Shown here: positions 1 to 64,000 of the stretch, piece by piece
How the letters are laid out: every line of letters begins with the position of its first letter
Numbering within the stretch: the first letter of the stretch is position 1
Notes under the pieces: model-generated
What the model was told of the DNA's origin: nothing
Database searches by the model: none
What the model saw: the letters and a program-made list of their open reading frames with translations, nothing else
Assembly: GCA_035449045.1 (NCBI GenBank)
Contig: DAOTKC010000004.1
Coordinates: 4,414-68,413, forward strand
Source: Eubacteriales bacterium
Lineage (GTDB): Bacteria > Bacillota > Clostridia > Christensenellales > CAG-917
Direction: 5' to 3'
Length of the DNA stretch: 64,000 nucleotides
Position numbers and translations under genes: made by a program

Positions 1-517
1 CGAGGTTGGTTATGGTGTCGGCAAGCGCGTTTTGAAGCGATTTGACGCGCTTTATCAGTTCGCCTCCCGCCATTGAATATGCGGCGCGGACGGCGGCGGC
101 CGATTCGGCGTTTATCATGTCGACTATGCCCTCGGCAGCGGCGAGCGATAGCTTGCCCGAAATAAAGGCGCGCTTGGTGAACTCGCCGGGCGCGGCGGCG
201 GCGGCGCCCAGCTCGATGCACCGCTTGACGATGCTCGTTAAAATCCTCGGCCCGCCGTGAGCGTGAAATTCAACGACATCTTCGCCGGTAAAGGAACGGG
301 GCGCTTTGAAATAGACCATATAGCCGAGGTCGGCAAGCTCGTTCGTTCTTGTTTCGCCGAAGAGCATTTGGGCGTGTTTAACCGCCTCGGGCTTAACCCT
401 CTTTCCCTTGACGAAAAAAAGGGCGCCCGCGATTGCAAGCGCCTCGCCACCGGATAAACGCACTATTCCCACACCGCCGCTGCCGTATGGAGTCGATATA
501 GCCACAATGGTCTTCAT
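1..517 (-). CDS. mnmE: tRNA modification GTPase MnmE, N-terminal part (gene runs off the window start)
   Basis: Absent from the ORF track because it is truncated. My minus-strand translation from the ATG at 517 gives MKTIVAISTPYGSGGVGIVRLSGGEALAI..., a typical MnmE N-terminus. It lies downstream of jag, as in the conserved rnpA-yidC-jag-mnmE cluster. Confidence 0.85.
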   Translation of the reverse strand, partial: MKTIVAISTPYGSGGVGIVRLSGGEALAIAGALFFVKGKRVKPEAVKHAQMLFGETRTNELADLGYMVYFKAPRSFTGEDVVEFHAHGGPRILTSIVKRCIELGAAAAAPGEFTKRAFISGKLSLAAAEGIVDMINAESAAAVRAAYSMAGGELIKRVKSLQNALADTITNL

Positions 518-540
518 TTCAATTTTTTGCCAGACTTTGC

Positions 541-1449
541 TTATTTACCGAAGCTTTTAAAGCGAACCGGCGCCTTCTTCTTTTCGGGGGATTCCTTGGG
601 CTGCTCGTCGTAGTTGCCCTTGGGTTGATAGTCGAGATCCTCCTCGAATTCCTTATAGCGGTTTTCGCTTTCGTATTTATTTTCGTATCGGTTTTCGTAG
701 CTTCTGCCGTAGCCGCCGCGGTTGTAGCTTCCTTGGCGGTTGTCGCCTTGGCGGTTGTCGCCTTGGCGGTTGTCACGGTTGTAGCGGGGCTTGTCGCCGT
801 AGCCGCGTCTGTTTTGATAGCCGTAGCCGCCGCCCTCGCCCGTTCTCGCCTGACGCTTGGGATAGATGACGACGCGGCGGTTGGGTTCCTCGCCTTCGCT
901 CTCCGTTGTGGCATAGGGGCTGTCGGCAAGCGCGGTGTGAATAACTCTTCTCTCGAAGGGGTTCATCGGCTCGAGGCGGATTTTGCGTCCCGTCCGAACT
1001 GCCTTTCTCGCCAGCTTGTCGGCGAGCGAAGTCAGCGTTTCTTCGCGCTTGGCGCGGTAGTTTTCGGCGTTGATGACTACTTTTTTAAATTTTTCGCTGT
1101 TTTGGTTGGCGACTAAAAGCGAGAGATACTGAATGGCGTCGAGCGTCTCACCGCGATATCCTATCGCGCTGCGGCTGCCCTCGCCGCTTATTTCGAGCTG
1201 AACCTCGTCCTCGGTTTCGGCGCCCGCGACCTCGCAGTCGATGCGCATTTTTTCAAAGAGCGTCTTTACAAATGATACCGCGCGCGCGGCGTGTGTTTCT
1301 TTGACCGTAAGCCTGACCGCCGCCTTGGAAAACAGTCCGCCCTTGGATAAAACTTCGATTTCCACTTGTTCTTTTGTTGTTCCGAGTTCCTTTAATCCTT
1401 GGTTTACGGCTTCCTCGACGGAAGCCGCCTTTACTTCGATGCTGTCCAT
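541..1449 (-). CDS. jag: Jag/KhpB RNA-binding protein (Jag_N, KH, R3H) with an about 100-aa Arg/Gly/Tyr/Asn-rich C-terminal tail
   Basis: 302-aa ORF. It has an MDSIEVKAASVEEAVNQGLKELG N-terminus and an R3H-like LEPMNPFERRVIHTAL segment. It sits between yidC and mnmE. Confidence 0.9.
   Translation of the reverse strand: MDSIEVKAASVEEAVNQGLKELGTTKEQVEIEVLSKGGLFSKAAVRLTVKETHAARAVSFVKTLFEKMRIDCEVAGAETEDEVQLEISGEGSRSAIGYRGETLDAIQYLSLLVANQNSEKFKKVVINAENYRAKREETLTSLADKLARKAVRTGRKIRLEPMNPFERRVIHTALADSPYATTESEGEEPNRRVVIYPKRQARTGEGGGYGYQNRRGYGDKPRYNRDNRQGDNRQGDNRQGSYNRGGYGRSYENRYENKYESENRYKEFEEDLDYQPKGNYDEQPKESPEKKKAPVRFKSFGK
731..775 (-). repeat. 3 x 15-bp perfect tandem repeat inside jag (encodes GDNRQ x3)
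   Basis: CCTTGGCGGTTGTCG at 731, 746 and 761. The last copy ends in A. Confidence 0.95.
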
Positions 1450-1605
1450 TTATCCTCCCGAGCCCCGGCAAAACGCCGCGGGCCTATTAAAAATCCATTG
1501 CCCAAATTTTTTATCTGTGTTTTGCCAACCTAATACTTCTTTATATGGTCGGGTGCGTTCAAAGACCTTTTCGGTGTTGGGTATTTTTAACAAACCAAAT
1601 ATTTG

Positions 1606-2874
1606 TTATTTGAAGGTGGTGGCGAGCCGTCTTTCTTCTTCTTTTTTGTCCAAAACCTTGGCGACGGCGTTATACACCAGCTGGAACAGCACGCTGTATA
1701 GCGAGCTTGTGAAGAGATAGATGGTGAACGCCGAGCTGTATAAAACGGCGAAGACGCCGAAAATGACGGGCATCAAATACTGCATCATCTTCATGTTGGC
1801 GTTCATGGCGCCGCCCGCCGCGGGATTGGCGGGGTCGACGGGCATTTCGGGTTGTTGTCCTTGAGTCAACTTTTGAGTTAAGAAAGAAAGCGCGATGGAA
1901 AGAAGGGGCAGAAGCAGCCAGCCGTTCCACTTGCCGTTCTTAGCCCAGCCGCTGGTGCCGATGAGCCCGCCCATGACCTTCTCGTAGTCCTCGCGGACGA
2001 CTCCCTGCACGCCGAGCTTGCCCATGCCGGTGCCGCTGAATGTTTCGTATTTGGGAATGCTTTCATTCCATGCGTCGGCGATGAAAACGTTTTTAATCCA
2101 CAGCCACCCCTCGGGCTCATAAGCCGCGGCAACCGCCGCTTGGCCTCTCGCCACGACTTCGGGCTTATCCGCCGCCGCCCTGCCCGCCTGCTGGGCGATG
2201 ATGATGTTGTCGGAGGCGGCTATCGCTTCCTGACGCATACCCTCGGCGTATTCGTCGGTTGCGCCGGCGTCCTTGGCGGCGTTATAGGCCGTGTCGCCGA
2301 TTTCGTCGAGCTTGGCCTGATATGCCGCATCGTATTCGGGTTTGACTTCGGCGTCGTAGACTGTCTTTAATTCGGCATAGCGGTTGGCGTTTTGGAAGTT
2401 GACCATCTTATTGAAGCCGGTGAAGATTAAAATAAAAATAGCCATGGTGAGGATGGTCGGAAGACATGCCCCCAGCATGGAATATTTTTCTTCTTTATAA
2501 AGCAAAAGCTGACGCCTCGAGAATTCTTCGCGGTTGTGGCCGTATTGCTTTTGGAGCTTTTCGAGTTTGGGCTTCATCCGCTCCATCGCCTTGGCGTTTT
2601 TGCGCATGACGTTTTTCTGCCAGAAATCCAAGGGGAGAAGCGCCGTCTTCAAAATCACGGTGAATACAACGACTGTCCAGCCGAAGTTGCCGATGCTCTT
2701 ATTTAAAATGTCCAAAAATTTGGCAATGGGATTGTCGGGCTCGGTGACGGTGCCGTCGGCGTTGACCTGCGCTTGGTTATTGCATGCCGCGAAGACGAAG
2801 AGCGAGAGAATGATAAGGAGCGCCACGGCGTATATTTTGAGCTTTTTTCTTCTTATGTCCGCTAAATAATCCAC
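1606..2874 (-). CDS. yidC: membrane protein insertase YidC/SpoIIIJ family, long form (422 aa), with a lipoprotein-type signal
   Basis: Signal/lipobox LSLFVFAAC; several hydrophobic segments; C-terminal basic tail KKEEERRLATTFK. Position is after rnpA-yidD. Confidence 0.9.
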   Translation of the reverse strand: MDYLADIRRKKLKIYAVALLIILSLFVFAACNNQAQVNADGTVTEPDNPIAKFLDILNKSIGNFGWTVVVFTVILKTALLPLDFWQKNVMRKNAKAMERMKPKLEKLQKQYGHNREEFSRRQLLLYKEEKYSMLGACLPTILTMAIFILIFTGFNKMVNFQNANRYAELKTVYDAEVKPEYDAAYQAKLDEIGDTAYNAAKDAGATDEYAEGMRQEAIAASDNIIIAQQAGRAAADKPEVVARGQAAVAAAYEPEGWLWIKNVFIADAWNESIPKYETFSGTGMGKLGVQGVVREDYEKVMGGLIGTSGWAKNGKWNGWLLLPLLSIALSFLTQKLTQGQQPEMPVDPANPAAGGAMNANMKMMQYLMPVIFGVFAVLYSSAFTIYLFTSSLYSVLFQLVYNAVAKVLDKKEEERRLATTFK

Positions 2875-3104
2875 TTCAATTTACCTCTATAATTTTCGGG
2901 AACCGGGTCGAACCCGCCCTCTTTCCACGGCAGGCACCTAAGAAGGCGCGCAGCCCCCAGCGCGCAGCCCTTTAAAAAGCCGTGTTTTTCAATCGCCTGC
3001 AGCATGTAAATTGAACAGCCGGGCGTGTAGATGCATCTGCTTTTAAGCGACGGCGAGATGAGCCGCTTGTAAAACTTGACTAAGATTATTCCCAAACGCC
3101 GCAT
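2862..3104 (-). CDS. yidD: membrane protein insertion efficiency factor YidD
   Basis: Contains ISPSLKSRCIYTPGCSIYMLQAIEKHGFLKGCALGAARLLRCLPW..GGFDPVP. I place the start at the internal ATG at 3104 (MRRLGIILVKFY), 2 nt after the rnpA stop. The ORF track extends it to 3167. Confidence 0.85.
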   Translation of the reverse strand: MRRLGIILVKFYKRLISPSLKSRCIYTPGCSIYMLQAIEKHGFLKGCALGAARLLRCLPWKEGGFDPVPENYRGKLKWII

Positions 3105-3106
3105 AA

Positions 3107-3451
3107 CTAATCCGTCAGTTTGCCCGCTTTTTCGAGCACGCGGAGCATGGCCGCCCGAACTTCGCAAAATCCGAGTCCGACTATGGTGTCCCGCGGAATA
3201 AAGACATAGCTGAAGCTTTTATCGACCTTGGGCAGGATGTCGCGGAAGCTTTCGCGAAGCAACCGCTTGACACGATTTCTTACCACGCTTTTACCGATTT
3301 TGGTGCTGACCGAAAACCCCGCCTTCATAGCGCGCGTCTTGGCGTAAACAACGGTGAGCTCGGCGGTGTGCGCCGCCTGTCCGCGCTTGTAAATAAACTT
3401 AAAGCCGGCGTCGGAACGAAGCCGGTAATCGGGCGCGGGGGACGCCGTCAT
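3107..3451 (-). CDS. rnpA: ribonuclease P protein component
   Basis: [24 protein letters not shown]...VSTKIGKSVVRNRVKRLLRESFR. The start ATG at 3451 overlaps the rpmH stop by 1 nt (TGATG). The upstream part of the 167-aa track ORF is the rpmH region read in another frame. Confidence 0.85.
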   Translation of the reverse strand: MTASPAPDYRLRSDAGFKFIYKRGQAAHTAELTVVYAKTRAMKAGFSVSTKIGKSVVRNRVKRLLRESFRDILPKVDKSFSYVFIPRDTIVGLGFCEVRAAMLRVLEKAGKLTD

Positions 3452-3585
3452 CAGGCGCTCAACCTCTTTCTGCCTCTGTTTCTGCGGGAAGCCAAAACCC
3501 TTCTGCCGCCGGTAGACTTCATTCTCTTGCGGAAGCCGTGAACTTTGCTTCTCTGTCTTTTCTTGGGTTGATAAGTCCTTTTCAT
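3451..3585 (-). CDS. rpmH: 50S ribosomal protein L34
   Basis: Below the ORF-track size cut-off. My translation is [44 protein letters not shown], preceded by AAGAGGT 8 nt upstream of the ATG. Confidence 0.95.
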
Positions 3586-3775
3586 ATATCCATACCTCTT
3601 GAATAATCAATTAAATTTGCTTTCGTCGCCTTGCGGAGCGTGCCGACAGCCTTAAAAGTATATCTAAATAGCTTTTTTATGTCAAACGTTTTTGATATTT
3701 GGGGCTTCCGGCCCCTCGGGCTTTCTCTTTGCTTCTCTTCCCTTAACGCTTATGAGAAAATTTCGAGCTGAAAAA

Positions 3776-5452
3776 TTACATTCTGTCAGGCGCTTCGATG
3801 CCGAGAAGTTTTAGCCCCGCACTCAAAATCTCCGCCGTGACATAAGTCAGAAGCAGGCGCGAGTCACGCTCGGTCTCGGGCGCGTCGGCTATTCTGTGAT
3901 TGAGATAAAAGCGGTTGAAGCGCTGCGCCAAACCTATCAAATAGCGTGAAAGTATCGACGGCTCGTATTTTTCGGCGGCGGCCTTGACGGCGTCGGGAAA
4001 AGCGAGCGCGGCCTTGACGGTCTCGAACGCCTCGTCGCTCAATATCCCCGAAAAATCCTTGGGCTCCTTTCGCTCCGCCTTTTTCAGCACGCTTCGCGCA
4101 CGGGCGTGAGTATATTGAAGGTAGGGTGCGGTCTCGCCGTCGAAGTTTAAAAACTTGTCGAAGGAAAACACGATATCCTTAATCCGATTGTTGTAGAGCG
4201 CGCAAAACACCACGGCGCCGACGCCGATGCTGGTTGAAATTTCCTCTTTGTTGTCGAGCTCGGGCGACTTTTCTTCGATAATTTCGCGGGCTTTTTTGAT
4301 TGATTCGGCGAACACGTCTTTAAGAAGAACAACGTTGCCCTTTCTCGTTGACATCGCGCCCTCGGCCAAAGAAACCATGCCGAATGCGACGTGCTCGAGG
4401 TCGGCAGCCCACGGCTTTCCCATCAGCTCCAAAACCTTGAAAAATTGTTTGAAGTGGAGATTTTGCTGATACGCAACGACATAGAGGCATTTGTAAAAAT
4501 CGTAGGTATTCTTTCTGTAAATGGCGGCGGCAAGGTCGCGCGTGGCGTAGAGCGTGGCGCCGTCCGCTTTTTTGAGCATGCAGGGCGGCATGCCGAATTC
4601 GTCCAGCCGGACGACTAAGGCGCCCTCGCTCTCCTCGGCCAAACCTTTGGCCTCAAGCTCGTTTAAGACCGGCCCCATCTTATCGGAATAAAAACTTTCG
4701 CCGGCGTAGCTGTCAAACTCGATGCCGAGCAGACGGTAAATTTTGGAAACCTCGGCGAGCGTCAGCTCCTTGAACCAGTTGAAAAGCTCGACGCATTCTT
4801 GCTCGCCCTGCTCGATTGCCTTAAAGTAGCGGCGCGCCTCTTCGTCTAACTCGGGATTTTTTTCGGCCTCGGCGTGAAAACGAACATAGAGCTTGTTGAG
4901 GGCGTCGACGCCGCCCGCCTCTATTTCCTTTTTATCGCCCCAGCGGCGGTATGCCGAAATGAGCTTGCCGAACTGAGTGCCCCAGTCGCCCAAATGGTTG
5001 ATGCCAACGGCGTTATAGCCCAAAAACCTGAAAATGCGGTAGAGCGCGGCGCCGATTACCGTCGTAGACAGATGGCCGATGTGGAAGGGCTTGGCGATGT
5101 TGACGGAGGAATAGTCGATGCAGACGGTCTTTCCCTTGCCGATGTCGGAGGAGCCGAAGCCTTCTTTGGCCGCGGTCAAAAGTTCCCGCGCAATATATTC
5201 TTTATCGAGAAAAAAATTCAAATATCCGTTTACGCTCTCCGCCCTTGATATAAAATCGGCGGCGGGCAGGCGGCTAAGCAACATGTCCGAAATAGCCTTG
5301 GGCGGCATTCTGAGCGCTTTGGAAAAACGGAAACAAGGCAGCGAATAGTCGCCCATCGCGGCGTCTTTGGGAATTTCGATAAACCCCTCTATCTCTTCTT
5401 TTTCAATTCCTTCGATTTCGATAAGCGCTGCAAGCTTTTTTTGATAGTCCAT
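3776..5452 (-). CDS. argS: arginine--tRNA ligase
   Basis: Class I motif PFHIGH; the protein ends in ...GIEAPDRM as ArgRS proteins usually do. The start is set at the ATG at 5452 (MDYQKKL). The track ORF begins at a TTG at 5488. Neither start has a clear SD. Confidence 0.93.
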   Translation of the reverse strand: MDYQKKLAALIEIEGIEKEEIEGFIEIPKDAAMGDYSLPCFRFSKALRMPPKAISDMLLSRLPAADFISRAESVNGYLNFFLDKEYIARELLTAAKEGFGSSDIGKGKTVCIDYSSVNIAKPFHIGHLSTTVIGAALYRIFRFLGYNAVGINHLGDWGTQFGKLISAYRRWGDKKEIEAGGVDALNKLYVRFHAEAEKNPELDEEARRYFKAIEQGEQECVELFNWFKELTLAEVSKIYRLLGIEFDSYAGESFYSDKMGPVLNELEAKGLAEESEGALVVRLDEFGMPPCMLKKADGATLYATRDLAAAIYRKNTYDFYKCLYVVAYQQNLHFKQFFKVLELMGKPWAADLEHVAFGMVSLAEGAMSTRKGNVVLLKDVFAESIKKAREIIEEKSPELDNKEEISTSIGVGAVVFCALYNNRIKDIVFSFDKFLNFDGETAPYLQYTHARARSVLKKAERKEPKDFSGILSDEAFETVKAALAFPDAVKAAAEKYEPSILSRYLIGLAQRFNRFYLNHRIADAPETERDSRLLLTYVTAEILSAGLKLLGIEAPDRM

Positions 5453-5493
5453 ATTTGCTATATTATCACAAAGCGGTCCGGATATCAAGCGGA

Positions 5494-6267
5494 CTAAACC
5501 TTAGAAGCTTGAATAATAAGTATGGCGAGGGAAAGAAAGAAGGTGTAGGCGGCGAAGGCCCAAAGCGGCTTTTTGCGAATAATTCTCAGCATGAATTTTA
5601 TAGCTAATAAACCCGATATGAAAGCGGCGGCGACGCCGAGCGCGGAAGGCAAAAATGCGGGCGCGGAGACCGCGCCGCCCGAGGCAAGCTCGAAGGCTGC
5701 CGAGGCCAAAATTATCGGCACCGAAAGAAGAAAAGAAAACTCAAGCGCCTTCTCGCGCTCGACGCCCGAAAGCGTCAGCGCGGCGAGAGTAAGCCCGCTT
5801 CGGGACGCCCCCGGCAGCACGGCTATTCCCTGAAACACGCCCGTGAACAGGCTGTTTTTGGTGTTTAAAGTGCCGATTCTGTCATCAAGTCCGCTTTTCT
5901 TTTTAAATAGCTCGATGGCGGAAAGCGCTACCGCGGTCATCATAAAGCCGAGAGGAAGATAGCTTCCAAGAAGCGCTCCTTCAAAAAAATATTTGAAGAC
6001 GAGCGCCAGCGCCGCGGTGGGAACCGATGCCAAAACATACCATCTGAACTCGCTTTTTATGGGGTGGCGGATAAGCTCCCAAAGCTTTTTTCGGTAGATT
6101 ATTACGACTGCGGCAAGACTGCCCGCATGAAGCAACACATTGTAAAAAAGCGAGGGCTCGCCCAGCCCCGCTTTTTCCAAAAGCAACAGATGCCCCGAGG
6201 ACGAAATAGGGAGAAACTCGGTCACCCCCTGCGCTATTCCCAATAAAACCGCTTTCAAAATTTCCAT
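5494..6267 (-). CDS. uppP: undecaprenyl-diphosphate phosphatase (BacA/UppP)
   Basis: MEILKAVLLGIAQGVTEFLPISSSGHLLLL and PGASRSG motifs; polytopic membrane protein. Confidence 0.9.
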   Translation of the reverse strand: MEILKAVLLGIAQGVTEFLPISSSGHLLLLEKAGLGEPSLFYNVLLHAGSLAAVVIIYRKKLWELIRHPIKSEFRWYVLASVPTAALALVFKYFFEGALLGSYLPLGFMMTAVALSAIELFKKKSGLDDRIGTLNTKNSLFTGVFQGIAVLPGASRSGLTLAALTLSGVEREKALEFSFLLSVPIILASAAFELASGGAVSAPAFLPSALGVAAAFISGLLAIKFMLRIIRKKPLWAFAAYTFFLSLAILIIQASKV

Positions 6268-6319
6268 TTTGCTCTTTACTTATCTCCCCCGCCGGGCTTA
6301 TAATATAACCAGCCCGCAA

Positions 6320-6356
6320 GCTAATTATATTCAAACAAATAATAAATATAATTAGC
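6320..6356. repeat. 11-bp perfect inverted repeat GCTAATTATAT-N15-ATATAATTAGC in the uppP/ychF divergent spacer
   Basis: The arms are at 6320-6330 and 6346-6356. Confidence 0.85.
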
Positions 6357-6452
6357 GCGCGAGGTTGTTGGCTTACCGCAAAGATTTCGCGGATTGTGCT
6401 GAGGAGCCTGGCGGCGGCTAACTACCGACACCCAAGCTAACGCAGGAGATAT

Positions 6453-7541
6453 ATGAAACTGGGAGTAATAGGATTGCCCAACGTCGGCAAAAGCACCCTC
6501 TTCAACGCGATAACCAAGGCGGGCGCGATGTGCGCCAACTATCCCTTTTGCACTATTGAGCCCAACGTCGGCGTTGTCGCCGTGCCCGACAAGCGTCTTG
6601 ACAAGCTTGCCGCTCTCTATAACAGCAAAAAAATCACGCCGACTTCCCTTGAGTTTGTCGATATAGCGGGCTTGGTCCGCGGCGCGTCCAAAGGCGAGGG
6701 GCTGGGCAACAAGTTTTTGTCGCACATCCGCGAGGTCGACGCGCTTGTGCATGTCGTCCGTTGCTTTGAGGACGAGAACATAGCGCACGTCGAGGGGAGC
6801 GTCGAGCCAGTCCGCGACATCGAAACGGTGGCGCTGGAGCTTATTTTGGCCGATATCGAATCGCTTGAGCGGAGAATAGCGAGAGTAAAGAACGCCGCCA
6901 AGGGCGGCGACAAAAAATATCTCGCCGAAGCCGAGTTTTTGGAGCGGATAGCGGCGCATCTCGAAAAGGGGCTGCCGACAAGGACGATGGCGCTCTCCGC
7001 CGATGAAAAGGAAGAATTAAAGCAGCTTTTTTTGCTGTCCGCCAAGCCCGTAATATACGCCGCAAACATAAAGGAGAGCGAAATCGGCAAGCCTTCGCCG
7101 CTCGTCGACGCCGTCGCTAAGTTTGCGCGCGAGGAAGGCAGCGAAACCGTCGTCATCTCCGCCAAAATCGAGGAGGAGCTCGCCGCGCTTTCGGAAGATG
7201 AGCGCGAGATGTTCATGGCCGAGCTAGGGATAACGGAAAGCGGGCTCGACAAGCTCGTCACCGCCTGCTATTCGCTTTTAGGGCTTATCAGCTTTTTGAC
7301 GGCGGGCGAAAAGGAAACCCGCGCCTGGACCATCGAAAAGGGCACCAAAGCGCCTCAGGCGGCGGGCAAAATCCACTCCGACTTCGAGCGCGGCTTTATC
7401 AGAGCCGAGATAGTCGACTGCGAAACACTGCTTCAATGCGGCTCCTTCAACGCCGCCAAGGAGCAGGGCAAGGTCAGAAGCGAGGGCAAGGATTACGTCA
7501 TTCAGGATAACGACGTCGTGCTCTTCCGCTTCAACGTCTAG
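6453..7541 (+). CDS. ychF: redox-regulated/ribosome-binding ATPase YchF
   Basis: MKLGVIGLPNVGKSTLFNAIT P-loop; C-terminal TGS-like ...HSDFERGFIRAEI; GGAG SD. Confidence 0.95.
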   Translation: MKLGVIGLPNVGKSTLFNAITKAGAMCANYPFCTIEPNVGVVAVPDKRLDKLAALYNSKKITPTSLEFVDIAGLVRGASKGEGLGNKFLSHIREVDALVHVVRCFEDENIAHVEGSVEPVRDIETVALELILADIESLERRIARVKNAAKGGDKKYLAEAEFLERIAAHLEKGLPTRTMALSADEKEELKQLFLLSAKPVIYAANIKESEIGKPSPLVDAVAKFAREEGSETVVISAKIEEELAALSEDEREMFMAELGITESGLDKLVTACYSLLGLISFLTAGEKETRAWTIEKGTKAPQAAGKIHSDFERGFIRAEIVDCETLLQCGSFNAAKEQGKVRSEGKDYVIQDNDVVLFRFNV

Positions 7542-7696
7542 CGTTTTGATTTAACCGAAAATTGTTTTTGTGAATAAACTTATAAAAAATTTTCAGATGT
7601 TTTAACACGCAAACGCGGCTCGAGAGCCAATCCAAGCGCGGCGGAAAGGAAGGAGTTCTTAAGTTAGCAAGCTAAAAATCGGTCAGGCTAAAATTT

Positions 7697-7905
7697 GTCA
7701 AGTTAAGTTAAGAAAGATGTGAACAAGAAGTTAATAGGAGTTTTTCAGTCGTCAAGTTAAGAAAGATGTGAACAAAAAGTTAATAAAAGTTTTTCAGTCG
7801 TCAAGCTAAAAAGATGTGAACAAAAAGTAATAAGAGTTTTTCAGTCGTCAAGCTAAAAAAAGTTAATAGGAGTTTTTCAGTCGTCAAGCTAAAAGGGAGG
7901 TAATT
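7697..7905 (+). repeat. tandem array of about 4.5 units (54, 49, 47, 36 and 23 bp) running into the SD/ATG of the GRE gene
   Basis: Units start with GTCAAG at 7697, 7751, 7800, 7847 and 7883. The unit core is GTCAAG(C/T)TAA(G)AAAGATGTGAACAAAAAGTTAATAGGAGTTTTTCAGTC. Confidence 0.9.
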
Positions 7906-10386
7906 ATGAGATATATAAAACAGCCCAAAAACCTGTCGCCGCGGGTGGAGTGGCTCAGAAACTATTTCTTTGAGGGTGTGGAGCGGGAATGGAACAACGA
8001 ATACCGCGTCTTCACGACCGGCACGCCTTGGGACGAGATGTATAACGAAGTGACTTATTACATTGTTCCCGAGACTTTCGCCTTTATGGGCGCATTTCAG
8101 AAATGCTTGCCGCAGGGCGCGAAAAAAATCGACGTCCCCGCCGACTTTTTCAAAAAGGACTTAGTCGAGCGCCGCGCCTGTTTCGTCAAAGAGGCGATGG
8201 TCAACCATGTGCCGAGGCATATTTTGCGGGGCGACCTTATCGCGGGCGCGGTTTTCAATCTCTTCACCTCGCACTGCCTGACAAAGGCGGAATATAAAGA
8301 GCGCGCCAAGCTCGTCTACGGCAAAAACGGGACGCGCGCGGCGGTCATAAAGTTTCATGACACCGGCTTCGGCAACGCCGGCGCCACTTCGGGGCATCTT
8401 ATTCCCGACTATGAAAGCGTGCTAAAATACGGCTTTGAGCACATCCTGCAAAGAGTCGAGGAGGCTTACTCCAAGCTGACGGAGGAAGAAAAGGCGTCGG
8501 AAAAGGGCGCCGAGCTCCGCGCCATGAAGACCGCGGCAGAGATGCCCATCGAACTGGCCGAAAAATACTCCGCGCTCTGCTCCTCGCTCGCCCAAAAAGA
8601 GAGCGACGCGCGCCGCAAAGAAGAACTTTTAAAAATGGCGGAAAACCTCAAAGTAGTGCCGCGCTACCCTGCCCGCGACTTTTGGCAGGCGATTCAGTCG
8701 CTTTGGCTCACCCACATGCTCGTCATGTCGGACGAAAACTACCCCGGTCCGGGCGTATCCTTCGGGCGGCTCGACCAATACCTCTACCCCTACTATAATA
8801 AGTCGCGCGAGGAAGGTATGAGCGAGGAGTTCATGAAAGAAATACTCGGTTGCTTCTGGGTGCATTGCAACACCGCCTACGACGCCCAAATCCGCGTCGG
8901 CGCCAATCAGGGAATAACGGCGGGCTTCGGCCAGCTGTTCATGATAAGCGGCGTAGGGCCCGACGGGGGCGACCTCACCAACGATTTAAGCTATCTTCTC
9001 CTCGACGTCATCGACGATATGAGCCCGATACTCGAGCCCAAGCCCAACGTGCGGCTCCACAAAAACTCGCCCGACAAGCTTTTAGATAAAGTCGTCGACA
9101 TGATTGCGTCCAGCCAAGGGGCGCCCTTCCTCATAAACTTCGACGAGCGTTCGATGGCGGGGCTTCTCCGCGAGGCCGAGATTGCCGGCATAGCCGACAA
9201 AATCAACCTTGAAAACGTCTGGAACTATGCCGCGGTGGGCTGCCTCGAAAACACCATGGTGGGCAACGACCGTTCGGGCACCGTCGACATCAACTTAAAT
9301 CTTTTGAAAGCGGTCGAGCTTGCGCTCGGCGGCAATCTTAAAACTTACGCCGACGCGCTCTGGAACAAGCCCTATAAGAGCGTTGAGCGTGGCGCGAGCA
9401 CCGGCGACCCCGAAAAATTTAGGACTTTTGAGGAATTTTATAAGGCCTATCTCAAGCAGACCGAGTTCATCGTAAAGCATATTTACGAGCTTTATGACCG
9501 CACCGACGCCGTTCGCGCCAAGTTCCATCCCACGCCCTATCTTTCGCTGTTGGTCAAAGGCTGCATAGAAAGCGCCACCGACATAACGCGGGGCGGCGCC
9601 GAGATAAAATTCGCCACCGTGGAGGGTGTCACCTTCGCGACGACCGTCGACAGCCTGCTTGCAATAAAATATCTCGTTTTCGACAAAAAGCTCTGCACTA
9701 TGAAGGAGCTTATCGAAGCGCTTAAGGCGAATTGGGATGGCTATGACAAGCTCGCCGCCGCCGCCAAATACCGCGCGCCTAAATTCGGCCGCGACGACGA
9801 CGAGGCCGACAAGCTCGCCCGCGACGTCATGGAATTTTGGGCGGCGGAAACTTGGAAATACAAGACTACGGCGACAGGCGTTCAGCTCCGCCCCGGCATG
9901 CTGAGCTGGAACTACTGGGTGGGCGACTCCCATATTCTGCCCGCCTCGCCCGACGGCAGAAAATGCGGACAATTTTTATCCAACGCCATCTGCCCCAGCA
10001 ACGGCGCCGACATAAACGGCCCGACCGCCAACTTAAACTCGGTGGGCAAGGCGCTGGGCGGCAAGGCCGAAAAGGGCGACTACCTCGACTATCTAAACTG
10101 CCTTCCCAACGGCGCCAGCCACACGCTGACGCTGTCGCCCGCGCTGCTTCGCGACGGCTCGCACAAAGAAAAGCTGAAGGCATTTTTGAGGGGCGCAATT
10201 GAAAACGGCGGCACCGCGCTTCAGCTCAACGTGCTTGACGTCGACACCTTGATTGACGCCCAGAAGCACCCCGAGGAATACCGCCACCTACTGGTGCGCG
10301 TCACCGGCTACAACGCCTATTTTACCTCAATCGGGCGCGAGCTCCAAAACGAGATTATCGCGAGAGAATCGCACAACAGGTTTTAA
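7906..10386 (+). CDS. glycyl radical enzyme (PFL-like fold, eliminase-like Cys-x-Glu loop), substrate unknown
   Basis: 826 aa. C-terminal glycine-radical motif LLVRVTGYNAYF (Gly codon at 10306-10308). Cys loop AAVGCLENT (TGC at 9241-9243). GRE-typical ARDFWQAIQSLW..GRLDQYLYPYY. GGGAGG SD. Confidence 0.9.
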   Translation: MRYIKQPKNLSPRVEWLRNYFFEGVEREWNNEYRVFTTGTPWDEMYNEVTYYIVPETFAFMGAFQKCLPQGAKKIDVPADFFKKDLVERRACFVKEAMVNHVPRHILRGDLIAGAVFNLFTSHCLTKAEYKERAKLVYGKNGTRAAVIKFHDTGFGNAGATSGHLIPDYESVLKYGFEHILQRVEEAYSKLTEEEKASEKGAELRAMKTAAEMPIELAEKYSALCSSLAQKESDARRKEELLKMAENLKVVPRYPARDFWQAIQSLWLTHMLVMSDENYPGPGVSFGRLDQYLYPYYNKSREEGMSEEFMKEILGCFWVHCNTAYDAQIRVGANQGITAGFGQLFMISGVGPDGGDLTNDLSYLLLDVIDDMSPILEPKPNVRLHKNSPDKLLDKVVDMIASSQGAPFLINFDERSMAGLLREAEIAGIADKINLENVWNYAAVGCLENTMVGNDRSGTVDINLNLLKAVELALGGNLKTYADALWNKPYKSVERGASTGDPEKFRTFEEFYKAYLKQTEFIVKHIYELYDRTDAVRAKFHPTPYLSLLVKGCIESATDITRGGAEIKFATVEGVTFATTVDSLLAIKYLVFDKKLCTMKELIEALKANWDGYDKLAAAAKYRAPKFGRDDDEADKLARDVMEFWAAETWKYKTTATGVQLRPGMLSWNYWVGDSHILPASPDGRKCGQFLSNAICPSNGADINGPTANLNSVGKALGGKAEKGDYLDYLNCLPNGASHTLTLSPALLRDGSHKEKLKAFLRGAIENGGTALQLNVLDVDTLIDAQKHPEEYRHLLVRVTGYNAYFTSIGRELQNEIIARESHNRF

Positions 10387-10441
10387 CAACTCATAACGAA
10401 AGCCTATAAAACCGCTCAACTTATTGTCATTAGCTAAAAAA

Positions 10442-11359
10442 ATGGAAGCAAAGATATTGGATATTCAACGGCTGTCGACCGAGGACGGGCCGGGCATACG
10501 CACCACGGTGTTCTTCAAGGGTTGCAACCTTGCCTGCAAGTGGTGCCACAACCCCGAGAGCATAAGCTCGCGCTTCGAGCGCTACTGGGCGGAGGAAAAG
10601 TGCATTTTCTGTAAAACCTGCCTTGAAGCCTGCGCCGCGGGCGCACTTTCGTTTTCCGAAAACGGCTTGATTTTTGATCTTGAAAAATGCTTAAACTGCG
10701 GCCGCTGCGGCGAGGCCTGCCCCACTCTCGCGATTGAAACAAAAGGGCGTTTAATCACCGAAACCGAACTTTATCGTGAATTATTGAAAGATAAAGCCTA
10801 TTTTGGCGCGAACGGCGGCGTTACGCTGTCGGGCGGCGAGCCCATGCTTCAAAGCGATTTTTTGCTTTTGCTTTTAAAGCTCTTGAAAGCTTCGGGAGTT
10901 CATACCGCGCTTGATACAGCCGGCCTTTACGGCGAAGAAAGGCTTGCGCCGGTTCTGCCGTATTTGGACCTTGTGCTGTTTGACTTAAAGTTTATCGATG
11001 CCGCCGAGCACAAGAAATGGGCGGCCGCCGACAATGCACAGATATTGAAAAACGCGCGGATGCTGGGCGCGCTCGACTATCCCAAAGTCTGGGTTCGAAC
11101 GCCGCTCATCCCCGGCGCTACCGCGACGCCCGAGAACATTGCGGCCATCGGCGCCTTTATAAAAGAAAGCATGCCCAATCTTGAAAGATGGGAACTGCCT
11201 GCCTTCAACAACTTGTCGCGGCGGAAATATACCTTGCTCGGGCGGGAATGGGAATTTAAATCGACCGAGCTCATGAAAAGGAAGGAGCTTGACGCGCTCG
11301 CAGGTGTCGCCAAAGCGTATTTTCCCGCCGCCGTCTGGACGGGCAGGGCTACGGATTAA
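10442..11359 (+). CDS. glycyl-radical enzyme activating protein (radical SAM with two ferredoxin-type cluster motifs)
   Basis: CNLACKWCHNPE (CX3CX2C), CIFCKTCLEAC and CLNCGRCGEACP. Directly downstream of the GRE. The track ORF starts at a TTG at 10424; the ATG at 10442 is the more likely start. Confidence 0.9.
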   Translation: MEAKILDIQRLSTEDGPGIRTTVFFKGCNLACKWCHNPESISSRFERYWAEEKCIFCKTCLEACAAGALSFSENGLIFDLEKCLNCGRCGEACPTLAIETKGRLITETELYRELLKDKAYFGANGGVTLSGGEPMLQSDFLLLLLKLLKASGVHTALDTAGLYGEERLAPVLPYLDLVLFDLKFIDAAEHKKWAAADNAQILKNARMLGALDYPKVWVRTPLIPGATATPENIAAIGAFIKESMPNLERWELPAFNNLSRRKYTLLGREWEFKSTELMKRKELDALAGVAKAYFPAAVWTGRATD

Positions 11360-11457
11360 TTAATTCAGCTTATTTACCGCGCTGTTTCGGCTGCAAGTTG
11401 CGGGCCGGCTGCGCTACCTTATGAAAATTAAAAATTTAGGCGAAAAGGGAGATATTT

Positions 11458-12303
11458 ATGAACACCAAATTCAACGAAGAGGCCAAGGAAAAATTTGCCG
11501 TCACCGGAAAAATAGGGCTTATCGCCACGGTGGACCCGAGCGGCATGCCGCACATCACCTTTATCAACACCATCGACACAAAGGACGACGATATTCTAAC
11601 TTTCGGCGAATTTATCCACGGGCTTTCCAAGCAATATATGAAAAGCTACAAAAAAATCGGCTTTTTCGTCATGAATATGGAAAAAGAGTGGTGGACGGGC
11701 ACCGCCGAATATCTTCGCACCGAGGTGACGGGCGAGGAATTCGACAAATACAACAACCAAAAGCTCTTTCGTTACAACACTTATTTCGGAATAGGCAAGG
11801 TCCACTACTTCGCGCTCAAGGATATTTCGGACAAGACCGCGCTTTCAATGGGCGCAGTGGCCGGCTCCGCTATTTACGCAAAAATCGCCAAAAACTTCGC
11901 CAAAAAATCTCCCGCGGGCGACGTAAAAATCAAGGGGCTTACTAAAAAACTCTCTTCCAAGCTCGGCGACCTCCGCTTTATCGCCTACATCGACGGCGAG
12001 GGCTATCCAAGAATACTGCCCGTCATTCAAGCCGCGCTGAAGGACGACCGCGGCCGCCTCGTCATCCCGCTCTCCCCCTATGCCGAGAAGCTTGAAAACC
12101 TTGACTCGGGCGTCAAAACCGCCGTTTTCCTTGCCGACCTTTCACTCTCGACCGCTCTGCTCGAGGGCTCATTCGGCGGAATTAAAACATTTTTAGGCAA
12201 AAAATACGCCATTTTCGACACCGAGCGGGTCTATAACTCGCTGGTGCCCGTGCCCGGCTATATCTACCCCTTCGACGACACTAAATATAAAGAACAAGAT
12301 TAA
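11458..12303 (+). CDS. hypothetical protein, possibly a tandem split-barrel (PNPOx-like FMN-binding) fold
   Basis: 281-aa ORF with an AAGGGAG SD. GKIGLIATVDPSGMPHITFIN resembles the PNPOx-family N-terminal strand. A second half (DLRFIAYIDGEGYPRILPV) looks like an internal duplication. The fold assignment is tentative. Confidence 0.45.
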   Translation: MNTKFNEEAKEKFAVTGKIGLIATVDPSGMPHITFINTIDTKDDDILTFGEFIHGLSKQYMKSYKKIGFFVMNMEKEWWTGTAEYLRTEVTGEEFDKYNNQKLFRYNTYFGIGKVHYFALKDISDKTALSMGAVAGSAIYAKIAKNFAKKSPAGDVKIKGLTKKLSSKLGDLRFIAYIDGEGYPRILPVIQAALKDDRGRLVIPLSPYAEKLENLDSGVKTAVFLADLSLSTALLEGSFGGIKTFLGKKYAIFDTERVYNSLVPVPGYIYPFDDTKYKEQD

Positions 12304-12390
12304 GCCTTTATATAGCCAGGATAATATTTAGACATTCATTTCAAAAAAATGTAAAAAACGAAAAAGCGTTTTGCGCTCATCTGCACAAGT

Positions 12391-12424
12391 TAAAAAAATC
12401 CGCGGGTTTCCGCGGATTTTCGTT
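12391..12424. terminator. bidirectional rho-independent terminator between the convergent hypothetical gene and dnaN
   Basis: AAAAAAATCCGCGG-GTTT-CCGCGGATTTTCGTTT. Confidence 0.8.
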
Positions 12425-12442
12425 TATTTTGAGTTTTTTAAC

Positions 12443-13543
12443 TTACATAACGATACGGATAGGAAGGATGAGGTAGAGCTCGGGCAAATCGGAGGCCGGC
12501 CTCATGATGCCCGCCGCCGTCGACGTCGTGAACGACATTTTAACCGAGGCGTCGGTGATGGCGCGGAGGCTCTCCATGATGTATTTGGAATTGAAGCCGA
12601 TAGCGAGGTCCTTGCCCTCCGTTTTGATGGGAATATCCTCGACGATGTCGCCGGCCTCGCCTTCCGCCTTTATGTTCAGGTTGTTTTCGGCTATCTCGAA
12701 GCGCACGACGTTCTTTTTATCATTTTTATTGAACTGCGACGCGCGGTTGACGGCGTCCTCGAAATCCTTTTTGTCGGAAATAAACTCGGTTGTGAACTCG
12801 GTCGGAATAATTTTTTTATAATTGATGAAGTCGCCCTCGATGAGCCTTGTCACGATGACGGTGTGGAAGAGGTCTATTTTTAAATAATTCTTTTCGACGG
12901 CCACCTCAAGCTCGTTGTCGTCGTCGTCGATAAGCCTGGCTATCTCGCTGAGGCTTCTTGCCGGCACTATAATGGTCTTTCCTTCGCCCGTGTAATTGAC
13001 GGCGGCGGATGCAAGCGCCAAACGGTAGCCGTTTGATGCGACGGCGCTGACGTTTCCATCCGTCAAATCCAGACAAACGCCCTTGAGTATAGGGCGGCTG
13101 TCTTCCTGCGCGGCGTTAAAAATCACTTTGTTTATTATGTTTTTAAAATCCTTCTTTTGAATTTTAAAGCTCGTTTCCTCTTTTACTTCTTTGAAGGTGG
13201 GGTATTCGTAGACGTTCATTGCCGCGAAATTGGCAACGCCGCCGTAAATAAACTTGACGCGCTCGCGGTTGGTGGCGTCTATTTCGATTGTGACGGCGGG
13301 AAGCCCGCGCGCAAAATCGGCAAGGCTTCTGCCGTTAATCAATGCCTCTCCTTCGATTTTGACGTCGGCGTTAATCTTTTTTTCAATGGCGAGCTCGAGG
13401 TCGGTCGAGGACAGTATCAAAACGTCGCCCTCCGCTTTAAGTTTTATCCCTTCTAGTATCGGGTTTAATTTTTTGAGCGGCATCGCCTTGGTAACTTTAG
13501 ATACCGCATCCGCAAAATCAGTGGAATCACAAAACAGTTTCAT
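12443..13543 (-). CDS. dnaN: DNA polymerase III subunit beta (sliding clamp)
   Basis: 366 aa, MKLFCDSTDFADAVSKVTKAMP...; ends LILPIRIVM; downstream of dnaA. Confidence 0.95.
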   Translation of the reverse strand: MKLFCDSTDFADAVSKVTKAMPLKKLNPILEGIKLKAEGDVLILSSTDLELAIEKKINADVKIEGEALINGRSLADFARGLPAVTIEIDATNRERVKFIYGGVANFAAMNVYEYPTFKEVKEETSFKIQKKDFKNIINKVIFNAAQEDSRPILKGVCLDLTDGNVSAVASNGYRLALASAAVNYTGEGKTIIVPARSLSEIARLIDDDDNELEVAVEKNYLKIDLFHTVIVTRLIEGDFINYKKIIPTEFTTEFISDKKDFEDAVNRASQFNKNDKKNVVRFEIAENNLNIKAEGEAGDIVEDIPIKTEGKDLAIGFNSKYIMESLRAITDASVKMSFTTSTAAGIMRPASDLPELYLILPIRIVM

Positions 13544-13968
13544 TTTTGCCTCTTTTCATTTTCATATAGTATTTTTAATAATAATAATAACAATAAGCGC
13601 TGTGGATTTGTTTACATCCCATCCATTCCCTTATATTTCAACACATTAACCCCAAAAAACAATGTTGACAAGCCGTGCATAACCTTTTCCCTTATTCCAC
13701 ATTTCCCCATTTTCGCCCTTTCCGCTCAAAAAATCCCCTCGCCTTCCCTCTCAATAAGCCCTAAATTCTCCAAATCCCACCTCACAAACATCTCAAATTA
13801 AAAAGATAAAGTTTAGCAAGAGGCACTCGGTTTTTAAATCTAAATTAAAATAGAATTAAAACACGGGATGCCGGGCTAGGCTCGTCGAAAAAGGGGCAGG
13901 CGCGTATTATAATACGTAACTGCCTCACGACGAAGACAGAAACAACGCCCCGCGCTCATATCTGAATT
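13544..13968 (-). other. candidate oriC segment (dnaA-dnaN spacer)
   Basis: 425-bp ORF-free spacer containing a DnaA box, GC cluster, DnaA-trio array and AT-rich stretch next to dnaN. A second box-like site, TATTCCACA, lies at 13693-13701. Confidence 0.65.
13576..13609 (-). promoter_or_regulatory. DnaA box (AAATCCACA) + GCGC + seven DnaA-trios (TTA TTG TTA TTA TTA TTA TTA)
   Basis: Read directly on the minus strand at 13609->13576. The order and spacing match the published basal unwinding system architecture. Confidence 0.65.
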
Positions 13969-15357
13969 CTACCTATGTAATAACATGTCTTTGATGTCTT
14001 GCAACTGTATCCGAAGTTTAGGGTTAGTTTTCAGCCCCTCCGCAATCTTATCCCTAGCGTGTATGACGGTGGTGTGGTCGCGGCCGCCGAAATAGCCGCC
14101 GATGGTGACGAGCGGGAGGGACAGCATCTCGGTTATGAGATAAATAGCTATCATTCTCGGTTCGACAATCTCTTTATTCTTCTTTTTGCCCGTTATGTCG
14201 GCGGTGGAGATGTTGAAATATTTGCAGGTGAAAAAGATGATGTCGTTGGCGTCTATGGTATCTCTCGGCACGTCGATGATGTCTTTTAAAGCCTCTCTTG
14301 CTGCGGCCACCGTGCTGACGGGATGGCCCGACAGCGAGGAGTAGAAGATGACTTTATTTAAAAGCCCTTCCATATCGCGGACGTTGGATTCGGCGTTTTC
14401 GGCGATGAAGTGGGCGACTTCGGGAGTCAGGAAGAAACCCTCCTGCTTGGCCTTTTCTTCCAAAATAGCGATTCTGGTCTCGAGATCGGGCGGCTGGATA
14501 TCGACGGTCAAGCCCCAAGTGAAACGGGTTCTGAGACGCTCGGAAAGATGGGCGATATCCTTGGGCGGACGGTCGGAGGAGAAAATAATTTGCTTGTTCA
14601 TGTGGTGGAGGTCGTTGAAAATGTGGAAGATGGCCTCCTGAACGCCGTCCTTTCCCGCCGTGTATTGAATGTCGTCGAGCATAAGGACGTCGACAAGGCG
14701 GTATTTTTCGCGGAACTTTCTATTAAGCTCTGAGTTGTTACTCTGCCGGATGACATCAAGGTATTCGTTTAAAAATGAGTTGGTCGAAACGTAGAGCACC
14801 TTGATTTGCGGCTTATTTTTTTGTATGTAGTTGCCGATGGCGTGCATCATGTGCGTCTTGCCGAGGCCGACGCCGCCGTAAATAAACAGCGGGTTAAATT
14901 TAGTGCCGGGACAGTCGGCAACCGCCTTGGCCGCCGCCGCCGCGAACTCGTTGGAGCTGCCCACAATGAAGTTGTCGAAGGTGTATTTTTTGTTGAAGGA
15001 AAAAAGCGTGTCGCGGGGGTCGGCCGCGGCATCTTTTATGATAAAGCCGGTGTCGGGCAGCGCCTCGTCCTGACGGTTTAAGTATTCTTCCTTTTCGTCC
15101 TCTCTTATGATTTCGACGCCGGCGACGGAGACGCCCGCCGTCGACTTGGCCGATTCGATGACCTCTTCGGCGATGGTGTCTTTATAGCGCGCCTCGATGG
15201 TCTTTTTGGAAACGTCGGAAGGCGCCGCCAAAACCAGCGTGTTCTTGACAAAACACACCGGCTCCAGCCGCTGCACCCAAACCTCGAAGCCGATTGCGTG
15301 AATCTTGGCCGATAGGCGGCTTAGCGCTTCTTTCCACAGGGAATCCAAGTTGACCAT
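13969..15357 (-). CDS. dnaA: chromosomal replication initiator protein DnaA
   Basis: Walker A GGVGLGKTHMMHAIGN; C-terminal DNA-binding GGRDHTTVIHARDKI. The start is set at the ATG at 15357 (MVNLDSLW). The track ORF begins two codons earlier, at a GTG at 15363. Confidence 0.96.
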   Translation of the reverse strand: MVNLDSLWKEALSRLSAKIHAIGFEVWVQRLEPVCFVKNTLVLAAPSDVSKKTIEARYKDTIAEEVIESAKSTAGVSVAGVEIIREDEKEEYLNRQDEALPDTGFIIKDAAADPRDTLFSFNKKYTFDNFIVGSSNEFAAAAAKAVADCPGTKFNPLFIYGGVGLGKTHMMHAIGNYIQKNKPQIKVLYVSTNSFLNEYLDVIRQSNNSELNRKFREKYRLVDVLMLDDIQYTAGKDGVQEAIFHIFNDLHHMNKQIIFSSDRPPKDIAHLSERLRTRFTWGLTVDIQPPDLETRIAILEEKAKQEGFFLTPEVAHFIAENAESNVRDMEGLLNKVIFYSSLSGHPVSTVAAAREALKDIIDVPRDTIDANDIIFFTCKYFNISTADITGKKKNKEIVEPRMIAIYLITEMLSLPLVTIGGYFGGRDHTTVIHARDKIAEGLKTNPKLRIQLQDIKDMLLHR

Positions 15358-15363
15358 ATGCAC

Positions 15364-15392
15364 ATTATAATATTTTTCCGCTTGAAATTCAA
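15364..15392 (-). promoter_or_regulatory. predicted dnaA promoter: TTGAAT-17-TATAAT, with the -10 ending 6 nt before the ATG at 15357
   Basis: The reverse complement of 15387-15392 is TTGAAT. The reverse complement of 15364-15369 is TATAAT. Confidence 0.5.
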
Positions 15393-15409
15393 GTGTTTTA
15401 GGATATAAT
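15382..15409 (+). promoter_or_regulatory. predicted recF promoter: TTGAAA-16-TATAAT, with the -10 ending 6 nt before the ATG at 15416
   Basis: TTGAAA at 15382-15387 and TATAAT at 15404-15409. No SD precedes the recF ATG. Confidence 0.5.
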
Positions 15410-15415
15410 AAAATA

Positions 15416-16492
15416 ATGGACGCAACCCTCCTAAAGCTTAAAAACTTCCGAAACTACCTAGAAAAAGCGGTGGAGTTTTCGAGCGGATTAAACGTTATCG
15501 AGGGTAAGAACGCGACGGGTAAAACCAACCTTTTGGAGGCGGTCTATCTTTCGGCGTTCGGCCGTTCGCCCCGTGCGGTCAAAGACAAGGAAATGATTAA
15601 CCACGGCGCTTCTCAAGCGCAAGTCCGTCTTAATTTAGAAAAAAAGTTCCGCTCCCACAAAATCGAAGTTTTTTTATTAGATAACAACAAAAAAAGCGTG
15701 CTGATTGACGGCATTCCCGCCGCCCGCTCCAACGAGCTGCTCGGCATGCTCTCCGTCGTCTATTTTTCGCCCGACGAGCTAAAGCTCATAAAAAACTCGC
15801 CCGAGGAACGCCGCCGCTTTATGGACGTCAGCCTCTGCCAGCAGAAAAAGGCCTACTTTTTCGCGCTTTCGGGCTACAATCGCCTTCTAAAACAGCGGAA
15901 CGCACTGCTTAAAGAAAGCAACTCAAAGGCAATCGCCGACACGCTGGATATCTGGGACGCCGAGATGGCAAAGACGGGCGCCGAGATAATTTTTGAGCGC
16001 GCCGCCTTTTTAAAGGGATTGGAGGCCGATGCCCGCCGCGCTCACTACGCGATAAGCGGCGGCGGCGAGGAGCTATCCCTTTTATACGAAACCGAAACTT
16101 CGGGACAAACCAAAGAGGAGCTTAGGGCGGGTATTTTGGAAGCGCTCAAGGCCGGCCGAGAGCGTGATTTGAATCTTAAATATACCGGCGCCGGCCCCCA
16201 TCGCGACGATATTAAAATTGCGCTCGACGGCCGCGACGCCAGAAAATTCGCGTCCCAAGGCCAAATCCGCACCTCGACGCTGGCGCTTAAGGTTGCCGAA
16301 ACCGCGCTCATTAAAGCGGAAACGGGCGAAAGTCCGGTGCTTCTTTTGGACGACGTGCTGTCGGAGCTCGACGAGTCCCGCCAAGCCGCCCTTTTGAATT
16401 TCGTTTCGGGGACACAGGTCATAGTGAGCTGCACCGAGTTCAAGCTTTCTGCGGTAAAGCCCGATAATATAATTAGAACAACGCCCGTTTAG
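15416..16492 (+). CDS. recF: DNA replication and repair protein RecF
   Basis: LKLKNFRNY...GKNATGKTNLLEAVY Walker A; LLLDDVLSELD Walker B/signature. Confidence 0.95.
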   Translation: MDATLLKLKNFRNYLEKAVEFSSGLNVIEGKNATGKTNLLEAVYLSAFGRSPRAVKDKEMINHGASQAQVRLNLEKKFRSHKIEVFLLDNNKKSVLIDGIPAARSNELLGMLSVVYFSPDELKLIKNSPEERRRFMDVSLCQQKKAYFFALSGYNRLLKQRNALLKESNSKAIADTLDIWDAEMAKTGAEIIFERAAFLKGLEADARRAHYAISGGGEELSLLYETETSGQTKEELRAGILEALKAGRERDLNLKYTGAGPHRDDIKIALDGRDARKFASQGQIRTSTLALKVAETALIKAETGESPVLLLDDVLSELDESRQAALLNFVSGTQVIVSCTEFKLSAVKPDNIIRTTPV

Positions 16493-16554
16493 CAAATAGT
16501 TTATAATTATTCGGCACGACTCCGACGGTTATGCTAAAAAATCTTATAATAGAT

Positions 16555-16585
16555 AAAAAATCCGCTTCTTGCGGATTTTTTTTTG
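16555..16585 (+). terminator. recF terminator
   Basis: AAAATCCGC-TTCTT-GCGGATTTTTTTTT. Confidence 0.8.
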
Positions 16586-16598
16586 CATTTGTCATAAG

Positions 16599-16627
16599 TT
16601 GCCAATATGTTTATTATATGATATAAT
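16599..16627 (+). promoter_or_regulatory. predicted gyrB promoter: TTGCCA-17-(TGa)TATAAT
   Basis: TTGCCA at 16599-16604, TATAAT at 16622-16627, with an extended -10 TG at 16619-16620. This implies an about 270-nt leader. Confidence 0.5.
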
Positions 16628-16768
16628 ACTCTATAATTATATTATCTTAAATATGTGCGCGTGCATACGCGCGGGCAATTTTTTAGCTACGCAGCGGCAG
16701 ACAAGGATTAACCCGCGCAATATAACGGCATAAATGATACTAACGAACAGTTAAACGAAGAGCCTTAA

Positions 16769-16895
16769 CCAAGCTAAAAACCAAGCTAAAAACCAAGCTA
16801 AAAAATCAAGCTAAAAAATCAAGCTAAAAAATCAAGCTAAAAAATCAAGCTAAAAAACCAAGCTAAAAACCGAGGTAAAAAGCCGAGGTTAAGGA
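16769..16895 (+). repeat. tandem 12/13-bp array: eight CCAAGCTAAAAA / TCAAGCTAAAAAA units plus two degenerate CCGAGGT units, ending in the gyrB SD
   Basis: AAGCTAAAAA starts at 16771, 16783, 16795, 16808, 16821, 16834, 16847 and 16860. These are followed by CCGAGGTAAAAAG and CCGAGGTTAAGGAG. Confidence 0.95.
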
Positions 16896-16901
16896 GCATA
16901 A

Positions 16902-18827
<1,926 letters not shown>

Positions 18828-18835
18828 GAGATATT

Positions 18836-21379
18836 ATGTCCAAAAATCAAGACAAAGACAGAGAATATATCGAGCATCTATCTAAATCCAACATCGTCAA
18901 GGTCAAAGTCGATGACGAGATGAAAAAATCCTTCATCGCCTACGCCATGGCGGTCAACGTTTCGCGCGCCATTCCCGATGTGCGCGACGGCCTTAAGCCC
19001 GTTCACAGAAGGATTCTCTATTCCATGAGCGAGCTCAATCTGACCTCGGACAAGCCTTACCGCAAATGCGCGCTCATAGTGGGCGACGTGCTCGGCAAAT
19101 ACCACCCCCACGGCGACTCCTCCGTCTATGAAGCCCTCGTCAGGATGGCGCAGGACTTTTCGATACGCTGCCCCCTCGTCGACGGGCACGGCAACTTCGG
19201 CTCGGTGGACGGCGACCCGGCCGCGGCATACCGCTATACCGAGGCTAAGCTCAGTAAAATCGCCTCCGAGATGATAAGGGACATCGAAAAAAACACCGTC
19301 GATTTTTATCCCAACTTCGACAACACCAAGGACCAGCCCTCGGTGCTGCCCGCGCGCTTCCCCAACCTTTTGGTCAACGGCTCCGACGGCATAGCAGTCG
19401 GCATGGCGACGTCGATACCGCCTCACAACTTGGGCGAGGTGATTGACGGCACCGTCGCGCTCATCGACAACCCCGACATCGAAATAGCCGACCTCATGGA
19501 ATACATTCCCGCGCCCGACTATCCCACCGCCGCCGTCGTCCTCGGGCGGGCGGCCATCCGCCAAGCTTACATGACCGGCCGCGGGGGCGCAGTTATCCGC
19601 GCCCGCGCCGAAATCGAGGAAAGCCCAAACGGCAGAAGCCGGATTGTCGTCACAGAACTTCCCTACCAAGTCAACAAAGCCAAGCTCATTGAAACGATAG
19701 CCGACCAGGTCAAGGATAAGCGCCTCGAGGGAATTTCCGACATCAGCGAGGAATCCGACCGCTCGGGCATGCGGATTGTCATTGAAATAAAGCGCGATGC
19801 CAATCCCAACGTCGTCCTCAACACCCTCTACAAGCAGACCAACATGCAGATAACCAACAGCATTATTTTGCTTGCCTTGGTGGACGGCGTGCCCCGCATC
19901 TTAAATTTGAAGCAGATGCTTCAATACTATATCGAGCATCAGGAGCAGGTCGTCATCCGCCGCACCCGCTTCGACCTCGACAAAGCGCAGGAGCGTGAGC
20001 ACATCATTCACGGCCTTGTTATCGCGCTCGACAACATCGACGCCGTCATTGAAACGATTAAGGCCTCGCCCGACCGCGCCGCCGCCATGACAAACCTGAT
20101 GGAGGGCTTCGCGCTCTCCGAAAAGCAGGCCGCGGCCGTCCTCGATATGCGCTTGCAGCGGCTTACCGGCCTCGAAGTGGGCAAACTTAAAGAGGAGCTC
20201 GTCGAGCTCGAAGGGCAAATCGAGTATTTCAAGGGCATTTTAGCCTCGCCCGAAAAGGTGCGCGATATAATAAAGACCGAACTTCTCGAAATCAAGGAAA
20301 AATACGGCACGCCTCGCCGCTCCGAGCTTTCCTACGACTACACCGAGCTCAACATAGCCGATTTAATTGAGCGGCAGGACATCGTGGTGTCGCTGACTCA
20401 CCTCGGATATATCAAGCGCATGCCCGTTTCGGAATACCGCAGCCAGAACCGCGGCGGCACCGGCATGCAGGCCCACAAGCCCAAGGAAGACGACTTCGTC
20501 GAAAGCATGTTCATCACCAATACCCACAAATATATTCTCTTTTTCACCAACTTGGGCAAGGTCTACCGCATGATGGGCTACGAGATTCCCGAAGCGGCGA
20601 GAACGGCGAGAGGGCGCGCCATCGTAAATCTTCTTCAGCTTGCCGAAAACGAGAAAGTGACGGCCATGCTCCGCCATCAGGAAAATCAGACGGGCTACCT
20701 CATGCTTGCCACCAAAAACGGCAAAATTAAAAAGACCGACCTTAAAGAGTTCGAGAGCATTAGGACCAACGGCAAAATCGCCATCGTGCTCGCACCCGAC
20801 GACGAGCTGGTTGCGGCGGCGGTGACGGCGGGCGACGAGGAGATTATTCTGGCATCCAGCTCGGGCAAATGCATCCGCTTTAAAGAGGAAGACGTCCGCG
20901 ATATGGGCCGCGTCGCACAGGGCGTCAAGAGCATTAAATTGAAAGAGGGCGAAAGCGTCGTCGATATGGCGGTCATCAAGGAGGATTGCGAAATTTTGAC
21001 CGTCACCCAAAACGGCTTCGGCAAACGCACCGACCAAAACGAATACCGCGTTCAGGGCCGCGCCGGCATGGGTATTCTCGCCGGACGCTTCAGCGAGGAG
21101 ACGGGCGGGCTGGTCTGCCTTAAGGTGATTCCGCCCGACACCGACATCATGCTGATTGCCGATAACGGCGTCATGATCCGCATCAAGGCGCGCGATATCA
21201 GCAAAATCGGCCGCGCCACCAAGGGCGTCATCATAATGCGCCTTAAAAACGACAGCAAGGTTATCTGCGTCGCGCTGACTCCCGCCGAAGAAGAGGACGA
21301 AAACGCCGAAAACGGCGAGGCAGTCGAAACGGCTGCGGAGGAAACGGCGAGCGAAGAATCGGCTGCGCCGAACGAATAA
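18836..21379 (+). CDS. gyrA: DNA gyrase subunit A, with an acidic C-terminal tail
   Basis: [46 protein letters not shown]; GyrA-box/beta-pinwheel C-terminus; tail [24 protein letters not shown]. Confidence 0.97.
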
Positions 21380-21454
21380 CGAAAAACTTTGGATAGCGGC
21401 GCGGTGCGCCCGAACGAAAAATTAATAATTAGTAATAATAATGAATAACTTCGG
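21361..21454. repeat. dispersed intergenic repeat family, locus D (A-rich orientation), overlapping the gyrA stop codon
   Basis: GGCTGCGCCGAACGAATAACGAAAAACTTTGGATAGCGGCGCGGTGCGCCCGAACGAAAAATTAATAATTAGTAATAATAATGAATAAC aligns with loci A and C. Confidence 0.75.
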
Positions 21455-21459
21455 AAAGA

Positions 21460-21491
21460 AAAAATTCCGCGAAAACAGCGGAATTTTTTTA
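21460..21491 (+). terminator. gyrA terminator
   Basis: AATTCCGC-GAAAACA-GCGGAATTTTTTT. Confidence 0.8.
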
Positions 21492-21528
21492 TTGAAAACC
21501 GAAGGTAAAATTTTTAAGCAATGACGAG

Positions 21529-22800
21529 TTATAGATAATTGTTGAGGCTTTCGAGGTCTTTTTCGATGAAGTCGAACAGCTTATTCACCGTCGCTTCGTC
21601 GCGCGCCGTGCCCGATATTGCAACGCAGAGCGTGACGACGCCGCGATAAGTCGAGAGTGAAAGCTGGAAATATGGGGGATATTTGACCGAGCCCGTCAGC
21701 CAAAGGCTTTTTGCCGGCTTTTCAAAAACGGCGGCCGTCTCGTCGAAGACGCCGATGTTGGACATCGCGACGAGCGGATTGTTGAACACCTTGCGCATGA
21801 CGAGCTTGGCAAGCCCGTAAGGGAGAAGCGAATAGCCGAGCTGAAGCAGAAAGAGTCCGTTTAGGCCGGGATATTTCGACTTACTTATTATCATTTCGTC
21901 GTGCACCTTGCGGACTGCCGCCATGATGTCTTCGGCGGGGCTGCCTTCGGCGCGGCAGACCATCTTGGAGACAAAATTTGTGAGCCCCTTGGTCTTTTTC
22001 TCGGGAAGATAGCGGCGAAGATCTATGATACAGTCGATTTCAAGCGGCGCGGAAGAGCCCTCGGTGAGCCTCGCCATGGCGCGAGCGTATGCGGCCAAAA
22101 TGACGTCGTTCACCGTAAAGCCGTATTTTTTGGAAAAGGCCTTGAGGGCGGTAAATCGTCCGTTATCTATTGCTCTTGTCAAAATCATGGGCGAGCCGTA
22201 GACGGCCTTTTCAAAGGGGAAGCCGCGCTTCTCGGCGTTCTTTTTGCCGTAATCGACCATGGCGGCCGACTTGATTTTGTCGCTCAGCGAAAAGCCGTCA
22301 TAGAGCTCGGAAAATTTTCTCGAGCCGCTCGTAAAGGAATCCTTATAATTAGGATTATACTTTAAGTTGGTGTAGCACCTTGAAAGCAACGCCAGCCACT
22401 CCTTGAAGGCGGCGCCGTCGAACAGCATGTGGTTGATTAAAAAACAGACGGTGTCGCTCTCCTCTCCTCTGAATATGGCGATTTTAACTTGCGGGCCTTT
22501 CTTTTCGGCGATTTTGGAGGTTAAAAATCTCTCTTTGTCGGAAAGCTCGGCGCCCTCTATGACTTGAACGGCGTCCTCGGGCGCAAGGTCGGTTTCCACC
22601 CACTTGCTCCTAAAAAGCCCCGCCCGAAAACGAGTTAAAAAGAGCGGGAAAACCTCCGTAGCGGCGGCGAAAGCGCGCTTAAAAAGCTCTATATCAAGTT
22701 TGCCGTCGGTCTCCAGGACGGCGTGCATCATATGGTCGTTGTAATCGCCGAAAAATTTGTGAATGGTGTCCCAAAGCTCGGCTTTATAAGTTTTTTTCAT
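21529..22800 (-). CDS. stand-alone condensation-domain-like acyltransferase (HxxxDG family)
   Basis: 423 aa. It has an INHMLFDGAAF motif (HxxxDG) about 120 aa from the N-terminus, as in NRPS C-domains and PapA5-type acyltransferases. No adjacent carrier or adenylation genes. Confidence 0.55.
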   Translation of the reverse strand: MKKTYKAELWDTIHKFFGDYNDHMMHAVLETDGKLDIELFKRAFAAATEVFPLFLTRFRAGLFRSKWVETDLAPEDAVQVIEGAELSDKERFLTSKIAEKKGPQVKIAIFRGEESDTVCFLINHMLFDGAAFKEWLALLSRCYTNLKYNPNYKDSFTSGSRKFSELYDGFSLSDKIKSAAMVDYGKKNAEKRGFPFEKAVYGSPMILTRAIDNGRFTALKAFSKKYGFTVNDVILAAYARAMARLTEGSSAPLEIDCIIDLRRYLPEKKTKGLTNFVSKMVCRAEGSPAEDIMAAVRKVHDEMIISKSKYPGLNGLFLLQLGYSLLPYGLAKLVMRKVFNNPLVAMSNIGVFDETAAVFEKPAKSLWLTGSVKYPPYFQLSLSTYRGVVTLCVAISGTARDEATVNKLFDFIEKDLESLNNYL

Positions 22801-23061
22801 ATCGGCTCCTTGTATATAATGTGTTTATATATCAATACTGTCATTATATTATTGCTGTTTATGTTCTGTCAAGCCGTAAAAGCCCTTTTTTAAGAAAATT
22901 TTCGTCTTTTATATGTCTTTCGAATTAAAAACCAAATAAAAAATCTGTTTTTTTGCAGGTAAAATAAACTTAACTTAGACAAGTGTCGATAAAATATTGT
23001 TTTTTTTAGTGCCTCGTGGTAATATGATTATGCTTTTAAAACAATTTTAAGGCGGAGAGAT

Positions 23062-24747
23062 ATGGAGAAATCAAACGTTCAATGGTGGAAAGAGGCCTGC
23101 TTTTATCAGATTTGGCCGAGAAGCTTCAAAGACGGCAACAATGACGGCATCGGCGACCTTAAGGGAATTTTGGAAAAGCTTCCCTATATCAAGGAGTTGG
23201 GCTGCGACGCCATTTGGTTTTCGCCGCTCTACGTTTCGCCGCAAAGCGACTACGGTTACGACATAGCCGACTACCGCGACATCGCGCCCGAATACGGCAC
23301 TCTCGACGATTTCAAGGCGGTTTTGGACGCTGCGCACGCACTCGGAATCAAGGTCATAATGGACCTCGTCATTAACCACACATCCAACAAGCACCGCTGG
23401 TTTTTGGAAAGCAGAAAAGGCGGCGACGACAACCCTTATAAGGATTATTATATTTGGCGCCCCGGCAAGGGAAAAGACGGCAAGAAAAAGCCCAACAATT
23501 GGACGGCGACCTTCCCCGGCGAGGCGTGGGAATTCGACGAAGTTCGCGGCGAATATTACCTCCACCTTTTCGCTGTCGAGCAGCCCGACCTCAACATGGA
23601 CAACCCCAAGGTCCGAGAAGAGGTCAAGGACATCATGCGCTTTTGGCTGGATATGGGTGTCGACGGCTTCCGCGAGGACGTCATCACTTTCATAAGCAAG
23701 CGTGAAGGCCTGCCCAACGGCTTTCCCATTCCCGCCGCGCGCGGCATCGAGCACTACGCAAACGGCCCGCACCTTCACGAATACCTGAAAGAATTTAAGG
23801 AAGTTTGGGCAAGCTACGGCGCCATGACGGTGGGTGAGGCGCCCATGATGACGCCCAAACGCGCTCTCAAGTTCATATCCGAAGGCGAAAATCAGGAGCT
23901 CAACATGATGTTCGGCTTCCAGCACATGGAGGCGGATTGTTTCTTGTTCAGCTGGCTGAGGCGCCCCTTCAACCTCAGAAAATTAAAGAGGGTTCTCAAT
24001 AATTGGCAGACCAAGCTCTACGGCAAGGCGTGGAACACATTGTTTATCGAAAACCATGACCAGCCGCGCATCGTTTCGCGCTACGGCTGCGACCACGAGG
24101 CCTACCGCGCGCTGAGCGCCAAGGCGCTTGCCACCATGTATCTCTTGCTTTCGGGTACTCCCTTCATCTATCAAGGGCAGGAAATCGGCATGACCAACAT
24201 CGGCGGCGAAAAGCTCTCCGACTACGCCGACGTCAACACCTTCGCCTGCTATCGGCTTTTTAGAAAGCTGGGCTTCTCCCACGAGAACGTCATGGCAAAG
24301 GCCGCCTACGCCGCCCGCGACAACGCCAGAACGCCGGTGCAATGGAGCGCAGGTAAATACGCCGGATTTTCTAAATCCGAACCGTGGTTCCGCGTTAACC
24401 CCAACCATAAAAAAGTTAACGTCGAAGACGCCTTAAACAACGAAAACAGCATTTTAAACTACTATAAAGAGCTGATAAAGTTCCGAAAAGGAAATAAAAC
24501 GGTGCTTTACGGCGACTTTATCCTCCACAACAAATTCAGTAAAAAGCTGTTCGTCTACGAAAGAAACTACCTCGGTGAAAAGCTTTTGGTCGCCATAAAC
24601 TTCACTACATGCGACGTCCCCTTTGTTGCCCCAAAGGGCATTGACTTAAACGGGGGCAAGCTTATTATCAGCAACTATCCTCACGCCGAAAATGAGCCCG
24701 CGCCCGTAAGCCTGCGCCCCTACGAAGCCGTTGTCTTTAAGTTCTAA
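23062..24747 (+). CDS. GH13 alpha-glucosidase / oligo-1,6-glucosidase family
   Basis: WWKEACFYQIWPRSFKDGNNDGIGDLKG, DLVINHTS, GVDGFREDV, FIENHDQPR conserved regions. Confidence 0.9.
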   Translation: MEKSNVQWWKEACFYQIWPRSFKDGNNDGIGDLKGILEKLPYIKELGCDAIWFSPLYVSPQSDYGYDIADYRDIAPEYGTLDDFKAVLDAAHALGIKVIMDLVINHTSNKHRWFLESRKGGDDNPYKDYYIWRPGKGKDGKKKPNNWTATFPGEAWEFDEVRGEYYLHLFAVEQPDLNMDNPKVREEVKDIMRFWLDMGVDGFREDVITFISKREGLPNGFPIPAARGIEHYANGPHLHEYLKEFKEVWASYGAMTVGEAPMMTPKRALKFISEGENQELNMMFGFQHMEADCFLFSWLRRPFNLRKLKRVLNNWQTKLYGKAWNTLFIENHDQPRIVSRYGCDHEAYRALSAKALATMYLLLSGTPFIYQGQEIGMTNIGGEKLSDYADVNTFACYRLFRKLGFSHENVMAKAAYAARDNARTPVQWSAGKYAGFSKSEPWFRVNPNHKKVNVEDALNNENSILNYYKELIKFRKGNKTVLYGDFILHNKFSKKLFVYERNYLGEKLLVAINFTTCDVPFVAPKGIDLNGGKLIISNYPHAENEPAPVSLRPYEAVVFKF

Positions 24748-24825
24748 TTGCTTATTAACGCCTTTCGCAAAAATTTATAGCTCATACCTAATCGGGCAAC
24801 AAAAAACCAACCGCAAAACTAAGCA

Positions 24826-24860
24826 CAAAAAAAATCCCGCACCGTTGCGGGATTTTTTGT
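24826..24860. terminator. bidirectional terminator between the convergent GH13 genes
   Basis: AAAAAAAATCCCGC-ACCGTT-GCGGGATTTTTT. Confidence 0.8.
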
Positions 24861-24894
24861 CATTTTTTAAAGAGTTTCAGCAATAAAACATTGA

Positions 24895-26580
24895 TTATTC
24901 TTTATAGCTATATTCGTAAACGAACGTTTCGTAGGGCTTTAAAAACCTGTCGGAGATTTTTTCGGAATCGTCCAAATCATAATTCGACATGACGAGTTTG
25001 AAGCCGGAGGCCTTCTTCTTCAGCTCCTCAGGCAAGGCGAAAGCGGTCGGCTTGTCTCTAAAGCTTGCCGCAACTAAGTAGCCTTTTCCTTGATATTCGC
25101 GGGTGTAGACGAATATATCATCGCTCTTAGGGTAGAACTCGTTATAGCTTCCGCATTTTATTATCTCGTTGCCGAGCCTGAAACGGTTGAGCTTTTTATA
25201 GAAGTTCAAGACCGAGTCGGCGTCTTTTTGAGCCTCCTCTACGTTTATCTCCTTATAGTTCGGGTTCACCATCATCCACGGCTCGACGTCGGAAAAACCG
25301 GCGTATTTACCTGCGCTCCATTGCATCGGCGTTCTGGCGTGGTCGCGGGCGCGCTTCTGAAGCGCCCATCTGACGACGGGAAGCAGCGGCGGGAACAGTT
25401 TTTTGACGAAGTCGTAGACGTTAATCGAAACGATATCCTTGTAATCCTCGCGCTTAAAGTCGGCGATATTGGTCATGCCTATTTCCTGACCCTGATAGAT
25501 ATAGGGCGTGCCCTTTTGAAAGTTCATGACTACCGCCAGCATCTTGGCGACCTGCTTTCGGTGTTCAAGCTTGCCGTAGCGCGGAATGACGCGCGAATAG
25601 TCGTGGTTTTCCAAAAACAGCGAGTTCCAGCAGTTGTCGGGAATGCGCTGCCAGCTCGAAAGAATCTTTTTAAAGCGCGACAGCTTGAATTTCCGCGGCA
25701 CCACGTGGAGGAAAGCGTCGGCCTCCTGGTGCTCGAAGGTGAAGATGGCGTCGAGCTCCTCGCGGTCTTCGGCGACCATGCTCTCGGCGTCCTTAACGGT
25801 GATGCCCTGTCCCTCGCCCACCGTCATGATGTCGTATTTCGACCAGCTGTTTTTATTTAATTCATGGATATATTCGTGATAGTGCGGCCCGATTACGAAT
25901 TTTTCGTCGCCGCAGGTGATGGGGTTGAACTTGCCATCGGGGAGCCCTTCCGTTTTGGATATGTAAATTATGACGTCGCAGCGGAAGCCGTCGACGCCGA
26001 GGTCGAGCCAGTAGTTGCAGATGTCGGCGACCTCCTGCCGCACCTTGGGGTTGTCCCAGTTCAAATCGGGCTGTTTTTTGCTGAATAAGTGGAGATACCA
26101 CTCGCCCGTTGTCTCGTCGTATTCCCACGCCGGCCCCGAAAAGCGCGAAGTCCAGTTGTTGGGCGGCTTTTTACCGTCCTTGCCTCTGCCGGGACGCCAA
26201 ATGTAGTAGTCGCGGTAGGGGTTGTCCTTGCTTTTTTTGGACTCCTGAAACCAAAAATGCTCGTCCGAGGTGTGGTTGACGACCAAGTCCATAATCAGGC
26301 GGATGCCGCGCTTGTGCATGCCGTCAATCATCTCCTTCCAGTCGTCCAGCGTGCCGAATTCCTCCATTATGTCGCGGTAGTCGGAGATGTCGTAGCCGTT
26401 GTCGTCGTTGGGGGATTTATAACACGGCGAAAGCCAAACCGCCGTTACGCCGAGATCCTTTAAGTAGTCGAGCTTTTCGATGATGCCGCGGATATCGCCG
26501 ACGCCGTCACCGTTGCTGTCGCGAAAGCTTCTCGGGTAAATCTGATAAAAAATGCTGTCCTTATACCATCTGGTCTTCAT
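24895..26580 (-). CDS. GH13 alpha-glucosidase / oligo-1,6-glucosidase family (paralog)
   Basis: WYKDSIFYQIYPRSFRDSNGDGVGDIRG, DLVVNHTS, GVDGFRCDV, FLENHD. Start is set at the ATG at 26580 (MKTRWYK), behind GGAGGAG. The track ORF starts 10 codons earlier. Confidence 0.9.
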   Translation of the reverse strand: MKTRWYKDSIFYQIYPRSFRDSNGDGVGDIRGIIEKLDYLKDLGVTAVWLSPCYKSPNDDNGYDISDYRDIMEEFGTLDDWKEMIDGMHKRGIRLIMDLVVNHTSDEHFWFQESKKSKDNPYRDYYIWRPGRGKDGKKPPNNWTSRFSGPAWEYDETTGEWYLHLFSKKQPDLNWDNPKVRQEVADICNYWLDLGVDGFRCDVIIYISKTEGLPDGKFNPITCGDEKFVIGPHYHEYIHELNKNSWSKYDIMTVGEGQGITVKDAESMVAEDREELDAIFTFEHQEADAFLHVVPRKFKLSRFKKILSSWQRIPDNCWNSLFLENHDYSRVIPRYGKLEHRKQVAKMLAVVMNFQKGTPYIYQGQEIGMTNIADFKREDYKDIVSINVYDFVKKLFPPLLPVVRWALQKRARDHARTPMQWSAGKYAGFSDVEPWMMVNPNYKEINVEEAQKDADSVLNFYKKLNRFRLGNEIIKCGSYNEFYPKSDDIFVYTREYQGKGYLVAASFRDKPTAFALPEELKKKASGFKLVMSNYDLDDSEKISDRFLKPYETFVYEYSYKE

Positions 26581-26642
26581 AACTCCTCCCAAACGTTGTT
26601 CTTCTTTCAATTATAAGCCATATCCCGCCGTCTGTCAAAGCG

Positions 26643-26799
26643 CTGCGGATAGCGGCTTACGCCGAACGATAAACGCTCAACGAAAAACGAAAAACTGCGG
26701 ATAGCGGTTTACGCCGAACGGCTTACGCCGAACGGCTTACGCCGAACGATAAACGCTCAACAAAAAACGAAAACCTGCGGATAGCGGCGCAAGCGCCAA
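26643..26799. repeat. dispersed intergenic repeat family, locus A (A-rich orientation; 2.5 tandem units with an internal 3x GGCTTACGCCGAAC)
   Basis: CTGCGGATAGCGGCTTACGCCGAACGATAAACGCTCAACGAAAAACGAAAAA is repeated. Confidence 0.9.
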
Positions 26800-27047
26800 A
26801 TAAAACTAAAATTGCGCGTGGGCAGTAACACCGCCCTGTGCCATTTATAACCCGAAATTGAAGAGGCCGCCTAATAATAAGAACATCGGGCGGCCTCTTC
26901 AAAATATGATAAGGGGGAAAATTATGAGCTGATATAATCAATCTTTAATTACAAGCAAATTTTAACATTAGCCAAAATGTTTGTCAAGAAGTTTTGTTAA
27001 AAAAGTTGCAAAAAATTTTGTTATAGTTTAAAAAAGCCGCATTTTCC

Positions 27048-28322
27048 TTAAATTTCGCGCAATACATCGGTGAGTTTTGTCAAAATACGAGCCGCAATTT
27101 CGGGGTCACCCTCAACCATAATTCGGATTACGGGCTCTGTTCCGCTGGCTCTGACTAAAACGCAGCCGGCGTCGCCCATGAGCTTCTTTGCTCGCTCGAC
27201 CTCCTTCAATAAATAAGTGTTGGACATCGCGGCGTATTTATCGCGGACGGCAACGTTTTTCTCGGTGACGGGATAGGGTTTATAGTCGGGAAGGTCGGTG
27301 ATAAGCCGCGTCTTTAAAAACCACGCCGCCGACATGATGCCGTCGCAGGTCGCAACGTAGTCGCCGATTATGAGGTGTCCGCTCCTCTCGCCGCCGAGAG
27401 CGGCGTTCAGGCGTTTCATATCGGCGAGCACGTATTTGTCGCCGACGTCGGCGCGGTGGAGCTTGACGCCCCGACGGGATAAAAAGCATTCGAGGGCGGA
27501 GTTGGTCATCGAGGTGCCGACGACTATGTTATTTTTGAGAAGCCCGCGCGAGAGAAGATAGTCGGAAATGTAATATAGAAAATGGTCGCCGTCGAGAAGC
27601 TTGCCGTCATAAATCCCTATCACGCGGTCGCCGTCGCCGTCGAAGGCGAAGCCGACGCCGTCAGTCATCTTTGTCGATAAAAACTCGGGGTGCGTCGAGC
27701 CCGAATAGACGTTGACCAAATCGCCGTCGTAAGAGTTGCAAAGTGCGGTGACGGAGGCGCCCAAGGCGGAAAAGATGTCCGCCGCGAAACCCGCGGTAGC
27801 GCCGAAACAGCAGTCAAGCGTTATTGATATGCCCGAAAACGAGGCGTTGACCGCCTCTTTAACATAGTCGCAATAAATCGCCTTGGCGTCTTGAAGGTCA
27901 ACAAGCTTAGCGGCGCCTAAGCCTTTCGCGGGGTTTTCCATCTGCTCGTTGAAGCGCTCCTCCAGCGAGGCGGGCGGCTTTTCGCCTTCGGCAACCAGCG
28001 TTTTTAAGCCGTTGTCGGTGGGCGGGTTGTGGGACGCCGTCACCATGACGCCGTAGTCCGCCTCGAATTTTTTGACTAAAAAGGCGAGCACGGGTGTGGG
28101 GATTATCCCCGCCGAAATAATCTCGAGGTCAAATTCGCTCAAGCCCTCGATTAGCTCGGCGTAAATCTCCTCCGAGGTGTTTCTGGTGTCCCTCGCTACG
28201 ACGATGCGCTTCGGCTTATATCCGCCCAAAACGCGGGCGAGCCTGAGCGCGGTGTGTTCAAAGAGCAGCAGACGCCCTTCGGCGCGGATTCCATCGGTTC
28301 CAAATAAACAAGATTTATCCAT
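27048..28322 (-). CDS. alpha-D-phosphohexomutase family protein (GlmM-like phosphoglucosamine mutase)
   Basis: FGTDGIRAEG, phosphoserine loop TASHNPPTDNGLK, metal loop FDGDGDR, GGERSGH. Confidence 0.8.
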   Translation of the reverse strand: MDKSCLFGTDGIRAEGRLLLFEHTALRLARVLGGYKPKRIVVARDTRNTSEEIYAELIEGLSEFDLEIISAGIIPTPVLAFLVKKFEADYGVMVTASHNPPTDNGLKTLVAEGEKPPASLEERFNEQMENPAKGLGAAKLVDLQDAKAIYCDYVKEAVNASFSGISITLDCCFGATAGFAADIFSALGASVTALCNSYDGDLVNVYSGSTHPEFLSTKMTDGVGFAFDGDGDRVIGIYDGKLLDGDHFLYYISDYLLSRGLLKNNIVVGTSMTNSALECFLSRRGVKLHRADVGDKYVLADMKRLNAALGGERSGHLIIGDYVATCDGIMSAAWFLKTRLITDLPDYKPYPVTEKNVAVRDKYAAMSNTYLLKEVERAKKLMGDAGCVLVRASGTEPVIRIMVEGDPEIAARILTKLTDVLREI

Positions 28323-28412
28323 GATGGAATATTATATTCAAAATATTTTCCGCGAGTGACTTGCTCCAAAATCGCCAAAAAAATTTTTTTCTCAAATAAA
28401 GCGGTAAAGCAA

Positions 28413-28553
28413 CCACATTATTCATTATTCGTTAATCATATTCATTCCGCGAAAGCCGCAATCCGCAGTTTTTCGTTTTTCGTTGAGCGTTTTTCGTTCG
28501 GTGAAAGCCGCTATCCACAGTTTTTCGTTTTTCGTTGAGCGTTTATCGTTCGG
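28413..28553. repeat. dispersed intergenic repeat family, locus B (T-rich orientation; 2 units, the first with the AT-rich module)
   Basis: ...GCCGCAATCCGCAGTTTTTCGTTTTTCGTTGAGCGTTTTTCGTTCGG / ...GCCGCTATCCACAGTTTTTCGTTTTTCGTTGAGCGTTTATCGTTCGG. Confidence 0.9.
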
Positions 28554-28685
28554 GCTTCCTCATTGAATGCGCGCGCCATTCAATGGGCAGCCCGTTGCGC
28601 GGTTTATAAATTTTTGTGACTATTTTTGTCAAGACTATTACATTTGCGTTGGATTTTTGCTATTATTTTTATTAGGAGAGGGAAT

Positions 28686-29009
28686 ATGAGCAATGTAAAG
28701 CACCCTAAGGGCAAGCTCAGGCTGATGGCCGCCGAGGCAAAAAAGCGCGTCACGGAAAACAACTACAAAGCGGTGCAAAAAGATAGTGTGATGTCCGAGT
28801 TGCCCTTGATGGAACGCGAGCTTTACCGAAAAATTCTCGATATTTTGGCGCGGGAATCCGAGCTCATTAACCCGATAGGCGAGCTTATAAACCGCGAAGC
28901 GTTTGAAAAAATGACGCCCGCCGAGAGGCAGCGGGAGCTCTTTCGGCTCTCCGAACTCTATTTGAAAATTAAGGCGAAACTTGCCAAGGTGAAATCCAAA
29001 AGCGAATAG
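28686..29009 (+). CDS. hypothetical small helical, Lys/Glu-rich protein (107 aa)
   Basis: ATG at 28686 behind AGGAGAGGG. No family recognised. Confidence 0.55.
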   Translation: MSNVKHPKGKLRLMAAEAKKRVTENNYKAVQKDSVMSELPLMERELYRKILDILARESELINPIGELINREAFEKMTPAERQRELFRLSELYLKIKAKLAKVKSKSE

Positions 29010-29050
29010 CTTTTTAGCCTTCAATCCCGATATCAAAATAAGTGAAAACA

Positions 29051-29082
29051 AAAAAATCCGACAGAGCTCTGTCGGATTTTTT
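29051..29082. terminator. bidirectional terminator (perfect palindrome) between the hypothetical gene and trxB
   Basis: AAAAAATCCGACAGAG-CTCTGTCGGATTTTTT. Confidence 0.85.
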
Positions 29083-29101
29083 AACTAAAAGCCCCCAAAG
29101 G

Positions 29102-30016
29102 CTAATTTTTCATTTGGTTAACGTAGTGGACGGCCGAGGTCGCGGCAATGGCGCCGTCGGCGGCGGCGGTGATTACCTGTCTAAGCGGCTTTACCACGAT
29201 ATCGCCCGCCGCAAAAACGCCCGCAATTTGGGTTTTCATTTCGGCGTCCGCCGCAATGTAGCCGCCTTCGCCCAAAATCGAGGAGGGAAGACCCGACGTC
29301 GACGGCACCCGCCCCACCGCCACAAAGATGCCGTCCAGTTCCATTTCGGAAAGATGTGAGGTCTTTAAATTTTTCAGTTCGGCGCGGTTTAGTTTGTTTT
29401 CGCCGAACAGCGCGGTGACGACGCTGTCCCAAATCGGCTTGACGCCCGCCGACTTCAGCCTATCCGCCAAAATTTGCGAGGCGCGAAGGGCGTCACGGCG
29501 GTGAATTATATAGACTTTTTTGGCGAATCGGGTAAGATACAGCGCATCTTCCGCCGCGGTATTTCCGCCGCCCACCACCGCCACCGTCTTGCCTTTGAAG
29601 AAAGCGCCGTCGCAGGTAGCGCAATATGATACGCCTTTGCCCGTGAATTCGGCCTCGCCCGGCACGTCCAAAAGCCTGGGGTTGGCGCCCATGGCTAAAA
29701 TGACCGCCCGCGCCGTGATTTCGCCGCCGAACTCGGTGTAAATAATCTTTTTTTCGCCGTCGAGCGAAAAGTTTAATATGTTATCAAACATAAACTCGGC
29801 GCCGAACTCCTCTGCCTGCTCCTTCATGGTCTCGGCCAGCGAAGCGCCGGCAATCCGTTTGACGCCGGGATAGTTTTCAATGTCCGAAGTGAGCGCGGCC
29901 TGACCGCCCGGCCCGTATTTTTCGATAATCAGCGTCCTAAGACCGCCTCTCGCGGCGTAAATCGCCGCCGAAAGTCCGGCGGGCCCGCCTCCCGCAATCA
30001 CTATATCGTAAACCAT
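29102..30016 (-). CDS. trxB: thioredoxin-disulfide reductase
   Basis: [23 protein letters not shown] motif, redox [24 protein letters not shown] motif. ATG at 30016 behind AGAGGTG. Confidence 0.9.
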
Positions 30017-30055
30017 GTTCACCTCTACCTTGGTAGTTTTATTATTTTACCCGAC

Positions 30056-30213
30056 GCCAAAAAAATTTGTTTTTTGCTTTTTTCCCGAAAATATAAAAAT
30101 CCCGCTCGTTTGCTTTTTAAATTTTATAAACCTTGCCAAAAAAATTTGTTTTTTGCTTTTTTCCCGAAAATATAAAAACCCCGCTCGTTTGTTTTTTAAA
30201 TTTTATAAACCTT
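30056..30213. repeat. 2 x 79-bp tandem duplication (2 mismatches) filling the dut-trxB spacer
   Basis: The copies span 30056-30134 and 30135-30213. Copy 2 ends at the base before the dut stop codon. Confidence 0.95.
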
Positions 30214-30714
30214 TCACACCTCGGTGCTTCCGAAGCCGCCCCTTCTGGGCGCTTTGGCATCATCGCTTTCGGTTATTCCGAAGGGTAAAAACACTCCTTG
30301 AGCGAATCCCTTACCTGCGGCAAGAGAGAGCGTTTTTCCCTCGCGTGAGTTGTTGCCGATTTTAATCATAATATGGCCTTCGTTGTCGGCAAAAAAATAA
30401 TCGGTGTCAACTATCCCCACCGTGTTGTCAAGCTGCAGCCGGAAGTTAAAGCCCAGCCCGCTTTTGGGGAAGATGAAAAGCGCGAAGCCGTCATTGATTT
30501 TGGCGCAGACGCCCGTCGGCACAATGACCGAGTCACCCGCTTTAAGCTCTAAATGAAAGGGCAGAAAAAAATCGTAGCCCGCCGAGCCGCGCGTGGCGCG
30601 CTTGGGCAAAACAATTTTCTGATAGGCCGCCTTTGCGTCAGAAAAGCCCGCCGCCTCGGCGTCCGAGATAAAACGGCTTTCGCTTACTTTATAAAATTCG
30701 CCCGCTGTTTTCAT
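30214..30714 (-). CDS. dut: dUTP diphosphatase (trimeric dUTPase, YncF-like)
   Basis: SAGYDFFLP, GIVDTDY, C-terminal RRGGFGSTEV motif V. Confidence 0.8.
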   Translation of the reverse strand: MKTAGEFYKVSESRFISDAEAAGFSDAKAAYQKIVLPKRATRGSAGYDFFLPFHLELKAGDSVIVPTGVCAKINDGFALFIFPKSGLGFNFRLQLDNTVGIVDTDYFFADNEGHIMIKIGNNSREGKTLSLAAGKGFAQGVFLPFGITESDDAKAPRRGGFGSTEV

Positions 30715-30841
30715 ATACTCCCAAAGTTTACCAAAAATTTACTTAAAAGTCAATTTAGACCCTCAATATAATTTTTAGATTGCAGGGCGTTTCCGTCCTC
30801 AAACAATTGCCTTATAACGGTAAAAAATATATAATAGCCGT

Positions 30842-31849
30842 GTGGAAAAACGCGAGGTCTTAGTCGGCGAAAGCCTCAATCCTTACTTAAATCTTGCGGT
30901 GGAGAGCGCCCTTTTAGACGCCGTCCTTCCCTCTGAAATCATACTTTATCTCTGGCAAAACGAAAGAACCGTCGTTATAGGCAAAAATCAGGACCCTTAT
31001 TTTGAGCTCGATGTCAACCTTCTCAGCGCCGAGGAGGGCTATCTCGCCCGCCGCCGCACCGGCGGAGGCGCCGTCTATCACGACCAAGGAAACTTGAATT
31101 TTTCATTTATAGCGGGCAAGGATTGCTACGACTTGGATGCGCAGTTTAAGTTGATTTGCGCCGCGGTTTGCGCGTTTGGGATAGAGGCGAGCCCGACGGG
31201 CAGAAACGACATCGCGGCGGACGGCAGAAAATTTTCGGGCAACGCATTTTTACACCTTAAACACGCCTCCCTTCATCACGGCACGCTCCTCATTAATACG
31301 GACGCTGTAAAACTTGCGCGCTATCTGACGGTCGACGCCGCCAAGCTAAAAAAACGCGGCGTCGAATCGGTCAAAAGCAGAATAGTCAACCTTGCCGAGC
31401 TCAACGCCGAAATCACGCCGAACAATATTGCCGAGGAACTCATAAAAGTGTTTTCGGGCGCGGAAAAAGTTAAAAAACTTAGTTTTCAAGAAATCGCCGC
31501 TCGCCCCGAAACCCAAGAGTGGCGCCGAAAGTTTGAAAGCAAAAAATGGCTTTTCGGCAGATTCGGCGAGATGAAAAAAATCGCGAGCGAAACATATTCT
31601 TGGGGTTTGGCCGGCCTTTATTCCGACGGAAAAACGGTAGCCTTCGCGACCGACGGCCTGTTTCCGAGAGCGGTGGATTTTGCCGAAAAAGCGATTTTAT
31701 CGTTAAAAAGCACCGAAAAAACCATCGATTTGGAAGAAATCATAAAAATAACGTCCGGCACGGAAGGGCTTTTTGAAAGCGAAAAGACCTGCGCGCTTGA
31801 GCTCATTGAACTATTCGTTAAGGCGCGAAAGGAGATTGAAAGTGTTTGA
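30842..31849 (+). CDS. lplA: lipoate--protein ligase
   Basis: RRRTGGGAVYHDQGNLNFSFI, GRKFSGNAF, HHGTLL. GTG start. Confidence 0.85.
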   Translation: MEKREVLVGESLNPYLNLAVESALLDAVLPSEIILYLWQNERTVVIGKNQDPYFELDVNLLSAEEGYLARRRTGGGAVYHDQGNLNFSFIAGKDCYDLDAQFKLICAAVCAFGIEASPTGRNDIAADGRKFSGNAFLHLKHASLHHGTLLINTDAVKLARYLTVDAAKLKKRGVESVKSRIVNLAELNAEITPNNIAEELIKVFSGAEKVKKLSFQEIAARPETQEWRRKFESKKWLFGRFGEMKKIASETYSWGLAGLYSDGKTVAFATDGLFPRAVDFAEKAILSLKSTEKTIDLEEIIKITSGTEGLFESEKTCALELIELFVKARKEIESV

Positions 31850-33188
31850 TATTACGTTTATCGGCGGCGGGCCTGCGGGAACGGCGGGCGCTATAAAGGC
31901 GGCGGCAGAAGGGCAAAAGGTCGCCGTCGTGGAGAGAGGCGAGCTCGGCGGAACCTGCTTAAACCGCGGCTGCATTCCCACCAAAGCGCTTTTGAAATCG
32001 GCCGATATATTTGCCGACGCCAAGGCGGCGGGATTTCTTAGCTCCGAAATTTTTTTCGAGCAAGCGGCATATCAAAAAAAGGACGCGCTCATTCTTAAAC
32101 TTCGCGAAGGGCTTTCGGCAAGGCTTTCAAAAAACAAAATAATTTGCCGGACCGGCGAAGCCTCTTTTATCGACAAAAACACTTTAAAGATAGCTTTATC
32201 TGACGGAAAAATCGAAACCATAGAGTCAAACAATTTCGTAATCGCGACGGGCTCGCGGCCGGCGAAGCTTCCCATTTCGGGCATAGAGCACGCCCTGACC
32301 TCCGACGAAGTGCTCAAAACCCCCGTTGATGCCGACAAAATTTTAATTATCGGCGGCGGCGTAATCGGCGCCGAGTTCGCAAGCTATTTCAACGCCGGCG
32401 GCAAAAAAGTGACGATTGCCGAAGCGGAAGCAAATATTTTGAACACCTTCGACCGCGAGGTGTCGCAGCGCATGGCGCTGATTTTCAAAAAGCGCGGCAT
32501 CACCGTGCTGACGGCGGCCAAGGTGAGAAAAATAGAGAAAATCGAAGCTAATCGGCTTTCGGTCGAAATCGAAACCGCGGGCGGCATTATTTCCGAAGTT
32601 TTCGGCGCCGTCGTCGTCAGCGTGGGGCGCGTCGCCGAAGTAAAGAGCTTAAACCTTCAAAGCGCCGGCTTTAGTTCCGATACCGCGCTTAAGGCCGATA
32701 TCTGCGGCCGCACCGAGGTTGAAAATGTCTACGCCGTGGGCGATGCCGCGGCGGCCGTCAAGCTTGCCCATTTTGCCGAGGCGCAAGCGGTGAACGCGGT
32801 TTGCGACATTTTGGATATTCCCCCCGCATACGACCTCGCCTTTATTCCTTCCTGCGTCTACACCTCGCCCGAAATCGCATCGGTGGGACGCACTAATTTT
32901 GCGGCGGGTGAGGCGATAATAGCAAAGAGCATTTTAGGCGGAAACGGCCGCGCTCAAATCCAAGACGCCGCCGAAGGGTTTGTAAAACTTGCTTTCGAGC
33001 CCGCGAGCTTGAAGCTTTTGGGCGCGACAATCATGGCGCCATTTGCATCCGAACTCATCTACGGCCTTGCCGCGGCGGCGGTAAACGGACTTACGGCAAA
33101 GGAGCTCGCAAAAACGGTCTATCCCCACCCCTCGGTGTCGGAAGCCGTCCGCGAAGCCGCCCAAGCGGCGCTTGAAAAGAGCGTTTAA
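31842..33188 (+). CDS. lpdA: dihydrolipoyl dehydrogenase (E3 / L-protein)
   Basis: FDITFIGGGPAGTAGAIKAA, redox centre GGTCLNRGCIPTK, C-terminal HPHPSVSE. GTG at 31842 behind GGAG, overlapping the lplA stop by 8 nt. The track ORF starts at 31773. Confidence 0.85.
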   Translation: MFDITFIGGGPAGTAGAIKAAAEGQKVAVVERGELGGTCLNRGCIPTKALLKSADIFADAKAAGFLSSEIFFEQAAYQKKDALILKLREGLSARLSKNKIICRTGEASFIDKNTLKIALSDGKIETIESNNFVIATGSRPAKLPISGIEHALTSDEVLKTPVDADKILIIGGGVIGAEFASYFNAGGKKVTIAEAEANILNTFDREVSQRMALIFKKRGITVLTAAKVRKIEKIEANRLSVEIETAGGIISEVFGAVVVSVGRVAEVKSLNLQSAGFSSDTALKADICGRTEVENVYAVGDAAAAVKLAHFAEAQAVNAVCDILDIPPAYDLAFIPSCVYTSPEIASVGRTNFAAGEAIIAKSILGGNGRAQIQDAAEGFVKLAFEPASLKLLGATIMAPFASELIYGLAAAAVNGLTAKELAKTVYPHPSVSEAVREAAQAALEKSV

Positions 33189-33354
33189 ACCATTTGCCGA
33201 AGAAAAAGCTAAAACGCAAAACGCTGAAACAGATAAGCGAGCTCGCCCGATAAAATAGCAAAATTAAAAAAACAAGACAAAAACACAGCATTTCATATTA
33301 AAATAGATAGTAAGTTTACCTTAATAAACAACCAAAAGGATAAGGGAAAAAAAT

Positions 33355-34431
33355 ATGGCGCTAAAAACTCCGCTCTACGAAACGCACGAAAAGCTCGGCG
33401 GAAAAATAGTCGAGTTCGGCGGCTATCTTTTGCCGGTCAACTATCAAAAGGGCATCATTTTCGAGCATAACGCCGTTCGATGCGGCGTCGGGCTGTTTGA
33501 CGTTTCGCACATGGGCGAGATTTTGATTTCAGGCAAAGAGGCGGCGGCCGCGCTGAGGCGGCTGGTCACCAACAAGGTGTCAACGATTAAGGTGGGTCAA
33601 TGCCGCTATACGCTTATGTGCTACCCCGACGGCGGCATAGTCGACGACCTTCTCATCTATAAATTCTCCGACGAGGAATATTTTTTAATCGTCAACGCCG
33701 CCAACAAGGATAAGGACTTCGCGTGGATAACCGAAAACATCTCGGGGGACGCCGTAGCCACCGATTTATCGGATAAAATCGGGCAGATTGCCGTCCAAGG
33801 TCCGCTTGCCGAAAAAGTAATGGCAAAGACCGCCGATATGACGCTTATCCCTAAAAAACGCTATTATTTTGCGCGTGACGTCGTGGTCTTCGGCAAAAAA
33901 TGCCTTGTCTCCACGACAGGCTATACCGGCGAAGACGGGTATGAAATCTACTGCGATGCCGCCGATACCGCCGAAATCTACGAGAAACTGATGGAAGCGG
34001 GCAGCGAGATAGGAATCGAACCCTGCGGGCTTGGTGCGCGCGATACCCTCCGCTTCGAGAGCTCGATGCCGCTCTACGGCCACGAGCTTTCTGCCGAGAT
34101 AAAGGCAAACGAAGTGGGACTCGATATGTTCATAAAGTCCGACGAGGAATTTATCGGGCGCGAGGCGATTTTAAACAATCCGCCGGCATATTGCCGCCGC
34201 GGGCTTAAGCTTGTCGACCGCGGAATCGCTAGAGAGCACGCCGACGTTTACGGCGAAGACGGTCAAAAAATAGGTTTTACGACCTCGGGAATGCCCTGCC
34301 CCACCGTGGGCGGCGCCTACGCCATGGCGAGAATCAAGGCGGACTACGCGTTCGACCGCGTGTTTATCGACGTTCGGGGAAAGATGCTGGCCGCCGAGTT
34401 CGTTCCCATGCCGTTTTATAAGAAAGCGTAA
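33355..34431 (+). CDS. gcvT: aminomethyltransferase (glycine cleavage T protein)
   Basis: LKTPLYETHEKLGGKIVEFGGYLLPVNY..., FDVSHMGE, TGYTGEDGYEI. Confidence 0.95.
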   Translation: MALKTPLYETHEKLGGKIVEFGGYLLPVNYQKGIIFEHNAVRCGVGLFDVSHMGEILISGKEAAAALRRLVTNKVSTIKVGQCRYTLMCYPDGGIVDDLLIYKFSDEEYFLIVNAANKDKDFAWITENISGDAVATDLSDKIGQIAVQGPLAEKVMAKTADMTLIPKKRYYFARDVVVFGKKCLVSTTGYTGEDGYEIYCDAADTAEIYEKLMEAGSEIGIEPCGLGARDTLRFESSMPLYGHELSAEIKANEVGLDMFIKSDEEFIGREAILNNPPAYCRRGLKLVDRGIAREHADVYGEDGQKIGFTTSGMPCPTVGGAYAMARIKADYAFDRVFIDVRGKMLAAEFVPMPFYKKA

Positions 34432-34516
34432 GTTGTGGCAAACCTAGCTATTAACTATCAATAACAAGGCTAAAAAGCGGGCAACCGCCAAGATAAGGAA
34501 ACTCCAGGAGGAAAAA

Positions 34517-34873
34517 ATGGAAAAATTCTATCAAAAGACCCACGAGTGGGCAAGCTTTGAAAAAACCGTCGCCACCATCGGCATTTCGGCATACGCCGTC
34601 AAAGAGCTGGGCGACATCGTCTTCGTATCCCTTCCCGAGGTCGGCGACACCGTCAAGGTCGGCACGCCCTTCGCCGAGGTCGAATCCGTCAAGGCGGTTT
34701 CCGAAATATACAGTCCCGTCGAAGGCGTTATCGCCGAAGTCAACGACGAGCTTATCGACAATCCCGCCGCCGTCAACGCCGCGGCAGGCGAGGCTTGGTT
34801 TATCAAGGTCGACTACACCAAAATCGGCGCGCTCGTTAGCGAGGCCGAATACGACGCCATGGAAAAGGAATAA
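34517..34873 (+). CDS. gcvH: glycine cleavage system H protein
   Basis: Lipoyl-lysine motif AEVESVKAVSEIYSPVEG. 118 aa. Confidence 0.95.
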   Translation: MEKFYQKTHEWASFEKTVATIGISAYAVKELGDIVFVSLPEVGDTVKVGTPFAEVESVKAVSEIYSPVEGVIAEVNDELIDNPAAVNAAAGEAWFIKVDYTKIGALVSEAEYDAMEKE

Positions 34874-34876
34874 ACT

Positions 34877-36193
34877 ATGCGTTACACACCTCACACCAAA
34901 GAGGACGTCGAGGCGATGCTCAAAGAAATCGGCGCGCCCTCGATAAAGAGACTTTACGCCGATATCCCCAAGGATTTGCGCGCAAAAAAGCTTAAGCTTG
35001 CCGACGGCATCGCCGAGGCGGACGCCGAGCGCGAGCTTGTCCGACTGTCCCAAAAGAACAAACGCTTTGATATCGTTCTTCGCGGCGCCGGCGCCTACGA
35101 CCACTATATCCCGCCCGTCGTAAAAGCCCTCACGTCGCGCTCGGAGTTCGTCACCGCCTACACGCCCTACCAGGCCGAGCTTTCTCAAGGCATACTCCAG
35201 TCGATATTCGAATATCAAACCATAATCTGCCGGCTTACCGCGATGGACGCGTCCAACGCCTCTCACTACGACGGCGGCACGGCGGCGGCCGAAGCGGCGC
35301 TGATGACGCGTGAAAAGTCAAAAAACAAGCTTTTGGTCGCGCCCAACGTCAAGCCGCAGGTCTTAGAGGTTTTAAGGACGTATCTTACCGATATGGAGAT
35401 AGTTGCCGCCCCCGAAAAAGCCGGCAAGCTCGATATCGAGGCCGCGAAAGCGGTTTTAAGCGAGGATTACGCCGCTCTCTACATCGAACAGCCCAACTAT
35501 TTCGGGCTTATCGAGGACATAGAAAAAGCCGCGGATTTGGCTCACGCGGCGGGCGCCAAGCTGATTGCGGGCGTCTATCCCATTACGGCGGGGCTGCTTA
35601 AGCGCGCGGGCGACTGCGGCGCCGACATCGCCGTCGGCGAGGGACAGCCTTTGGGCATGCCGCTCTCCTTCGGCGGGCCCTATCTCGGTTTTATGGCGGC
35701 CAAAAAGCCGCTCATCAGAAAGCTTCCCGGAAGAATTGTCGGCGAAACCGTCGACCGCGAGGGAAAACGCGCATTTGTTTTGACGCTTCAGGCGCGCGAA
35801 CAGCATATCCGCCGCGAAAAGGCGTCCTCCAACATCTGCTCCAATCAGGCGCATTGCGCGCTGACCGCCGCAACTTACGTCTCGGCGCTGGGCGCGGAAG
35901 GACTGAAGGCGGTAGCGCAAAGGTCGGTCACAAACGCCCACTATTTAAAAGACCGTTTGTCCGAAATAGGCTTTAAAGCGGTTTACGGCGGCGAGTTTTT
36001 CAACGAGTTTTTGACGGAGTCCGACTATGATTCGCAAGCGGTGTCCGACGCCTTAAAGCGGCGCGGCATTTTAGGCGGCCTGCCCGTCACGCCCTCAAAA
36101 ATTTTGTGGTGCGCCACCGAAAAACTCACCAAGGCCGACATCGACAAAGCGGTATCGGTCATCAAATCCGCCATATCCAAAAAAGCTCTGTGA
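34877..36193 (+). CDS. gcvPA: glycine dehydrogenase (decarboxylating) subunit 1
   Basis: YTPYQAELSQGILQSIFEYQT; 438 aa; between gcvH and gcvPB. Confidence 0.95.
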   Translation: MRYTPHTKEDVEAMLKEIGAPSIKRLYADIPKDLRAKKLKLADGIAEADAERELVRLSQKNKRFDIVLRGAGAYDHYIPPVVKALTSRSEFVTAYTPYQAELSQGILQSIFEYQTIICRLTAMDASNASHYDGGTAAAEAALMTREKSKNKLLVAPNVKPQVLEVLRTYLTDMEIVAAPEKAGKLDIEAAKAVLSEDYAALYIEQPNYFGLIEDIEKAADLAHAAGAKLIAGVYPITAGLLKRAGDCGADIAVGEGQPLGMPLSFGGPYLGFMAAKKPLIRKLPGRIVGETVDREGKRAFVLTLQAREQHIRREKASSNICSNQAHCALTAATYVSALGAEGLKAVAQRSVTNAHYLKDRLSEIGFKAVYGGEFFNEFLTESDYDSQAVSDALKRRGILGGLPVTPSKILWCATEKLTKADIDKAVSVIKSAISKKAL

Positions 36194-36238
36194 ATCAATC
36201 CGCAACATAAGCGAACCTTTGGAAAAAATAGGTAAAAA

Positions 36239-37669
36239 ATGGAAACGATATTTGAAAAAAGCGTAAAAGGACGGCGCACCGATTATATCGGAGCCTCCGC
36301 ACTTGCCGAGTATAAGCTCGACGATAAATTTTTGAGCGAGTCTACGCCCGAGCTTCCCGAAATGGCCGAGGTCGATTTAGTCCGCCACTACACCGAGCTC
36401 TCCAGGCGCGCCTTCGGAGTCGACAACGGGTTTTATCCCTTGGGAAGCTGCACCATGAAATACAACCCCAAGCTCGGCGAGGCGGCGGCGGCACTGCCCG
36501 GCTTTACCGCAGTCCATCCGCTTCAGGACGTTGAAGACGTTCAGGGCGCGGCCGAGCTTATGTATCGCTTAGGAAAAAGCCTTGGCGAAATCACCGGCAT
36601 GGACGCCTTTGCGCTTACGCCCGCGGCGGGCGCGCACGGCGAGCTGACCGGCCTTAAGATAATCAAGGCCTATCACGAGTCGCGCGGCGACTTTGACCGC
36701 GTCAAAATCCTCTGCCCCGACTCGGCGCACGGCACCAATCCCGCAAGCGCCGCGCTTGCCGGCCTTTCGGTCGTCAACATTCCCTCTTACTCGGACGGCG
36801 GCGTCGACCTTGCGGCGCTTGAGGCCGCTGCCGCGGAAGGCGGTATTGCCGGTCTTATGCTCACCAACCCCAACACGCTCGGCATGTTCGAGAAAAACAT
36901 TAAAAAAATCGAGGAAATTGTGCACGGCGCGGGCGGCCTGCTCTACTACGACGGCGCAAACTTAAATGCTATTATGGGCGTGGCGCGTCCCGGCGATATG
37001 GGCTTTGACGTCGTCCACCTCAACCTTCACAAGACCTTTGCGACGCCTCACGGCGGCGGCGGGCCGGGCTCCGGTCCGGTGGGCTGCAAGGCCGCATTAG
37101 CCGAGTTTCTGCCCTCGCCCGTGGTTATAAAGGAAGGCGGAAAATACCGCTTTGCCGCGCCAAAGAAAACTATCGGCAGAATGAAGTGCTTTTTCGGCAA
37201 TTTCCTCGTCATGGTCAAGGCCTATTCCTATATTCTTTCGCTGGGCGGCGACGGCTTGAAGCAGGCGTCCGAGCTCGCCGTGCTCAACGCGAACTACCTA
37301 AAATCCAAGCTTTCCGAAATCGACTATCTGCCGAAAAGATATTGCATGCACGAGTTCGTGGCGAGCCTAGAGAGCTTCAAGGCCAAAACGGGAGTGTCGG
37401 CGCTTGACGTTGCCAAAGCCATGATTGATATCGGCATCCATCCGCCCACCATGTATTTCCCCCTCATCGTAAAGGAAGCGCTCATGTTCGAGCCGACGGA
37501 AACGGAATCCAAAGAGACGCTGAGCGCCGCCGCGGGCAAAATCCTGTCCATTCTCCGCGAGGCCGAGACAGACTCCGAAAAGTTCCACCACGTTCCCTTG
37601 AGCGCGCCGATTTCCCGCCCCGACGAAGTCCGCGCCGCCCGCACACCCATCCTCAAAGCGGACGATTAA
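36239..37669 (+). CDS. gcvPB: glycine dehydrogenase (decarboxylating) subunit 2
   Basis: PLGSCTMKYNP, PLP-lysine region HLNLHKTFATPHGGGGPG. Confidence 0.95.
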   Translation: METIFEKSVKGRRTDYIGASALAEYKLDDKFLSESTPELPEMAEVDLVRHYTELSRRAFGVDNGFYPLGSCTMKYNPKLGEAAAALPGFTAVHPLQDVEDVQGAAELMYRLGKSLGEITGMDAFALTPAAGAHGELTGLKIIKAYHESRGDFDRVKILCPDSAHGTNPASAALAGLSVVNIPSYSDGGVDLAALEAAAAEGGIAGLMLTNPNTLGMFEKNIKKIEEIVHGAGGLLYYDGANLNAIMGVARPGDMGFDVVHLNLHKTFATPHGGGGPGSGPVGCKAALAEFLPSPVVIKEGGKYRFAAPKKTIGRMKCFFGNFLVMVKAYSYILSLGGDGLKQASELAVLNANYLKSKLSEIDYLPKRYCMHEFVASLESFKAKTGVSALDVAKAMIDIGIHPPTMYFPLIVKEALMFEPTETESKETLSAAAGKILSILREAETDSEKFHHVPLSAPISRPDEVRAARTPILKADD

Positions 37670-37718
37670 GCCGATTTCGGGCAAAAGCTAACTCGACCCC
37701 GTCCAAATATCATATTTT

Positions 37719-37750
37719 AGCCGCCGCTTCGGGCGGCTTATATTTTTATA
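37719..37750 (+). terminator. gcvPB terminator
   Basis: AGCCGCC-GCTTCG-GGCGGCT followed by TATATTTTT. Confidence 0.7.
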
Positions 37751-37837
37751 AAGAAAATATAACTTTATAAATCCAATCAAAAACGCCTAAAACATAATGT
37801 TTACATAATAGTAAAATACATATAAATACATTTGGGC

Positions 37838-37866
37838 GTGACAAATGTCGAATTTAGACGTATAAT
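37838..37866 (+). promoter_or_regulatory. predicted promoter of the chromate transporter gene: GTGACA-17-TATAAT
   Basis: GTGACA at 37838-37843; TATAAT at 37861-37866. Confidence 0.4.
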
Positions 37867-37885
37867 AAATACATTAGGGTTTTCT

Positions 37886-38731
37886 ATGGACGAGGCGTTG
37901 AAAAAATCCAAGCTCAAACTGCTCTGGCGGCTTTTTTACGAAACGGCCCTGATTTCGGCGTTGACTTTGGGCGGCGGCTATGTCATCATTTCCCTCATTA
38001 AGAAAAAATTTGTCGAAAAACTCAAATGGATTGGCGAAGACGAGATGCTCGATATTCTGGCGGTCGCGCAATCGGCGCCCGGCGCTATGGCAATCAACTG
38101 CTCCATTCTTGTCGGCTATCGCTTGGCGGGAATTTGGGGCGCGCTGACGGCGGTATTCGCAACCGCGCTTCCGCCCTTCGTCATTATTGTCGCGGTATCG
38201 CTGATATACAGGCTGGTCCGCGACAGCAAGGTGATGGACGCTTTAATGCTGGGCATTCAGGCCGGAATAGCCGCCGTCATAGTGAGCGTAGTCATAGATA
38301 TGTCGGCAGCAATTCTCAAAAAGAAAAGCTATATTTCGCTTGCAGTCATGCTTATTTCGTTTGCAATTATCGTTGCATTCAAGGTTCACGTCGGCTTCAT
38401 CATCTTAGGCTGTGTCGCCCTCGGCATTATCATTACTCTGATAAAATCAAAAAAGCCGAAAAACGCAGAAAAAGCTCAGAACGCACAAGCTGCCGACGGC
38501 GAAGAAGCGCCCGATTTAAAGGGAGAAACCGCCGAAAACGCCGAAATCGGCGCCAAAACCGCTGAAATTTCAGAGAACATCGAAAATCCGGCTTGCGAAA
38601 ATCTTCAAAAAGCCGACTCGGAAAATGCGGATAAAATCAACGAGAGCGAAGCGGCTTGCCAAAATCAAGCCTGTTCGGATTGCGCTATTGACTTAAAAAC
38701 TTCTGAAACCGAAGATAGCGACGAAAACTAA
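37886..38731 (+). CDS. chromate transporter (ChrA family) half-protein 1 with an about 95-aa acidic C-terminal tail
   Basis: LTLGGGYVIISLIKKKFVEKLKWIGEDEMLDILAVAQSAPGAMAIN. Start is uncertain: ATG at 37886, while the track ORF starts at 37832. Confidence 0.8.
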   Translation: MDEALKKSKLKLLWRLFYETALISALTLGGGYVIISLIKKKFVEKLKWIGEDEMLDILAVAQSAPGAMAINCSILVGYRLAGIWGALTAVFATALPPFVIIVAVSLIYRLVRDSKVMDALMLGIQAGIAAVIVSVVIDMSAAILKKKSYISLAVMLISFAIIVAFKVHVGFIILGCVALGIIITLIKSKKPKNAEKAQNAQAADGEEAPDLKGETAENAEIGAKTAEISENIENPACENLQKADSENADKINESEAACQNQACSDCAIDLKTSETEDSDEN

Positions 38732-39160
38732 AAAACTCCGAGTGACGGCTCGGGAACAAAATGACTTTGAGAAGAACTATATATGCCCCGGCGCAAAGCG
38801 CAACGCCTTAGGCCGATGTAAAGCAGTAGAAAACTTAAAATATCAACAAAAAGCGCGCTAGCACGAAAATACAGAAGTTCGCAAAAGTTACGAATTAGCG
38901 CAAAAAAGACCAAGCATTTAAAAACCGCAAACGGAGCTGCAAAACTCCCATAAGGCGCAAAGCAAACGGATTATGCCGGCTATTAAGCAAGCCTCTAGGT
39001 TTATAGTTGCTTCGTAAATAGCCGAAACCTTGCAATCCGGATTGCCGCGCGCGGTGCGGAAAGCATAAGACGCTATCGAATAGCGGTATTAAAAAATAAG
39101 TATTATATTAACAAAATAGGTCTTTTCTAAAAAAGCAGAAAACGGACTTAGCGGCAAAAA

Positions 39161-39739
39161 ATGATATATCTAAAATTGTTTTGGGCGTTTTTCCAAATAG
39201 GAATCATGAGCTTCGGAGGCGGGCTGTCTTCGCTACTGCTTGTGCAGCAGCAGACGGTCGACATCTATGGCTGGCTCACTCTTTCGGAATACGCCGACAT
39301 TGTGACGATAGCCGAAATGACGCCCGGCCCAATCGGGCTCAACGCCGCGACTTTCTCGGGCATGCAAATAGGCGGAATTTTAGGGGCTATCATTTCAACT
39401 TTCGCCTACATTTTGCCCGCATTTGTAATTGTCTTGCTTCTAGCCTTTCTGTTCTATCGCTATAAAAACTTAAAAGGCGTCCGCATCGTAGTCGACACCA
39501 TGAAGCCTGCCGTGGTAGCATTTGTCGCTGCGGCCGGTCTTTCAATTCTGCTCTTGGCGTTTTTCGGCACCAACAACTTAAAAGCGCTAAGCTTTAAAAA
39601 CTTCAACTATGCTTCGGTCGGGCTGTTTGTCGCGGGGCTAATAGCGCTTCGGCTGTTCAAAAAGGTCAATCCCGTTTTCATAATTTTAGGCGCCGGCCTC
39701 GTCGGCCTTGCCGTCTATCAATTTGTCCCCCTGCCGTAA
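39161..39739 (+). CDS. chromate transporter (ChrA family) half-protein 2
   Basis: FQIGIMSFGGGLSSLLLVQQQTVDIYGWLTLSEYADIVTIAEMTPGPIGLN. Confidence 0.8.
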   Translation: MIYLKLFWAFFQIGIMSFGGGLSSLLLVQQQTVDIYGWLTLSEYADIVTIAEMTPGPIGLNAATFSGMQIGGILGAIISTFAYILPAFVIVLLLAFLFYRYKNLKGVRIVVDTMKPAVVAFVAAAGLSILLLAFFGTNNLKALSFKNFNYASVGLFVAGLIALRLFKKVNPVFIILGAGLVGLAVYQFVPLP

Positions 39740-40200
39740 ATTCCCTTTTTAAGCTTTCCTTGCAGTTTAAATCGGACGCCACATATTTGCCGCTCGTTAA
39801 GCGGCCTGTTCTCAAATGCACGAAGCATAAATAGACTCGCGTAAGCGTTCGCGTCCGCAAAAGCAGACTCCTTAACAGCAGCATACCCTTGAAACTCGCA
39901 TTAGCGTTCCGCGCCGAGGAGCCGAACCACGCCGCGCGCTATATATCGAGCGGAATAATTGTGACGACGCGCCGAGTTTACCTTGCGAGCAAAATCACCG
40001 TTAAACGAACAATTGACACGCACTCGGCTAATCTATACCCTCATTCTAAAAACCGGAATGCTCAATACCTATTTTTTAATTCACTAAGCCCGCTACAAAT
40101 CATTCAACCGCGAGCCACGGGAACTCCGTCGCGAACCCGGATTCACAACACAAACAAAAATCGCGGTAATTTTCGACATATTTTCGCAAATTACTTGCCG

Positions 40201-40216
40201 TGTTTCACGTGGAACA
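40201..40216. promoter_or_regulatory. parS-like site TGTTTCACGTGGAACA
   Basis: 15/16 match to the Firmicutes parS consensus TGTTNCACGTGAAACA. Confidence 0.7.
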
Positions 40217-40911
40217 ATTTGTAGAAAAACGCCCATATTATCGTGACTTTCTGGCGCTTTTAGGATAAAAACAGTGCATTTTTTGTTTTATGGGTCGCAG
40301 CGCGTCGGACCGTGGCTAAAAACGCCGCGCGTCGCCGCAAAAAGCCCGAGCTCGCATAAAAAAGCCGCCTGCTTTCCCGAATGCGTGAGGGTTCGCCGAG
40401 GATAAGCTCGCCCGAGGTCGTCTTTGCGGCAAAACGCCAAAAACACTCATATCCACACAAAAGCCCCGTTCGATGATAAAAGGGCGGCCTTTCCGCCTAA
40501 TCGAGTCCGGCAACCACCCCTTTTGCTCCGAGCGGATTTAGCGCTCCGGATTACTCTTAAATAGGGCTTTTGCCTGCCCGCCTTGCGCCATGACGACCTT
40601 ACTTAACTAATTTCGTCCCGAAAGGACGATTTAATGCACTCTTGTGGTTGCAGTAGCGAACAAATTACGCCTCTTTGCCCCCTAAATGGCTAAAATGATT
40701 ATAATTGCAGTTAAATAGGCCGCGATTGCGTTTATTTGCCTTGTGTGCAGGGCGATACAGGCCCATTTTCTCGTGCAATCCGGTCTTCTTCCAATGCCTC
40801 GCCAAAGGTAAATTAAGACGCGCTAACCTTCCGGCGTCCCAGGTCTCTTGCGCGCGTGTAATAAACCTCGAAAGCGGCTTGAAAATCTCTATTTTTTGTA
40901 GAATATTTATA

Positions 40912-40927
40912 TGTTCCACGTGGAACT
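40912..40927. promoter_or_regulatory. parS-like site TGTTCCACGTGGAACT (perfect 14-bp palindrome GTTCCACGTGGAAC)
   Basis: 14/16 match to the parS consensus. Its right half-site is the same as that of the 40201 site. Confidence 0.65.
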
Positions 40928-40942
40928 ATTTTGGGGACAAAT

Positions 40943-40958
40943 TGTTTCACGCGAAACA
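40943..40958. promoter_or_regulatory. parS-like site TGTTTCACGCGAAACA
   Basis: 15/16 match to the parS consensus. It lies 15 bp after the previous site. Confidence 0.65.
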
Positions 40959-41266
40959 TCGCAAATTTTATTTTTCGCGCTTTTTAGGACAAAATAGGGA
41001 CAAGCCGCACAAAAGTAGGTTAAACATAGGAAAAACACTTGAAAATCCGCTACCATTTTAGGGAGTTATGGGAAGTGGAAATGTGGAAAAATAAAAAATT
41101 TCTTTCTTCGTGTTTTTTCACAGCAAAAAATATAGAGCTTTCTTCGTGTAATTTAAGAGCATGTTTTTTTAATGAATTTTAAGCTTATTCATGAATATAA
41201 AAATGGCCGTTTGGACATGCTTATTTTAAGATATTTTTGGAGGCATTTTTTTTGAAAGGAAAGCAT

Positions 41267-41419
41267 ATGATGACTGTTTGCGCTGGTTGCGGAAGCCCAA
41301 TTGATCCTGAAAGCGCCTCAAAATGTCCTATGTGCGGCAATGCGTATTGCCCTACCTGCACGAGTTCGGCTAATAAAATATGCAGTCATTGCTCGTCGGA
41401 AACCAAGTTTTTGCATTGA
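41267..41419 (+). CDS. small Cys-rich protein (50 aa), putative double zinc ribbon
   Basis: MMTVCAGCGSPIDPESASKCPMCGNAYCPTCTSSANKICSHCSS has four CxxC pairs. AAAGGAAAG SD. A strong terminator follows. Confidence 0.5.
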   Translation: MMTVCAGCGSPIDPESASKCPMCGNAYCPTCTSSANKICSHCSSETKFLH

Positions 41420-41473
41420 CTGCGATTTAATCGGCGCATTTCTTCAGCGGAATTTTTAACTTTCTTATAGCGA

Positions 41474-41501
41474 AAAACGCGCTTCTGCGGCGCGTTTTTT
41501 T
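41474..41501 (+). terminator. terminator after the zinc-ribbon gene
   Basis: AACGCGC-TTCTGCG-GCGCGTTTTTTT. Confidence 0.8.
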
Positions 41502-41656
41502 AGTCTTTGTTCCACGATATTTTTTACCTTATATTATACTTTGTATAATATAAAATGCGAAATTTATCTTTGGGCGGTCTGCGGCGTTTGCTGCCTGCTC
41601 GCGAAACAGCCACTTATTTTCTCCCCACCAGATGTTTTCATCTGACGGGGACCTCG

Positions 41657-41840
41657 ATAAAGTTCGTGCGGGCTTATTTCGGGGTTCCCATTGAATGCCA
41701 GTCATCAATGGGGTAATTTCGAGCCTACATTCCCATCCCATATCTTAATTTCGCTGATTTGGAATTATGTTAACAAAACCCCTATCATTAAATTGCTCGG
41801 CGTTCCGCTTATAAAGCTCGTGCGGGCTTATTTCGGGGTT
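41657..41840. repeat. pair of 30-bp direct repeats (ATAAAG(T/C)TCGTGCGGGCTTATTTCGGGGTT) spaced 154 bp apart
   Basis: Copies at 41657-41686 and 41811-41840, with 1 mismatch. Confidence 0.9.
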
Positions 41841-41850
41841 TGACAAGGAT

Positions 41851-43233
41851 TTAATGGGGGTAAGTTAGGGTTAAGGTTGCAGAGAGGGAGTAATGGTATT
41901 CTTTGCAGGCGGTGACCTTAACGGTGTAGGTTTGACCCGAAACGACGAAGAATGAAATGTCAAAAGAGTTGTCGGTAAGGTCGGTTGCGATTATGATGCC
42001 GTTTAAAGATACCGAGTAGACGGCGCCCACTATTTCGTCCCAGCTTAAAAACGCGCCGTCCACGGCAAGCGAAAATGTTTGGGTGATGTCAAGATAGGTG
42101 CAATAGGTCATTTCCGCCGAATTCTCGGACTCGCGGCTTTCCAAAACGTGTTTAAGCGATATGCGGTGCTCGCCCGCCGCACTTAGGAGTTCGCCCGGGA
42201 TTTTAAATTTGAAAGAGCCGTCGTCTTGAGAAATAAGAGCATCGCGCTCGATGGCATAATCTTCGCCGTCAATAATCAGAGAAATTTCGGCATAAGAAGC
42301 GGACTCGAAGAAATACACGTAAACGCCGTCGTCGCCGATAAACAGCCCGAGGGGAAGGGGCGGCGGCAGGGGACGGTCATAAAAAATTGTCACGATGTTT
42401 GATGTGATGCTGTATTTGGCGCCCGAAGGCAAAAGCCCGCAAACGACCAAATAGACTTGGTGTTCGCCGTCGCAATCCGCATAATCCGCGATATCGAAGC
42501 CCGACGCCGCGCCTAGGTAGGCTTGGCCGTCTAAATAGAGTGTAAGGCCTAAAGCTCCCTCAGGAGTTTGCCAAATAACGCGCGTGCCCGAGGCTTGAAC
42601 AACAACTTCGGGCGGCTCTTCGGTCACGCCCTCCGCCTCGAAGTATGCCGCAATTTCGGTATTTTTAACGATAATAAAGGTATATTCGGCGTTTTCAGAA
42701 ACTTGCGCGCCGCTCATTGTCCAATGCGAAAAGCGGTAACCAAGATCGGGAACGGCGGTAAGCGTTATCTCGGCGGCGAGCAAGGCGCCGCTCGCCAAAA
42801 GCTCGATTTCACCGCAAAACTCGGCGCCGTCAAAAAGTATTTTGCCGCCGTCCGGCACCGCTATCGTGACGGTATACTTAATGTCGTCGGCCTCTTCGCT
42901 CTTTGTTGCGGCTATGACTATATCGGCGGCGTCGCCGAATACGTCGTATTTCGGGATATCGTAGCCTTCTTTACCGAAAGTAAGCGTTGACGGGCAGGGG
43001 ATGCCGTTGAGCAAGAAATGCCCGTCCAGGTCGGTTGCAGCGGCAAAACTGCCGTCGACAAAAACCGAAACGCCCGAAAGGCCTTCGTCTTCACAGCTCA
43101 CTCTGCCCGATACCGTTACCGTCTTATCAAGAAAGTCCTCACCGCCGTCCTCCGCTTGGCAGGACGCCGCCGCCAAAATGAAAACCGCCAAAACCAGCGC
43201 GGCAAGCATTAATTTTAGGACGAGCTTTTTCAT
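41851..43233 (-). CDS. surface lipoprotein with a CarboxypepD_reg-like domain, a GYxFxxW-type repeat and FN3-like domains
   Basis: MKKLVLKLMLAALVLAVFILAAASC lipobox. VSGRVSCEDEGLSGVSVFVDG...DGHFLLNGIP. LTAVPDLGYRFSHWTMSG. The start ATG at 43233 overlaps the upstream stop (ATGA). Confidence 0.7.
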   Translation of the reverse strand: MKKLVLKLMLAALVLAVFILAAASCQAEDGGEDFLDKTVTVSGRVSCEDEGLSGVSVFVDGSFAAATDLDGHFLLNGIPCPSTLTFGKEGYDIPKYDVFGDAADIVIAATKSEEADDIKYTVTIAVPDGGKILFDGAEFCGEIELLASGALLAAEITLTAVPDLGYRFSHWTMSGAQVSENAEYTFIIVKNTEIAAYFEAEGVTEEPPEVVVQASGTRVIWQTPEGALGLTLYLDGQAYLGAASGFDIADYADCDGEHQVYLVVCGLLPSGAKYSITSNIVTIFYDRPLPPPLPLGLFIGDDGVYVYFFESASYAEISLIIDGEDYAIERDALISQDDGSFKFKIPGELLSAAGEHRISLKHVLESRESENSAEMTYCTYLDITQTFSLAVDGAFLSWDEIVGAVYSVSLNGIIIATDLTDNSFDISFFVVSGQTYTVKVTACKEYHYSLSATLTLTYPH

Positions 43234-44339
43234 AGCCGCCCCCTCTGCCTTCGCGCCACACATAAAGCCGATAAAACGGCGGCCGCCGCTACCGGAAGAA
43301 AGAGAAATAAAAGCGCACAGCTGACGTCGCGGCCGCCTGTTTGCTTGCCGGCGTCAAATTGCGATGACGCATCCGCGCCTAAACCGGCTGAAAAATTTGG
43401 GCTGTCAAGGTTTTTCAAGCCAATATTGCCGCTTGCGGTATGTTCGGAATTTAAAAGCGTTGAGGCGTCAAAACCATCGGGAATTAAAAGCTCGGCGGGA
43501 GCGGAATCGGCAAAAATGCCATTGAAATTTTTCGCGATGACCAAAATTTTTTGCGACGAAAAAGCGGATTCGGAAAGGTTTACATAGTGATTTTCGGTCG
43601 TGAGGTTGAAGCTTTCGACGGAATTCTGCCAAGAAACCGCATAACCGTCGGCGTTAGCGACCGCCGACCAGCTCAAGTATACCGCTCCCGAAACAAGACA
43701 AAGATTGAGGTTTTTGGGAGCATCCAAGCTCGGAAGAAAATCGAAAAATAGAAGCGCTTCTTCGGAATCCTCATAATATTTGGAGCCGCCGAGCGCTTTT
43801 ACGGAAATTTTATAGCGGGCGCGCTCCGAAAAGCTTAGCCTTAAGGACGGCTCGGCCGCAAAAAATTTGACCGTCCCGAGCGCCGAACTTTCGACGGACA
43901 CCGATATTTCATAGCCCGCCGCCTCCGCTTGATTGTTCCAAACTAAAAAACCGTCCGAAAGCCTGAGATTTTCGGGCATGGCAAGCTTTTTTACAAAATC
44001 GTAGTTTATCGAAAGATAGGGCGAAAAATCGGCCTCACCGCTTTCTTTTGCCAAAACCGAAATGACGTAAGTTTTAGGAACCTGTAAAAGCGCGGTTATC
44101 GCCACTCTGCACGACGCGCACGCCTCAATCATAACGCCGTCTACCGAAAGCTTATAAACCGCGATAGACGATTTGGGCGTCCAGACGGCATAATATTTAT
44201 CATCCTCGACTTGAATACTAAGAACGGGTGATTCCGCTTTTGCGATATTCCGAGCGTCCGTGAAAAATATTGAAAAAACCAAAATTACGGCAACTGAAAA
44301 AAGGGCGATACTCAATAAAATTTTGCGTCCCCTGGCCAT
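43230..44339 (-). CDS. cell-surface protein with three FN3-like repeats and a C-terminal hydrophobic anchor with a basic tail
   Basis: N-terminal signal/anchor ILLSIALFSVAVILVFSIFF. Repeats show the pattern P.NL.L..G.L.W...A.A.GY.(I/V)S. The C-terminus is ...DAGKQTGGRDVSCALLFLFLPVAAAAVLSALCVARRQRGRL. Confidence 0.65.
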   Translation of the reverse strand: MARGRKILLSIALFSVAVILVFSIFFTDARNIAKAESPVLSIQVEDDKYYAVWTPKSSIAVYKLSVDGVMIEACASCRVAITALLQVPKTYVISVLAKESGEADFSPYLSINYDFVKKLAMPENLRLSDGFLVWNNQAEAAGYEISVSVESSALGTVKFFAAEPSLRLSFSERARYKISVKALGGSKYYEDSEEALLFFDFLPSLDAPKNLNLCLVSGAVYLSWSAVANADGYAVSWQNSVESFNLTTENHYVNLSESAFSSQKILVIAKNFNGIFADSAPAELLIPDGFDASTLLNSEHTASGNIGLKNLDSPNFSAGLGADASSQFDAGKQTGGRDVSCALLFLFLPVAAAAVLSALCVARRQRGRL

Positions 44340-44385
44340 AATTTCTCCTAAGTAAAAAGATAAAAAACCCTAACAGTCAAATTTA

Positions 44386-44414
44386 TTATATCGCCGGTAA
44401 AGCACAAACGCAAC
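44386..44414 (-). promoter_or_regulatory. predicted promoter of the surface-protein operon: TTGCGT-17-TATAAT
   Basis: The reverse complement of 44409-44414 is TTGCGT. The reverse complement of 44386-44391 is TATAAT. Confidence 0.4.
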
Positions 44415-44455
44415 CAAAATTAAAACCCGCGCCATTCCCGAAAGCGTGGGCGCTC

Positions 44456-44492
44456 AAACAAAAACCCCGCTTTATACCAAGCGGGGTTTTTT
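44456..44492 (-). terminator. terminator after the M28-like gene (also works on the + strand)
   Basis: AAAAACCCCGC-TTTATACCAA-GCGGGGTTTTTT. Confidence 0.75.
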
Positions 44493-44641
44493 AACTTTGC
44501 TTTCTAGCTCGTTTTTTTTCGGCTCTCGATCGCGCTAAAAAGTAATTTGCGTTTTTGCACTAAATTTGCATTTTGCGTTCCAGACATGATATAAAGTCTT
44601 TCGACTCAGTCTAACTTGGCAATTACGCATATTTCTTGATT

Positions 44642-46066
44642 TCAAAACTTAAAGCCGAAGGCCGAGCCGTCGCTCTTGCCGAGTTCGGCGCGCGATTTTT
44701 TATCGAGTGTTTCGATGACGCGCTTGAAGGTTTCGATTTGCTCGGAAAAGAGGGTGTAATTGGTCTTTTCGATATAGCCCGAGGGCGCGTTGTTGCATAG
44801 ATAGTCGGGACCGGGGCAGAGCGCGATTGAGGGAATTCCCACCTTCCAGATGGGCTGGCCCTCGCCGAAGTGAACCATATTCTTGGGACGGAGCACGAGC
44901 GTCTTGGTCTGCGTCCTATCCTTTATGGCGTCGAGGTAGATTTCCGCCATCTTTTGGTTGGAGGTATAGACGAGCTCGGGATCGATTTCGGAGACCTGAA
45001 CAAATTGCTTTTTATCGGGAGTATCGCGCCACTCGGTGCAGCCGAGGTGCTCTAAAGCCACGCCCGCCGTCGCGAGAGCGCCGCCGTTTTTGCCGTTCCA
45101 AAGCTCGGGATGGCGCCGCAGGAACTTGCCGGTCGCCTGAAACAGTCCGCTGCCGAACTGGTGAAGCTGGAAGTGGCCGGTGATGAAAGAAAATACCAAG
45201 GTATGCTCGCGCTCCTCAACGGGTTTGGCGGCGAAATAGCGGGCGAGCGAAAGCAGGGCAATCGGCGCGTTCTCCTCAAATGCGTTGGAGCCATCGGTGT
45301 GGGTGTTTATGATTATCGTTTTCTTTGGGTCTTTACCCGGCAGCACGGCGTAAACGGTCTCGGTGTCGGCGTTCTCATAAACCGAGGCATCGAGCGTCAA
45401 TGTCGCCTCCTCGCGCCGCTTGGCCGCCTCGATGATTTTTGCGCCCTCCTCTTCGTCGACCCAAAGCGCGGGTATGCCGGCGTAGCGCTTAATGAAGGGG
45501 AGATATTGGTTTCTTGCGTTGTCGCGGCTGATTCCGCGCATGACGCATACGACGCCCTTGGCGCCCATAAACCGCGCCAGCCCGATATTGGGCGATATGA
45601 CGAAGGTGGCGACGACCGGACTTCCCTGCTTTTTGGGCGGTTCGAAATCGGCGGGGAAGCCCGCGCGCTTTTTAAAGACAAGCCCTATACCGGCCTCGAA
45701 AACGGGCATGGACACCACCGCTATTTTATTTCTTACGCCTAAAAATGCCGAAAGCCCGCGCTTGCCCGAATATTTGAGCTTGGCCGTGACACCCTCGGGC
45801 GGCGTGCAACCGCTGTAAGGATAATAGCTCGCGCTTTCGGCCTCTGTATTTTTGCCGCCGTCCGAAAAAGATAGCGCCCAGCGTCCGGGCTCCCAGCGTT
45901 TAAAGTGCAGCGTATCGGTCTTGGGCTCGAGCCCGATGGCGGTGAGCTCGCGCTTTATAGACTCTATAAATTCCTTATGCGCCGCGCTGCCCGTCAGCCT
46001 AGGCCCCATCTGCACCATTTTTTGATGATTTTTCTTGATTTCTTCAATATCGAAAAGCCCGCTCAT
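44642..46066 (-). CDS. putative Zn-exopeptidase-like protein (M28/PA-domain-like), function uncertain
   Basis: 474-aa ORF. IINTHTDGSNAFEENAPIA resembles metallopeptidase metal-ligand segments. The assignment is weak. Confidence 0.4.
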   Translation of the reverse strand: MSGLFDIEEIKKNHQKMVQMGPRLTGSAAHKEFIESIKRELTAIGLEPKTDTLHFKRWEPGRWALSFSDGGKNTEAESASYYPYSGCTPPEGVTAKLKYSGKRGLSAFLGVRNKIAVVSMPVFEAGIGLVFKKRAGFPADFEPPKKQGSPVVATFVISPNIGLARFMGAKGVVCVMRGISRDNARNQYLPFIKRYAGIPALWVDEEEGAKIIEAAKRREEATLTLDASVYENADTETVYAVLPGKDPKKTIIINTHTDGSNAFEENAPIALLSLARYFAAKPVEEREHTLVFSFITGHFQLHQFGSGLFQATGKFLRRHPELWNGKNGGALATAGVALEHLGCTEWRDTPDKKQFVQVSEIDPELVYTSNQKMAEIYLDAIKDRTQTKTLVLRPKNMVHFGEGQPIWKVGIPSIALCPGPDYLCNNAPSGYIEKTNYTLFSEQIETFKRVIETLDKKSRAELGKSDGSAFGFKF

Positions 46067-46201
46067 AAATCTCTCCTTACTTTTTTGCGATTAAACCGTT
46101 GCTAAAGAGGCAATAATTCATTTTAACATATGAGTTTTAAAAAATCGACAAAACATTGCATTTTTTGTAAAAATATGGTAAAGTTATCAGGCTGGGAATA
46201 T

Positions 46202-47107
46202 ATGAACAATATTATACTTTCTTTAATACTTAGTTTGGCCGCAGGCACACTCGGAATGGGGGCGGGCGGCATAATAGGCGGAGTGTTCGGCCGCAAGGGC
46301 GGGCGCAATATTTCGCTTGTCTTGACTTTCGCCGCCGGCATCATGGCCGGCGTAGTGTTCTTCGAGCTTGTTCCCGAGGCCGTCGAGCTGTCGGAAACTC
46401 CGCTTTTCGATTATTCGGGTGTGGTGTTCGCGCTGATTGCGCTTATCGCGGGCGTCTTCGGCATTCTTCTAATAGATAAAATCGTCGATAGCATTTTGAG
46501 CAAGACGCGCGGCCGCGGGCATATCCATATTCACGCCGAGCATGATGACCACGACCACTCTGGCCACGAGGAGACTTGCGACTGCGGGCATTCTCACGGC
46601 GAAACCGCCGAGGCGCCCTTGGGCGGGGAAGCGGGCGAATGCAGCGAGTGCGGGCGAATGAACTCACTTATGCGGACGGGAATTTTGATGCTTCTCGCGC
46701 TCACTCTCCACAACATTCCCGAGGGCATGGCAATCGGCTCTTCGGGCGTGGTTAGCGCATTTACCGCCATTCTTCTTGCCGTCGTCGCCGCCGTTCACAA
46801 CGTGCCGGCAGGCATGGCGGTTTCCGCCGCGCTCACGGGCGGCGGCATGAAGCGCTGGGCGGCCGCGCTGCTTGCGGCGGCCGCGGGCGCGACTACGGCG
46901 CTGGGCGCCGTTATAGGCGCCTACATCGGCGCGGTGTCGGAGATAGCCTCGGGCATTTCCATCGGCGTTGCCGCGGGCGGGCTGCTCTTCGTCATCTTCG
47001 TTGAAATTATCCCGGGCGCGGTCAAGGAAAACGGCGGAAAATTTCCCGCCATCCCTTTGCTTTCCGGCCTTATCGCCTCGGCCGCAATCGTCTTTTTTGT
47101 CCATTGA
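46202..47107 (+). CDS. ZIP family metal (zinc) transporter with a His-rich loop
   Basis: LHNIPEGMAIGSS and VHNVPAGMAVSAAL motifs. Loop GRGHIHIHAEHDDHDHSGHEETCDCGHSHGE. Start is set at the ATG at 46202 (MNNIILSL). Confidence 0.85.
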   Translation: MNNIILSLILSLAAGTLGMGAGGIIGGVFGRKGGRNISLVLTFAAGIMAGVVFFELVPEAVELSETPLFDYSGVVFALIALIAGVFGILLIDKIVDSILSKTRGRGHIHIHAEHDDHDHSGHEETCDCGHSHGETAEAPLGGEAGECSECGRMNSLMRTGILMLLALTLHNIPEGMAIGSSGVVSAFTAILLAVVAAVHNVPAGMAVSAALTGGGMKRWAAALLAAAAGATTALGAVIGAYIGAVSEIASGISIGVAAGGLLFVIFVEIIPGAVKENGGKFPAIPLLSGLIASAAIVFFVH

Positions 47108-47185
47108 TTCTTAAAATCTGTCTTGATTTTTACATTCGTTTACTTTATAATACTAAATTATAAGTATTGTATTTGGGAGGAAATT

Positions 47186-48223
47186 ATGTCTAATCAGCAT
47201 CAGGTGACTGTTAAGCAAAAGCTGTTTAAGGACGGTCTTATCGCCGAGCCCGGCTATGCCAAGAATATGGTTTGGGAATATAGCCGCGACGACATCAAGG
47301 CAAAGCCGATAAGAATCAAGGAGTGGGACTACTACATCATCACAAATAAAGAATTCGCGCTTGCCCTGACGCTTGCCGACAACGGCTTTATCGGCGCCAT
47401 CAGCGCCTCCGTAATCGACTATAAACAACCATTCGAAATTACCAAGACCAAGGTCAACTTATTCCCGATGGGGCGCATGATGTTTCCCTCGACACCCGAG
47501 TCGGGCGACGTCATGTGGCGCAACGACATGACGTGGATGGAGTTTAGAAACGACGGCAAGACGCGCCGCCTTATCGGCGAATATATCGGCTTCGGCAAAA
47601 ATAAAGAGGACCTCCGCTTCGATGTCACGCTGACGGAATTCCCCGAGGAATATATGGTGATAGCGACGCCATTTAAAAAGCCCTATCACTTCTATTTCAA
47701 CGCCAAAATCAACTGCATGCGCGCCGAAGGGAGTTTTAAGATGGGCGACCGCCTCTTTAAGTTCGACCCCGCCGATTCGCTGGGCACGCTGGACTGGGGC
47801 AGAGGCGTCTGGACTTACGACAACACCTGGTATTGGGGCAGCGCCCAAACAAGGCTTCCCTCGGGCGACACCTTCGGCTTCAATATCGGCTACGGCTTCG
47901 GCGACACCTCGCAGGCGACCGAAAATATGCTCTTCTTCAACGGCAAGTCGCATAAGCTCGACGAAGTGGTTTTCAATATACCGCAAAAAGACGGCCGCGA
48001 CGACTTCATGTCGCCGTGGACTTTCAGCTCCAACGACGGCAGGTTTGAGACCAGTTTCTATCCCATTGTCGACCGCTACGCGCCCGTCAATCTGGGCGTA
48101 ATTGCCATGATACCGCATCAGGTCTTCGGCAAGATGAGCGGCAAAGCGGTCCTTGACGACGGACGGGTCATCGAGTTTTCCGACCTTATCTGCTTCGCCG
48201 AAAAAGTCCACAACAGATGGTGA
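47186..48223 (+). CDS. DUF2804-like protein
   Basis: ATG behind GGGAGG. KPIRIKEWDYYIITN and overall length match my memory of DUF2804 proteins. Confidence 0.55.
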   Translation: MSNQHQVTVKQKLFKDGLIAEPGYAKNMVWEYSRDDIKAKPIRIKEWDYYIITNKEFALALTLADNGFIGAISASVIDYKQPFEITKTKVNLFPMGRMMFPSTPESGDVMWRNDMTWMEFRNDGKTRRLIGEYIGFGKNKEDLRFDVTLTEFPEEYMVIATPFKKPYHFYFNAKINCMRAEGSFKMGDRLFKFDPADSLGTLDWGRGVWTYDNTWYWGSAQTRLPSGDTFGFNIGYGFGDTSQATENMLFFNGKSHKLDEVVFNIPQKDGRDDFMSPWTFSSNDGRFETSFYPIVDRYAPVNLGVIAMIPHQVFGKMSGKAVLDDGRVIEFSDLICFAEKVHNRW

Positions 48224-48420
48224 AATGAATTCATAATCGACAAAATAAGGGTTTATCTTGTCGAAAAAGCCGCTTAAAGCTCTTATTTGGCAATAAAAAG
48301 GCGAAAGGCAAGTAAAAACAATAGAATTTTGTCAGCAAATCAAACGAAAAGCAGTTAGAAAAAAAAGCAAAATTAAAAAAGCAAATAAAAAAGGGCAAGT
48401 TAAGAAACCCGGAGGTTTTT

Positions 48421-49143
48421 ATGGAATATATCCCCTATATTATTACCGCTCTCGGCGCGGCGGCAGCCGTGCTTTTTATCATCGTGCGCATTAAGCGCGG
48501 CGGCGTTTTGGGCGTCATAACCAAGACGCTGGCGAGCCTGTTCTTTATTGCGGTCGCCGTAGTCGCCACGCTTACTGCTAAGGACTCGGGCGAGGCGTAT
48601 TTCGGCGCTTTCATAATCTTCGGGCTGGTGTTCGGGTTGGTCGGCGACATCGTGCTTGACCTTAAAATCGTCTATCCCGCCGACAACGACGCCTGGACCT
48701 ACACCGGCATGTCATCCTTCGCCGTCGGCCACGTCATGTATCTTTTGGCGTTTCTGCCCCTCGCGGTCAAGCTTCCCAATTTGTGGATGATTTTTGTCTT
48801 TCCCGTCCTCGCGGGTCTTTTGTTCGACGGTGCCGCCGTGCTCGGCGCGCCCAAGATGGGTTTAGATTACGGCAAGTTCAAAATCCCCTCGCTGATTTAC
48901 GCCTTCGAGCTCACCTTTTTAATGAGCTTCGCCTTCGCGCTTTCGATAGCCGACAATTTCGTTTCCAAAAAGTTTATCCTTCTGTTCGTCGGCGCGTTGC
49001 TGTTCTTGATTTCCGACCTCATTTTGTCGCAGCAATACTTTTCCAAAGACGCAAGCAAGCTTAAAAATCCCGTGCTCGTCGCCGCCAACCATGTGGCTTA
49101 CTACGCGGCGCAGTTTTTAATCGCGCTGACGGTGGCGGTTTAA
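48421..49143 (+). CDS. YhhN/lysoplasmalogenase-like membrane protein
   Basis: About 8 TM segments. GLVGDIVLD and FAVGHVMYL resemble YhhN motifs. Confidence 0.5.
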   Translation: MEYIPYIITALGAAAAVLFIIVRIKRGGVLGVITKTLASLFFIAVAVVATLTAKDSGEAYFGAFIIFGLVFGLVGDIVLDLKIVYPADNDAWTYTGMSSFAVGHVMYLLAFLPLAVKLPNLWMIFVFPVLAGLLFDGAAVLGAPKMGLDYGKFKIPSLIYAFELTFLMSFAFALSIADNFVSKKFILLFVGALLFLISDLILSQQYFSKDASKLKNPVLVAANHVAYYAAQFLIALTVAV

Positions 49144-49192
49144 GGCGTTAAGTTAAAGGGCTTTTACAAAAGCGCGGGGCGAGCATAAACTT

Positions 49193-50284
49193 ATGAAAAT
49201 TATCGTCATCCCCGACAGCTTCAAGGGCACGATTAAAGCGTCCGAGGCGGCGGCAATCATTGCCGCCGAGGCGGCGCGCGTCTATCCCTTTGCCGAGATT
49301 TCGGAATATCCCATCGCCGACGGCGGTGAGGGCACGCTCGACTGCTTTTTCAAGATTTTGGGCGGGCGATATATCGAAAAAGAGGTGACGGGCCCCAATT
49401 TCAAAAAGATAACGGCTCGCTATCTTGAGGCCGGCGAAACCGCCGTCGTCGAGCTTGCCGAAGCGGCGGGGCTTCCTCTTGCCAACCCCAGAGACCCTCT
49501 CAACACCACCACTTACGGCGTCGGCGAGCTTATCGGCGCCGCGCTTTCGTCGGGCGCAAAGCGCGTGATTCTGGGCATGGGCGGCAGCGCAACCAACGAC
49601 ATGGGCGCGGGTATGGCGGCGGCGCTCGGCGTCGTCTTCAAAGATAAAGACGGCCGCCCCTTTATTCCCACGGGCGGCACGCTCTCCAAGATTGCCAAAA
49701 TTGAATCCCTTAAAAATCTGAACATAATGGCGCTCTGCGACGTAAAAAACCCGCTCACGGGCGAAAACGGCGCGGCATTCGTCTATGCGCCCCAAAAGGG
49801 AGCCGATAAAAGAGCCGTTTTAACGCTTGACGACGGCCTTAAGCACGCAAACGACATTTTGAAAAATTACGGCATCGACGTTTCGGATGTAGAGGGCGCG
49901 GGCGCGGCGGGCGGCACGGGCGGCGGCGTTCTCGCCTTTTTGGGCGGCGAGCTTAAGCGCGGCATCGACACAGTTTTGGAGCTTATCGGCTTTGGGAAAA
50001 AAGCGCGGACGGCCGATTTAATTGTAACGGGCGAGGGCTCGCTGGACCGCCAAAGCTTTTACGGCAAGGTCATCGACGGCATCATTAGCCGGAGCGGCGG
50101 CACGACGGTGGTTGCCATCGTGGGCATTTCCAAAATCCAAAACCACAGGGATTTCGGCTTGGCCGCCGTCGTCGAGACAAACTATCTGCACCGCCCCTTC
50201 GAGGAAATTAAGCCCACCGCCAAAGAGGACCTTAAAGCGGCCGCCGCAAAATTCTTTGAAAACCTGCCCGAATATCTGAACTGA
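49193..50284 (+). CDS. glxK: glycerate kinase
   Basis: MKIIVIPDSFKGTIKASEAA...PIADGGEGT...VTGEGSLDRQS. Confidence 0.9.
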   Translation: MKIIVIPDSFKGTIKASEAAAIIAAEAARVYPFAEISEYPIADGGEGTLDCFFKILGGRYIEKEVTGPNFKKITARYLEAGETAVVELAEAAGLPLANPRDPLNTTTYGVGELIGAALSSGAKRVILGMGGSATNDMGAGMAAALGVVFKDKDGRPFIPTGGTLSKIAKIESLKNLNIMALCDVKNPLTGENGAAFVYAPQKGADKRAVLTLDDGLKHANDILKNYGIDVSDVEGAGAAGGTGGGVLAFLGGELKRGIDTVLELIGFGKKARTADLIVTGEGSLDRQSFYGKVIDGIISRSGGTTVVAIVGISKIQNHRDFGLAAVVETNYLHRPFEEIKPTAKEDLKAAAAKFFENLPEYLN

Positions 50285-50307
50285 TTTTTTGCCTTCGCGC
50301 ATAAAAC

Positions 50308-50333
50308 AAAAAAGCCCTCCTCGGGCTTTTTTC
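50308..50333 (+). terminator. glxK terminator
   Basis: AAAAAAGCCC-TCCTC-GGGCTTTTTT. Confidence 0.75.
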
Positions 50334-50532
50334 ATCCACAGTTATTCATTATTCATTATTAATTATTAATTCGGCGTAAGCCGTCATCCACCGTTTTTCG
50401 TTTTTCGTTGAGCGTTTTTCTTTCGGCGCAACGCGCCGCGTCCACCATTATTCATTATTCATTATTAATTATTAATTCGGCGTAAGCCGCCATCCACCGT
50501 TTTTCGTTTTTCGTTGAGCGTTTTTCATTCGG
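50333..50532. repeat. dispersed intergenic repeat family, locus C (T-rich orientation; 2 full units of about 106 bp)
   Basis: TCCAC(A/C)(G/A)TTATTCATTATTCATTATTAATTATTAATTCGGCGTAAGCCG(T/C)CATCCACCGTTTTTCGTTTTTCGTTGAGCGTTTTTC(T/A)TTCGG occurs twice. Confidence 0.9.
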
Positions 50533-50534
50533 AG

Positions 50535-51971
50535 TTACTCCGCTAGCGCAGCGAGCGCCGAGTTCAAACGCCGCAGGCTTTCATCTTTTCCCAAAATATC
50601 GAGCATTTCAAAAGCACCTCCCGGCGTGCTCTCGCGGTTGGTCACAGCTATTCGGAGCGGCCAAAGGAGCTGGCCTTTCTTTAGGGGCGAGGCCTCGGCA
50701 AACGCCATGACGGCGTCGTGCAGCGACTGCTGAGTCCATTCCGAAATTCCGCTAAGCAGCGGAATCAGCGCTTTCAGCGCCTCTTTTGCCGTGGCTCTGT
50801 CGGCCTTTTGCTTTTTATTTTCGTAAAGCGCGGCGTCCACGCCGTCGTAGCTATCTAAAAACGCCCACAGCGCCCCGATTTCGGAGAGAATTTCCACTCT
50901 CGGCTGAGTCAGCGGTGCGAGCTTTGTTATAGCGTATTTTTTAGCCGTCTCGGCGAAGTAAGGCTTGGAAACCTCCAAAAAATCCTCGGGCGAAAGCTCC
51001 TTTACATATTGCGCGTTGAGCCATTTCAGCTTAGCCTCGTCGAAGATGGCGGGGGAGTTGTTGAGTCCGTCCACCGAAAAGCGGGCGATAAGTTCGTCAA
51101 GCGTAAATTTTTCGCGGTTTTCCTTGGGGCTCCAGCCTAAAAGCGCGATATAGTTGACGATTGCCTCGGCTAGATAGCCCTTATGAATAAAATCTTCAAA
51201 GTTGGCGTCGCCGTAGCGCTTGGAGAGCTTTCGCGCCGCATCCTTCATTATGACGGGAAGGTGGATATAGGCGGGACGCTGCCAGCCGAAGCTGTCATAA
51301 ATCAAGTTATATTTGGGCGTGCTGGAAAGGTATTCGCTGCCGCGTATGACGTGCGTTATCGCCATCAGGTGGTCGTCGACGACGTTGGCGAAGTTGTAGG
51401 TCGGCATGCCGTCGCTCTTTAAAAGAATGTTGTCCTCGAGGTCGGCGCAGTCTAACTCAATCTCGCCGAAAACCAAATCGGTGTAGCCGGTCTTGCCGTG
51501 TTCGGGAATGTTTTGGCGGATGACGTAGCTTTCGCCGGCGGCGAGCTTTGCTTCAATCTCGCTCTTTGTCAGTTTAAGGCAGTGCTTGTCGTATTTTTTG
51601 ACGCCCTTGTCGTCGGCCAGCTCCTCCAAACGCTCCTTGGAGCAGAAGCAGTAATAAGCGCCGCCCAGCTCAACCAGCTTTTTGGCGTATTTTGTATAGA
51701 TTTCCTTTCGTTCGCTTTGGATATAGGGCCCAAAGTCGCCGCCGACATCCGGTCCTTCGTCGTGCGTGAGGCCGGCTTTTTTGAGCGTCGAGAAGATAAC
51801 GTCTACCGCGCCCTCGATAAAGCGCTCGCGGTCGGTATCCTCTATTCTCAAAATGAACTTGCCGTTATTTGCGCGCGCGAACAAAAACGCGTAGAGCGCG
51901 GTGCGGAGGTTGCCTATGTGCATGAAGCCCGTCGGGCTGGGAGCGAATCTTGTTCTTACTGTGTCCATCAT
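50535..51971 (-). CDS. gltX: glutamate--tRNA ligase
   Basis: VRTRFAPSPTGFMHIGNLRTALY (HIGH) and KLSKR (KMSKS). Confidence 0.95.
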   Translation of the reverse strand: MMDTVRTRFAPSPTGFMHIGNLRTALYAFLFARANNGKFILRIEDTDRERFIEGAVDVIFSTLKKAGLTHDEGPDVGGDFGPYIQSERKEIYTKYAKKLVELGGAYYCFCSKERLEELADDKGVKKYDKHCLKLTKSEIEAKLAAGESYVIRQNIPEHGKTGYTDLVFGEIELDCADLEDNILLKSDGMPTYNFANVVDDHLMAITHVIRGSEYLSSTPKYNLIYDSFGWQRPAYIHLPVIMKDAARKLSKRYGDANFEDFIHKGYLAEAIVNYIALLGWSPKENREKFTLDELIARFSVDGLNNSPAIFDEAKLKWLNAQYVKELSPEDFLEVSKPYFAETAKKYAITKLAPLTQPRVEILSEIGALWAFLDSYDGVDAALYENKKQKADRATAKEALKALIPLLSGISEWTQQSLHDAVMAFAEASPLKKGQLLWPLRIAVTNRESTPGGAFEMLDILGKDESLRRLNSALAALAE

Positions 51972-52114
51972 GTCCTTACGTTTAGAAAATATTTTTTTTA
52001 GTCGGTAAGCGTCGCCGAATTATGATTTTGTAGGTCTACCAACCGTCATAGCTAATTATATCAAATCACGGCGATTTTTTAGCTTGGGATTTTTTGATTT
52101 TTTCTGATTTTTGC

Positions 52115-52870
52115 TTAATCGTTCTTTTTTTCTTGCGTAAATATCGTGGCGCGGTGTTTGATTTTGGCGCCGTCTAAAAATCTGTTGCAGTTCTCATCCC
52201 AAAATGCCGTCATCCCCGCGTTTCTGAAAGAGAAGCACTCTTCGCCCGCGAAAATTATGTGGTCGTAGAGCGCGATGTTCAAAAGCTTAAGCAACACCGC
52301 AATCATGCCGGTAAGGTCGATGTCGGCGTCGGAGGGCGTGGCATTGCCGCGGGGATGGTTGTGGGCGATGACGACGCTTGACGCTTTGGCGCGAAGAGCG
52401 GCGTTGACTACGACCTTGGCCGAAACCGCCACCGATTTATTGTCGCCCTTTGCAATAAGCTGGGTGTTTATAAGGTTGTCGTGGACGTCCAAAGAGATTA
52501 AATAGACGGCTTCCTCCGCCAAGCCGTAGAACAGCCGCTTTATGTAATTGGACATCGCCGAATATCCAGTAAGCCGCACCTTGGCATCAAGAAGCGACTT
52601 TTGATATGCTCTCCCTATCGAGGGCATGAGCGTCAGAAACAGCGCGGCGTTTTTAGTCATGCCCTTTACGGCAAACAAATCGTCGTAGGCGGCGTTCAAG
52701 ACGTTGGCCAACGAGCCGAAGGCCTCAATCAAGGCGTGCGCTATTGAGTTAGTGTCCTTTCTCGGGATAAAAGCATACAGAATGTATTCGAGGATTTCGT
52801 GAGGTTGCAAACTGTCCAAACCGGAGGATATAATTCTCTCACGCATCCTGTTTCGATGGTCCTCGTGCAT
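52115..52870 (-). CDS. radC: RadC-family JAB-domain protein
   Basis: HEILEYILYAFIPRKDTNSIAHALIEAFGSL, JAMM motif VIAHNHPRGNATPSDADI. ATG at 52870 behind AGGAG. The track ORF's N-terminal extension overlaps the divergent gene. Confidence 0.85.
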   Translation of the reverse strand: MHEDHRNRMRERIISSGLDSLQPHEILEYILYAFIPRKDTNSIAHALIEAFGSLANVLNAAYDDLFAVKGMTKNAALFLTLMPSIGRAYQKSLLDAKVRLTGYSAMSNYIKRLFYGLAEEAVYLISLDVHDNLINTQLIAKGDNKSVAVSAKVVVNAALRAKASSVVIAHNHPRGNATPSDADIDLTGMIAVLLKLLNIALYDHIIFAGEECFSFRNAGMTAFWDENCNRFLDGAKIKHRATIFTQEKKND

Positions 52871-52976
52871 ATTACTCCTAAACAGTTCACTTTTCGGCGT
52901 TAAAACAGTATAATAGACTTTACAATAATGATAGCATAAGGCTTTGTCAAAATAAAGCAAAAAATAAAGGTAGGGT

Positions 52977-54212
52977 ATGAATTTGTTTGACGAACTTGTA
53001 AATAACACATTGAAGCTTATCGCCTTCCCGTCCGTCAAGGGCGAGGCCGAGGAAGGCGCGCCGTTCGGCCGTGAAAACCGCGGGGCTCTCGATTTCACGC
53101 TGGCGCTCGCAAAAAAGCTGGGCTTTAAAATCAAGGATTTGGACGGCTACGCCGGCTATGCCGAGATAGGCGAGGGCGAGCTTTTCGCCGTTCTTGGCCA
53201 CCTCGACGTCGTGCCTTTCGGCGAGGGCTGGACCAAAAGCCCGCTCGGCGAAATCGACGGCGGATATATCTACGGCCGCGGCATAATGGACAACAAAGGC
53301 CCCACGCTATCGGCGCTCTATGCCGCGAAAAGACTACTCGACGAGGGCTACACGCCCGTTCGGCGCTTAAGGTTCATCTTCGGCTGCGACGAGGAGAGCG
53401 GCGGCTGGGGCTGCATGAAACGCTACGCCGCGACGGAAGAGATGCCCGTGCTCGGCTTTTCGCCCGACTCCGATTTTCCCGTAATATTTGCCGAAAAGGG
53501 GATAGTGAATTATAAAATTAGCCTTCCCATATCCAAAAACATCAAAATAACCGCCGGCCTTCGCCCCAACGTCGTCCCCAACGCCTGCGAGGCCGAGGTG
53601 AACGGGCTCAAACTTTCGACGAAGGGCACCTCCGCCCATGCCGCCCATCCCGAGCTCGGTGACAACGCGGTTATAAAAATGCTCAGGATTCTTTCGGGCG
53701 AGCACCCCTCGATTAAATTAATTTATGAAAATCTTTCCGATTACTACGGCGAAAACTGCGGTCTCGCCATGTCCGACGAGCCGAGCGGAAAGCTTACCGT
53801 AAACTTAGGAATGATAGGCTGTGAAGAAGAAAAAATTTGGGTCGTCGTCGATATCCGCTATCCCGTCACCAAGACCGAGGACGAGGTTTTGAAGCGGCTA
53901 GCAGACGCCTTCCCCGACGCCGAAATAGAAAAGACGCACTTCCATCTTCCGCTCTATGTCGAAAAGAGCCATCCCTTGGTGCAAAGCCTGCTCGCATCCT
54001 ACACGAAAGTTACCGGCGACGCCGCCGAGCCCATTGCCATCGGCGGCGGCACTTACGCCCGCGCCATTCCGGCAGGCGTCGCATTCGGCCCTCAGTTCCC
54101 CGACGTCACCTCGACCATCCATTCTCCCGACGAGCGCGTAAGCATGGCGGATTTCAGAAAGATGTTTGAAATTTACTACGAGGCGCTCAAGGAGCTTTGC
54201 TTTAAAAAATAG
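52977..54212 (+). CDS. M20 family dipeptidase (PepV/Sapep-like)
   Basis: LGHLDVVPFGEGWTKSPLGEIDGGYIYGRGIMDNKGP, GCDEESGG. Confidence 0.8.
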   Translation: MNLFDELVNNTLKLIAFPSVKGEAEEGAPFGRENRGALDFTLALAKKLGFKIKDLDGYAGYAEIGEGELFAVLGHLDVVPFGEGWTKSPLGEIDGGYIYGRGIMDNKGPTLSALYAAKRLLDEGYTPVRRLRFIFGCDEESGGWGCMKRYAATEEMPVLGFSPDSDFPVIFAEKGIVNYKISLPISKNIKITAGLRPNVVPNACEAEVNGLKLSTKGTSAHAAHPELGDNAVIKMLRILSGEHPSIKLIYENLSDYYGENCGLAMSDEPSGKLTVNLGMIGCEEEKIWVVVDIRYPVTKTEDEVLKRLADAFPDAEIEKTHFHLPLYVEKSHPLVQSLLASYTKVTGDAAEPIAIGGGTYARAIPAGVAFGPQFPDVTSTIHSPDERVSMADFRKMFEIYYEALKELCFKK

Positions 54213-54223
54213 CCGAAGCGCCT

Positions 54224-55768
54224 TTATTGCGTCAGGAAGGGAAACTCCGGTTCTACTGCTTTTCCGTGGGGCCGCCGCTCGCCCACTATCGGCGCGGCGG
54301 CTCCCAGCACTACGTAGCCCTTTATAAAAGCATTGAAAATCGGCGCGGCGGCGCCGCGGCAGCGCGAATCAAAACATTTCATTAAATCGGCGCTCGTCGC
54401 CGTTTTGAATTTATTGTCGCGGTAAAAGTCGGAAAGCGCGTTCAAAAACTGCTTTTCGCCCACGATTTCATAGACGCTTTGAAACATGAGCGCACTTTTC
54501 ATGTAGCAAATCATGATATATTCGCCCTCGGAGATAAACTCGCCGAGCGGACGCTTCATATCGCTTTTGGCGGGCGCCAGCGCCGCCATATAGACGTTGT
54601 AGCTCGAGAGCGCGGCGTCCATCATGCGCTCGTAGGTTTGAGCGGCGCCGCTTCGTTTAAAGTAGAGCGCGACGGAGAAGTCGGAGAGGCCTTCGTCGAG
54701 CCAGGCCTCGGCAATTTGGTTGGTGCCGACGCCGATATACCACCACTGGTGCGCCACCTCGTGAACCAGCGTCTGAGTCTGCGCTTCGCCCGAAAGCGAA
54801 TCGGCGATATAAGCCATCGAGCCGTATTCCATGCCGCCCGCGTAAAGCTCGGTTTCGGCGAAGGTGAAAGAGTCGAAAGGGTATTCTCCGAAAGCCTCCG
54901 AAAACGCCGAAATTGCCGAAACAGCGGTTTTAAGTGTCGTTTTGTGCGCTTCATCATCGAGATAGAAGTAATTTACGTCAATTCCGTTTATTCTGTCGCT
55001 CGCCGACTTAAAGTTTTTTGAAAGCACGACGGCGACGTCGCGGTGCGATTTCGCTTCGATTTCCAGCGTGCGGAGACCGTTTTCAAAATAGCCCGAAGCC
55101 TCGCGGCCGGAGTGCGCCGCTTGGTATTCCTCGGGGAAGGTGAGAGTTAAGTAATAGTCGGCGCATTCCGAGAAAAACGGGTCGCCGAAAGAATAATAAG
55201 GCTCGCAAACAAAGCGGCCGCTCTCAAACACCGCGGCTATCGGGTAAAAGTTGCCGAGGTTGACAGTCGTTTTGGTTATGCCCATTCGCGCCGCGCATTC
55301 GGGGAGCGTAACCGTGTATTCCATATTGATGTAGACCTCGGCGTTGTTTTTCAAAAGAGAGGGAAGCGTCACGGTGAGAGTGTTTTGGTCGGCTCCTCCG
55401 ATTTTATAGTCGGCCGCCTTGCTCCCGACCGAAACCGAAGAAAACTCCACGCCGCCGTAGCTTTCGCCGTTATAGTAGCTCGCCTTTTTATATTTTGGCG
55501 AAACGGCGGGGTAGGCGGCGTCCTTTCTGAAGGCGTTTTGGGGAAGGTTGAAGCAGACCTCGGACAGGTGCCCGCCCGTTCGGTTTATGTAGACGACCTC
55601 CTGGCTGCATTTGAGCGTCTTTGCCTCCGGGTCGAACACCGCGGCAATGTCGTAGACCGTCCGGGCGTCGGCGCCGATGTCGAATGATTTTTTAGAGCAA
55701 GCCGAAAGAAGGACGACTACAACCAAGAAAAGCATGACAAGCGTCAAAATTATTTTTGTTTTTTTCAT
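54224..55768 (-). CDS. M1-family zinc metallopeptidase lipoprotein
   Basis: Lipobox VVVLLSAC. HEVAHQWWY...WLDEGLS (HExxH-x18-E). Confidence 0.8.
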   Translation of the reverse strand: MKKTKIILTLVMLFLVVVVLLSACSKKSFDIGADARTVYDIAAVFDPEAKTLKCSQEVVYINRTGGHLSEVCFNLPQNAFRKDAAYPAVSPKYKKASYYNGESYGGVEFSSVSVGSKAADYKIGGADQNTLTVTLPSLLKNNAEVYINMEYTVTLPECAARMGITKTTVNLGNFYPIAAVFESGRFVCEPYYSFGDPFFSECADYYLTLTFPEEYQAAHSGREASGYFENGLRTLEIEAKSHRDVAVVLSKNFKSASDRINGIDVNYFYLDDEAHKTTLKTAVSAISAFSEAFGEYPFDSFTFAETELYAGGMEYGSMAYIADSLSGEAQTQTLVHEVAHQWWYIGVGTNQIAEAWLDEGLSDFSVALYFKRSGAAQTYERMMDAALSSYNVYMAALAPAKSDMKRPLGEFISEGEYIMICYMKSALMFQSVYEIVGEKQFLNALSDFYRDNKFKTATSADLMKCFDSRCRGAAAPIFNAFIKGYVVLGAAAPIVGERRPHGKAVEPEFPFLTQ

Positions 55769-55879
55769 ATATTAACCTCGCAAAAAAACCATAATTATAA
55801 TGAATACTATGTGATAGCGCGCGCGAATATAACGCATTTGGGCGGTTTGGCGCGCCTTCAGGCTTAAACCGAGGTTAAA

Positions 55880-56677
55880 ATGAAAAAAACGGTCTTAATA
55901 GTGGGCGGCTCGTCGGGAATAGGTCGCGCGACGGCGCGGGAGTATCTCAGGCGCGGAGATTTCGTCTACAACGCCTCGCGCTCGCCCTGCCTCGATACGG
56001 GCGTGGTCAATTTCGAGGTCAATGTCGCCTATCCCGATACGCTGGCGGAGGCGGTCGCTCAAATTTTAAAAGAGCGCGGCAAAATTGACGTCTTCGTTTA
56101 TTCGGCGGGATACTCGGCGATGGCGCCGCTTGAATTTTCCGAGGAGTCCGACTCGAGGTATCTTTTCGAGGTCAACTATTGGGGCTTTGTTGCCGCGGTA
56201 AAAACGGTGCTTCCTATAATGAAGCAGCAGGGCGGCGGCAGAATAGTGGCGGTGTCCTCGCTGGGCGGAGTCCTCCCGATTCCCTTTGAGCACGCCTATT
56301 CGGCGTCCAAGGCGGCGCTCAACGCCTTTGTCCGCGACCTAAATTTAGAGCTTCGCCCCTTCAATATAAGAGTAACCGGCGTCATGCCCGGCGGCACCAA
56401 AACGCCCTTCACCAAAAAGCGCAAGACGATTCCGCCCGAAGAGAGCGGCTACTACGGCGAAAGCTACGCCCGCGCCGTCAAAAAGCTTGCCAGAGTCGAG
56501 CAGGGCGGCATGAACGCCGCGAGGGTGGGGCGAGCAATCGCCAAAAAGGCGGCCCGCCGCCGCCCGCCCATTATATTCGCGCCCGGCCTCCGCAACAAAC
56601 TTGCCTCCGCCGCCTCCCGACTTCTCCCCTACAAACTGCAATCTGCCTTCATCCGCACTAAATTCGGCCTCAAATAA
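55880..56677 (+). CDS. SDR family oxidoreductase
   Basis: KTVLIVGGSSGIGRATA, YSASKAAL. Confidence 0.85.
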   Translation: MKKTVLIVGGSSGIGRATAREYLRRGDFVYNASRSPCLDTGVVNFEVNVAYPDTLAEAVAQILKERGKIDVFVYSAGYSAMAPLEFSEESDSRYLFEVNYWGFVAAVKTVLPIMKQQGGGRIVAVSSLGGVLPIPFEHAYSASKAALNAFVRDLNLELRPFNIRVTGVMPGGTKTPFTKKRKTIPPEESGYYGESYARAVKKLARVEQGGMNAARVGRAIAKKAARRRPPIIFAPGLRNKLASAASRLLPYKLQSAFIRTKFGLK

Positions 56678-56694
56678 TCAATAACCCCAAAACA

Positions 56695-56725
56695 CAAAAA
56701 AACCGTAGGTGACTACGGTTTTTTA
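56695..56725. terminator. bidirectional terminator between the SDR gene and the glutamate synthase operon
   Basis: AAAAAAACCGTAG-GTGA-CTACGGTTTTTT. Confidence 0.8.
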
Positions 56726-56844
56726 TGCTTCATCCCGATTCGCGGTTAGAAATTTTCAGAATGTTTGATTTATAAAAGGGAATAAGTTTAATAAGAAAAA
56801 AAATCTACAAGCCGAGATTAAGATTTGAGGTTTAGCCAAAAAAA

Positions 56845-57573
56845 TCAGTTCAGCACGTAGAGCTGTTTGTAGGGGTTTCTTGCGTTGGGGCGCAAAACAA
56901 AGAAATGGGAAGAAAGAATTTCCTCGGGTTTGAGATTAAACAAAGCAAAGTATTCGGATAAGAGAGATTCAAGGTAAAAAATATCATCTTTGCCTGCATC
57001 AAAAACCGATACTTGCTTGGGAAGATTGGGAGGGAGGACGTCGGTTCTTAAATAGATTACACCGCCGTGCATACCCGTTCCGGTGAAGTTGCCCGCCACC
57101 GTTCCGTCTATGCCCAGTCCCAAAACCACTATCGTTCCGCCCGCCAGATATTCACCCAAAAACGAGCCTGTCTTACCTCCGATTACGATTAAAGGTTTCT
57201 TGTCGGCGTATTCTTTGATATGAACGCCCGTTCTGTATCCGCTGTTTTCTTTAACGTAGATTTTTCCGCCGCGCATCGAATAGCCCAAAGCGTCTCCGAC
57301 GGAGCCGTGTATGATAATATTGCCCTCGTTCATGGTATCTCCGACGGCGTCCTGAGCATTTCCTTTAACGGATATCTTTCCACCGTCAAGGTAAGCCCCC
57401 AAGGCGTTGCCGGGAGTCCCCGAGATTTCGACGTCGATATCCTTCATTCCGCTTCCGATAAACCTTTGTCCCAGGATTCCCGTTAAGGCAACGTTTGAAG
57501 TTCTCGGAACTCTTAAAAGAGAGTTAATCTCTTTTGAAGAAAGGGAAGAGCAATTGATAATTTGTTTTTCCAT
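56845..57573 (-). CDS. glutamate synthase GXGXG-domain protein (GltB C-terminal-domain homolog)
   Basis: Repetitive beta-helix pattern G..G..LG..M.GG.I.V.G.AGD. ATG at 57573 behind AAGGAAA. Last gene of the three-gene set. Confidence 0.8.
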   Translation of the reverse strand: MEKQIINCSSLSSKEINSLLRVPRTSNVALTGILGQRFIGSGMKDIDVEISGTPGNALGAYLDGGKISVKGNAQDAVGDTMNEGNIIIHGSVGDALGYSMRGGKIYVKENSGYRTGVHIKEYADKKPLIVIGGKTGSFLGEYLAGGTIVVLGLGIDGTVAGNFTGTGMHGGVIYLRTDVLPPNLPKQVSVFDAGKDDIFYLESLLSEYFALFNLKPEEILSSHFFVLRPNARNPYKQLYVLN

Positions 57574-57599
57574 AGTATTTCCTTTTGACAATCGGTCGG

Positions 57600-59105
57600 C
57601 TATTCTCCCGCATGCATAATTCCCAAAATTTCAAGCTCTTTTTCCGTCATTCCTATGCCGCGCAGCATCAACCTGTTTCCTTTCAGCGCTTCAACCGAGT
57701 TTATTCCCATTCCGCCCATCATTTCCTGAAGTTCTCGCTTCCATGCGGTAATCAGATTGACCAGCCTTTCTTTTGCGGTCTCGGCATGCAATCTTGAAAC
57801 GAGTTTGTCATTTTGGGTGGCTATTCCCCAGTTGCATTTGCCGCTGTGGCAGCTTCTGCAAAGATGGCATCCCATCGCGAGAAGAGCCGCCGTGCCAATA
57901 TATACCGCATCCGCTCCGAGAGCTATTGCTTTTACTAAGTCGGCGCTGTTTCTGACGGAGCCGGCGACCACTAAAGACACCCGATTGCGGATTCCTTCCT
58001 CTCTCAGTCTCATGTCGACGGAGGACAGCGCCGGTTCAATGGGTATTCCCACGTTATCTCTTATTCTGGTAGGCGCCGCGCCCGTTCCGCCGCGGTATCC
58101 GTCGATTGCGATGATATCGGCACCCGAACGGGCTATTCCGCTGGCGATAGCCGCCACGTTATGAACAGCGGCAACCTTAACTATGACGGGTTTTTTGTAA
58201 TCCACCGCTTCTTTGATGGAAAACACCAGTTGGCGCAAATCTTCTATCGAGTATATATCGTGATGAGGAGCGGGCGAAATAGCGTCGGTGCCTTCGGGAA
58301 TCATTCTGGTCTCCGAAATGGCCGCTTTAACCTTCTCGCCGGGCAAGTGCCCTCCGATTCCGGGCTTGGCTCCCTGCCCGATTTTTATTTCTATTGCCGC
58401 CGCGTTGGAAAAATACTCCGTCTGAACTCCGAAGCGGCCGGACGCCACTTGAACTATGGTGTTTTTCCCATATTCATAAAAGTCTTTATAAAGCCCGCCT
58501 TCTCCGGTATTGTAGTAAATGCCGAGCTCTTTAGAGGCTTTAGCGAGGGCTTCGTGAGCATTATAGGAAATAGACCCGTAACTCATGGCGGAGAACATAA
58601 CGGGTATTTTCAAAGGAAGATAAACCGGAGTGTTGATTATAAGAGAACCATTCGGGTTTCGTTCGATTTTATCCGGCTTACCCCCGAGGAATACCCTTGT
58701 TTCCATGGGCTCTCTGAGCGGGTCTATCGAAGGGTTGGTTACTTGGGAGGCGTTTAGCAATATGCGGTCGAAATAGGTAGGATATTCTTCGGGGTTTCCC
58801 ATGCTCGAGAGAAGAACGCCGCCGCTTCCCGCTTGAAGATACAATTCCTTGATTGTCTTTTGAGACCAGTTAAAATTGTCCCTGAAGCAGTCGTCGCTCC
58901 TTACAATCTTTAGGGCGCGTTCGGGACAGGTGGCTACGCATCTGTGGCAATTAACGCACTGCGATTCGTCCGACAATATTCTGCTTCTACTATCGTTAAA
59001 GCGATGGACTCCGTTGCTACACTGCGCGACACAAACCCCGCAGACGGTGCAGCGAGTGTCGTTTCTGACTATTTCAAAACTTGGATAAATGAAATTAACC
59101 GGCAT
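57600..59105 (-). CDS. glutamate synthase FMN-binding domain protein with an N-terminal 2x[4Fe-4S] ferredoxin module
   Basis: CTVCGVCVAQC and CVNCHRCVATCP. GQGAKPGIGGHLPG, SPAPHHDIYSIEDL, C-terminal cluster CHLCRSCHSGKC. Confidence 0.85.
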   Translation of the reverse strand: MPVNFIYPSFEIVRNDTRCTVCGVCVAQCSNGVHRFNDSRSRILSDESQCVNCHRCVATCPERALKIVRSDDCFRDNFNWSQKTIKELYLQAGSGGVLLSSMGNPEEYPTYFDRILLNASQVTNPSIDPLREPMETRVFLGGKPDKIERNPNGSLIINTPVYLPLKIPVMFSAMSYGSISYNAHEALAKASKELGIYYNTGEGGLYKDFYEYGKNTIVQVASGRFGVQTEYFSNAAAIEIKIGQGAKPGIGGHLPGEKVKAAISETRMIPEGTDAISPAPHHDIYSIEDLRQLVFSIKEAVDYKKPVIVKVAAVHNVAAIASGIARSGADIIAIDGYRGGTGAAPTRIRDNVGIPIEPALSSVDMRLREEGIRNRVSLVVAGSVRNSADLVKAIALGADAVYIGTAALLAMGCHLCRSCHSGKCNWGIATQNDKLVSRLHAETAKERLVNLITAWKRELQEMMGGMGINSVEALKGNRLMLRGIGMTEKELEILGIMHAGE

Positions 59106-59163
59106 TTTTTTCTTTAGTTTCCCTTATTGTATCTGTTTGGTTATATCTATTGAGGTTAATGAC

Positions 59164-60258
59164 CTAGAGGGCGTCGGCATTATTAACCCTTATTACCACC
59201 GCTTCTCCTCCCATGGGAGAATATACCGAGTCTAAAGCGGGTTCAACCATTCTGACCGCCGCTTCTTCTGAGGAAATATAAACTCTGTCGCCCTTTTCCG
59301 CGACTATCATAGAGCGAAGCTTAAGGCGGTCGTTGAGCGCCATAACCCCTCCCGTAAACCCTACGATTATCGAGAAAGGTCCGGTAATCAATTCGCTGGG
59401 GAAAGTCTGCCTTAAATACGTCGCAACCTTTCTTCTGTCCTTGGGCATCGCTTCGATTGTTTTCCAGAAGGGCGCCGCGAATATGCCGGCAATTTCCGAC
59501 ATATCCAGCCCGACTTTTCTGTTTAAGTAGTCCACCATGTAGGTGATTACTTCGGTATCGGTCTTAAGAGTGCATTTATATCCCTGCATTTCCATCGACT
59601 GTCTGTTGGTGTCGTAACTGGATATTTCTCCGTTGTGAACGGTGGTGTAGTCCAAGAGCGCAAAAGGATGAGCTCCGCCCCACCATCCCGGGCTGTTGGT
59701 CGGATATCTTCCGTGTCCGGTAAAACAATATCCCTCGTATTCGTCGAGCAAATAAAAACGGCCTACGTCCTCGGGATATCCCACTGCCTTAAACACGCCC
59801 ATATTTTTGCCGGACGAAAAAATCTGAGCGCCGGCAACTTCGGAGTTGGTTTTCAGCACGAATCTTGCCACGAACTCCCTTTCGTCTGACTGGCTGTCCG
59901 CTAGTCTAGTCGGGAGAGGATATACGAAGTATCGCCAAATAAGAGGCTCGTTGGTTATCTCGGGAATTTTTTTCGTCGGGATTTTGGAAAGGTTGATGAT
60001 GTCAAAAGACTCTTCGAGCAGCTTTTCGAAAACATATTTTGCATCCCTCGAGTCATAAAAAACGTGGAGGGCATAGTAGTCTTTATACTCGGGGTATATT
60101 CCGTAGCCCGCAAAGCCGCCGCCGAGGCCGTTGCTCCGGTCTCTCATGACGGAAAGGATTTTGACTATCTCGCCGCCGTTAATCTTGCCTCCGGATTTGG
60201 AGATTATGCCGGCTACCGCGCAGCCGGCCAGTATTCTTATTTCACCTTCTTTCTTCAT
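59164..60258 (-). CDS. class II glutamine amidotransferase domain protein (GltB N-terminal-domain homolog)
   Basis: MKKEGEIRILAG-CAVAGIIS: the nucleophile Cys follows a 12-residue presumptive propeptide. HGRYPTNS, HNGEISSY. Confidence 0.8.
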   Translation of the reverse strand: MKKEGEIRILAGCAVAGIISKSGGKINGGEIVKILSVMRDRSNGLGGGFAGYGIYPEYKDYYALHVFYDSRDAKYVFEKLLEESFDIINLSKIPTKKIPEITNEPLIWRYFVYPLPTRLADSQSDEREFVARFVLKTNSEVAGAQIFSSGKNMGVFKAVGYPEDVGRFYLLDEYEGYCFTGHGRYPTNSPGWWGGAHPFALLDYTTVHNGEISSYDTNRQSMEMQGYKCTLKTDTEVITYMVDYLNRKVGLDMSEIAGIFAAPFWKTIEAMPKDRRKVATYLRQTFPSELITGPFSIIVGFTGGVMALNDRLKLRSMIVAEKGDRVYISSEEAAVRMVEPALDSVYSPMGGEAVVIRVNNADAL

Positions 60259-60512
60259 ATTGCTCCCAAAAACAAAAAGAACGCCATCGGAAAAAACCGA
60301 TAGCGCCTTTGCTATTTACAAAATAATACAAGGGAAAGAAAACCGTGTCAACAATTTTTTATCTAAGACGAAAAGACAAGGCTATTAACTCGAGGTAATA
60401 GCAGAGGTCGTGTCAAGGCTGCTCGCAGATTGGCGACGAGTTATATGCAATAGCAACGCATAATCGAAAACTTGTGCCAAATTATGCAATGCGGAAAACC
60501 TTTGATAAAAAT

Positions 60513-60541
60513 TTGATTTATATCGGGCGTTAGGCTATAAT
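60513..60541 (+). promoter_or_regulatory. predicted proS promoter: TTGATT-17-TATAAT
   Basis: TTGATT at 60513-60518; TATAAT at 60536-60541. The leader is short and there is no room for a T-box. Confidence 0.55.
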
Positions 60542-60571
60542 ATTAGGCAATATTGATTGCGAGGTTTTACT

Positions 60572-62296
60572 ATGCTGCTTTCCAAGCTGGTGGGCGAACG
60601 GATAAAAGAGACTCCCTCCGACGTAAAAATAAAGAGCCACGCGCTGCTTCTTCGTGCGGGATTTATTAAACCCGTTGCCAACGGCATTTTCTCGCTGACC
60701 ATGCCCGGCCAGCTTATGGTGCAAAATATTGAAGCCATAATCCGCGACGAAATGAACAAAATCGACGGTCAAGAGGTCAAGTTTCCCGTCGTCATGCCGC
60801 GCGAGCTTTGGGAAAGTTCGGGGCGCTACAACACCATCGGAAGCGAGATGGCGCGCTTCAAAGACAGAAACGGCAAGGACATGCTTTTGGGAATGACGCA
60901 CGAGGAGGCCGCCGTTCACCTCGTCAAAAACACCGTGTCGAGCTATAATCAGCTCCCATTCATGATTTATCAAATTCAAACCAAGTTCCGCGACGAGCCG
61001 CGTTGCCGCGGCGGGCTTATCCGCGTCCGCGAATTCACGATGAAGGACGCCTACTCCTTCCACATGACGCGCGAATGTTTGGAAAAATACTATGACAAAT
61101 GCCACACCGCCTACGAAAATATATTCAGGCGGATAGGCTTGAAGCGCTTCATTTCCGTCAAGTCCGACAGCGGCATGATGGGCGGCAGTATAGCGCACGA
61201 GTTCATGCTTTTATCGAAAGCGGGCGAGGATACTATCGCCATCTGCGAAAAGTGCGGCTACCGTGCCAACCTCGAAGTCGCGACCGCCGTCCGTCCGTCC
61301 GTCGATTTCGGCGCCGGCGTCGAAACCGCCCAAGAGGTCTTTACCGGCGACGCCAAGGAGATTGCCGAGGTGGCAGAGTATCTCGGTGTGCCCGCTTATC
61401 GCACGATAAAGGCGGTAGTATTCGCGGCAAAAGGCGAAAAAGGTATTATTTTAGCCTTCATAAGAGGCGACCTCGAGATAAACGAGGCCAAACTCAGAAA
61501 GGCGTCGGGCAAAAACATCATCCCATGGGACGGCGGCGGCGAAGAGGGGCTTTTTGCGGGCAACATCGGGCCGATGGGTTTAAGCGGCAATATCGAGGTT
61601 TATTTCGACGAATCCTTGCGCGGCGCTTTCAACATGGTGGCGGGCGCCAACCGCGCGGACTATCATATTAAGGGCGTCAAAGTCGGCCGTGACTTTGCGC
61701 CCAAGACCTTCGTGGAAATCGCCAAAGTGCGGGAGGGCGACTTTTGTCCGGTCTGCGGCGCGCCGCTCACGCTTGAAAACGGCATAGAAATCGGCAATAT
61801 CTTCCAGCTCGGCACAAAATACACAGAGGCAATGGATATGACGGTCTTGAACGAAAAAGGCGCCGCCGTCCATCCCATAATGGGTTGCTACGGCATCGGG
61901 GTGGGACGCGCCGTCGCCGCCGTAGCCGAAGAGAGCAACGACGATTTCGGCATGATTCTGCCCATGACCGTCGCACCCTTCAAGGTGCATATCACCGCGC
62001 TCAGAATAGACGATGCGGCCGTGGAAAAAGCGGCGTTTGCCCTCTGCGAAAACCTCAAGGCGGCGGGTGTCAGCGTCATTTTAGACGACAGAACGAACGT
62101 ATCGAACGGCGTCAAATTCGCCGACGCCGACCTTATGGGAATGCCCATTCGCGTCGTGGTAAGCCCGCGTTCAGTGGCCGCCGGCGAGATTGAAATCGTG
62201 ATGCGTAAAAACAAGAATACGACAAAATGCGAGCTTAATAGTGCCGTTTCGACGATAAAAACAATTATTTCGGACGAAATGCAAGCGCTTTCATAA
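60572..62296 (+). CDS. proS: proline--tRNA ligase (bacterial type with editing domain)
   Basis: HALLLRAGFIKPVANGIFSLTMPG, FRDEPRCRGGLIRVREFTMKDAYSF. ATG at 60572 behind GAGG. Confidence 0.95.
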   Translation: MLLSKLVGERIKETPSDVKIKSHALLLRAGFIKPVANGIFSLTMPGQLMVQNIEAIIRDEMNKIDGQEVKFPVVMPRELWESSGRYNTIGSEMARFKDRNGKDMLLGMTHEEAAVHLVKNTVSSYNQLPFMIYQIQTKFRDEPRCRGGLIRVREFTMKDAYSFHMTRECLEKYYDKCHTAYENIFRRIGLKRFISVKSDSGMMGGSIAHEFMLLSKAGEDTIAICEKCGYRANLEVATAVRPSVDFGAGVETAQEVFTGDAKEIAEVAEYLGVPAYRTIKAVVFAAKGEKGIILAFIRGDLEINEAKLRKASGKNIIPWDGGGEEGLFAGNIGPMGLSGNIEVYFDESLRGAFNMVAGANRADYHIKGVKVGRDFAPKTFVEIAKVREGDFCPVCGAPLTLENGIEIGNIFQLGTKYTEAMDMTVLNEKGAAVHPIMGCYGIGVGRAVAAVAEESNDDFGMILPMTVAPFKVHITALRIDDAAVEKAAFALCENLKAAGVSVILDDRTNVSNGVKFADADLMGMPIRVVVSPRSVAAGEIEIVMRKNKNTTKCELNSAVSTIKTIISDEMQALS

Positions 62297-62358
62297 TGGT
62301 AAACATAGGAAATTCATGAGACGAAATACTATACGCTGACTTCCGTTCCGATAAATAC

Positions 62359-62961
62359 GTGAGGCTTAGGGAGTCGCTTGTCGCCGAGTATAGGTCGGGC
62401 AAGGTCTATCCGCCCGCCGACATGATTTACCGTGCCTTGAAGCTGACGCCCTACGAAGAGGTCAAGGCCGTCATTTTGGGGCAGGATCCCTACCACGGTG
62501 CGGGGCAGGCGCACGGGCTTTGCTTTTCGGTGCCCGAAGGCATAGAATGCCCGCCCTCGCTCATCAACATTTTCAAAGAGCTGGAATCCGACCTGAAAAT
62601 CAGCGCGCCGCGCTCGGGCAACCTCGAGAAATGGGCGAAGGAAGGAGTGCTGCTTTTGAACGCCTCGCTGACGGTGCGCGCCGGCCAGCCTATGTCCCAC
62701 GCCAAGCTGGGCTGGGAGGCTTTGACCGACGCCATAATTTCTAAATTAAATTTAAGGAAGCAGCCGCTCGTCTTCATTCTTTGGGGTGCTTTCGCGAGAA
62801 GCAAAAAGATGCTCATCACCCTTCCCCATCATTTGATTTTGGAATCGGCGCATCCCTCGCCGCTCTCGGCGCACAACGGCTTTTTCGGCTCTCGGCCTTT
62901 TTCCAAGACCAACGATTTTCTCATTAAGAACAATATATTCCCCATTGACTGGCGCTTGTAG
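62359..62961 (+). CDS. ung: uracil-DNA glycosylase (family 1), short N-terminus, GTG start
   Basis: VILGQDPYHGAGQAHGLCFSV, HPSPLSA. An in-frame stop at 62317-62319 limits the ORF upstream. Confidence 0.88.
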   Translation: MRLRESLVAEYRSGKVYPPADMIYRALKLTPYEEVKAVILGQDPYHGAGQAHGLCFSVPEGIECPPSLINIFKELESDLKISAPRSGNLEKWAKEGVLLLNASLTVRAGQPMSHAKLGWEALTDAIISKLNLRKQPLVFILWGAFARSKKMLITLPHHLILESAHPSPLSAHNGFFGSRPFSKTNDFLIKNNIFPIDWRL

Positions 62962-63087
62962 TTATATGCCGCAAGAAGATATTTAGCCGCGCAATGAAAC
63001 TCCCTCCGCATTTTGTCTAGTGCTTTATATTGTCAGTAACCTTTTTCAAATAATGCGTTAAAAGATTGAATAAAAAGCAGTCGAATA

Positions 63088-63138
63088 ATGTTTCACAAAT
63101 GTTTCACAAGGCAAAAAATGTTTCACGAAATGTTTCAC
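63088..63138 (+). repeat. four direct copies of ATGTTTCAC (parS left half-site)
   Basis: Copies at 63088, 63099, 63118 and 63130. The last is part of the palindrome ATGTTTCACAAACAT. Confidence 0.8.
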
Positions 63139-63162
63139 AAACATTATCTATCATGTTATAAT
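63134..63162 (+). promoter_or_regulatory. predicted parB-like promoter: TTCACA-17-(TGt)TATAAT
   Basis: TTCACA at 63134-63139 lies inside half-site repeat 4. TATAAT at 63157-63162 has an extended -10 TG. Confidence 0.5.
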
Positions 63163-63191
63163 CATTCTAGCAAGTTTCTAAGGAGGAAAAT

Positions 63192-64000
63192 ATGTCGGAT
63201 TTTTTTGAGGATAACGCGGGAGGGAGCATTGTAAATTTAGCGATTGACCTCATCGATGCCAACCCCGAACAGGCAAGAAAAAATTTCGACGATGAAAAAC
63301 TCTCCGAACTTGCCTCTTCCATCAAGAGCGTGGGCGTGTTGAATCCGATTTTGGTCTACCGCGAGGGCGACAGGTTCACCATCATCGCGGGCGAGCGAAG
63401 ATACCGCGCCTGCAAAAAGCTGGGGCTGACTGCCATTCCCGCCATAATCCACGAGGCCGACGAGCGTGAGTCGAGCAAAAAGTCGCTCATCGAAAACCTG
63501 CAGCGCGAGGATTTAAATCCCATCGAGGCAGCCGAGGCAATCTCCGACCTTATAGAGAAAAATAAGATGACGCAGGACGAGGTCGCGAGAGAAATAGGCA
63601 AGGCGCGCTCCACCGTCACCAACCTTTTAAGGCTTTTGATGCTTCCCGTCGAGGTCATCGACATGGTCAGAAACCGCGAGCTTTCGGCCGGCCACGCCAG
63701 ATGCTTGGTCGTCATCGACGACAAGGACGTTTTAATCTCCTTCGCCAAAATGGCGGTGTCGGGCAAGCTTTCCGTCCACGACCTAGAAACACGGGTTAAG
63801 CTCTACTTCACGAGGAAACAGATTCCGCAGGGCCCTCGCGCCGGCAAGCCCGCCCAAAGCCGCGAGCTCAAAGAGCTCGTCAGCGATATGAAGCGCATCT
63901 TCGCCACCAAAGTGAAAGTGGTCGGCAACGATAAAAAGGGCAGAATTTACATAGACTATTTTTCCGCCGACGACCTTCAGCGGATTTACGAGCTTATGCA
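63192..64000 (+). CDS. ParB/Spo0J/Noc family protein (partial, runs off the window end)
   Basis: Not in the ORF track. My translation is MSDFFEDNAGGSIVNLAIDLIDANPEQARKNFDDEKLSELASSIKSVGVLNPILVYREGDRFTIIAGERRYRACKKLGL...IENLQREDLNPIEAAEA...HTH...SAGHARCL. AGGAGG SD. Confidence 0.85.
   Translation, partial: MSDFFEDNAGGSIVNLAIDLIDANPEQARKNFDDEKLSELASSIKSVGVLNPILVYREGDRFTIIAGERRYRACKKLGLTAIPAIIHEADERESSKKSLIENLQREDLNPIEAAEAISDLIEKNKMTQDEVAREIGKARSTVTNLLRLLMLPVEVIDMVRNRELSAGHARCLVVIDDKDVLISFAKMAVSGKLSVHDLETRVKLYFTRKQIPQGPRAGKPAQSRELKELVSDMKRIFATKVKVVGNDKKGRIYIDYFSADDLQRIYELM

Follow-up and report, generated by a model that had tools for sequence, protein, structure and literature searches.

Genes and layout of the dnaA-dnaN spacer

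In the window (the whole stretch of 64,000 nt that was analysed), dnaA occupies positions 13969-15363 of the minus strand and encodes the Pfam domains DnaA_N, Bac_DnaA and Bac_DnaA_C. Gene callers placed its start, in other samples (L081-L088), at the ATG at 15357, which gives a protein of 462 aa. Domain IV of DnaA keeps the PR..YL and GGRDHTTVIHA motifs, as in B. subtilis (8btg) and E. coli (1j1v), and because these contact motifs are kept, standard box specificity is expected. dnaN lies at 12443-13543, also on the minus strand, with its ATG at 13543 and the Pfam DNA_pol3_beta domains 1-3; an identical DnaN protein is encoded on 22 contigs from other samples. The spacer between the two genes is 425 nt long. 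On the strand opposite dnaA we found recF, gyrB and gyrA, with the start of recF 52-58 nt upstream of dnaA, and an rpmH-led operon was located at ~3.6 kb, i.e., 10 kb from the spacer.

Read on the minus strand from dnaA toward dnaN, the spacer begins with a terminator-like hairpin 3' of dnaA at 13886-13924 (GGCAG..CGTATTA/TAATACG..CTGCC, then CCTTTTT), in which an inverted repeat, I9, spans 13895-13924. RNA of the region of this hairpin (13880-13968) folds at -27.9 kcal/mol with a z of -1.64, and the hairpin at 13886-13924 was not among the calls of a consensus terminator scan. An A/T-rich linker follows at 13801-13885, and then a strand-skewed tract at 13611-13800, the plus strand of which contains 69 C, 9 G, 56 A and 56 T, with runs of G3-G4 on the minus strand. 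The counts of C and G were first made by hand, as about 69 C and about 9 G, in a sequence-only reading of this DNA by a model, and the hand count proved to be exact. A cluster of five DnaA boxes lies within the tract on the minus strand (13646-13709), and the part of the spacer nearest dnaN holds a further box, a GC cluster, a run of trinucleotides and A/T-rich DNA. Searches of the whole window for tRNAs and for Rfam families (at the gathering threshold) returned no match, and Rfam applied to the spacer at E≤1 found no RNA family.

We compared the locus with relatives taken from uncultured Clostridia MAGs (Christensenellales-like MAGs included), 'Faecalibacterium sp. CAG:1138' and Ca. Onthoplasma. 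DnaA identity to the window is 60-69% in one group of these relatives and 57% or less in the others, and the nearest that are deposited lie at 57-69%. The dnaA-dnaN spacers of the relatives are 192-265 nt long, and dnaA leads straight into the box cluster. The spacer of the window is about twice the length of most of these, and its surplus is made up of the terminator-like hairpin, the A/T-rich linker, which has no equivalent in the relatives' short spacers, and the skewed tract. The species itself was present in at least 9 independent samples, in all of which the spacer was 425 nt long, with two variable sites. Copies from within the species differed at 0-6 positions in 2.9 kb, and they are too alike for constraint to be inferred from their variation.

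Box, GC cluster and trios upstream of dnaN

Immediately upstream of dnaN the minus strand reads, in order, a DnaA box AAATCCACA (13609-13601), a GC cluster GCGC (13600-13597) that fills the 4 bp between this box and the trios, seven DnaA-trios, TTA TTG TTA TTA TTA TTA TTA (13596-13576), and an A/T-rich unwinding region (DUE) of 32 nt at 13544-13575, which takes in the dnaN ribosome-binding site (~13549-13553). On the plus strand the trios read AAT AAC AAT AAT AAT AAT AAT from 3' to 5', and the plus strand of 13596-13576 is predicted to be the single strand that DnaA binds. When we re-read the strings and coordinates that the sequence-only reading had given for the box, the GCGC, the trios, the AT-rich run, the SD and the ATG, all of them were correct. 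The trio-proximal box is the equivalent of box #7 of B. subtilis; it has 2 mismatches to TTATCCACA, and its core is that of the B. subtilis box #7, AATCCACA. This B. subtilis core had already been given in the sequence-only reading, and it agrees with the scaffold of the B. subtilis basal unwinding system (BUS), ACTTATCCACAAATCCACAGGCCC + TACTATTACTTCTACTA (PMC8287927 supplement). The position equivalent to box #6, ATGTAAACA at 13617-13609 of the minus strand, has 4 mismatches and overlaps the proximal box by one base (columns 5-13 of alignment A1, described below).

The basal unwinding system of B. subtilis was reportedly described in the incC part of oriC by Richardson (2016/2019) and Pelliciari (2021). 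In the account of it given in the sequence-only reading the trios have the form [G/A]AT, and the six AAT trios of the window fit this form. The published search rules for a BUS comprise a box with no more than 2 mismatches, an optional tandem box with no more than 4 mismatches at a distance of 0-3 bp, a spacer of no more than 16 bp with a G/C cluster of ~4 bp, and at least 3 trios according to the rule (.A.){3,} (PMC8287927). The trio consensus is 3'-GAT-5', with the central adenine on the DnaA-bound strand, and in most genomes the upstream of the two tandem boxes is the one nearer to the consensus (PMC8287927). All of the published sequence rules hold at 13609-13544 (minus strand). The gap from the box to the trios is the 4-bp GCGC, and the distance from the upstream box is 12 bp, the same as in B. 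subtilis. A central A is present in 7/7 trios, while 6/7 are AAT and 0/7 have the GAT consensus. The tandem box ATGTAAACA is within the limit of 4 mismatches, and the usual pattern is reversed in that the upstream box is the weaker one.

A stricter pattern of our own, consisting of a box, a gap of 2-7 nt and at least 5 in-phase trios, matched once in the window and in 0 of 100 Markov-1 simulated windows, and this pattern detected no BUS-type module elsewhere in the 64 kb. According to nearest-neighbour free energy, 13565-13594 (trios and DUE) is the second weakest 30-bp locus of the window, ranking 5th among 63,970 windows of that size. The minus strand of the trios also bears TnnT repeats, the type of repeat that defines the DnaD recognition element (DRE) in B. 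subtilis (PMC10201434).

Whether relatives share the box/GC/trio arrangement had been named as a check in the sequence-only reading, and alignment A1 showed that they do: the sequence just upstream of dnaN is in-register with 13 relatives and with the B. subtilis scaffold. The order common to all is a TTATCCACA-type box, an overlapping second box, a G/C cluster, TTA/TCA trios and an A-run. At the position of box #6 the relatives and B. subtilis have TTATCCACA, TTATAAACA or TTATACACA; the GC cluster of the relatives is GCCC, GGGC or GCGG, and an A-rich run lies 3' of the trios in every one of them. Gene order around dnaA is highly variable in the clade. In two loci with an inverted dnaN (L004 and L007), tandem boxes and A/T-rich DNA are still found upstream of dnaN, and the box-box-GC-trio-A/T module is kept at the dnaN-upstream position down to ~41% DnaA identity. 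Because the BUS rules hold and the sequence is in-register with both the B. subtilis scaffold and the 13 relatives, the module at 13609-13544 (minus strand) is very probably an oriC unwinding site. The proposal of such a site in the sequence-only reading is borne out in order, orientation and spacing.

The spacer is the densest region of the window for boxes with no more than 2 mismatches, with 6 in 425 nt against ~1.2 expected from the window density (Poisson P ~0.001, our own arithmetic). All of the boxes that the scan found in the spacer depart from TTATCCACA by more than 1 mismatch; both boxes pointed out in the earlier reading have 2. The set of boxes is the weakest among those compared, 12/13 relatives having at least one box with no more than 1 mismatch, and across the window 19 boxes of this quality were found against 7 expected. 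In the box scan the distal cluster within the tract is composed, on the minus strand, of the inverted boxes TGGGGAAAT (13709-13701), TGTGGAATA (13701-13693) and TGGGGTTAA (13654-13646) and the direct boxes TTATGCACG (13682-13674) and TTGTCAACA (13671-13663). The box-like site in opposite orientation that had been noticed earlier, TATTCCACA, was confirmed as plus strand 13693-13701, with 2 mismatches. Composition of the tract predicts 0.03 direct boxes instead of the 2 seen, 0/2000 shuffles gave 2, and these two boxes hold 5/9 of the C's on the minus strand of the tract. The order of distal boxes, inverted and then direct, is common to the window and its relatives, e.g., TGTGGATATGTG.ACA ... 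TTATCCAC. We also asked whether the tract could be a row of low-affinity DnaA boxes in inverted orientation, and rejected this, with 6 boxes against 6.1 expected at no more than 3 mismatches and P=0.09 at no more than 2.

The G-poor tract

The GC skew of the tract, -0.77, is the most extreme value for any 190 nt of the window (next 0.49; sd 0.118). In 1.18 Mb of other dnaA loci, like ratios occurred only in A/T-rich windows with few G+C, e.g., 5 vs 37. The tract was absent from all of the relatives with 57-69% DnaA identity, and from L167, L170, L171, L173 and L001-L019; in any 150-nt window of the relatives' spacers the largest |skew| is 0.38. We conclude that the tract is a real feature, extreme in statistical terms and specific to this lineage. 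Relative to the module it is found on the side of the double-stranded box scaffold, where it overlaps the distal boxes, and the unwinding side is opposite. TRF and other repeat finders detected no repeats within the tract, a similarity search against plasmids gave nothing, and hits to phage DNA were confined to the low-complexity trio repeat, which is not part of the tract. RNA of the sense strand of the tract showed no structure (z = +1.15), and the spacings between the G-runs (17, 13, 10, 20, 10, 17, 38, 23 and 10 nt) showed no helical phasing. GGA motifs of the CsrA type numbered 11 against ~7 expected from composition (our own arithmetic), an enrichment that is not notable, and this candidate was dropped.

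The one clear physical property of the tract lies in the make-up of its transcripts: leftward (sense) transcripts would be G-rich and C-poor, and rightward (antisense) transcripts would be C-rich, G-poor and unstructured. The sequence-only reading had suggested that the tract could form G-quadruplexes or R-loops. On this account the G-rich minus strand would adopt such structures in dnaA-to-dnaN transcription and thereby aid or regulate the opening of the origin, for which R-loop priming in ColE1 and in mitochondria provides models of R-loop-assisted opening. We consider this explanation highly unlikely. The minus strand does carry ten G3-G4 runs, in the orientation that favours R-loops, with a G-rich sense RNA on a C-rich template. 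However, a search of 13500-14000 on both strands, in which a G4 motif was defined by four G≥3 runs separated by loops of 1-7 nt, or of 1-12 nt in a relaxed form, found none; the window has two canonical G4 motifs, both outside the spacer. G4Hunter, used with a 25-nt window and a cut-off of ≥1.5, gave a block at 13683-13761 with a peak of 1.32, which is under the usual 1.5 and is equalled or beaten by many of the 44 blocks of ≥1.2 in the window (maximum elsewhere 2.16). The tract as a G-quadruplex former is thus not convincing, and it is not a dedicated G-quadruplex element. The suggestion of R-loops is borderline: a QmRLFS-type model calls for an initiation zone of 3 x G3+ with loops ≤10 and an elongation zone of at least 100 nt with at least 40% G, and the tract does have the initiation-zone motif on the minus strand, GGGCTTATTGAGAGGGAAGGCGAGGGG at 13761-13735, but its elongation zone has 29-34% G, under 40%. 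Moreover, dnaA is separated from the tract by the terminator-like hairpin, with no good sense promoter after it; the tract is 15-200 bp from the DUE, beyond the boxes and on the box-scaffold side; and no relative has it. In the literature that we searched, no G4 or R-loop element was described as belonging regularly to a DnaA-dependent oriC. Another explanation, absent from the sequence-only reading, takes the opposite strand, and holds that the tract is a Rho-loading (rut-like) insulator at which rightward transcripts from the DUE and trios, or transcripts antisense to dnaN, would end before dnaA. At a rut site the nascent RNA is expected to be unstructured, rich in C and poor in G over at least ~78 nt, and the plus strand of 13704-13781 (35 C, 4 G) provides this, being the top 78-nt RNA of the whole window, on either strand, in C minus G. 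The plus-strand RNA of the entire 190 nt folds at only -3.5 kcal/mol and has 52 YC dimers in 189 positions; three weak (9/12) promoter-like sites of the plus strand lie just upstream, at 13553-13588, and the plus-strand genes at 7906-12303 converge on dnaN. RNA from the plus strand of the tract is rut-like in sequence and could terminate antisense transcripts from the promoter-like DUE. Nevertheless, a strong plus-strand promoter was not found, relatives with equally A/T-rich DUEs have no tract, and composition is the whole basis of the proposal, and we regard an insulator of this kind as rather unlikely.

Like rut sites, ColE1 RNA II and the mitochondrial CSB II, the tract combines an extreme C>G or G>C asymmetry over ~80-190 nt with a position beside a replication start, and it shares with rut sites a predicted transcript that is C-rich and unstructured on one strand. 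Unlike ColE1 and CSB II, it has no long uninterrupted G run, and replication of the window is expected to be DnaA-dependent. We rate the tract as most likely to be a spacer or an insulator that separates the origin from the dnaA terminator. Drift cannot produce a skew of 69:9, and taking the tract as a mere spacer therefore leaves its composition unexplained. There is a small chance that the tract is a selected accessory element of a DnaA-dependent origin, either a Rho-dependent insulator or an R-loop or non-B-DNA element that offsets the weak boxes; to our knowledge, no accessory element of such a kind has been described for a bacterial oriC. Its claim to attention would depend on an effect being seen in transcription or structure-probing data.

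The spacer as a candidate chromosomal origin

A pattern search of the window detected three parS-type sites, one perfect, TGTTCCACGTGAAACA at 40201-40216, and two with 2 mismatches, at 40912-40927 and 40943-40958; these are 6 strand-hits at 3 sites against 0.05 expected. Passages in two papers state that parS sites cluster near oriC (PMC7614844, PMC4333373). The rpmH operon and the three parS sites independently mark the window as origin-proximal, the parS sites giving positional support from outside oriC. In addition, rpmH, dnaN, recF, gyrB and gyrA are all co-directional with replication forks leaving 13.6 kb. The sequence-only reading had proposed GC skew as a check. In plots of GC, cumulative and GC3/AT3 skew over the 64 kb, neither a GC-skew minimum nor a GC3-skew change nor a gene-orientation switch was visible at 13.7 kb; the cumulative skew has its maximum at 8.5 kb, and the genes are 18+/16- to the right of the spacer and 4+/6- to the left. 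Replication-strand signals in the 64 kb are too weak to be informative either way, and a skew switch was neither seen nor excluded.

A bipartite Firmicute oriC, such as B. subtilis incAB+incC or C. difficile oriC1+oriC2, has two box clusters. One precedes dnaA and classically occupies the interval from rpmH to dnaA, and the other, with trios and a DUE, is downstream of dnaA. The downstream part is present in the window, and the upstream cluster is not: the gap of 52-58 nt upstream of dnaA contains only two 2-mismatch boxes, at the start of dnaA. Relatives have 0-1 boxes upstream of dnaA and no cluster there. Because recF starts so close to dnaA and no box cluster lies between them, the layout of the origin appears to be single-part, and since the relatives have no upstream cluster either, the clade appears to share this layout. 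Two other regions of the window were considered and rejected. The gap between recF and gyrB, which is the least stable DNA of the window, was tried as an alternative origin; a terminator and a promoter-like region lie in it, along with a 13-nt tandem repeat, but it has no boxes. The region at 39.7-41.9 kb has the second-highest box density and was considered as a partner of the oriC1 type; since the genes on its two sides converge and it bears the parS sites, we take it for a centromere-like region and not an origin.

Could the TTA run be nothing more than a trinucleotide microsatellite that happens to lie beside a box-like word? TRF lists it as an array with a period of 3 and 7 copies, a further (YTA)4 run is found at 21430-21441, and 13/200 simulated windows contained some (YTA)≥4 run. 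On the other hand, the joint pattern of box and trios was not produced in any of 100 simulations, the length of the run is invariant across 8 copies from the same species, and in 13 relatives and B. subtilis the array recurs at the homologous position, with its phase and its distance to the box unchanged. Alignment A1 in effect refutes a chance microsatellite, to which we would give only a negligible chance. It is distinctly improbable, too, that the module is a relic, or a region for dnaN promotion or DnaA autoregulation, with replication starting elsewhere. In some bacteria, such as E. coli, oriC is not beside dnaA, and several observations would agree with this: a skew or gene-orientation switch is missing at 13.7 kb, the spacer has no box with ≤1 mismatch in a window that has 19 where 7 are expected, and a promoter-like site can be read with the box as -35 and the trios as -10. 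Against it, the full module is conserved in place to ~41% DnaA identity and through local inversions, it is unique to the spacer within the window, and the parS sites and the rpmH operon are nearby. Boxes are dense in only one other region, 39.9-40.6 kb, which is flanked by convergent gene blocks and holds the parS sites.

From what is observed, namely the anatomy of the sequence and how far it is conserved, the statistics of its composition and the markers of a nearby origin, we strongly infer that replication initiates at the spacer. Quite likely, the dnaA-dnaN spacer serves an uncultured Clostridia species of the gut as its chromosomal origin, with the tract as a lineage-specific addition. 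That this is an origin of the known BUS type, with two modest twists, the single-part layout and the degenerate upstream box, is well supported because of its anatomy and conservation. The window is like B. subtilis incC in its location in the dnaA-dnaN spacer, in the order and orientation of the elements, in the one-base overlap of the boxes, in the proximal core AATCCACA, in the 4-bp G/C cluster, in the central A of the trios, in the A/T-rich DUE and in having distal boxes upstream. The upstream box (#6) has the consensus sequence and is essential in B. subtilis (PMC6669920), whereas the window has ATGTAAACA, with its 4 mismatches. The trios of B. subtilis are mostly 3'-GAT-5' and those of the window 3'-AAT-5'; B. 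subtilis has the upstream box cluster incA/B, whereas in the window there is none and recF abuts dnaA; and, unlike in B. subtilis, the DUE of the window runs into the dnaN RBS and a 190-nt skewed tract overlaps the distal boxes. Among predicted BUSs, that of Listeria monocytogenes has a proximal box and cluster (TTAGGTGT followed by CGCG, in 3'-5' notation) identical to those of the window, and that of Oceanobacillus iheyensis has AAT-rich trio runs like GATAATAATAATAAT, as in the window; both have a perfect upstream box, AATAGGTGT, with 0 mismatches, whereas the window has none (PMC8287927 supplementary table). Clostridioides difficile oriC2 is another Clostridia origin with unwinding in the dnaA-dnaN spacer and trios before the DUE, and in vitro no unwinding of oriC2 was obtained unless oriC1, which lies in the rpmH-dnaA spacer, was present (PMC7561715). 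The origin of C. difficile is bipartite, whereas the window has no equivalent of oriC1, with rpmH 10 kb off and two weak boxes in the 52-58 nt upstream of dnaA. The points that speak against the origin claim are the lack of a visible skew or gene-orientation switch at 13.7 kb, the weak boxes, the 4 mismatches at the position of box #6 and the absence of an oriC1 equivalent.

By analogy with B. subtilis, domain IV of DnaA would bind the tandem boxes ATGTAAACA and AAATCCACA, and the distal box cluster at 13646-13709 may assist the assembly of DnaA. ATP-DnaA would then oligomerise across the GCGC onto the plus strand of the seven trios (3'-AAT/AAC-5'), stretch this strand, and open the adjoining A/T-rich 30-50 bp that overlap the dnaN ribosome-binding site. 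The helicase would load at the opened A/T-rich stretch and the origin could fire, with the opposite strand offering TnnT repeats of the kind that DnaD recognises. In such a scheme the 190-nt tract would be a lineage-specific extension of the double-stranded box-scaffold side.

Tests of the BUS-type architecture have so far covered a handful of cultured species, and these findings extend it to uncultured gut Clostridia that form a poorly known clade. In this clade the gene order around dnaA is fluid and the box-box-GC-trio module is fixed, and our data suggest that, unlike B. subtilis and C. difficile with their bipartite origins, the clade runs a single-part origin. In this species the counterpart of the essential B. 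subtilis box is badly degenerate, and the locus therefore represents a natural test of which elements of the BUS are required.

The parS-bearing region and the rpmH cluster

Three parS-type sites were found in the window, as against 0.05 expected by chance. One, at 40201-40216, matches the Bacillus subtilis consensus TGTTCCACGTGAAACA perfectly, and the other two, at 40912-40927 and 40943-40958, each differ from it at two positions. The sites lie in a 2.1-kb stretch (39740-41850) that is poor in ORFs, A/T-richer and flanked by convergent gene blocks. This region is probably a chromosomal centromere-like region, located about 27 kb from the replication origin inferred in the dnaA-dnaN spacer. 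Inside this non-coding region there is also an ORF of 60 aa on the + strand (41237-41419), which is Cys-rich and zinc-ribbon-like. Its final ~250 nt, by coordinates read by eye, carry two near-identical copies of a 27-nt direct repeat, TAAAG(T/C)TCGTGCGGGCTTATTTCGGGGTT.

The rpmH-like ORF (about 3450-3582, - strand) is the first gene of a - strand cluster that starts at about 3.6 kb and extends to 0.5 kb, the remaining genes of which we take to be the classical rnpA, yidC and jag. The cluster is not adjacent to dnaA but 10 kb from it, and a glycyl-radical enzyme and its activase are encoded between them (7906-11359, + strand).

Promoters and leaders of dnaA, recF and gyrB

The dnaA and recF genes are divergent and only 52-58 nt apart, and two promoters of near-consensus sequence, TTGAAT-17-TATAAT and TTGAAA-16-TATAAT, overlap in the region between them (15357-15416). 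Because the -10 box of each gene ends about 6-10 nt from that gene's own start codon, both mRNAs look, as judged from this spacing, leaderless or nearly so. Two DnaA boxes with two mismatches each are found on either side of the dnaA start, at 15330-15338 and 15356-15364.

Immediately 5' of the gyrB start, a 13-nt sequence, AACCAAGCTAAAA, is repeated in tandem (16767-16881; 9.1 copies, 93% matches), so that the leader or promoter of gyrB contains a series of regularly spaced A-tracts. Just upstream of this repeat, the 50 bp at 16604-16653 are the least stable of any stretch of that length in the window. A role in supercoiling-sensitive control of gyrB is possible.

Complementarity, DnaA boxes and G4 motifs

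The C-rich, G-poor skewed tract of the dnaA-dnaN spacer contains a 13-nt segment (13722-13734; - strand ATTTTTTGAGCGG) that is the perfect complement of about codons 22-26 of dnaN (13468-13480); its complementarity to an early recF site (15472-15487) is 88% over 16 nt. We estimate that about 0.03 such pairs would be expected in 2.1 kb; the complementarity could be due to chance. A 32-aa ORF inside the tract, MGKCGIREKVMHGLSTLFFGVNVLKYKGMDGM (13613-13711, - strand), was called by a gene caller in one metagenome contig (L089); it has no relatives for comparison and is probably spurious.

DnaA boxes with at most one mismatch to TTATCCACA occur 19 times, scattered across the window, versus 7.15 expected, and none of 100 shuffles reached this number; none of the 19 falls in the dnaA-dnaN spacer. 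The best G4 candidates lie outside the tract, the top G4Hunter score being 2.16 at 42342-42383, and the window has only two canonical G4 motifs (1822-1851 and 49894-49920, + strand).

Spacers of relatives

The two closest non-conspecific relatives, L167 and L170 (66-67% DnaA identity), have long dnaA-dnaN spacers of 548 and 579 nt, respectively. Their extra ~290 nt (4610-4916 in L167, 2610-2877 in L170) are placed between the DnaA-trios and dnaN, whereas the extra DNA of the window lies upstream of the boxes, so the spacer has expanded in separate events, on one side of the module in the window and on the other in these relatives. In most relatives, a palindrome with an A/T centre (CACAATATATTGTG type) is present twice per spacer, in the stretch that separates the distal from the proximal DnaA boxes (dnaA loci L001, L005, L008, L011, L014-L016, L171 and L173); the window has only degenerate counterparts, CAACATTGTT and AATGTGTTGAAATAT. 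The palindrome may represent a conserved component of the origins in this clade that has so far gone unrecognised.

Follow-up and report, generated by a model that had tools for sequence, protein, structure and literature searches.

Interlocked divergent promoters predicted to give leaderless dnaA and recF mRNAs in a lineage of uncultured Clostridia

Expression of dnaA is generally portrayed as being under tight control by DnaA boxes, several promoters and leaders, and the canonical dnaA promoters (E. coli dnaAp1/p2, B. subtilis) carry DnaA boxes for autoregulation. Divergent promoters that share a short control region are exemplified by PRM and PR of phage lambda, where the cI mRNA starts at its AUG; there, cI alone is leaderless, the two starts lie ~80 bp apart and control is exerted through the operators OR1-OR3. 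The bidirectional promoters of E. coli and Salmonella have a shared pseudo-symmetric -10 element and starts that lie close together, a symmetry that lets RNA polymerase bind both ways and brings steric competition if one direction is strongly active (PMC12825309, PMC10268837). Bacterial leaderless genes are recognized by a TANNNT box ~10 nt ahead of the start codon, their accepted signature (Zheng et al. 2011, PMC3160421); 56 of 209 Firmicutes genomes have it, with a mean of 4.2% of genes and a range of 2.4-16.6% (PMC3160421). Mapped leaderless mRNAs number 6-15 in C. difficile (PMC8237595, PMC7438776) and are rare in C. phytofermentans (PMC5171806).

Here, we analyzed a 64-kb stretch of DNA (the window, in its entirety) from an Eubacteriales bacterium, in which dnaA and recF diverge from a short common spacer (Table 1). 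We propose, with a probability of roughly 0.7, that this spacer contains two opposite-strand sigma-A (sigma-70-type) promoters with interdigitated -35 boxes, giving leaderless dnaA and recF mRNAs. An earlier, sequence-only reading had described a TTGAAA box, a 16-nt spacer, TATAAT and the recF ATG at 15416 on the + strand, and TTGAAT, a 17-nt spacer, TATAAT and the dnaA ATG at 15357 on the - strand, and all of its coordinates proved exact, as did the single base (15387) that the two -35 hexamers share within a palindrome. The 6 nt between -10 box and start codon read AAAATA before the recF ATG (15416-15418) and GTGCAT before that of dnaA (15355-15357, on the - strand). Its spacer size of 52 bp holds only when counted from a GTG at 15363, the distance between the two ATGs being 58 bp, and of its description of two back-to-back promoters the two promoters stand. 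They are not strictly back-to-back: extending from 15382 to 15409 (+) and from 15392 to 15364 (-), they overlap by 11 bp, with the -35 boxes crossed over and core elements overlapping on opposite strands.

Table 1. Positions of the genes, predicted promoter elements and origin-like module (numbering of the window).
Feature	Coordinates	Strand	Remarks
dnaA CDS	13969..15357	-	462 aa + stop; start is ATG 15357; TIGR00362, 481 bits
recF CDS	15416..16492	+	358 aa + stop; TIGR00611, 356 bits; first start codon of the ORF
dnaA/recF spacer	15358..15415	.	58 bp, 22% GC; homologous spacers 60 bp (L083) and 59 bp (L084)
Predicted recF -35 box TTGAAA	15382..15387	+	part of an 11/12 site; TTGAAA also in L083 and L084, at 17-nt spacing
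Predicted recF -10 box TATAAT	15404..15409	+	predicted start is the A of the ATG at 15416, 7th nt after the box
Predicted dnaA -35 box TTGAAT	15387..15392	-	part of a 10/12 site; relatives have TTGCAT, TTGCAA or TTGAAA at 17-18 nt
Predicted dnaA -10 box TATAAT	15364..15369	-	predicted start is the A of the ATG at 15357, 7th nt after the box
Inverted repeat CTTGAA-A-TTCAAG	15381..15393	.	6+1+6; made by both -35 hexamers on opposite strands
oriC-like core, dnaA-dnaN interval	13550..13609	-	DnaA-box-like AAATCCACA, GCGC, (TTA/TTG)x7 repeats, AT-rich tract

Both genes were identified by profile matches, with DnaA residues 8-459 aligning to positions 1-437 of the TIGR00362 model and RecF residues 6-340 to positions 4-339 of TIGR00611. 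The DnaA N terminus, MVNLDSLWKEAL, lines up with the MVNID/MINID starts of relatives, and of the two dnaA starts that had been suggested (ATG 15357 and GTG 15363) the ATG fits the conserved N terminus M-[VI]-[ND]-[IL]. In the recF reading frame an in-frame stop (TGA, 15383-15385) is followed by ATG 15416 as the first start. Automatic gene callers misplaced starts among the relatives, extending recF in L083 and L088 and truncating dnaA in L084. Leaderless genes typically attract such errors, and the coordinates of dnaA and recF therefore need manual correction in genomes of this kind.

In a consensus scan of 12-19 kb, the recF promoter was the best site on the + strand and the dnaA promoter the best on the - strand. 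The chance of such an arrangement was estimated by shuffling the 58-nt spacer (22% GC) 200,000 times, requiring correct placement and a score of at least 10/12: a single such promoter had a frequency of 0.0043 per strand, and both together one of 1e-5. TA-rich hexamers are easier to find in a spacer of 78% A+T than elsewhere, which counts against the promoter assignment. A scan of the whole window at Rfam gathering thresholds returned 0 hits, and thus no known RNA element in or near the spacer.

The exact TATAAT that lies 6 nt before each ATG conforms to the TANNNT box of leaderless genes, and no Shine-Dalgarno (SD) sequence at functional spacing precedes dnaA or recF. The contrast with other genes of the window that had been drawn in this respect holds, given GAGG before dnaN, AAGGAG before gyrB and AGGAG before both gyrA and a ychF-like gene. 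The accompanying claim that neither gene has an SD stands outright for dnaA; for recF it needs softening, as a marginal AGGA lies 12 nt upstream, overlapping the -10 box, although L083 and L084 lack it. Both genes start with ATG, as does dnaA in each of the 13 leaderless-type lineages described below. In the predicted recF mRNA, the first 50 nt have almost no structure (-1.6 kcal/mol), and the 5' end of the predicted dnaA mRNA folds worse than shuffles (z = +1.1). The base at -1 of recF in the window is an A instead of a pyrimidine, which counts against a leaderless reading.

The same layout recurs elsewhere in the window. Its 56 TATAAT hexamers show a spike in their offset to start codons at N6 (3) and N8 (1), and each hexamer at these offsets stands before a real gene, at its most 5' start. 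Beyond dnaA and recF, a phosphoglucomutase-family gene (28322) and lplA (30842) are clear cases of the leaderless type, so the organism uses the layout elsewhere, for about 4 of 49 genes (roughly 8%) in the window. The phosphoglucomutase-family gene of L081 was considered as a comparison for the gene at 28322 and set aside, as it has an SD (GAGG) and orthology was not established.

Comparison with relatives carries much of the argument. The leaderless-type set comprises 13 lineages whose DnaA is at least 57% identical (the window, L081, L083-L085, L087-L092, L001 and L002). In all 13, the dnaA ATG follows a -10 box (TATAAT in 10, TATTAT in 2, TATAGT in 1) after 6-9 nt, with T at -1, A at +1 and no SD, and in 12 of the 13 a TTGnnn -35 box is found at 17-18 nt. 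The 6-9 nt between the -10 box and the ATG vary in sequence between these lineages, and the signature is present irrespective of the upstream gene, be it divergent recF, co-directional recF (L090), gidB (L092) or an MFS transporter (L081). In contrast, an SD precedes dnaA and no -10 box adjoins its start in 12 of 12 lineages with DnaA at most 51% identical, where the leader measures ~20 nt. Four lineages with an offset of N9 have a predicted dnaA leader of 2-3 nt, not zero. At recF, seven lineages (the window, L083, L084, L087, L089, L091 and L006) have TATAAT with 6-7 nt between it and the ATG. Comparative evidence thus supports leaderless mRNAs for dnaA and recF, which we regard as a well-supported prediction from sequence.

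Whether the compact spacer is conserved, a check that the sequence-only reading had proposed, can be answered from L083 and L084, two other species-level lineages (67-69% identity) that keep the interlocked spacer at 59-60 bp with the same order of elements as in the window. Spacer identity is 68-77%, versus 58-61% over the opening 300 nt of dnaA or recF. Taken together, the window and its relatives offer spacers of 58, 106-115 (L087 and L091) and 125-153 bp (127 bp in L001). Scanning a metagenome collection with a degenerate version of the conserved spacer found no further compact spacers there; the one contig matched, L093, was rejected as chance, since no dnaA- or recF-sized ORF adjoins the match and its ORFs of 100 aa or longer are limited to two (193 and 205 aa), each over 400 bp away. 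L086, 99.9% identical to the window and of the same species, breaks off within dnaA before reaching the spacer.

On these grounds we weighed four other explanations. In the first, which we consider unlikely, the promoters lie elsewhere, within the neighbouring coding regions, initiation is SD-independent on unstructured A/U-rich leaders, and the TATAAT hexamers reflect composition. Initiation without an SD on leadered mRNAs exists in bacteria, the spacer is only 22% GC and leaderless mRNAs are rare in mapped Clostridia, all of which speak for it. The shuffles preserve that same composition, however, and rarely yield both promoters, and across the 13 lineages a -10 box with a TTG -35 box at 17-18 nt holds its distance to the ATG as the intervening bases change. 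Nor does the scan offer a replacement: on the - strand there is no promoter-like site from 15392 to 16466, the nearest downstream being 16495-16466, and within dnaA the sole + strand site is a 9/12 match at 14213.

A second, distinctly less probable explanation has dnaA alone leaderless and recF expressed mainly from another + strand TATAAT (15366-15371), with a ~38-nt leader and the AGGA at 15400-15403 as its ribosome-binding site. It draws on the symmetry of ATTATAAT (15364-15371), which reads TATAAT on the + strand too, placing a hexamer 44 nt before the recF ATG, and on the AGGA itself. However, no -35 match is found on the + strand 16-18 nt from this hexamer, the 12-nt spacing of the AGGA exceeds the usual SD window, and L083 and L084 lack the + strand TATAAT as well as the AGGA. 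The conserved recF arrangement TTGAAA-17-TATAAT-N6/7-ATG would also be left unexplained.

The perfect 6-bp arms of the 13-bp inverted repeat CTTGAAATTCAAG, centred between dnaA and recF, could be read as an operator at which a dimeric regulator controls both genes, besides or instead of any -35 role. This is very improbable, and as a conserved operator the palindrome was rejected: L083 keeps only CTTG/CAAG with a 6-nt centre, L084 has one arm broken (CTTGCATTTTCAAC), and what is conserved is TTGnnn per strand at promoter spacing and not the dyad. No candidate regulator was identified. Since the dyad is only partial in L083 and imperfect in L084, the repeat is best seen as a by-product of the two -35 boxes.

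Hardly credible is a misassignment of the start codons, with real starts downstream behind SDs, for instance at the dnaA GTGs 15276 or 15258, which have GAGGT and GGAG 3-4 nt upstream but would cut 27-33 residues off the conserved DnaA N-terminal domain and were rejected for that truncation, the DnaA family model covering the protein from residue 8, relatives aligning from the first ATG, and recF having no other in-frame ATG before residue 60.

We therefore return to two interlocked promoters with leaderless products as the preferred reading. Transcription would be expected from the A of each ATG because in both cases 6 nt separate the end of the -10 box from the start codon, and dnaA and recF mRNAs would then have neither a 5' UTR nor an SD, so that the ribosome with initiator tRNA would bind the 5'-terminal AUG directly. 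With overlapping promoter footprints and a distance of 59 bp between the predicted starts, simultaneous binding of two polymerases is probably impossible, and dnaA and recF may compete when either is strongly transcribed. It is doubtful, and offered as speculation, that the interlocked -35 boxes form a selected, regulator-free toggle that couples dnaA and recF expression by mutual polymerase exclusion, in a lineage without DnaA-box autoregulation or 5'-UTR control of dnaA, and, jointly with this, that the clade as a whole has shifted to unusually frequent leaderless initiation at core genes.

The remark that the spacer has no room for the DnaA boxes which usually autoregulate dnaA is borne out, since it holds no TTATCCACA box at one mismatch or fewer, and a perfect box is absent from the whole 64 kb. 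The promoter region of the window dnaA therefore lacks the boxes that mark an autoregulated promoter. Sites with two mismatches, ATATGCACA (15356) and CTTTCCACA (15330), were considered as autoregulatory and rejected, being expected by chance at ~1 per 730 nt and not conserved. A perfect TTATCCACA lies upstream of the dnaA promoter in L001, L002, L088, L089 and L092, which include relatives with spacers of 125-153 bp. The oriC-like core between dnaA and dnaN is likely to be the place of the DnaA boxes missing from the spacer, and the same module, with tandem boxes TTATCCAC[AT]TATCAACA, a GC 4-mer, trinucleotide repeats and AT-rich DNA, is found in L081, L085, L087, L088, L001 and L002. The GC skew profile of the window gave no clear origin signal.

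Leaderless dnaA would be a derived state. We propose that dnaA originally had a short leader with an SD, which disappeared at the base of this clade of uncultured Clostridia, and that one sub-lineage later deleted the T-rich stretch separating the -35 boxes, together with the DnaA box that longer-spacer relatives keep upstream of dnaA. The whole clade seems to run dnaA from a single leaderless promoter, and one sub-lineage does so without DnaA boxes in the promoter region as well. Such a natural minimal control region raises the question of how much dnaA regulation is dispensable, and the sharp switch between relatives from an SD leader to an ATG-abutting -10 box shows how a gene may turn leaderless by loss of its leader. 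The spacers of 58, 106-115 and 125-153 bp form a natural set of variants for the study of polymerase competition at divergent promoters.

Compared to canonical dnaA promoters, that of the window is thus free of DnaA boxes at up to one mismatch and predicted to give an mRNA without a 5' UTR. It differs from lambda PRM/PR in that no operators are evident in the dnaA/recF spacer. The bidirectional promoters of E. coli and Salmonella share one symmetric -10 element, whereas here separate -10 boxes lie 34 bp apart, the -35 boxes overlap and the predicted starts are separated by 59 bp. A limited literature search found no earlier report of a leaderless dnaA. With bacterial leaderless genes in general (PMC3160421), including those of M. 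tuberculosis (PMC3898074), dnaA and recF have in common a -10 box that abuts the start, the absence of an SD and an AUG start, and the leaderless share of the window falls within the 2.4-16.6% of Firmicutes genomes that have such genes (PMC3160421); unlike typical cases, they belong to the class Clostridia, with few mapped leaderless mRNAs, and one of the genes is dnaA. The prpD/Rv1129c pair of M. tuberculosis (PMC3898074) is likewise a divergent leaderless pair served by one short intergenic region, but it consists of a regulator and its target and was mapped experimentally, whereas dnaA/recF is a housekeeping DNA-metabolism pair with interdigitated -35 boxes, predicted computationally. Leaderless expression is a known mode, uncommon in Clostridia, and the dnaA/recF layout is conserved in close relatives; leaderless genes and overlapping divergent promoters are both known kinds, to which the dnaA/recF pair adds one case.

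The genes around the spacer are dnaN and dnaA, reading leftward, and recF, gyrB and gyrA, reading rightward; NCBIfam models identified dnaA (TIGR00362, 481 bits) and recF (TIGR00611, 356 bits) and also confirmed dnaN, gyrB and gyrA. Between the two divergent start codons, the spacer (22% GC) holds a predicted promoter facing each gene, and the sequence of 15340-15420 matched exactly the elements and coordinates that the sequence-only reading had given on both strands, including the palindrome and the -35 hexamers with base 15387 in common. That reading's spacer length of 52 bp holds only when measured from a GTG at 15363; the true value is 58 bp. A consensus scan of 12-19 kb ranked these promoters as the top site on their respective strands (11/12 on + and 10/12 on -). 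Over 200,000 shuffles of the 58-nt spacer, the frequency of a single correctly placed promoter scoring >=10/12 was 0.0043 per strand and that of both at once was 1e-5; A/T richness therefore does not account for the arrangement.

Promoter elements, leaderless-type starts and the oriC-like core in the window (N6, N8 and N9, nucleotides between -10 box and start codon)
Feature	Position	Strand	Details
recF promoter -35	15382-15387	+	TTGAAA, then 16 nt to -10
recF promoter -10	15404-15409	+	TATAAT, then AAAATA and recF ATG at 15416
dnaA promoter -35	revcomp of 15387-15392	-	TTGAAT, then 17 nt to -10
dnaA promoter -10	revcomp of 15364-15369	-	TATAAT, then GTGCAT and dnaA ATG at 15357
Inverted repeat	15381-15393	both	CTTGAA-A-TTCAAG (6+1+6), made by the two -35 hexamers
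argS	5452	-	TGnGATAAT-N9-ATG, no SD
Phosphoglucomutase-family gene	28322	-	TATAAT-N8-ATG, no SD
lplA	30842	+	TTGCCT-17-TATAAT-N6-GTG, no SD
oriC-like core	about 13550-13609	-	dnaA-dnaN intergenic region (about 13550-13700), directly upstream of dnaN

The DnaA family model begins at residue 8 of the product from ATG 15357, whose N-terminus (MVNLDSLWKEAL) agrees with the MVNID.../MINID... starts of relatives; the GTG at 15363 adjoins the dnaA -10 box and has no equivalent in them. In the recF frame a TGA lies at 15383-15385, and the ATG is the earliest start codon downstream of it; the RecF model aligns from residue 6. GGAG-type Shine-Dalgarno (SD) sequences precede dnaN, gyrB, gyrA, the ychF-like gene and about 25 others, which bears out the earlier contrast with most other genes of the window. 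The claimed lack of an SD held for dnaA; for recF it held in the upstream scoring, but a marginal AGGA, which falls within the -10 box or overlaps it, precedes the ATG by 12 nt. The predicted mRNA 5' ends are modeled as free of strong structure, with 50 nt of recF folding at -1.6 kcal/mol and the dnaA end at -8.5 kcal/mol, weaker than its own shuffles.

We scored the region upstream of dnaA in 25 lineages with a single script and found a clean split by DnaA identity to the window. In all 13 lineages at >=57% (the window and the related loci L084, L083, L081, L085, L087, L088, L089, L090, L091, L092, L001 and L002), a -10 box adjoins the dnaA ATG (TATAAT in 10, TATTAT in 2, TATAGT in 1) and no SD was found (0/13), with a TTGnnn -35 box at 17-18 nt in 12/13, a T at -1 and an A at +1 throughout, and 6 nt (4 lineages), 7 nt (5) or 9 nt (4) from the end of the -10 box to the ATG. 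The 12 lineages at <=51%, for which the -35 box was not scored, have an SD and no -10 box adjoining the ATG; the SD typically sits in a leader of ~20 nt behind the promoter, as in L006 (TTGACA-17-TATAAT-...-AGGAG-ATG). Within the >=57% group, the bases between -10 box and ATG vary (GTGCAT, GGCAAT, GTCGAT, TATTAAT, TTTTAGT, AAGCGAT, GAACTT and others), as does the gene upstream of dnaA (divergent recF, co-directional recF, gidB or an MFS transporter), and therefore the promoter/start-codon geometry is the conserved feature. This geometry predicts a leaderless or near-leaderless dnaA, and the clade seems to have acquired leaderless-type dnaA as a derived trait. The window derives from an uncultured Clostridia bacterium. 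Among the species representatives of the genome collection, 'Faecalibacterium sp. CAG:1138' (L001/L002; DnaA identity 57%) comes closest; L086, which stops inside dnaA, carries a 100% identical protein fragment (99.9% DNA identity to the window), and apart from it the protein database has just a few proteins, 60-69% identical. Gene order near dnaA is unusually fluid across L001-L022 and L081-L092, where recF lies divergent, co-directional upstream, or downstream on either strand, and gidB or the MFS transporter may replace it as neighbor. Public gene calls misplace leaderless-type starts, with recF 10 codons too long in L083 (2483-3580) and L088 (851-1969) and dnaA 11 codons too short in L084 (2455-3795).

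For recF, TATAAT lies 6-7 nt before the ATG without an SD in the window, L083, L084, L087, L089, L091 and L006, and 9 nt before it in L009, L010, L012 and L013; other lineages, among them L001, L002 and L088, have an SD. The conservation check proposed by the sequence-only reading found the interlocked spacer kept in L083 (60 bp) and L084 (59 bp), with the same order of recF -10, dnaA -35, recF -35 and dnaA -10. Their spacers are 68-77% identical to that of the window versus 58-61% across the opening 300 nt of dnaA or recF, so this noncoding DNA is at least as constrained as the coding DNA. The dyad is not retained in these two relatives, and we rejected the inverted repeat as a conserved operator; its sequence is that expected as a consequence of two facing TTG-type hexamers. 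Spacers of 106-115 bp in L087 and L091 keep both genes leaderless-type with promoters that do not overlap, and those of 125-153 bp in L001, L002, L088 and L089 carry an exact DnaA box (TTATCCACA) ahead of the dnaA promoter, as does L092, with gidB upstream of dnaA. In the simplest history, the dnaA leader would have been lost first, and the sub-lineage of the window, L083 and L084 would then have deleted, from between the -35 boxes, both T-rich DNA and the DnaA box.

A box search confirmed that the spacer lacks DnaA boxes, even with one mismatch allowed, and no perfect TTATCCACA occurs in the whole 64-kb window. The oriC-like module generally runs from tandem DnaA boxes through a GC 4-mer and trinucleotide repeats into AT-rich DNA; in the window, degenerate boxes precede AAATCCACA-GCGC-(TTA/TTG)x7 and an AT-rich tract, and the module is conserved, with better boxes (TTATCCAC[AT]TATCAACA), in L081, L085, L087, L088, L001 and L002. 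Predicted DnaA binding sites are therefore nearby, but downstream of dnaA.

Elsewhere in the window, distances from the 56 exact TATAAT hexamers to downstream long-ORF starts spike at 6 nt (dnaA, recF, lplA) and 8 nt (the phosphoglucomutase-family gene), in each case at the 5'-most start, whereas SD-led genes have TATAAT 25-45 nt upstream. The lplA GTG would be the 5'-terminal codon of its predicted mRNA. About 4/49 window genes (8%) are thus clearly leaderless-type, which fits the 2.4-16.6% of genes in the 56/209 Firmicutes genomes where TA-led genes were detectable (PMC3160421). This predicted share exceeds that of experimentally mapped Clostridia, with 6-15 leaderless mRNAs in C. difficile (PMC8237595, PMC7438776) and rare ones in C. 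phytofermentans (PMC5171806). The window also holds repeats. A 13-bp tandem repeat (AACCAAGCTAAAA, x9, 16767-16881) lies in the gyrB leader, downstream of a strong promoter-like site (16599-16627) and ahead of the SD, and recurs at 6317-6440 and 7668-7892; L083 and L084 lack it between recF and gyrB. Its core CAAGCTAA occurs 16 times versus 2.1 expected, 14/16 on the + strand upstream of the ychF-like gene (6453), a PFL-like gene (7906) and gyrB, likely in their 5' leaders. The 25-mer GTTTTTCGTTTTTCGTTGAGCGTTT, with a chance expectation of 0, is dispersed in six copies, paired at 26671-26775, 28468-28544 and 50393-50523, outside long ORFs and within tandem duplications of 52-106 bp.

The start site most frequently used by bacterial RNA polymerase is the 7th nt past the -10 hexamer, preferably a purine (+1) that follows a pyrimidine (-1), and an mRNA with a 5' AUG binds ribosome and initiator tRNA directly. 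Transcription of dnaA and recF would begin at or near the ATG, the 7th nt past each -10 box, and the leaderless mRNAs would be translated through such direct binding. Our comparisons support this interpretation, as proposed by the sequence-only reading. Leadered transcripts from distant promoters, initiated independently of an SD, are a possible alternative, but leave the conserved promoter geometry unexplained, and the scan of 12-19 kb found no good promoter-like sites in the neighboring genes. ATTATAAT at 15364-15371 reads as TATAAT on either strand, making a small symmetric -10 region whose + strand copy (15366-15371), 44 nt upstream of the recF ATG, might provide a second recF start in this organism; however, it lacks a -35 match and is absent from L083 and L084. 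Downstream SD-preceded starts were rejected because conserved domains would be truncated. Under leaderless initiation, the predicted starts are 59 bp apart and, given the overlapping -35 boxes, polymerase footprints would overlap, making simultaneous occupancy unlikely. At E. coli bidirectional promoters steric competition matters only if one direction is strongly active (PMC12825309), so basal dnaA and recF expression may, by analogy, be independent.

The dnaA/recF spacer offers a neat example, both conserved and testable, and introduces no new principle. What appears new is the gene (dnaA) and class (Clostridia) for predicted leaderless initiation, the apparent clade-wide switch from SD-led to leaderless-type dnaA, and the very compact, putatively doubly leaderless-type cassette; a limited search of the searchable literature found no report of leaderless dnaA. 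The classical autoregulated dnaA promoter has DnaA boxes, whereas that of the window does not, and the spacer pair does not fit the class of bidirectional promoters with a shared -10 box. It is instead of the same kind as overlapping divergent promoters, and its genes, as predicted from sequence, resemble both leaderless genes with a -10 box adjoining the start codon (PMC3160421; PMC3898074) and the divergent leaderless pairs documented in M. tuberculosis (PMC3898074).

Follow-up and report, generated by a model that had tools for sequence, protein, structure and literature searches.

Directly upstream of gyrB, in the genome of an uncultured Christensenellales bacterium, a unit of 12 or 13 bp is repeated head to tail up to and including the ribosome-binding site (RBS). 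Does such an array adjust the expression of an essential housekeeping operon, does it act on the DNA itself, or is it an ordinary slippage-prone repeat? Copy-number-variable repeats ahead of genes are well known for the surface proteins of pathogens. Ahead of core housekeeping operons they are, to our knowledge, hardly documented, and a search of the literature turned up no relevant account of a VNTR ahead of gyrB or in its leader.

The array and its setting upstream of gyrB

Within the window (the whole 64,000-nucleotide stretch of DNA analyzed here), parsing of the sequence resolves 16769-16896 into eight core units followed by two degenerate units, arranged head to tail (Table 1). TRF run on the window reports an array at 16767-16881 with a period of 13, 9.1 copies, 93% matches and a score of 167, the top score of any short-period array in the window. 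Both results confirm the 12/13-bp array of 8 + 2 units given in a preliminary description of this DNA. That description also correctly placed the Shine-Dalgarno sequence (SD), AAGGAG, in the last degenerate unit. The SD stands at 16891-16896, which leaves 8 nt instead of 7 before the GTG at 16905, and the array ends at 16896 instead of 16895. The core array comprises 61 A, 20 C, 8 G and 12 T in 101 nt; A+T makes up 67-77% of the array, in a genome whose G+C content is 52%. The array lies outside any ORF and its units contain no ATG, GTG or TTG. A coding role was considered and rejected given the stops in all frames after the 13-nt frame shifts, the units without a start codon and an ORF list that is empty at this position.

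Table 1. Positions in the window of the gyrBA leader elements, the neighboring genes and the second leader array.
Feature	Position	Strand	Description
Second leader array	7705..7894	+	~49-bp units x4, end GTCAAGCTAAAAGGGAGG; leader of gene 7906-10386
recF terminator hairpin	16555..16581	+	11-bp stem and T-run; divides recF from the gyrBA unit
Predicted gyrBA promoter	16599..16627	+	TTGCCA, 17 nt, TATAAT, TG extension (TATGATATAAT); 11/12 matches
GC-rich hairpin	16654..16684	+	9 bp, -13.9 kcal/mol, then A+U6; ~20-50 nt into the predicted transcript
ATTTTTTAGCT	16678..16688	+	U-run of the GC-rich hairpin plus AGCU; complement of array junctions
Core array	16769..16869	+	Units of 12, 12, 13, 13, 13, 13, 13, 12 nt; [C/T]CAAGCTAAAAA[A]
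Core unit CCAAGCTAAAAA	at 16769 and 16781; again 16858-16869	+	
Core unit CCAAGCTAAAAAA	at 16793	+	
Core unit TCAAGCTAAAAAA x4	16806-16857	+	
Degenerate unit CCGAGGTAAAAAG	16870..16882	+	SD-like GAGG; identical in every allele
Founder unit CCGAGGTTAAGGAG	16883..16896	+	Carries the working SD
gyrB	16905..18827	+	640 aa, GTG start; Pfam
gyrA	18836..21379	+	847 aa; 8 nt past gyrB, same operon; Pfam

The genes of this region run in the order dnaN (-), dnaA (-), recF (+), gyrB (+) and gyrA (+), and the GTG start of gyrB agrees with the homologue N-termini MEE[VL]xHSY. The dnaA-dnaN pair is inverted relative to recF-gyrB-gyrA (12443-16492), with the dnaA and recF starts 52 bp apart, an arrangement also present in L088. 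The dnaN-dnaA spacer (13544-13968), which contains six DnaA-box-like sites (at most 2 mismatches) adjoining a (TAA)7 run, is likely oriC.

The 412-bp spacer between recF and gyrB (16493-16904) holds a strong recF terminator, a near-consensus promoter, a hairpin, ~85 nt of unique sequence and the array. The promoter announced earlier at 16599-16627 was found again, and its extended -10 is kept at the same relative place in the sister lineages L087, L088 and L089 and in L010 and L011. This conserved element lies ~140 nt upstream of the array, and no promoter-like site was found between 16650 and 16905, in or after the array. Because of this absence the array is placed inside the leader, where it would form the last ~130 nt of a predicted ~270-nt gyrBA leader, as promoter prediction and conservation together suggest; its earlier placement in a long leader downstream of the promoter is supported. 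Early in the predicted transcript, the GC-rich hairpin resembles a terminator. The hairpin is kept in L087, L088 and L089, its U-run only partly, and in the window and L089 the U-run lends it the look of an intrinsic terminator or attenuator. This hairpin could be the real regulatory element of the gyrBA leader.

Copy-number variation and ancestry of the array

Because the nearest GyrB in a species-representative collection is only 68% identical (64-68% for the nearest genomes), independent assemblies of the same near-clonal organism were gathered by exact-protein look-ups with GyrB and RecF. Briefly, sources were NCBI MAGs labelled Christensenellales or Clostridia, ENA, JGI and Logan; nine complete arrays, the window counted, come from MEGAHIT k141, SPAdes, JGI and Logan assemblies, and unit counts were taken from these short-read assemblies as assembled. 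Five alleles, of 6, 7, 8, 9 and 10 units, occur among the nine. Writing a for CCAAGCTAAAAA, A for CCAAGCTAAAAAA, T for TCAAGCTAAAAAA and t for TCAAGCTAAAAA, the alleles read aaATTa (6 units; L004, L116), aaAtATa (7 units; L118), aaATTTTa (8 units; window, L001, L115, L117), aaAtAATTa (9 units; L114) and aaaAtATTTa (10 units; L002). The edge units are constant and the same two degenerate units close all five alleles. In the flanks of the complete arrays, compared over up to ~2.3 kb, there are 0-2 substitutions and one homopolymer that is either T9 or T7; the window and L116, with 8 and 6 units, have identical flanks. The homopolymer in question is the T-run of the recF terminator (16573-16581), where the window has nine T and L114 seven in a spacer that is otherwise the same.

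Head-to-tail units whose copy number differs while the flanks stay unchanged are the marks of a VNTR or minisatellite. The array is real and is far more mutable than the sequence around it. The guess of a copy-number-variable leader is borne out, and the comparison of copy number among strains suggested with that guess yields, between assemblies, five alleles at near-identical flanks. Every allele has at least six units; a minimum length may be under selection, or the few assemblies sampled may simply share their ancestry.

Might the array instead be an assembly artefact? Five k=31 Logan contigs (L003, L005, L006, L119 and L120) begin or end inside it. The breaks fall where at least three identical 13-nt units stand in a row, the very places at which a k=31 graph is bound to fail because it cannot resolve such runs, and the 6-unit allele was spanned (L004). 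Eight further complete independent assemblies, made by different assemblers, carry the same array between the same flanks with consistent unit orders, and the chance of an artefact is therefore negligible. The array accounts for the breaks of short-read assemblies immediately ahead of gyrB and, as a strain marker, discriminates sharply within this uncultured Christensenellales species.

The three sister lineages (L087, L088 and L089; GyrB 80-82% identical by protein search) share with the window the extended -10 promoter and the GC-rich hairpin and have a long leader, of ~90-390 nt, in which no tandem array was found. Alignment with them limits conservation to the promoter and the GC-rich hairpin, which rules out a conserved leader structure beyond these two elements. 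The nearest species-representative genomes show a similar TATGATATAAT promoter and, within ~25 nt of it, a short leader, and TRF applied to 81 other gyrB upstream regions reported nothing above a score of 74. In a related lineage (L090/L091, GyrB 77% identical), a 30-bp tandem duplication in two copies bears a TATAAT -10 ~60 nt upstream of gyrB and amounts to a doubled promoter ahead of that gene.

The preliminary description saw in the array a serial duplication of the SD-proximal segment, and two observations support this. First, L089 has ...GCCGAGCAAGGAAAATTGTATG at the place where the window has GCCGAGGTTAAGGAGCATAAGCGGTG; because CCGAG..AAGGA is kept at the RBS of L089, the SD-bearing unit is taken as ancestral. 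Second, the units form a divergence gradient, CCGAGGTTAAGGAG > CCGAGGTAAAAAG > CCAAGCTAAAAA. Judged from these sequences, the most likely origin of the units is a serial duplication of the segment that bears the SD, with later expansion by slippage. The founding event would have been a tandem duplication of a 13-14-nt segment carrying the gyrB SD, after which the upstream copies would have lost the SD (GAGG to AAGC) and one variant would have expanded. The shifts between 6 and 10 units would be the product of replication slippage or of unequal recombination between the 12/13-bp repeats. On this account the array offers a clear example of an RBS segment seeding a minisatellite. A metagenome-wide scan for two adjacent units returned 21 loci, none of them the gyrB-leader array; since all are unrelated (either coding KQAK-type repeats or chance two-copy matches in other organisms), a dispersed repeat family was rejected.

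DNA and RNA properties of the leader

Gyrase promoters are classically stimulated by relaxation, and an A-tract array this rich in A+T, in a genome of much lower A+T, might bend or destabilize the DNA past the gyrase promoter so that transcription responds to superhelical density. The A-tract centers, however, are spaced 12-13 bp apart and are therefore out of helical phase: at a helical repeat of 10.3-10.5 bp the bend vectors sum to 0.01-0.12 of their maximum. In a wedge model with parameters from the published tables, the ratio of end-to-end distance to contour length is 0.93-0.95 for the array, equal to that of shuffles and of genomic 127-mers, as against 0.09-0.24 for a helically phased control. 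The phased A-tract array of the preliminary description is contradicted by these results, as the bend vectors cancel and the model gives a path no more curved than that of random DNA; phase arithmetic and modelled paths together rule out intrinsic curvature. The sister lineages, moreover, keep the promoter and the hairpin without the array, and no evidence linking the array to supercoiling control was found in this computational analysis. We regard a supercoiling sensor at the DNA level as very improbable.

Plasmid centromeres and origins employ iterons, and direct repeats of 12-13 bp in the neighborhood of dnaA, recF and gyrB could likewise bind a protein and act in origin unwinding, as a centromere-like site or as an array of operators. 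The recF-gyrB spacer (16493-16904), however, contains no DnaA boxes (at most 2 mismatches), compared with the six of the dnaN-dnaA spacer and with 2.7 per kb in the window. Because the spacer lacks these boxes, the array is not taken for an origin element, and a DUE or DnaA-trio region was rejected for want of an adjacent DnaA-box cluster. Given also that the adjoining genes include no small DNA-binding gene, that the copy number is unstable, that the array is absent from the sister lineages and that related arrays were not found elsewhere, iterons are extremely unlikely. AGCT as a target of restriction-modification was dropped as well, as AGCT is not avoided (O/E 1.28) and its frequency departs too little from expectation to suggest methylation.

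At the RNA level, the array would be transcribed as an A-rich, G-poor and mostly single-stranded stretch. Its RNA is 60% A with a mean unpaired probability of 0.66, and the earlier picture of an A-rich, unstructured leader stands in this respect; it needs amending in that the palindromic AGCU gives weak 4-bp hairpins between neighboring units and the RNA folds slightly better than shuffles (z = -2.3). In silico, the degenerate units fold into a small local hairpin that includes the SD, and opening the segment from SD to GUG costs 6.8-7.4 kcal/mol with 6-14 units, 8.5 kcal/mol with one unit and 13.4 kcal/mol with the array deleted. In this model the array would insulate the RBS from the upstream leader, and natural copy-number change would be without effect. 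An unpaired segment thus flanks a structured RBS that opens at ~7 kcal/mol, the in silico profile of a ribosome standby site, and the array may part the structured 5' leader from the weakly hairpinned RBS and serve as a spacer and ribosome standby platform. The likeness to standby sites and to unstructured A- or CA-rich 5' tails lies, in these modelled folds, in a single-stranded A/C-rich stretch beside a partly structured RBS. The effect of standby tails, however, is already greatest at a length of 16-18 nt (Sterk et al. 2018, PMC5934652), whereas the gyrB array measures 100-150 nt.

The leader also contains a complement to its own repeats. The segment ATTTTTTAGCT lies 83 nt upstream of the array and is the perfect complement of AGCTAAAAAAT, which occurs at four unit junctions (16796-16857) 107-159 nt further on; at a fifth junction the complementarity extends over 10 nt, the first A lacking. 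The pairing appears in the MFE fold and has low probability in the ensemble. Long-range pairing of ATTTTTTAGCT with the array is possible in the modelled folds, and the complementarity is a hint of an RNA interaction left unexplained by the spacer model. A known RNA family, riboswitch or leader, was set aside: no Rfam model reached its gathering score anywhere in the window, and the hits in 16480-16960 were at chance level (E 0.1-0.8).

The composition of the array RNA bears on another mechanism, in which the array would be a rut-like loading site for Rho and leader transcripts would end unless a ribosome loads promptly at the SD. Each unit carries one 5'-YC, giving ten at 12-13-nt spacing (10-11-nt linkers) with none elsewhere in the array. 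C outnumbers G in the G-poor, largely unpaired RNA (20 against 8 in 101 nt), the YC spacing fits the [(YC)N9-13]n descriptor and the 12-13 nt that each Rho subunit is estimated to take up at the primary binding site (Nadiras et al. 2018, PMC6144790), and the minimum of six units seen in all alleles equals the six Rho subunits. The sequence profile of a rut site (C>G, at least six YC with 9-13-nt linkers, little structure) is thus present, but this profile is of low specificity, chance motifs being common at ~3.5 [(YC)N9-13]6 per kb in E. coli (PMC6144790). Rut sites are, moreover, rich in C, which makes up just 20% of the array against 60% for A, and the second leader array of the window lacks the YC periodicity. 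A Rho-dependent attenuator is decidedly unlikely.

Meaning of the variation and related repeats

The second leader array lies ahead of a glycyl radical enzyme (GRE) gene and, like the first, ends in an SD, here before the ATG at 7906. Its upstream copies carry the degenerate SDs TAGGAG, TAAGAG and TAAAAG, one per full unit, and the first three units contain AAGAAAGATGTGA or AAAAAGATGTGA, each an ATG-TGA start-stop. This array also varies, with four units in the window and L123-L125 and one in L122 (intergenic distance 364 bp versus 232 bp), and two Logan contigs break inside it. Because this separate leader array varies too, the variation points to a general mutational habit and not to a gyrase-specific device.

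The preliminary description had noticed a word shared between the two leaders; CAAGCTAAAA is indeed present in the GRE leader, at 7668, 7802, 7849 and 7885, 0-2 nt from the positions then given. A further string, TCAAGCTAAAA, is common to both arrays and to two other intergenic sites, a sharing that is not predicted by a purely neutral origin. The 11-mer CAAGCTAAAAA has four independent occurrences in 64 kb, a high count for an A-rich word but not above that of other frequent 11-mers. Among 44 ORF upstream regions in the window the word stands only before the SDs of gyrB and the GRE gene, and within the window this speaks against a genome-wide SD-adjacent motif, with the word at 2 of 44 ORFs and the 11-mer no commoner than other top words.

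On the evidence described above the array is probably a hypervariable VNTR of the gyrBA 5' leader, with no greater role than that of a single-stranded spacer or standby platform and with copy-number changes that are near neutral. It looks like an ordinary slippage-prone leader repeat and not like a new regulatory device. Because standby effects saturate at a few tens of nt and the predicted accessibility of the RBS stays level between one unit and 14, these models suggest that the copy-number differences found in nature are most likely neutral, or else no more than a fine-tuning of gyrase expression.

In its general make-up the gyrB array resembles MLVA-type intergenic loci such as the mycobacterial MIRU-VNTRs, which have head-to-tail units of 10-100 bp, conserved flanks and multiple alleles and are mostly neutral. 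It shares with them the head-to-tail units, the conserved flanks and several alleles in close relatives. Unlike them, it sits on the gyrB RBS and was apparently born from it, and it belongs to one species and not to a dispersed family.

The main challenge to near neutrality is an expression rheostat, in which the number of leader repeats would set the stability or translation of gyrBA mRNA and slippage would produce subpopulations that differ in gyrase level and supercoiling set-point. In its favor, the repeats have the predicted promoter on one side and the SD on the other, their number is strain-dependent and changes far faster than point mutation, and the observed range is bounded at 6-10. 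There is also precedent: in the 5' UTR of uspA2 of Moraxella catarrhalis, AGAT is repeated 6-23 times with an expression optimum at 18 copies, as related in PMC4679880 (Attia & Hansen 2006), and sabA of H. pylori behaves as a rheostat (PMC4081817). As far as that account of uspA2 goes, the two loci are alike in tandem repeats between promoter and start codon, in a strain-dependent number, in generation by slippage and in transcription as part of the leader (here predicted); they differ in that uspA2 has a 4-nt unit, a pathogen surface protein as its product and a demonstrated optimum. The gyrB array has 12/13-nt units, apparently SD-derived, ahead of an essential housekeeping operon of an uncultured anaerobe. 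Against a rheostat stand the flat accessibility of the RBS, the saturation of standby effects at 16-18 nt (PMC5934652) and the nature of gyrBA, an essential housekeeping operon and not a surface or contingency gene. We consider a rheostat rather doubtful.

Contingency loci, including the sabA promoter T-tract rheostat (PMC4081817), likewise have a hypermutable repeat near the start of a gene. Unlike these loci, the gyrB array leaves promoter spacing and reading frame unchanged, so that no ON/OFF switch is expected, and it precedes a housekeeping gene. A phase-variable contingency locus was rejected, the array being downstream of the -10, upstream of the SD and outside the ORF. The TAACTGA heptamer repeats of marine Beggiatoaceae are similar in being short direct repeats in the leader right upstream of translational starts; they occur in 169 sets genome-wide, and their proposed role in translation is unproven (PMC4679880). 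There a single heptamer recurs throughout the genome, whereas here two arrays with different units lie within 64 kb and share only an 11-nt word.

Beyond a rheostat as such, the array might be a selected, heritable and rapidly mutable tuning knob for gyrase, and SD duplication a general route to adjustable leaders; this we hold to be unlikely. Were it true, a unit number of at least six would set gyrBA output through mRNA decay, standby loading or the loading of Rho at the ten evenly spaced YC dimers, the population would hold cells with different supercoiling set-points, and SD duplication, seen also at the GRE gene, would be the lineage's general way to adjustable leaders. Any effect of unit number on gyrase output would provide a simple, heritable diversification of supercoiling within a population.

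Other repeats were recorded in the window. Short A-rich tandem repeats with 8-13-bp units in 2-3.6 copies lie in intergenic or leader positions at 48360-48392, 52088-52112 (-), 33203-33230 and 38449-38481; the leader repeat at 48360-48392 has the same length in the single other assembly compared. An intergenic family of ~52 bp (...GCGTAAGCCGCYATCCRCMGTTTTTCGTTTTTCGTTGAGCGTTTWTCGTTCGG) occurs in tandem pairs at 28446-28553 and 50373-50530 (+) and at 26636-26790 (reverse complement), some copies adjoining runs of CATTATT/AATTATT heptamers or a 14-bp x3 array (26705-26748), and this dispersed family looks REP- or MITE-like. A 79-bp direct repeat in two copies, 97% identical, lies at 30056-30213 between two minus-strand genes. 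Finally, palindromes are strongly avoided in the window: under an order-2 Markov model GTAC is observed once against 56 expected and GATC 12 times against 171, and CTAG, CCGG and GGCC are also low. This avoidance is probably a restriction-modification signature.

Follow-up and report, generated by a model that had tools for sequence, protein, structure and literature searches.

A probable origin-proximal centromere with three clustered parS sites in an uncultured Clostridia lineage

The parS sites of Bacillus subtilis are distributed across a large part of its chromosome, and most of them fall within genes. One or more parS sites near oriC, with the consensus TGTTNCACGTGAAACA, are present in most bacteria; B. 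subtilis has 10 sites in all, of which 8 map to the origin domain (PMC7022226). Corynebacterium glutamicum has ten within a 35-kb region located 73 kb from oriC, nine of which are intergenic (PMC7083940). In Pseudomonas aeruginosa, parS1-4 form a cluster next to oriC, and the intergenic members of the cluster also repress adjacent promoters (PMC7022226).

The locus that we describe here shares features with all three systems. As in B. subtilis Spo0J/parS, there is a 16-bp palindrome (with 0 to 2 mismatches here), the position is origin-proximal and a ParB-type protein is encoded nearby; unlike in B. subtilis, three sites are packed into 760 bp of non-coding DNA with no others at up to 2 mismatches in 72 kb, and no parA was seen beside parB. 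The one-sided, origin-proximal cluster of B. subtilis-like sites in intergenic DNA resembles that of C. glutamicum; however, it is tighter (0.76 kb as compared to 35 kb), has fewer sites, belongs to a different phylum (here Clostridia) and places all three sites in one unusually long gene-free gap, whereas the C. glutamicum sites occupy separate intergenic regions. It is also a small origin-proximal cluster with intergenic sites, like parS1-4 of P. aeruginosa, but promoter control appears here only as weak consensus matches. A preliminary description of this DNA had called the cluster unusual on the grounds that such sites are normally found within genes, which holds relative to B. subtilis but not when C. 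glutamicum (PMC7083940) and P. aeruginosa (PMC7022226) are considered.

To locate parS sites, we searched the whole stretch of DNA that was analysed (64 kb; hereafter the window) for matches with up to 3 mismatches to the consensus, and found the three clustered 16-mers listed in Table 1 and a single further match, with 3 mismatches, at 31248. The three 16-mers had been reported in the preliminary description, and their coordinates are exact, with 0 or 1 (depending on the strand), 2 and 1 mismatches to the consensus. The inner 14 nt of parS-2, GTTCCACGTGGAAC, are a perfect palindrome and were also scored as a stem-loop. The centres of parS-2 and parS-3 are 31 bp apart. Across the whole window and at the same threshold, we observed 7 strand-hits, as compared to 0.86 ± 1.03 in dinucleotide-shuffled sequences, and 0 of 100 shuffles reached 7. 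As a background, other Clostridia loci totalling 888 kb contained only three matches, all isolated and each with 2 mismatches. There were no full parS-like sites elsewhere in the window at up to 2 mismatches, and none at up to 3 mismatches in the approximately 9.5 kb by which the 72-kb contig of the same species extends beyond the window. The parS cluster is real and far above chance expectation.

Table 1. Coordinates of features at the parS locus and of the ParB-family gene, in window positions
Feature	Position	Strand	Description
Left non-coding DNA	39740..40200		47.5% GC, C-rich (GC skew –0.215), no excess structure; 4 strain variants including one 1-bp indel
Inverted repeat, left arm (28 nt)	40195..40222		parS-1 and 6-nt flanks; pairs with 40937-40964
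parS-1	40201..40216		TGTTTCACGTGGAACA on plus (1 mismatch); minus strand reads TGTTCCACGTGAAACA, a perfect consensus match (0 mismatches)
Spacer, parS-1 to parS-2	40217..40911		695 bp, non-coding, 48.9% GC; 6 strain variants including two 1-bp indels
Recurring word, copy 1	40254..40270	+	GCGCTTTTAGGATAAAA; 38 nt right of parS-1
parS-2	40912..40927		TGTTCCACGTGGAACT; 2 mismatches to TGTTNCACGTGAAACA
Inverted repeat, right arm (28 nt)	40937..40964		parS-3 and flanks ACAAAT and TCGCAA
parS-3	40943..40958		TGTTTCACGCGAAACA; 1 mismatch to TGTTNCACGTGAAACA
parS-3 to zinc-ribbon ORF	40959..41266		30.8% GC; ~36-nt tandem repeat with core TTTCTTCGTGT
Recurring word, copy 2	40977..40994	+	GCGCTTTTTAGGACAAAA; 19 nt right of parS-3
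ParB-family gene	63192..64000 (cut by window end)	+	275 aa, complete on the species' 72-kb contig

The window covers the origin region of the chromosome, with jag, yidC and rnpA (541-3610), dnaN (12443-13543) and dnaA (13969-15363) on the minus strand, and recF, gyrB and gyrA (15416-21379) on the plus strand; mnmE-mnmG are also present on the species' 72-kb contig. The distance from the parS cluster to dnaA is approximately 25 kb. Upstream of the cluster are a glycine-cleavage operon and a split chromate-transporter pair, and downstream are lineage-specific genes that are surface-protein-like. A tRNA and tmRNA scan returned none. We rejected the parS locus as oriC itself, since DnaA boxes are not clustered there: at 1 mismatch we found no DnaA-box cluster and just two boxes at the locus.

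We compared the ParB-family protein encoded 22 kb from the cluster, whose gene is followed by rsmG, with known families and structures. It scores 174.7 bits against TIGR00180, the NCBIfam ParB domain (cut-off 58.45), and falls below the cut-off of the Noc model, and the solved structures that it matches best are those of bona fide ParB/Spo0J proteins. The positions of the DNA-binding helix set specificity for parS as opposed to Noc sites. In the protein of this genome, the helix region reads GKARSTVTN...SAGHAR, like Thermus Spo0J (GKARSTVAN...TAGHAR) and Myxococcus ParB; in contrast, the Noc structure differs in that region (GKGQSTIANK...TERHAR). By these residues the protein has a helix of the ParB rather than the Noc type, and it is likely the partner of the parS sites. 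The gene calls on the 72-kb contig include no ParA-like gene, so the system may be ParB-only or parA may lie elsewhere. ParB-only systems are known, for example in Streptococcus pneumoniae (Table 1 of PMC7022226).

Taken together, matches far above chance, a position approximately 25 kb from dnaA/dnaN and recF-gyrB-gyrA and a ParB-type gene 22 kb away support the reading of the locus as a chromosomal centromere near the origin, formed by three clustered, putatively ParB-binding parS sites, and we give this reading a probability of roughly 0.8; the suggestion of a centromere-like locus in the preliminary description thus stands. The locus is probably a loading site for SMC as well as for ParB. 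The steps by which a ParABS system works are established. ParB dimers of this genome would recognise each 16-bp palindrome, and ParB would bind CTP, close into a clamp and then slide along the DNA on either side. The partition complex formed in this way would mark the origin region for segregation and load SMC condensin. With three sites in 760 bp and two of them at 31 bp spacing, the local loading rate would be higher. The approximately 1.2 kb of DNA around and between the sites would be functionally passive filler within the ParB-coated zone, and may have been eroded beyond recognition.

For users of these genomes, this reading would place a probable centromere, a ParB/SMC loading point, in a deep-branching uncultured Clostridia lineage known from metagenomic assemblies only, and it would serve annotation and help to orient the origin region of these metagenome-assembled genomes (MAGs), which NCBI names 'Eubacteriales bacterium' or 'Clostridia bacterium'. 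The NCBI proteins HPD01822.1, HRR89578.1 and HRU84066.1 lead to the assemblies. Since intergenic clusters of parS close to oriC are already well known, the finding opens no new question; the sole residue left to explain is the persistence of about 1.2 kb of DNA with near-genomic G+C and without detectable function.

This DNA belongs to by far the longest gene-free gap of the window (39740-41266). The ORFs listed within the gap are of small size and odd composition and overlap one another on the two strands. When we scored codon usage as log-odds, with 33 genes of the window as the training set, all six frames came out negative from 39740 to 41850, and the score was positive in chrA2 and in the gene for a 470-aa protein on either side. 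The only protein-like ORF preceded by a Shine-Dalgarno (SD) sequence encodes a 50-aa zinc ribbon with four CxxC motifs (41267-41419). We found the same species in at least 10 independent metagenome assemblies at 99.4–100% identity, and in all 8 assemblies that span it, gene callers left empty the whole 2.1-kb gap that includes this interval. The claim that the region lacks credible ORFs is upheld on each of these points. The accompanying claim that it is not AT-rich is correct for 39740-40200 (47.5% G+C) and 40217-40911 (48.9%), but not for 40959-41266 (30.8%), which resembles a normal promoter with its leader. For reference, most other intergenic stretches have 28–43% G+C and the whole window has 51.5%. 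A passive spacer gives no explanation for a G+C content of 39740-40911 above the intergenic level.

When we compared the strains, we found that parS-1, parS-2 and parS-3 are identical in all 8 strain contigs that span the locus and that the surrounding 1.5 kb has 11 variants. The invariance of the three 16-mers is weak evidence, because the local density predicts only about 0.4 variants for 48 bp. Variant density is 8.7 per kb in 39740-40200 and 7.9 per kb in the parS span, with three 1-bp indels in total, as compared to 9–10 per kb in two other intergenic stretches and 0–4.7 per kb in the flanking genes.

Beyond the species, relatives are distant. In a set of 5.8 billion proteins, the closest ChrA2 has 58% identity and the closest GcvPB 68%, with no synteny, and three GcvPB relatives have only the gcv operon in common with this locus. 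Among GTDB genomes and JGI metagenomes, credible full-length matches to ChrA2 reach at most 54% identity and one partial match reaches 66% over its best segment; no parS sites were found near the ChrA2 homologues from GTDB and JGI. Our searches found no homologues of the downstream 470-aa protein, and the 90%-identity clusters contained no divergent members.

The base composition bears on whether 39740-40200 and 40217-40911 are one or more eroded former genes, in which parS sites were already present or arose later. The G+C content of 47.5–48.9%, between the values of most intergenic stretches and that of the window, is the only hint that we found of such an origin; the exceptional length of the gap would fit it, and SNPs and indels at about 8 per kb, the intergenic level, suggest an absence of constraint. 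However, residual codon bias is absent in every frame, and a six-frame Pfam search at E ≤ 1 gave one chance-level match only. When the longest stop-free stretch (129 aa) was compared by phmmer with 1.84 billion representatives, the one stretch covered by this large-library search, we recovered two tandem-repeat proteins only, both matched via many short stretches, and we take them as spurious. A tblastn search with all 43 stop-free pieces against approximately 0.95 Mb of Clostridia loci and the rest of the window gave nothing below E = 0.05, and skew analysis gave no informative signal for the strand of a former gene. Thus, frameshifted gene remnants, which the preliminary description had set against its own proposal, were found neither by six-frame Pfam nor by phmmer of the 129-aa stretch nor by tblastn. 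We regard an eroded gene as possible though on balance unlikely, and it is compatible with a centromere.

A large structured non-coding RNA, be it a novel class or a divergent member of the ROOL, GOLLD, OLE, raiA or HEARO type, would agree with the length of the gap, its lack of ORFs and its near-genomic G+C content. It would also agree with the few small GC hairpins that are present, one of which is a weak terminator-like site at 40497-40483 of the minus strand. In size and lack of ORFs, and in these alone, the gap resembles the large Firmicutes RNAs OLE, ROOL, GOLLD, raiA and HEARO; unlike them, it has no covariance-model match and no thermodynamic signal. With Rfam 15, we obtained 0 matches at the gathering score in the whole 64-kb window, and at E ≤ 10 on 39400-41900 there was no match within 39740-41266, the matches at that level being terminator-like fragments at approximately 41397-41581 and one junk match inside chrA2. 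Relative to dinucleotide shuffles, the folding z-score of 40217-40911 is –0.19 on the plus strand and –0.66 on the minus strand, and that of 39740-40200 is +0.29 and +0.25 on the two strands. A 120-nt sliding scan is flat within the gap except for windows with z < –2.5 at start 39740 (plus strand, z –2.7, right after the chrA2 stop) and two that cover the parS-2/parS-3 palindromes. Terminator-like sites number 5, as compared to 4.6 ± 2.2 in shuffles, and promoter-like sites number 9, as compared to 4.2 ± 2.4, approximately 2 standard deviations above. Among strains that are 99.4–100% identical, the gap carries three 1-bp indels and several SNPs.

Given these data, we consider a large RNA very improbable. 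The preliminary description had read the region as hairpin-rich in the manner of a structured RNA and had raised an unannotated large RNA; neither proposal is sustained, with whole-segment z-scores from –0.66 to +0.29, a terminator-like count at the shuffle level, no Rfam match, no excess folding energy, and SNPs at intergenic density together with 1-bp indels. Because there is no Rfam or folding signal and strains differ by SNPs and indels at the intergenic level, the gap DNA behaves as unconstrained intergenic DNA. It would be a long shot that selection has preserved this 1.2 kb of gene-free DNA, either as a transcription-free platform on which ParB clamps and SMC land and accumulate or as the source of a lineage-specific, weakly structured transcript linked to the partition complex, with a recurring 17-nt word as the site of a second factor.

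That word, GCGCTTTT(T)AGGA(T/C)AAAA, occurs in direct orientation after both parS-1 and parS-3. Both recurring words of the preliminary description are present, this one at 40254 and 40977 and TTGTAGAA at 40219 and 40895. A promoter-like match on the minus strand, from 40992 to 40965 (TTGTCC, 16 nt, TAAAAT), overlaps the second copy of the word and is a consensus match only. If active, this promoter would start transcription at about parS-3, which suits the idea that the parS sites, chiefly the parS-2/parS-3 pair, are operators at which ParB represses either this promoter or that of the zinc-ribbon ORF, approximately 310 bp downstream. The presence of a recurring word beside two of the three sites would also suit operators, four half-parS repeats at 63089-63143, in front of the parB gene, suggest that ParB is also a regulator in this genome, and the intergenic parS3 and parS4 of P. 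aeruginosa are a precedent (PMC7022226). However, the matches to the promoter consensus are poor (9 of 12) and their number is only about 2 standard deviations over shuffles (9 as compared to 4.2 ± 2.4), and parS-1 has no comparable partner promoter. We think it improbable that the sites are mainly operators, and regulation would add to the role of a centromere rather than replace it.

The flanks of the sites show a further pattern. The 28-nt arms of the inverted repeat in Table 1 are 86% complementary (blastn E = 0.009) and enclose 714 nt of non-coding DNA, an arrangement that could point to the 770-bp segment 40195-40964 as a non-autonomous mobile element with parS in its terminal repeats by chance. 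But the palindromic parS itself accounts for 16 of the 28 nt, which leaves just the 6-nt flanks as information on this point. A second copy is absent from the window and from all fetched Clostridia loci, a plasmid collection contains no similar DNA, a phage collection gave one chance-level 48-nt match outside the repeat-bounded segment, and no target-site duplication is evident. With no further copy in the window, the fetched loci or plasmids and one chance-level match in phages, the segment is not a repeated mobile element, and we find a mobile origin hardly credible.

The flanks also show features that the centromere reading does not account for. In addition to the inverted repeat around parS-1 and parS-3, parS-1 and parS-2 have a 20-nt direct match in common, and when the two parS-bearing segments, each approximately 100 bp, were aligned, they resembled a single module that had been copied and had since diverged. 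The flanks that the sites have in common and the 17-nt word that recurs beside them hint at a duplicated parS module or at a second bound factor.

Upstream of the ParB-family gene, which begins at position 63192 of the window on the plus strand, we found four direct-repeat copies of a half-parS sequence, ATGTTTCAC(A/G)AA, within positions 63089–63143. Directly downstream of the four copies, the parB-like gene has its ribosome-binding site and a TATAAT-like box. Half-sites that all point the same way in a parB promoter, instead of forming inverted repeats, suggest autoregulation through putative half-site binding. These direct repeats may be more unusual than the cluster of three parS-like sites itself.

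At 63192–64000 of the window and 10834–12415 of the fetched locus L118, rsmG (gidB) directly follows the ParB-family gene, and ung and proS precede it. No ParA gene was called across the species' 72-kb contig, and the locus may represent a ParB-only arrangement. At 12443–16492 of the window, minus-strand dnaA-dnaN and plus-strand recF-gyrB-gyrA are divergent, with a dnaA-recF spacing of only 52 bp; rnpA-yidC-jag, which shares the strand of dnaA, lies at a distance of 10 kb. With one mismatch allowed, the whole window showed no clustering of DnaA boxes.

To the right of the gene-free gap that carries the parS-like sites, an ORF of 50 aa (41267–41419) encodes four CxxC motifs. It is preceded by a good Shine-Dalgarno sequence and ends at a strong terminator, but it scores poorly for codon usage, and the assemblies list no gene whose product matches it exactly. 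The ORF probably encodes a genuine small zinc-ribbon protein overlooked by gene callers. The AT-rich region upstream of it contains a tandem repeat of about 36 nt (core TTTCTTCGTGT, family D1 of our repeat search), which may be an operator.

Between the zinc-ribbon ORF and the point where the 470-aa gene ends (its 3' end), the sequence at 41440–41760 is strongly structured as RNA (z = –6.4), and the sliding folding scan gave low scores on both strands. This stretch, which falls outside the coordinates of the parS-bearing gap, also holds several GC hairpins in addition to the elements listed in the table; its Rfam search returned terminator-like fragments and no other match.

Positions of repeats and structural elements in the window
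Feature	Position	Context or basis
Half-parS direct repeats	starts 63090, 63101, 63120, 63132	sequence
Intrinsic terminator	41472–41500	inside structured stretch 41440–41760
AT palindrome	41529–41553	inside structured stretch 41440–41760
30-nt direct repeat	41657–41686, 41811–41840	154 bp apart
16-nt direct repeat (family D11)	39835–39850, 39894–39909	59 bp apart
~36-nt tandem repeat (family D1)	41089–41160	AT-rich region

Two further direct repeats were found, one of 30 nt (ATAAAG(T/C)TCGTGCGGGCTTATTTCGGGGTT, copies 97% identical) and one of 16 nt (ACTCGC(G/A)T(A/T)AGCGTTC), the latter in C-rich DNA on the left side of the parS-bearing gap. Further left, the two chromate-transporter halves are separated by a 429-bp non-coding gap of 42% GC (38732–39160), and the C-terminus of ChrA1 extends into a long acidic tail.
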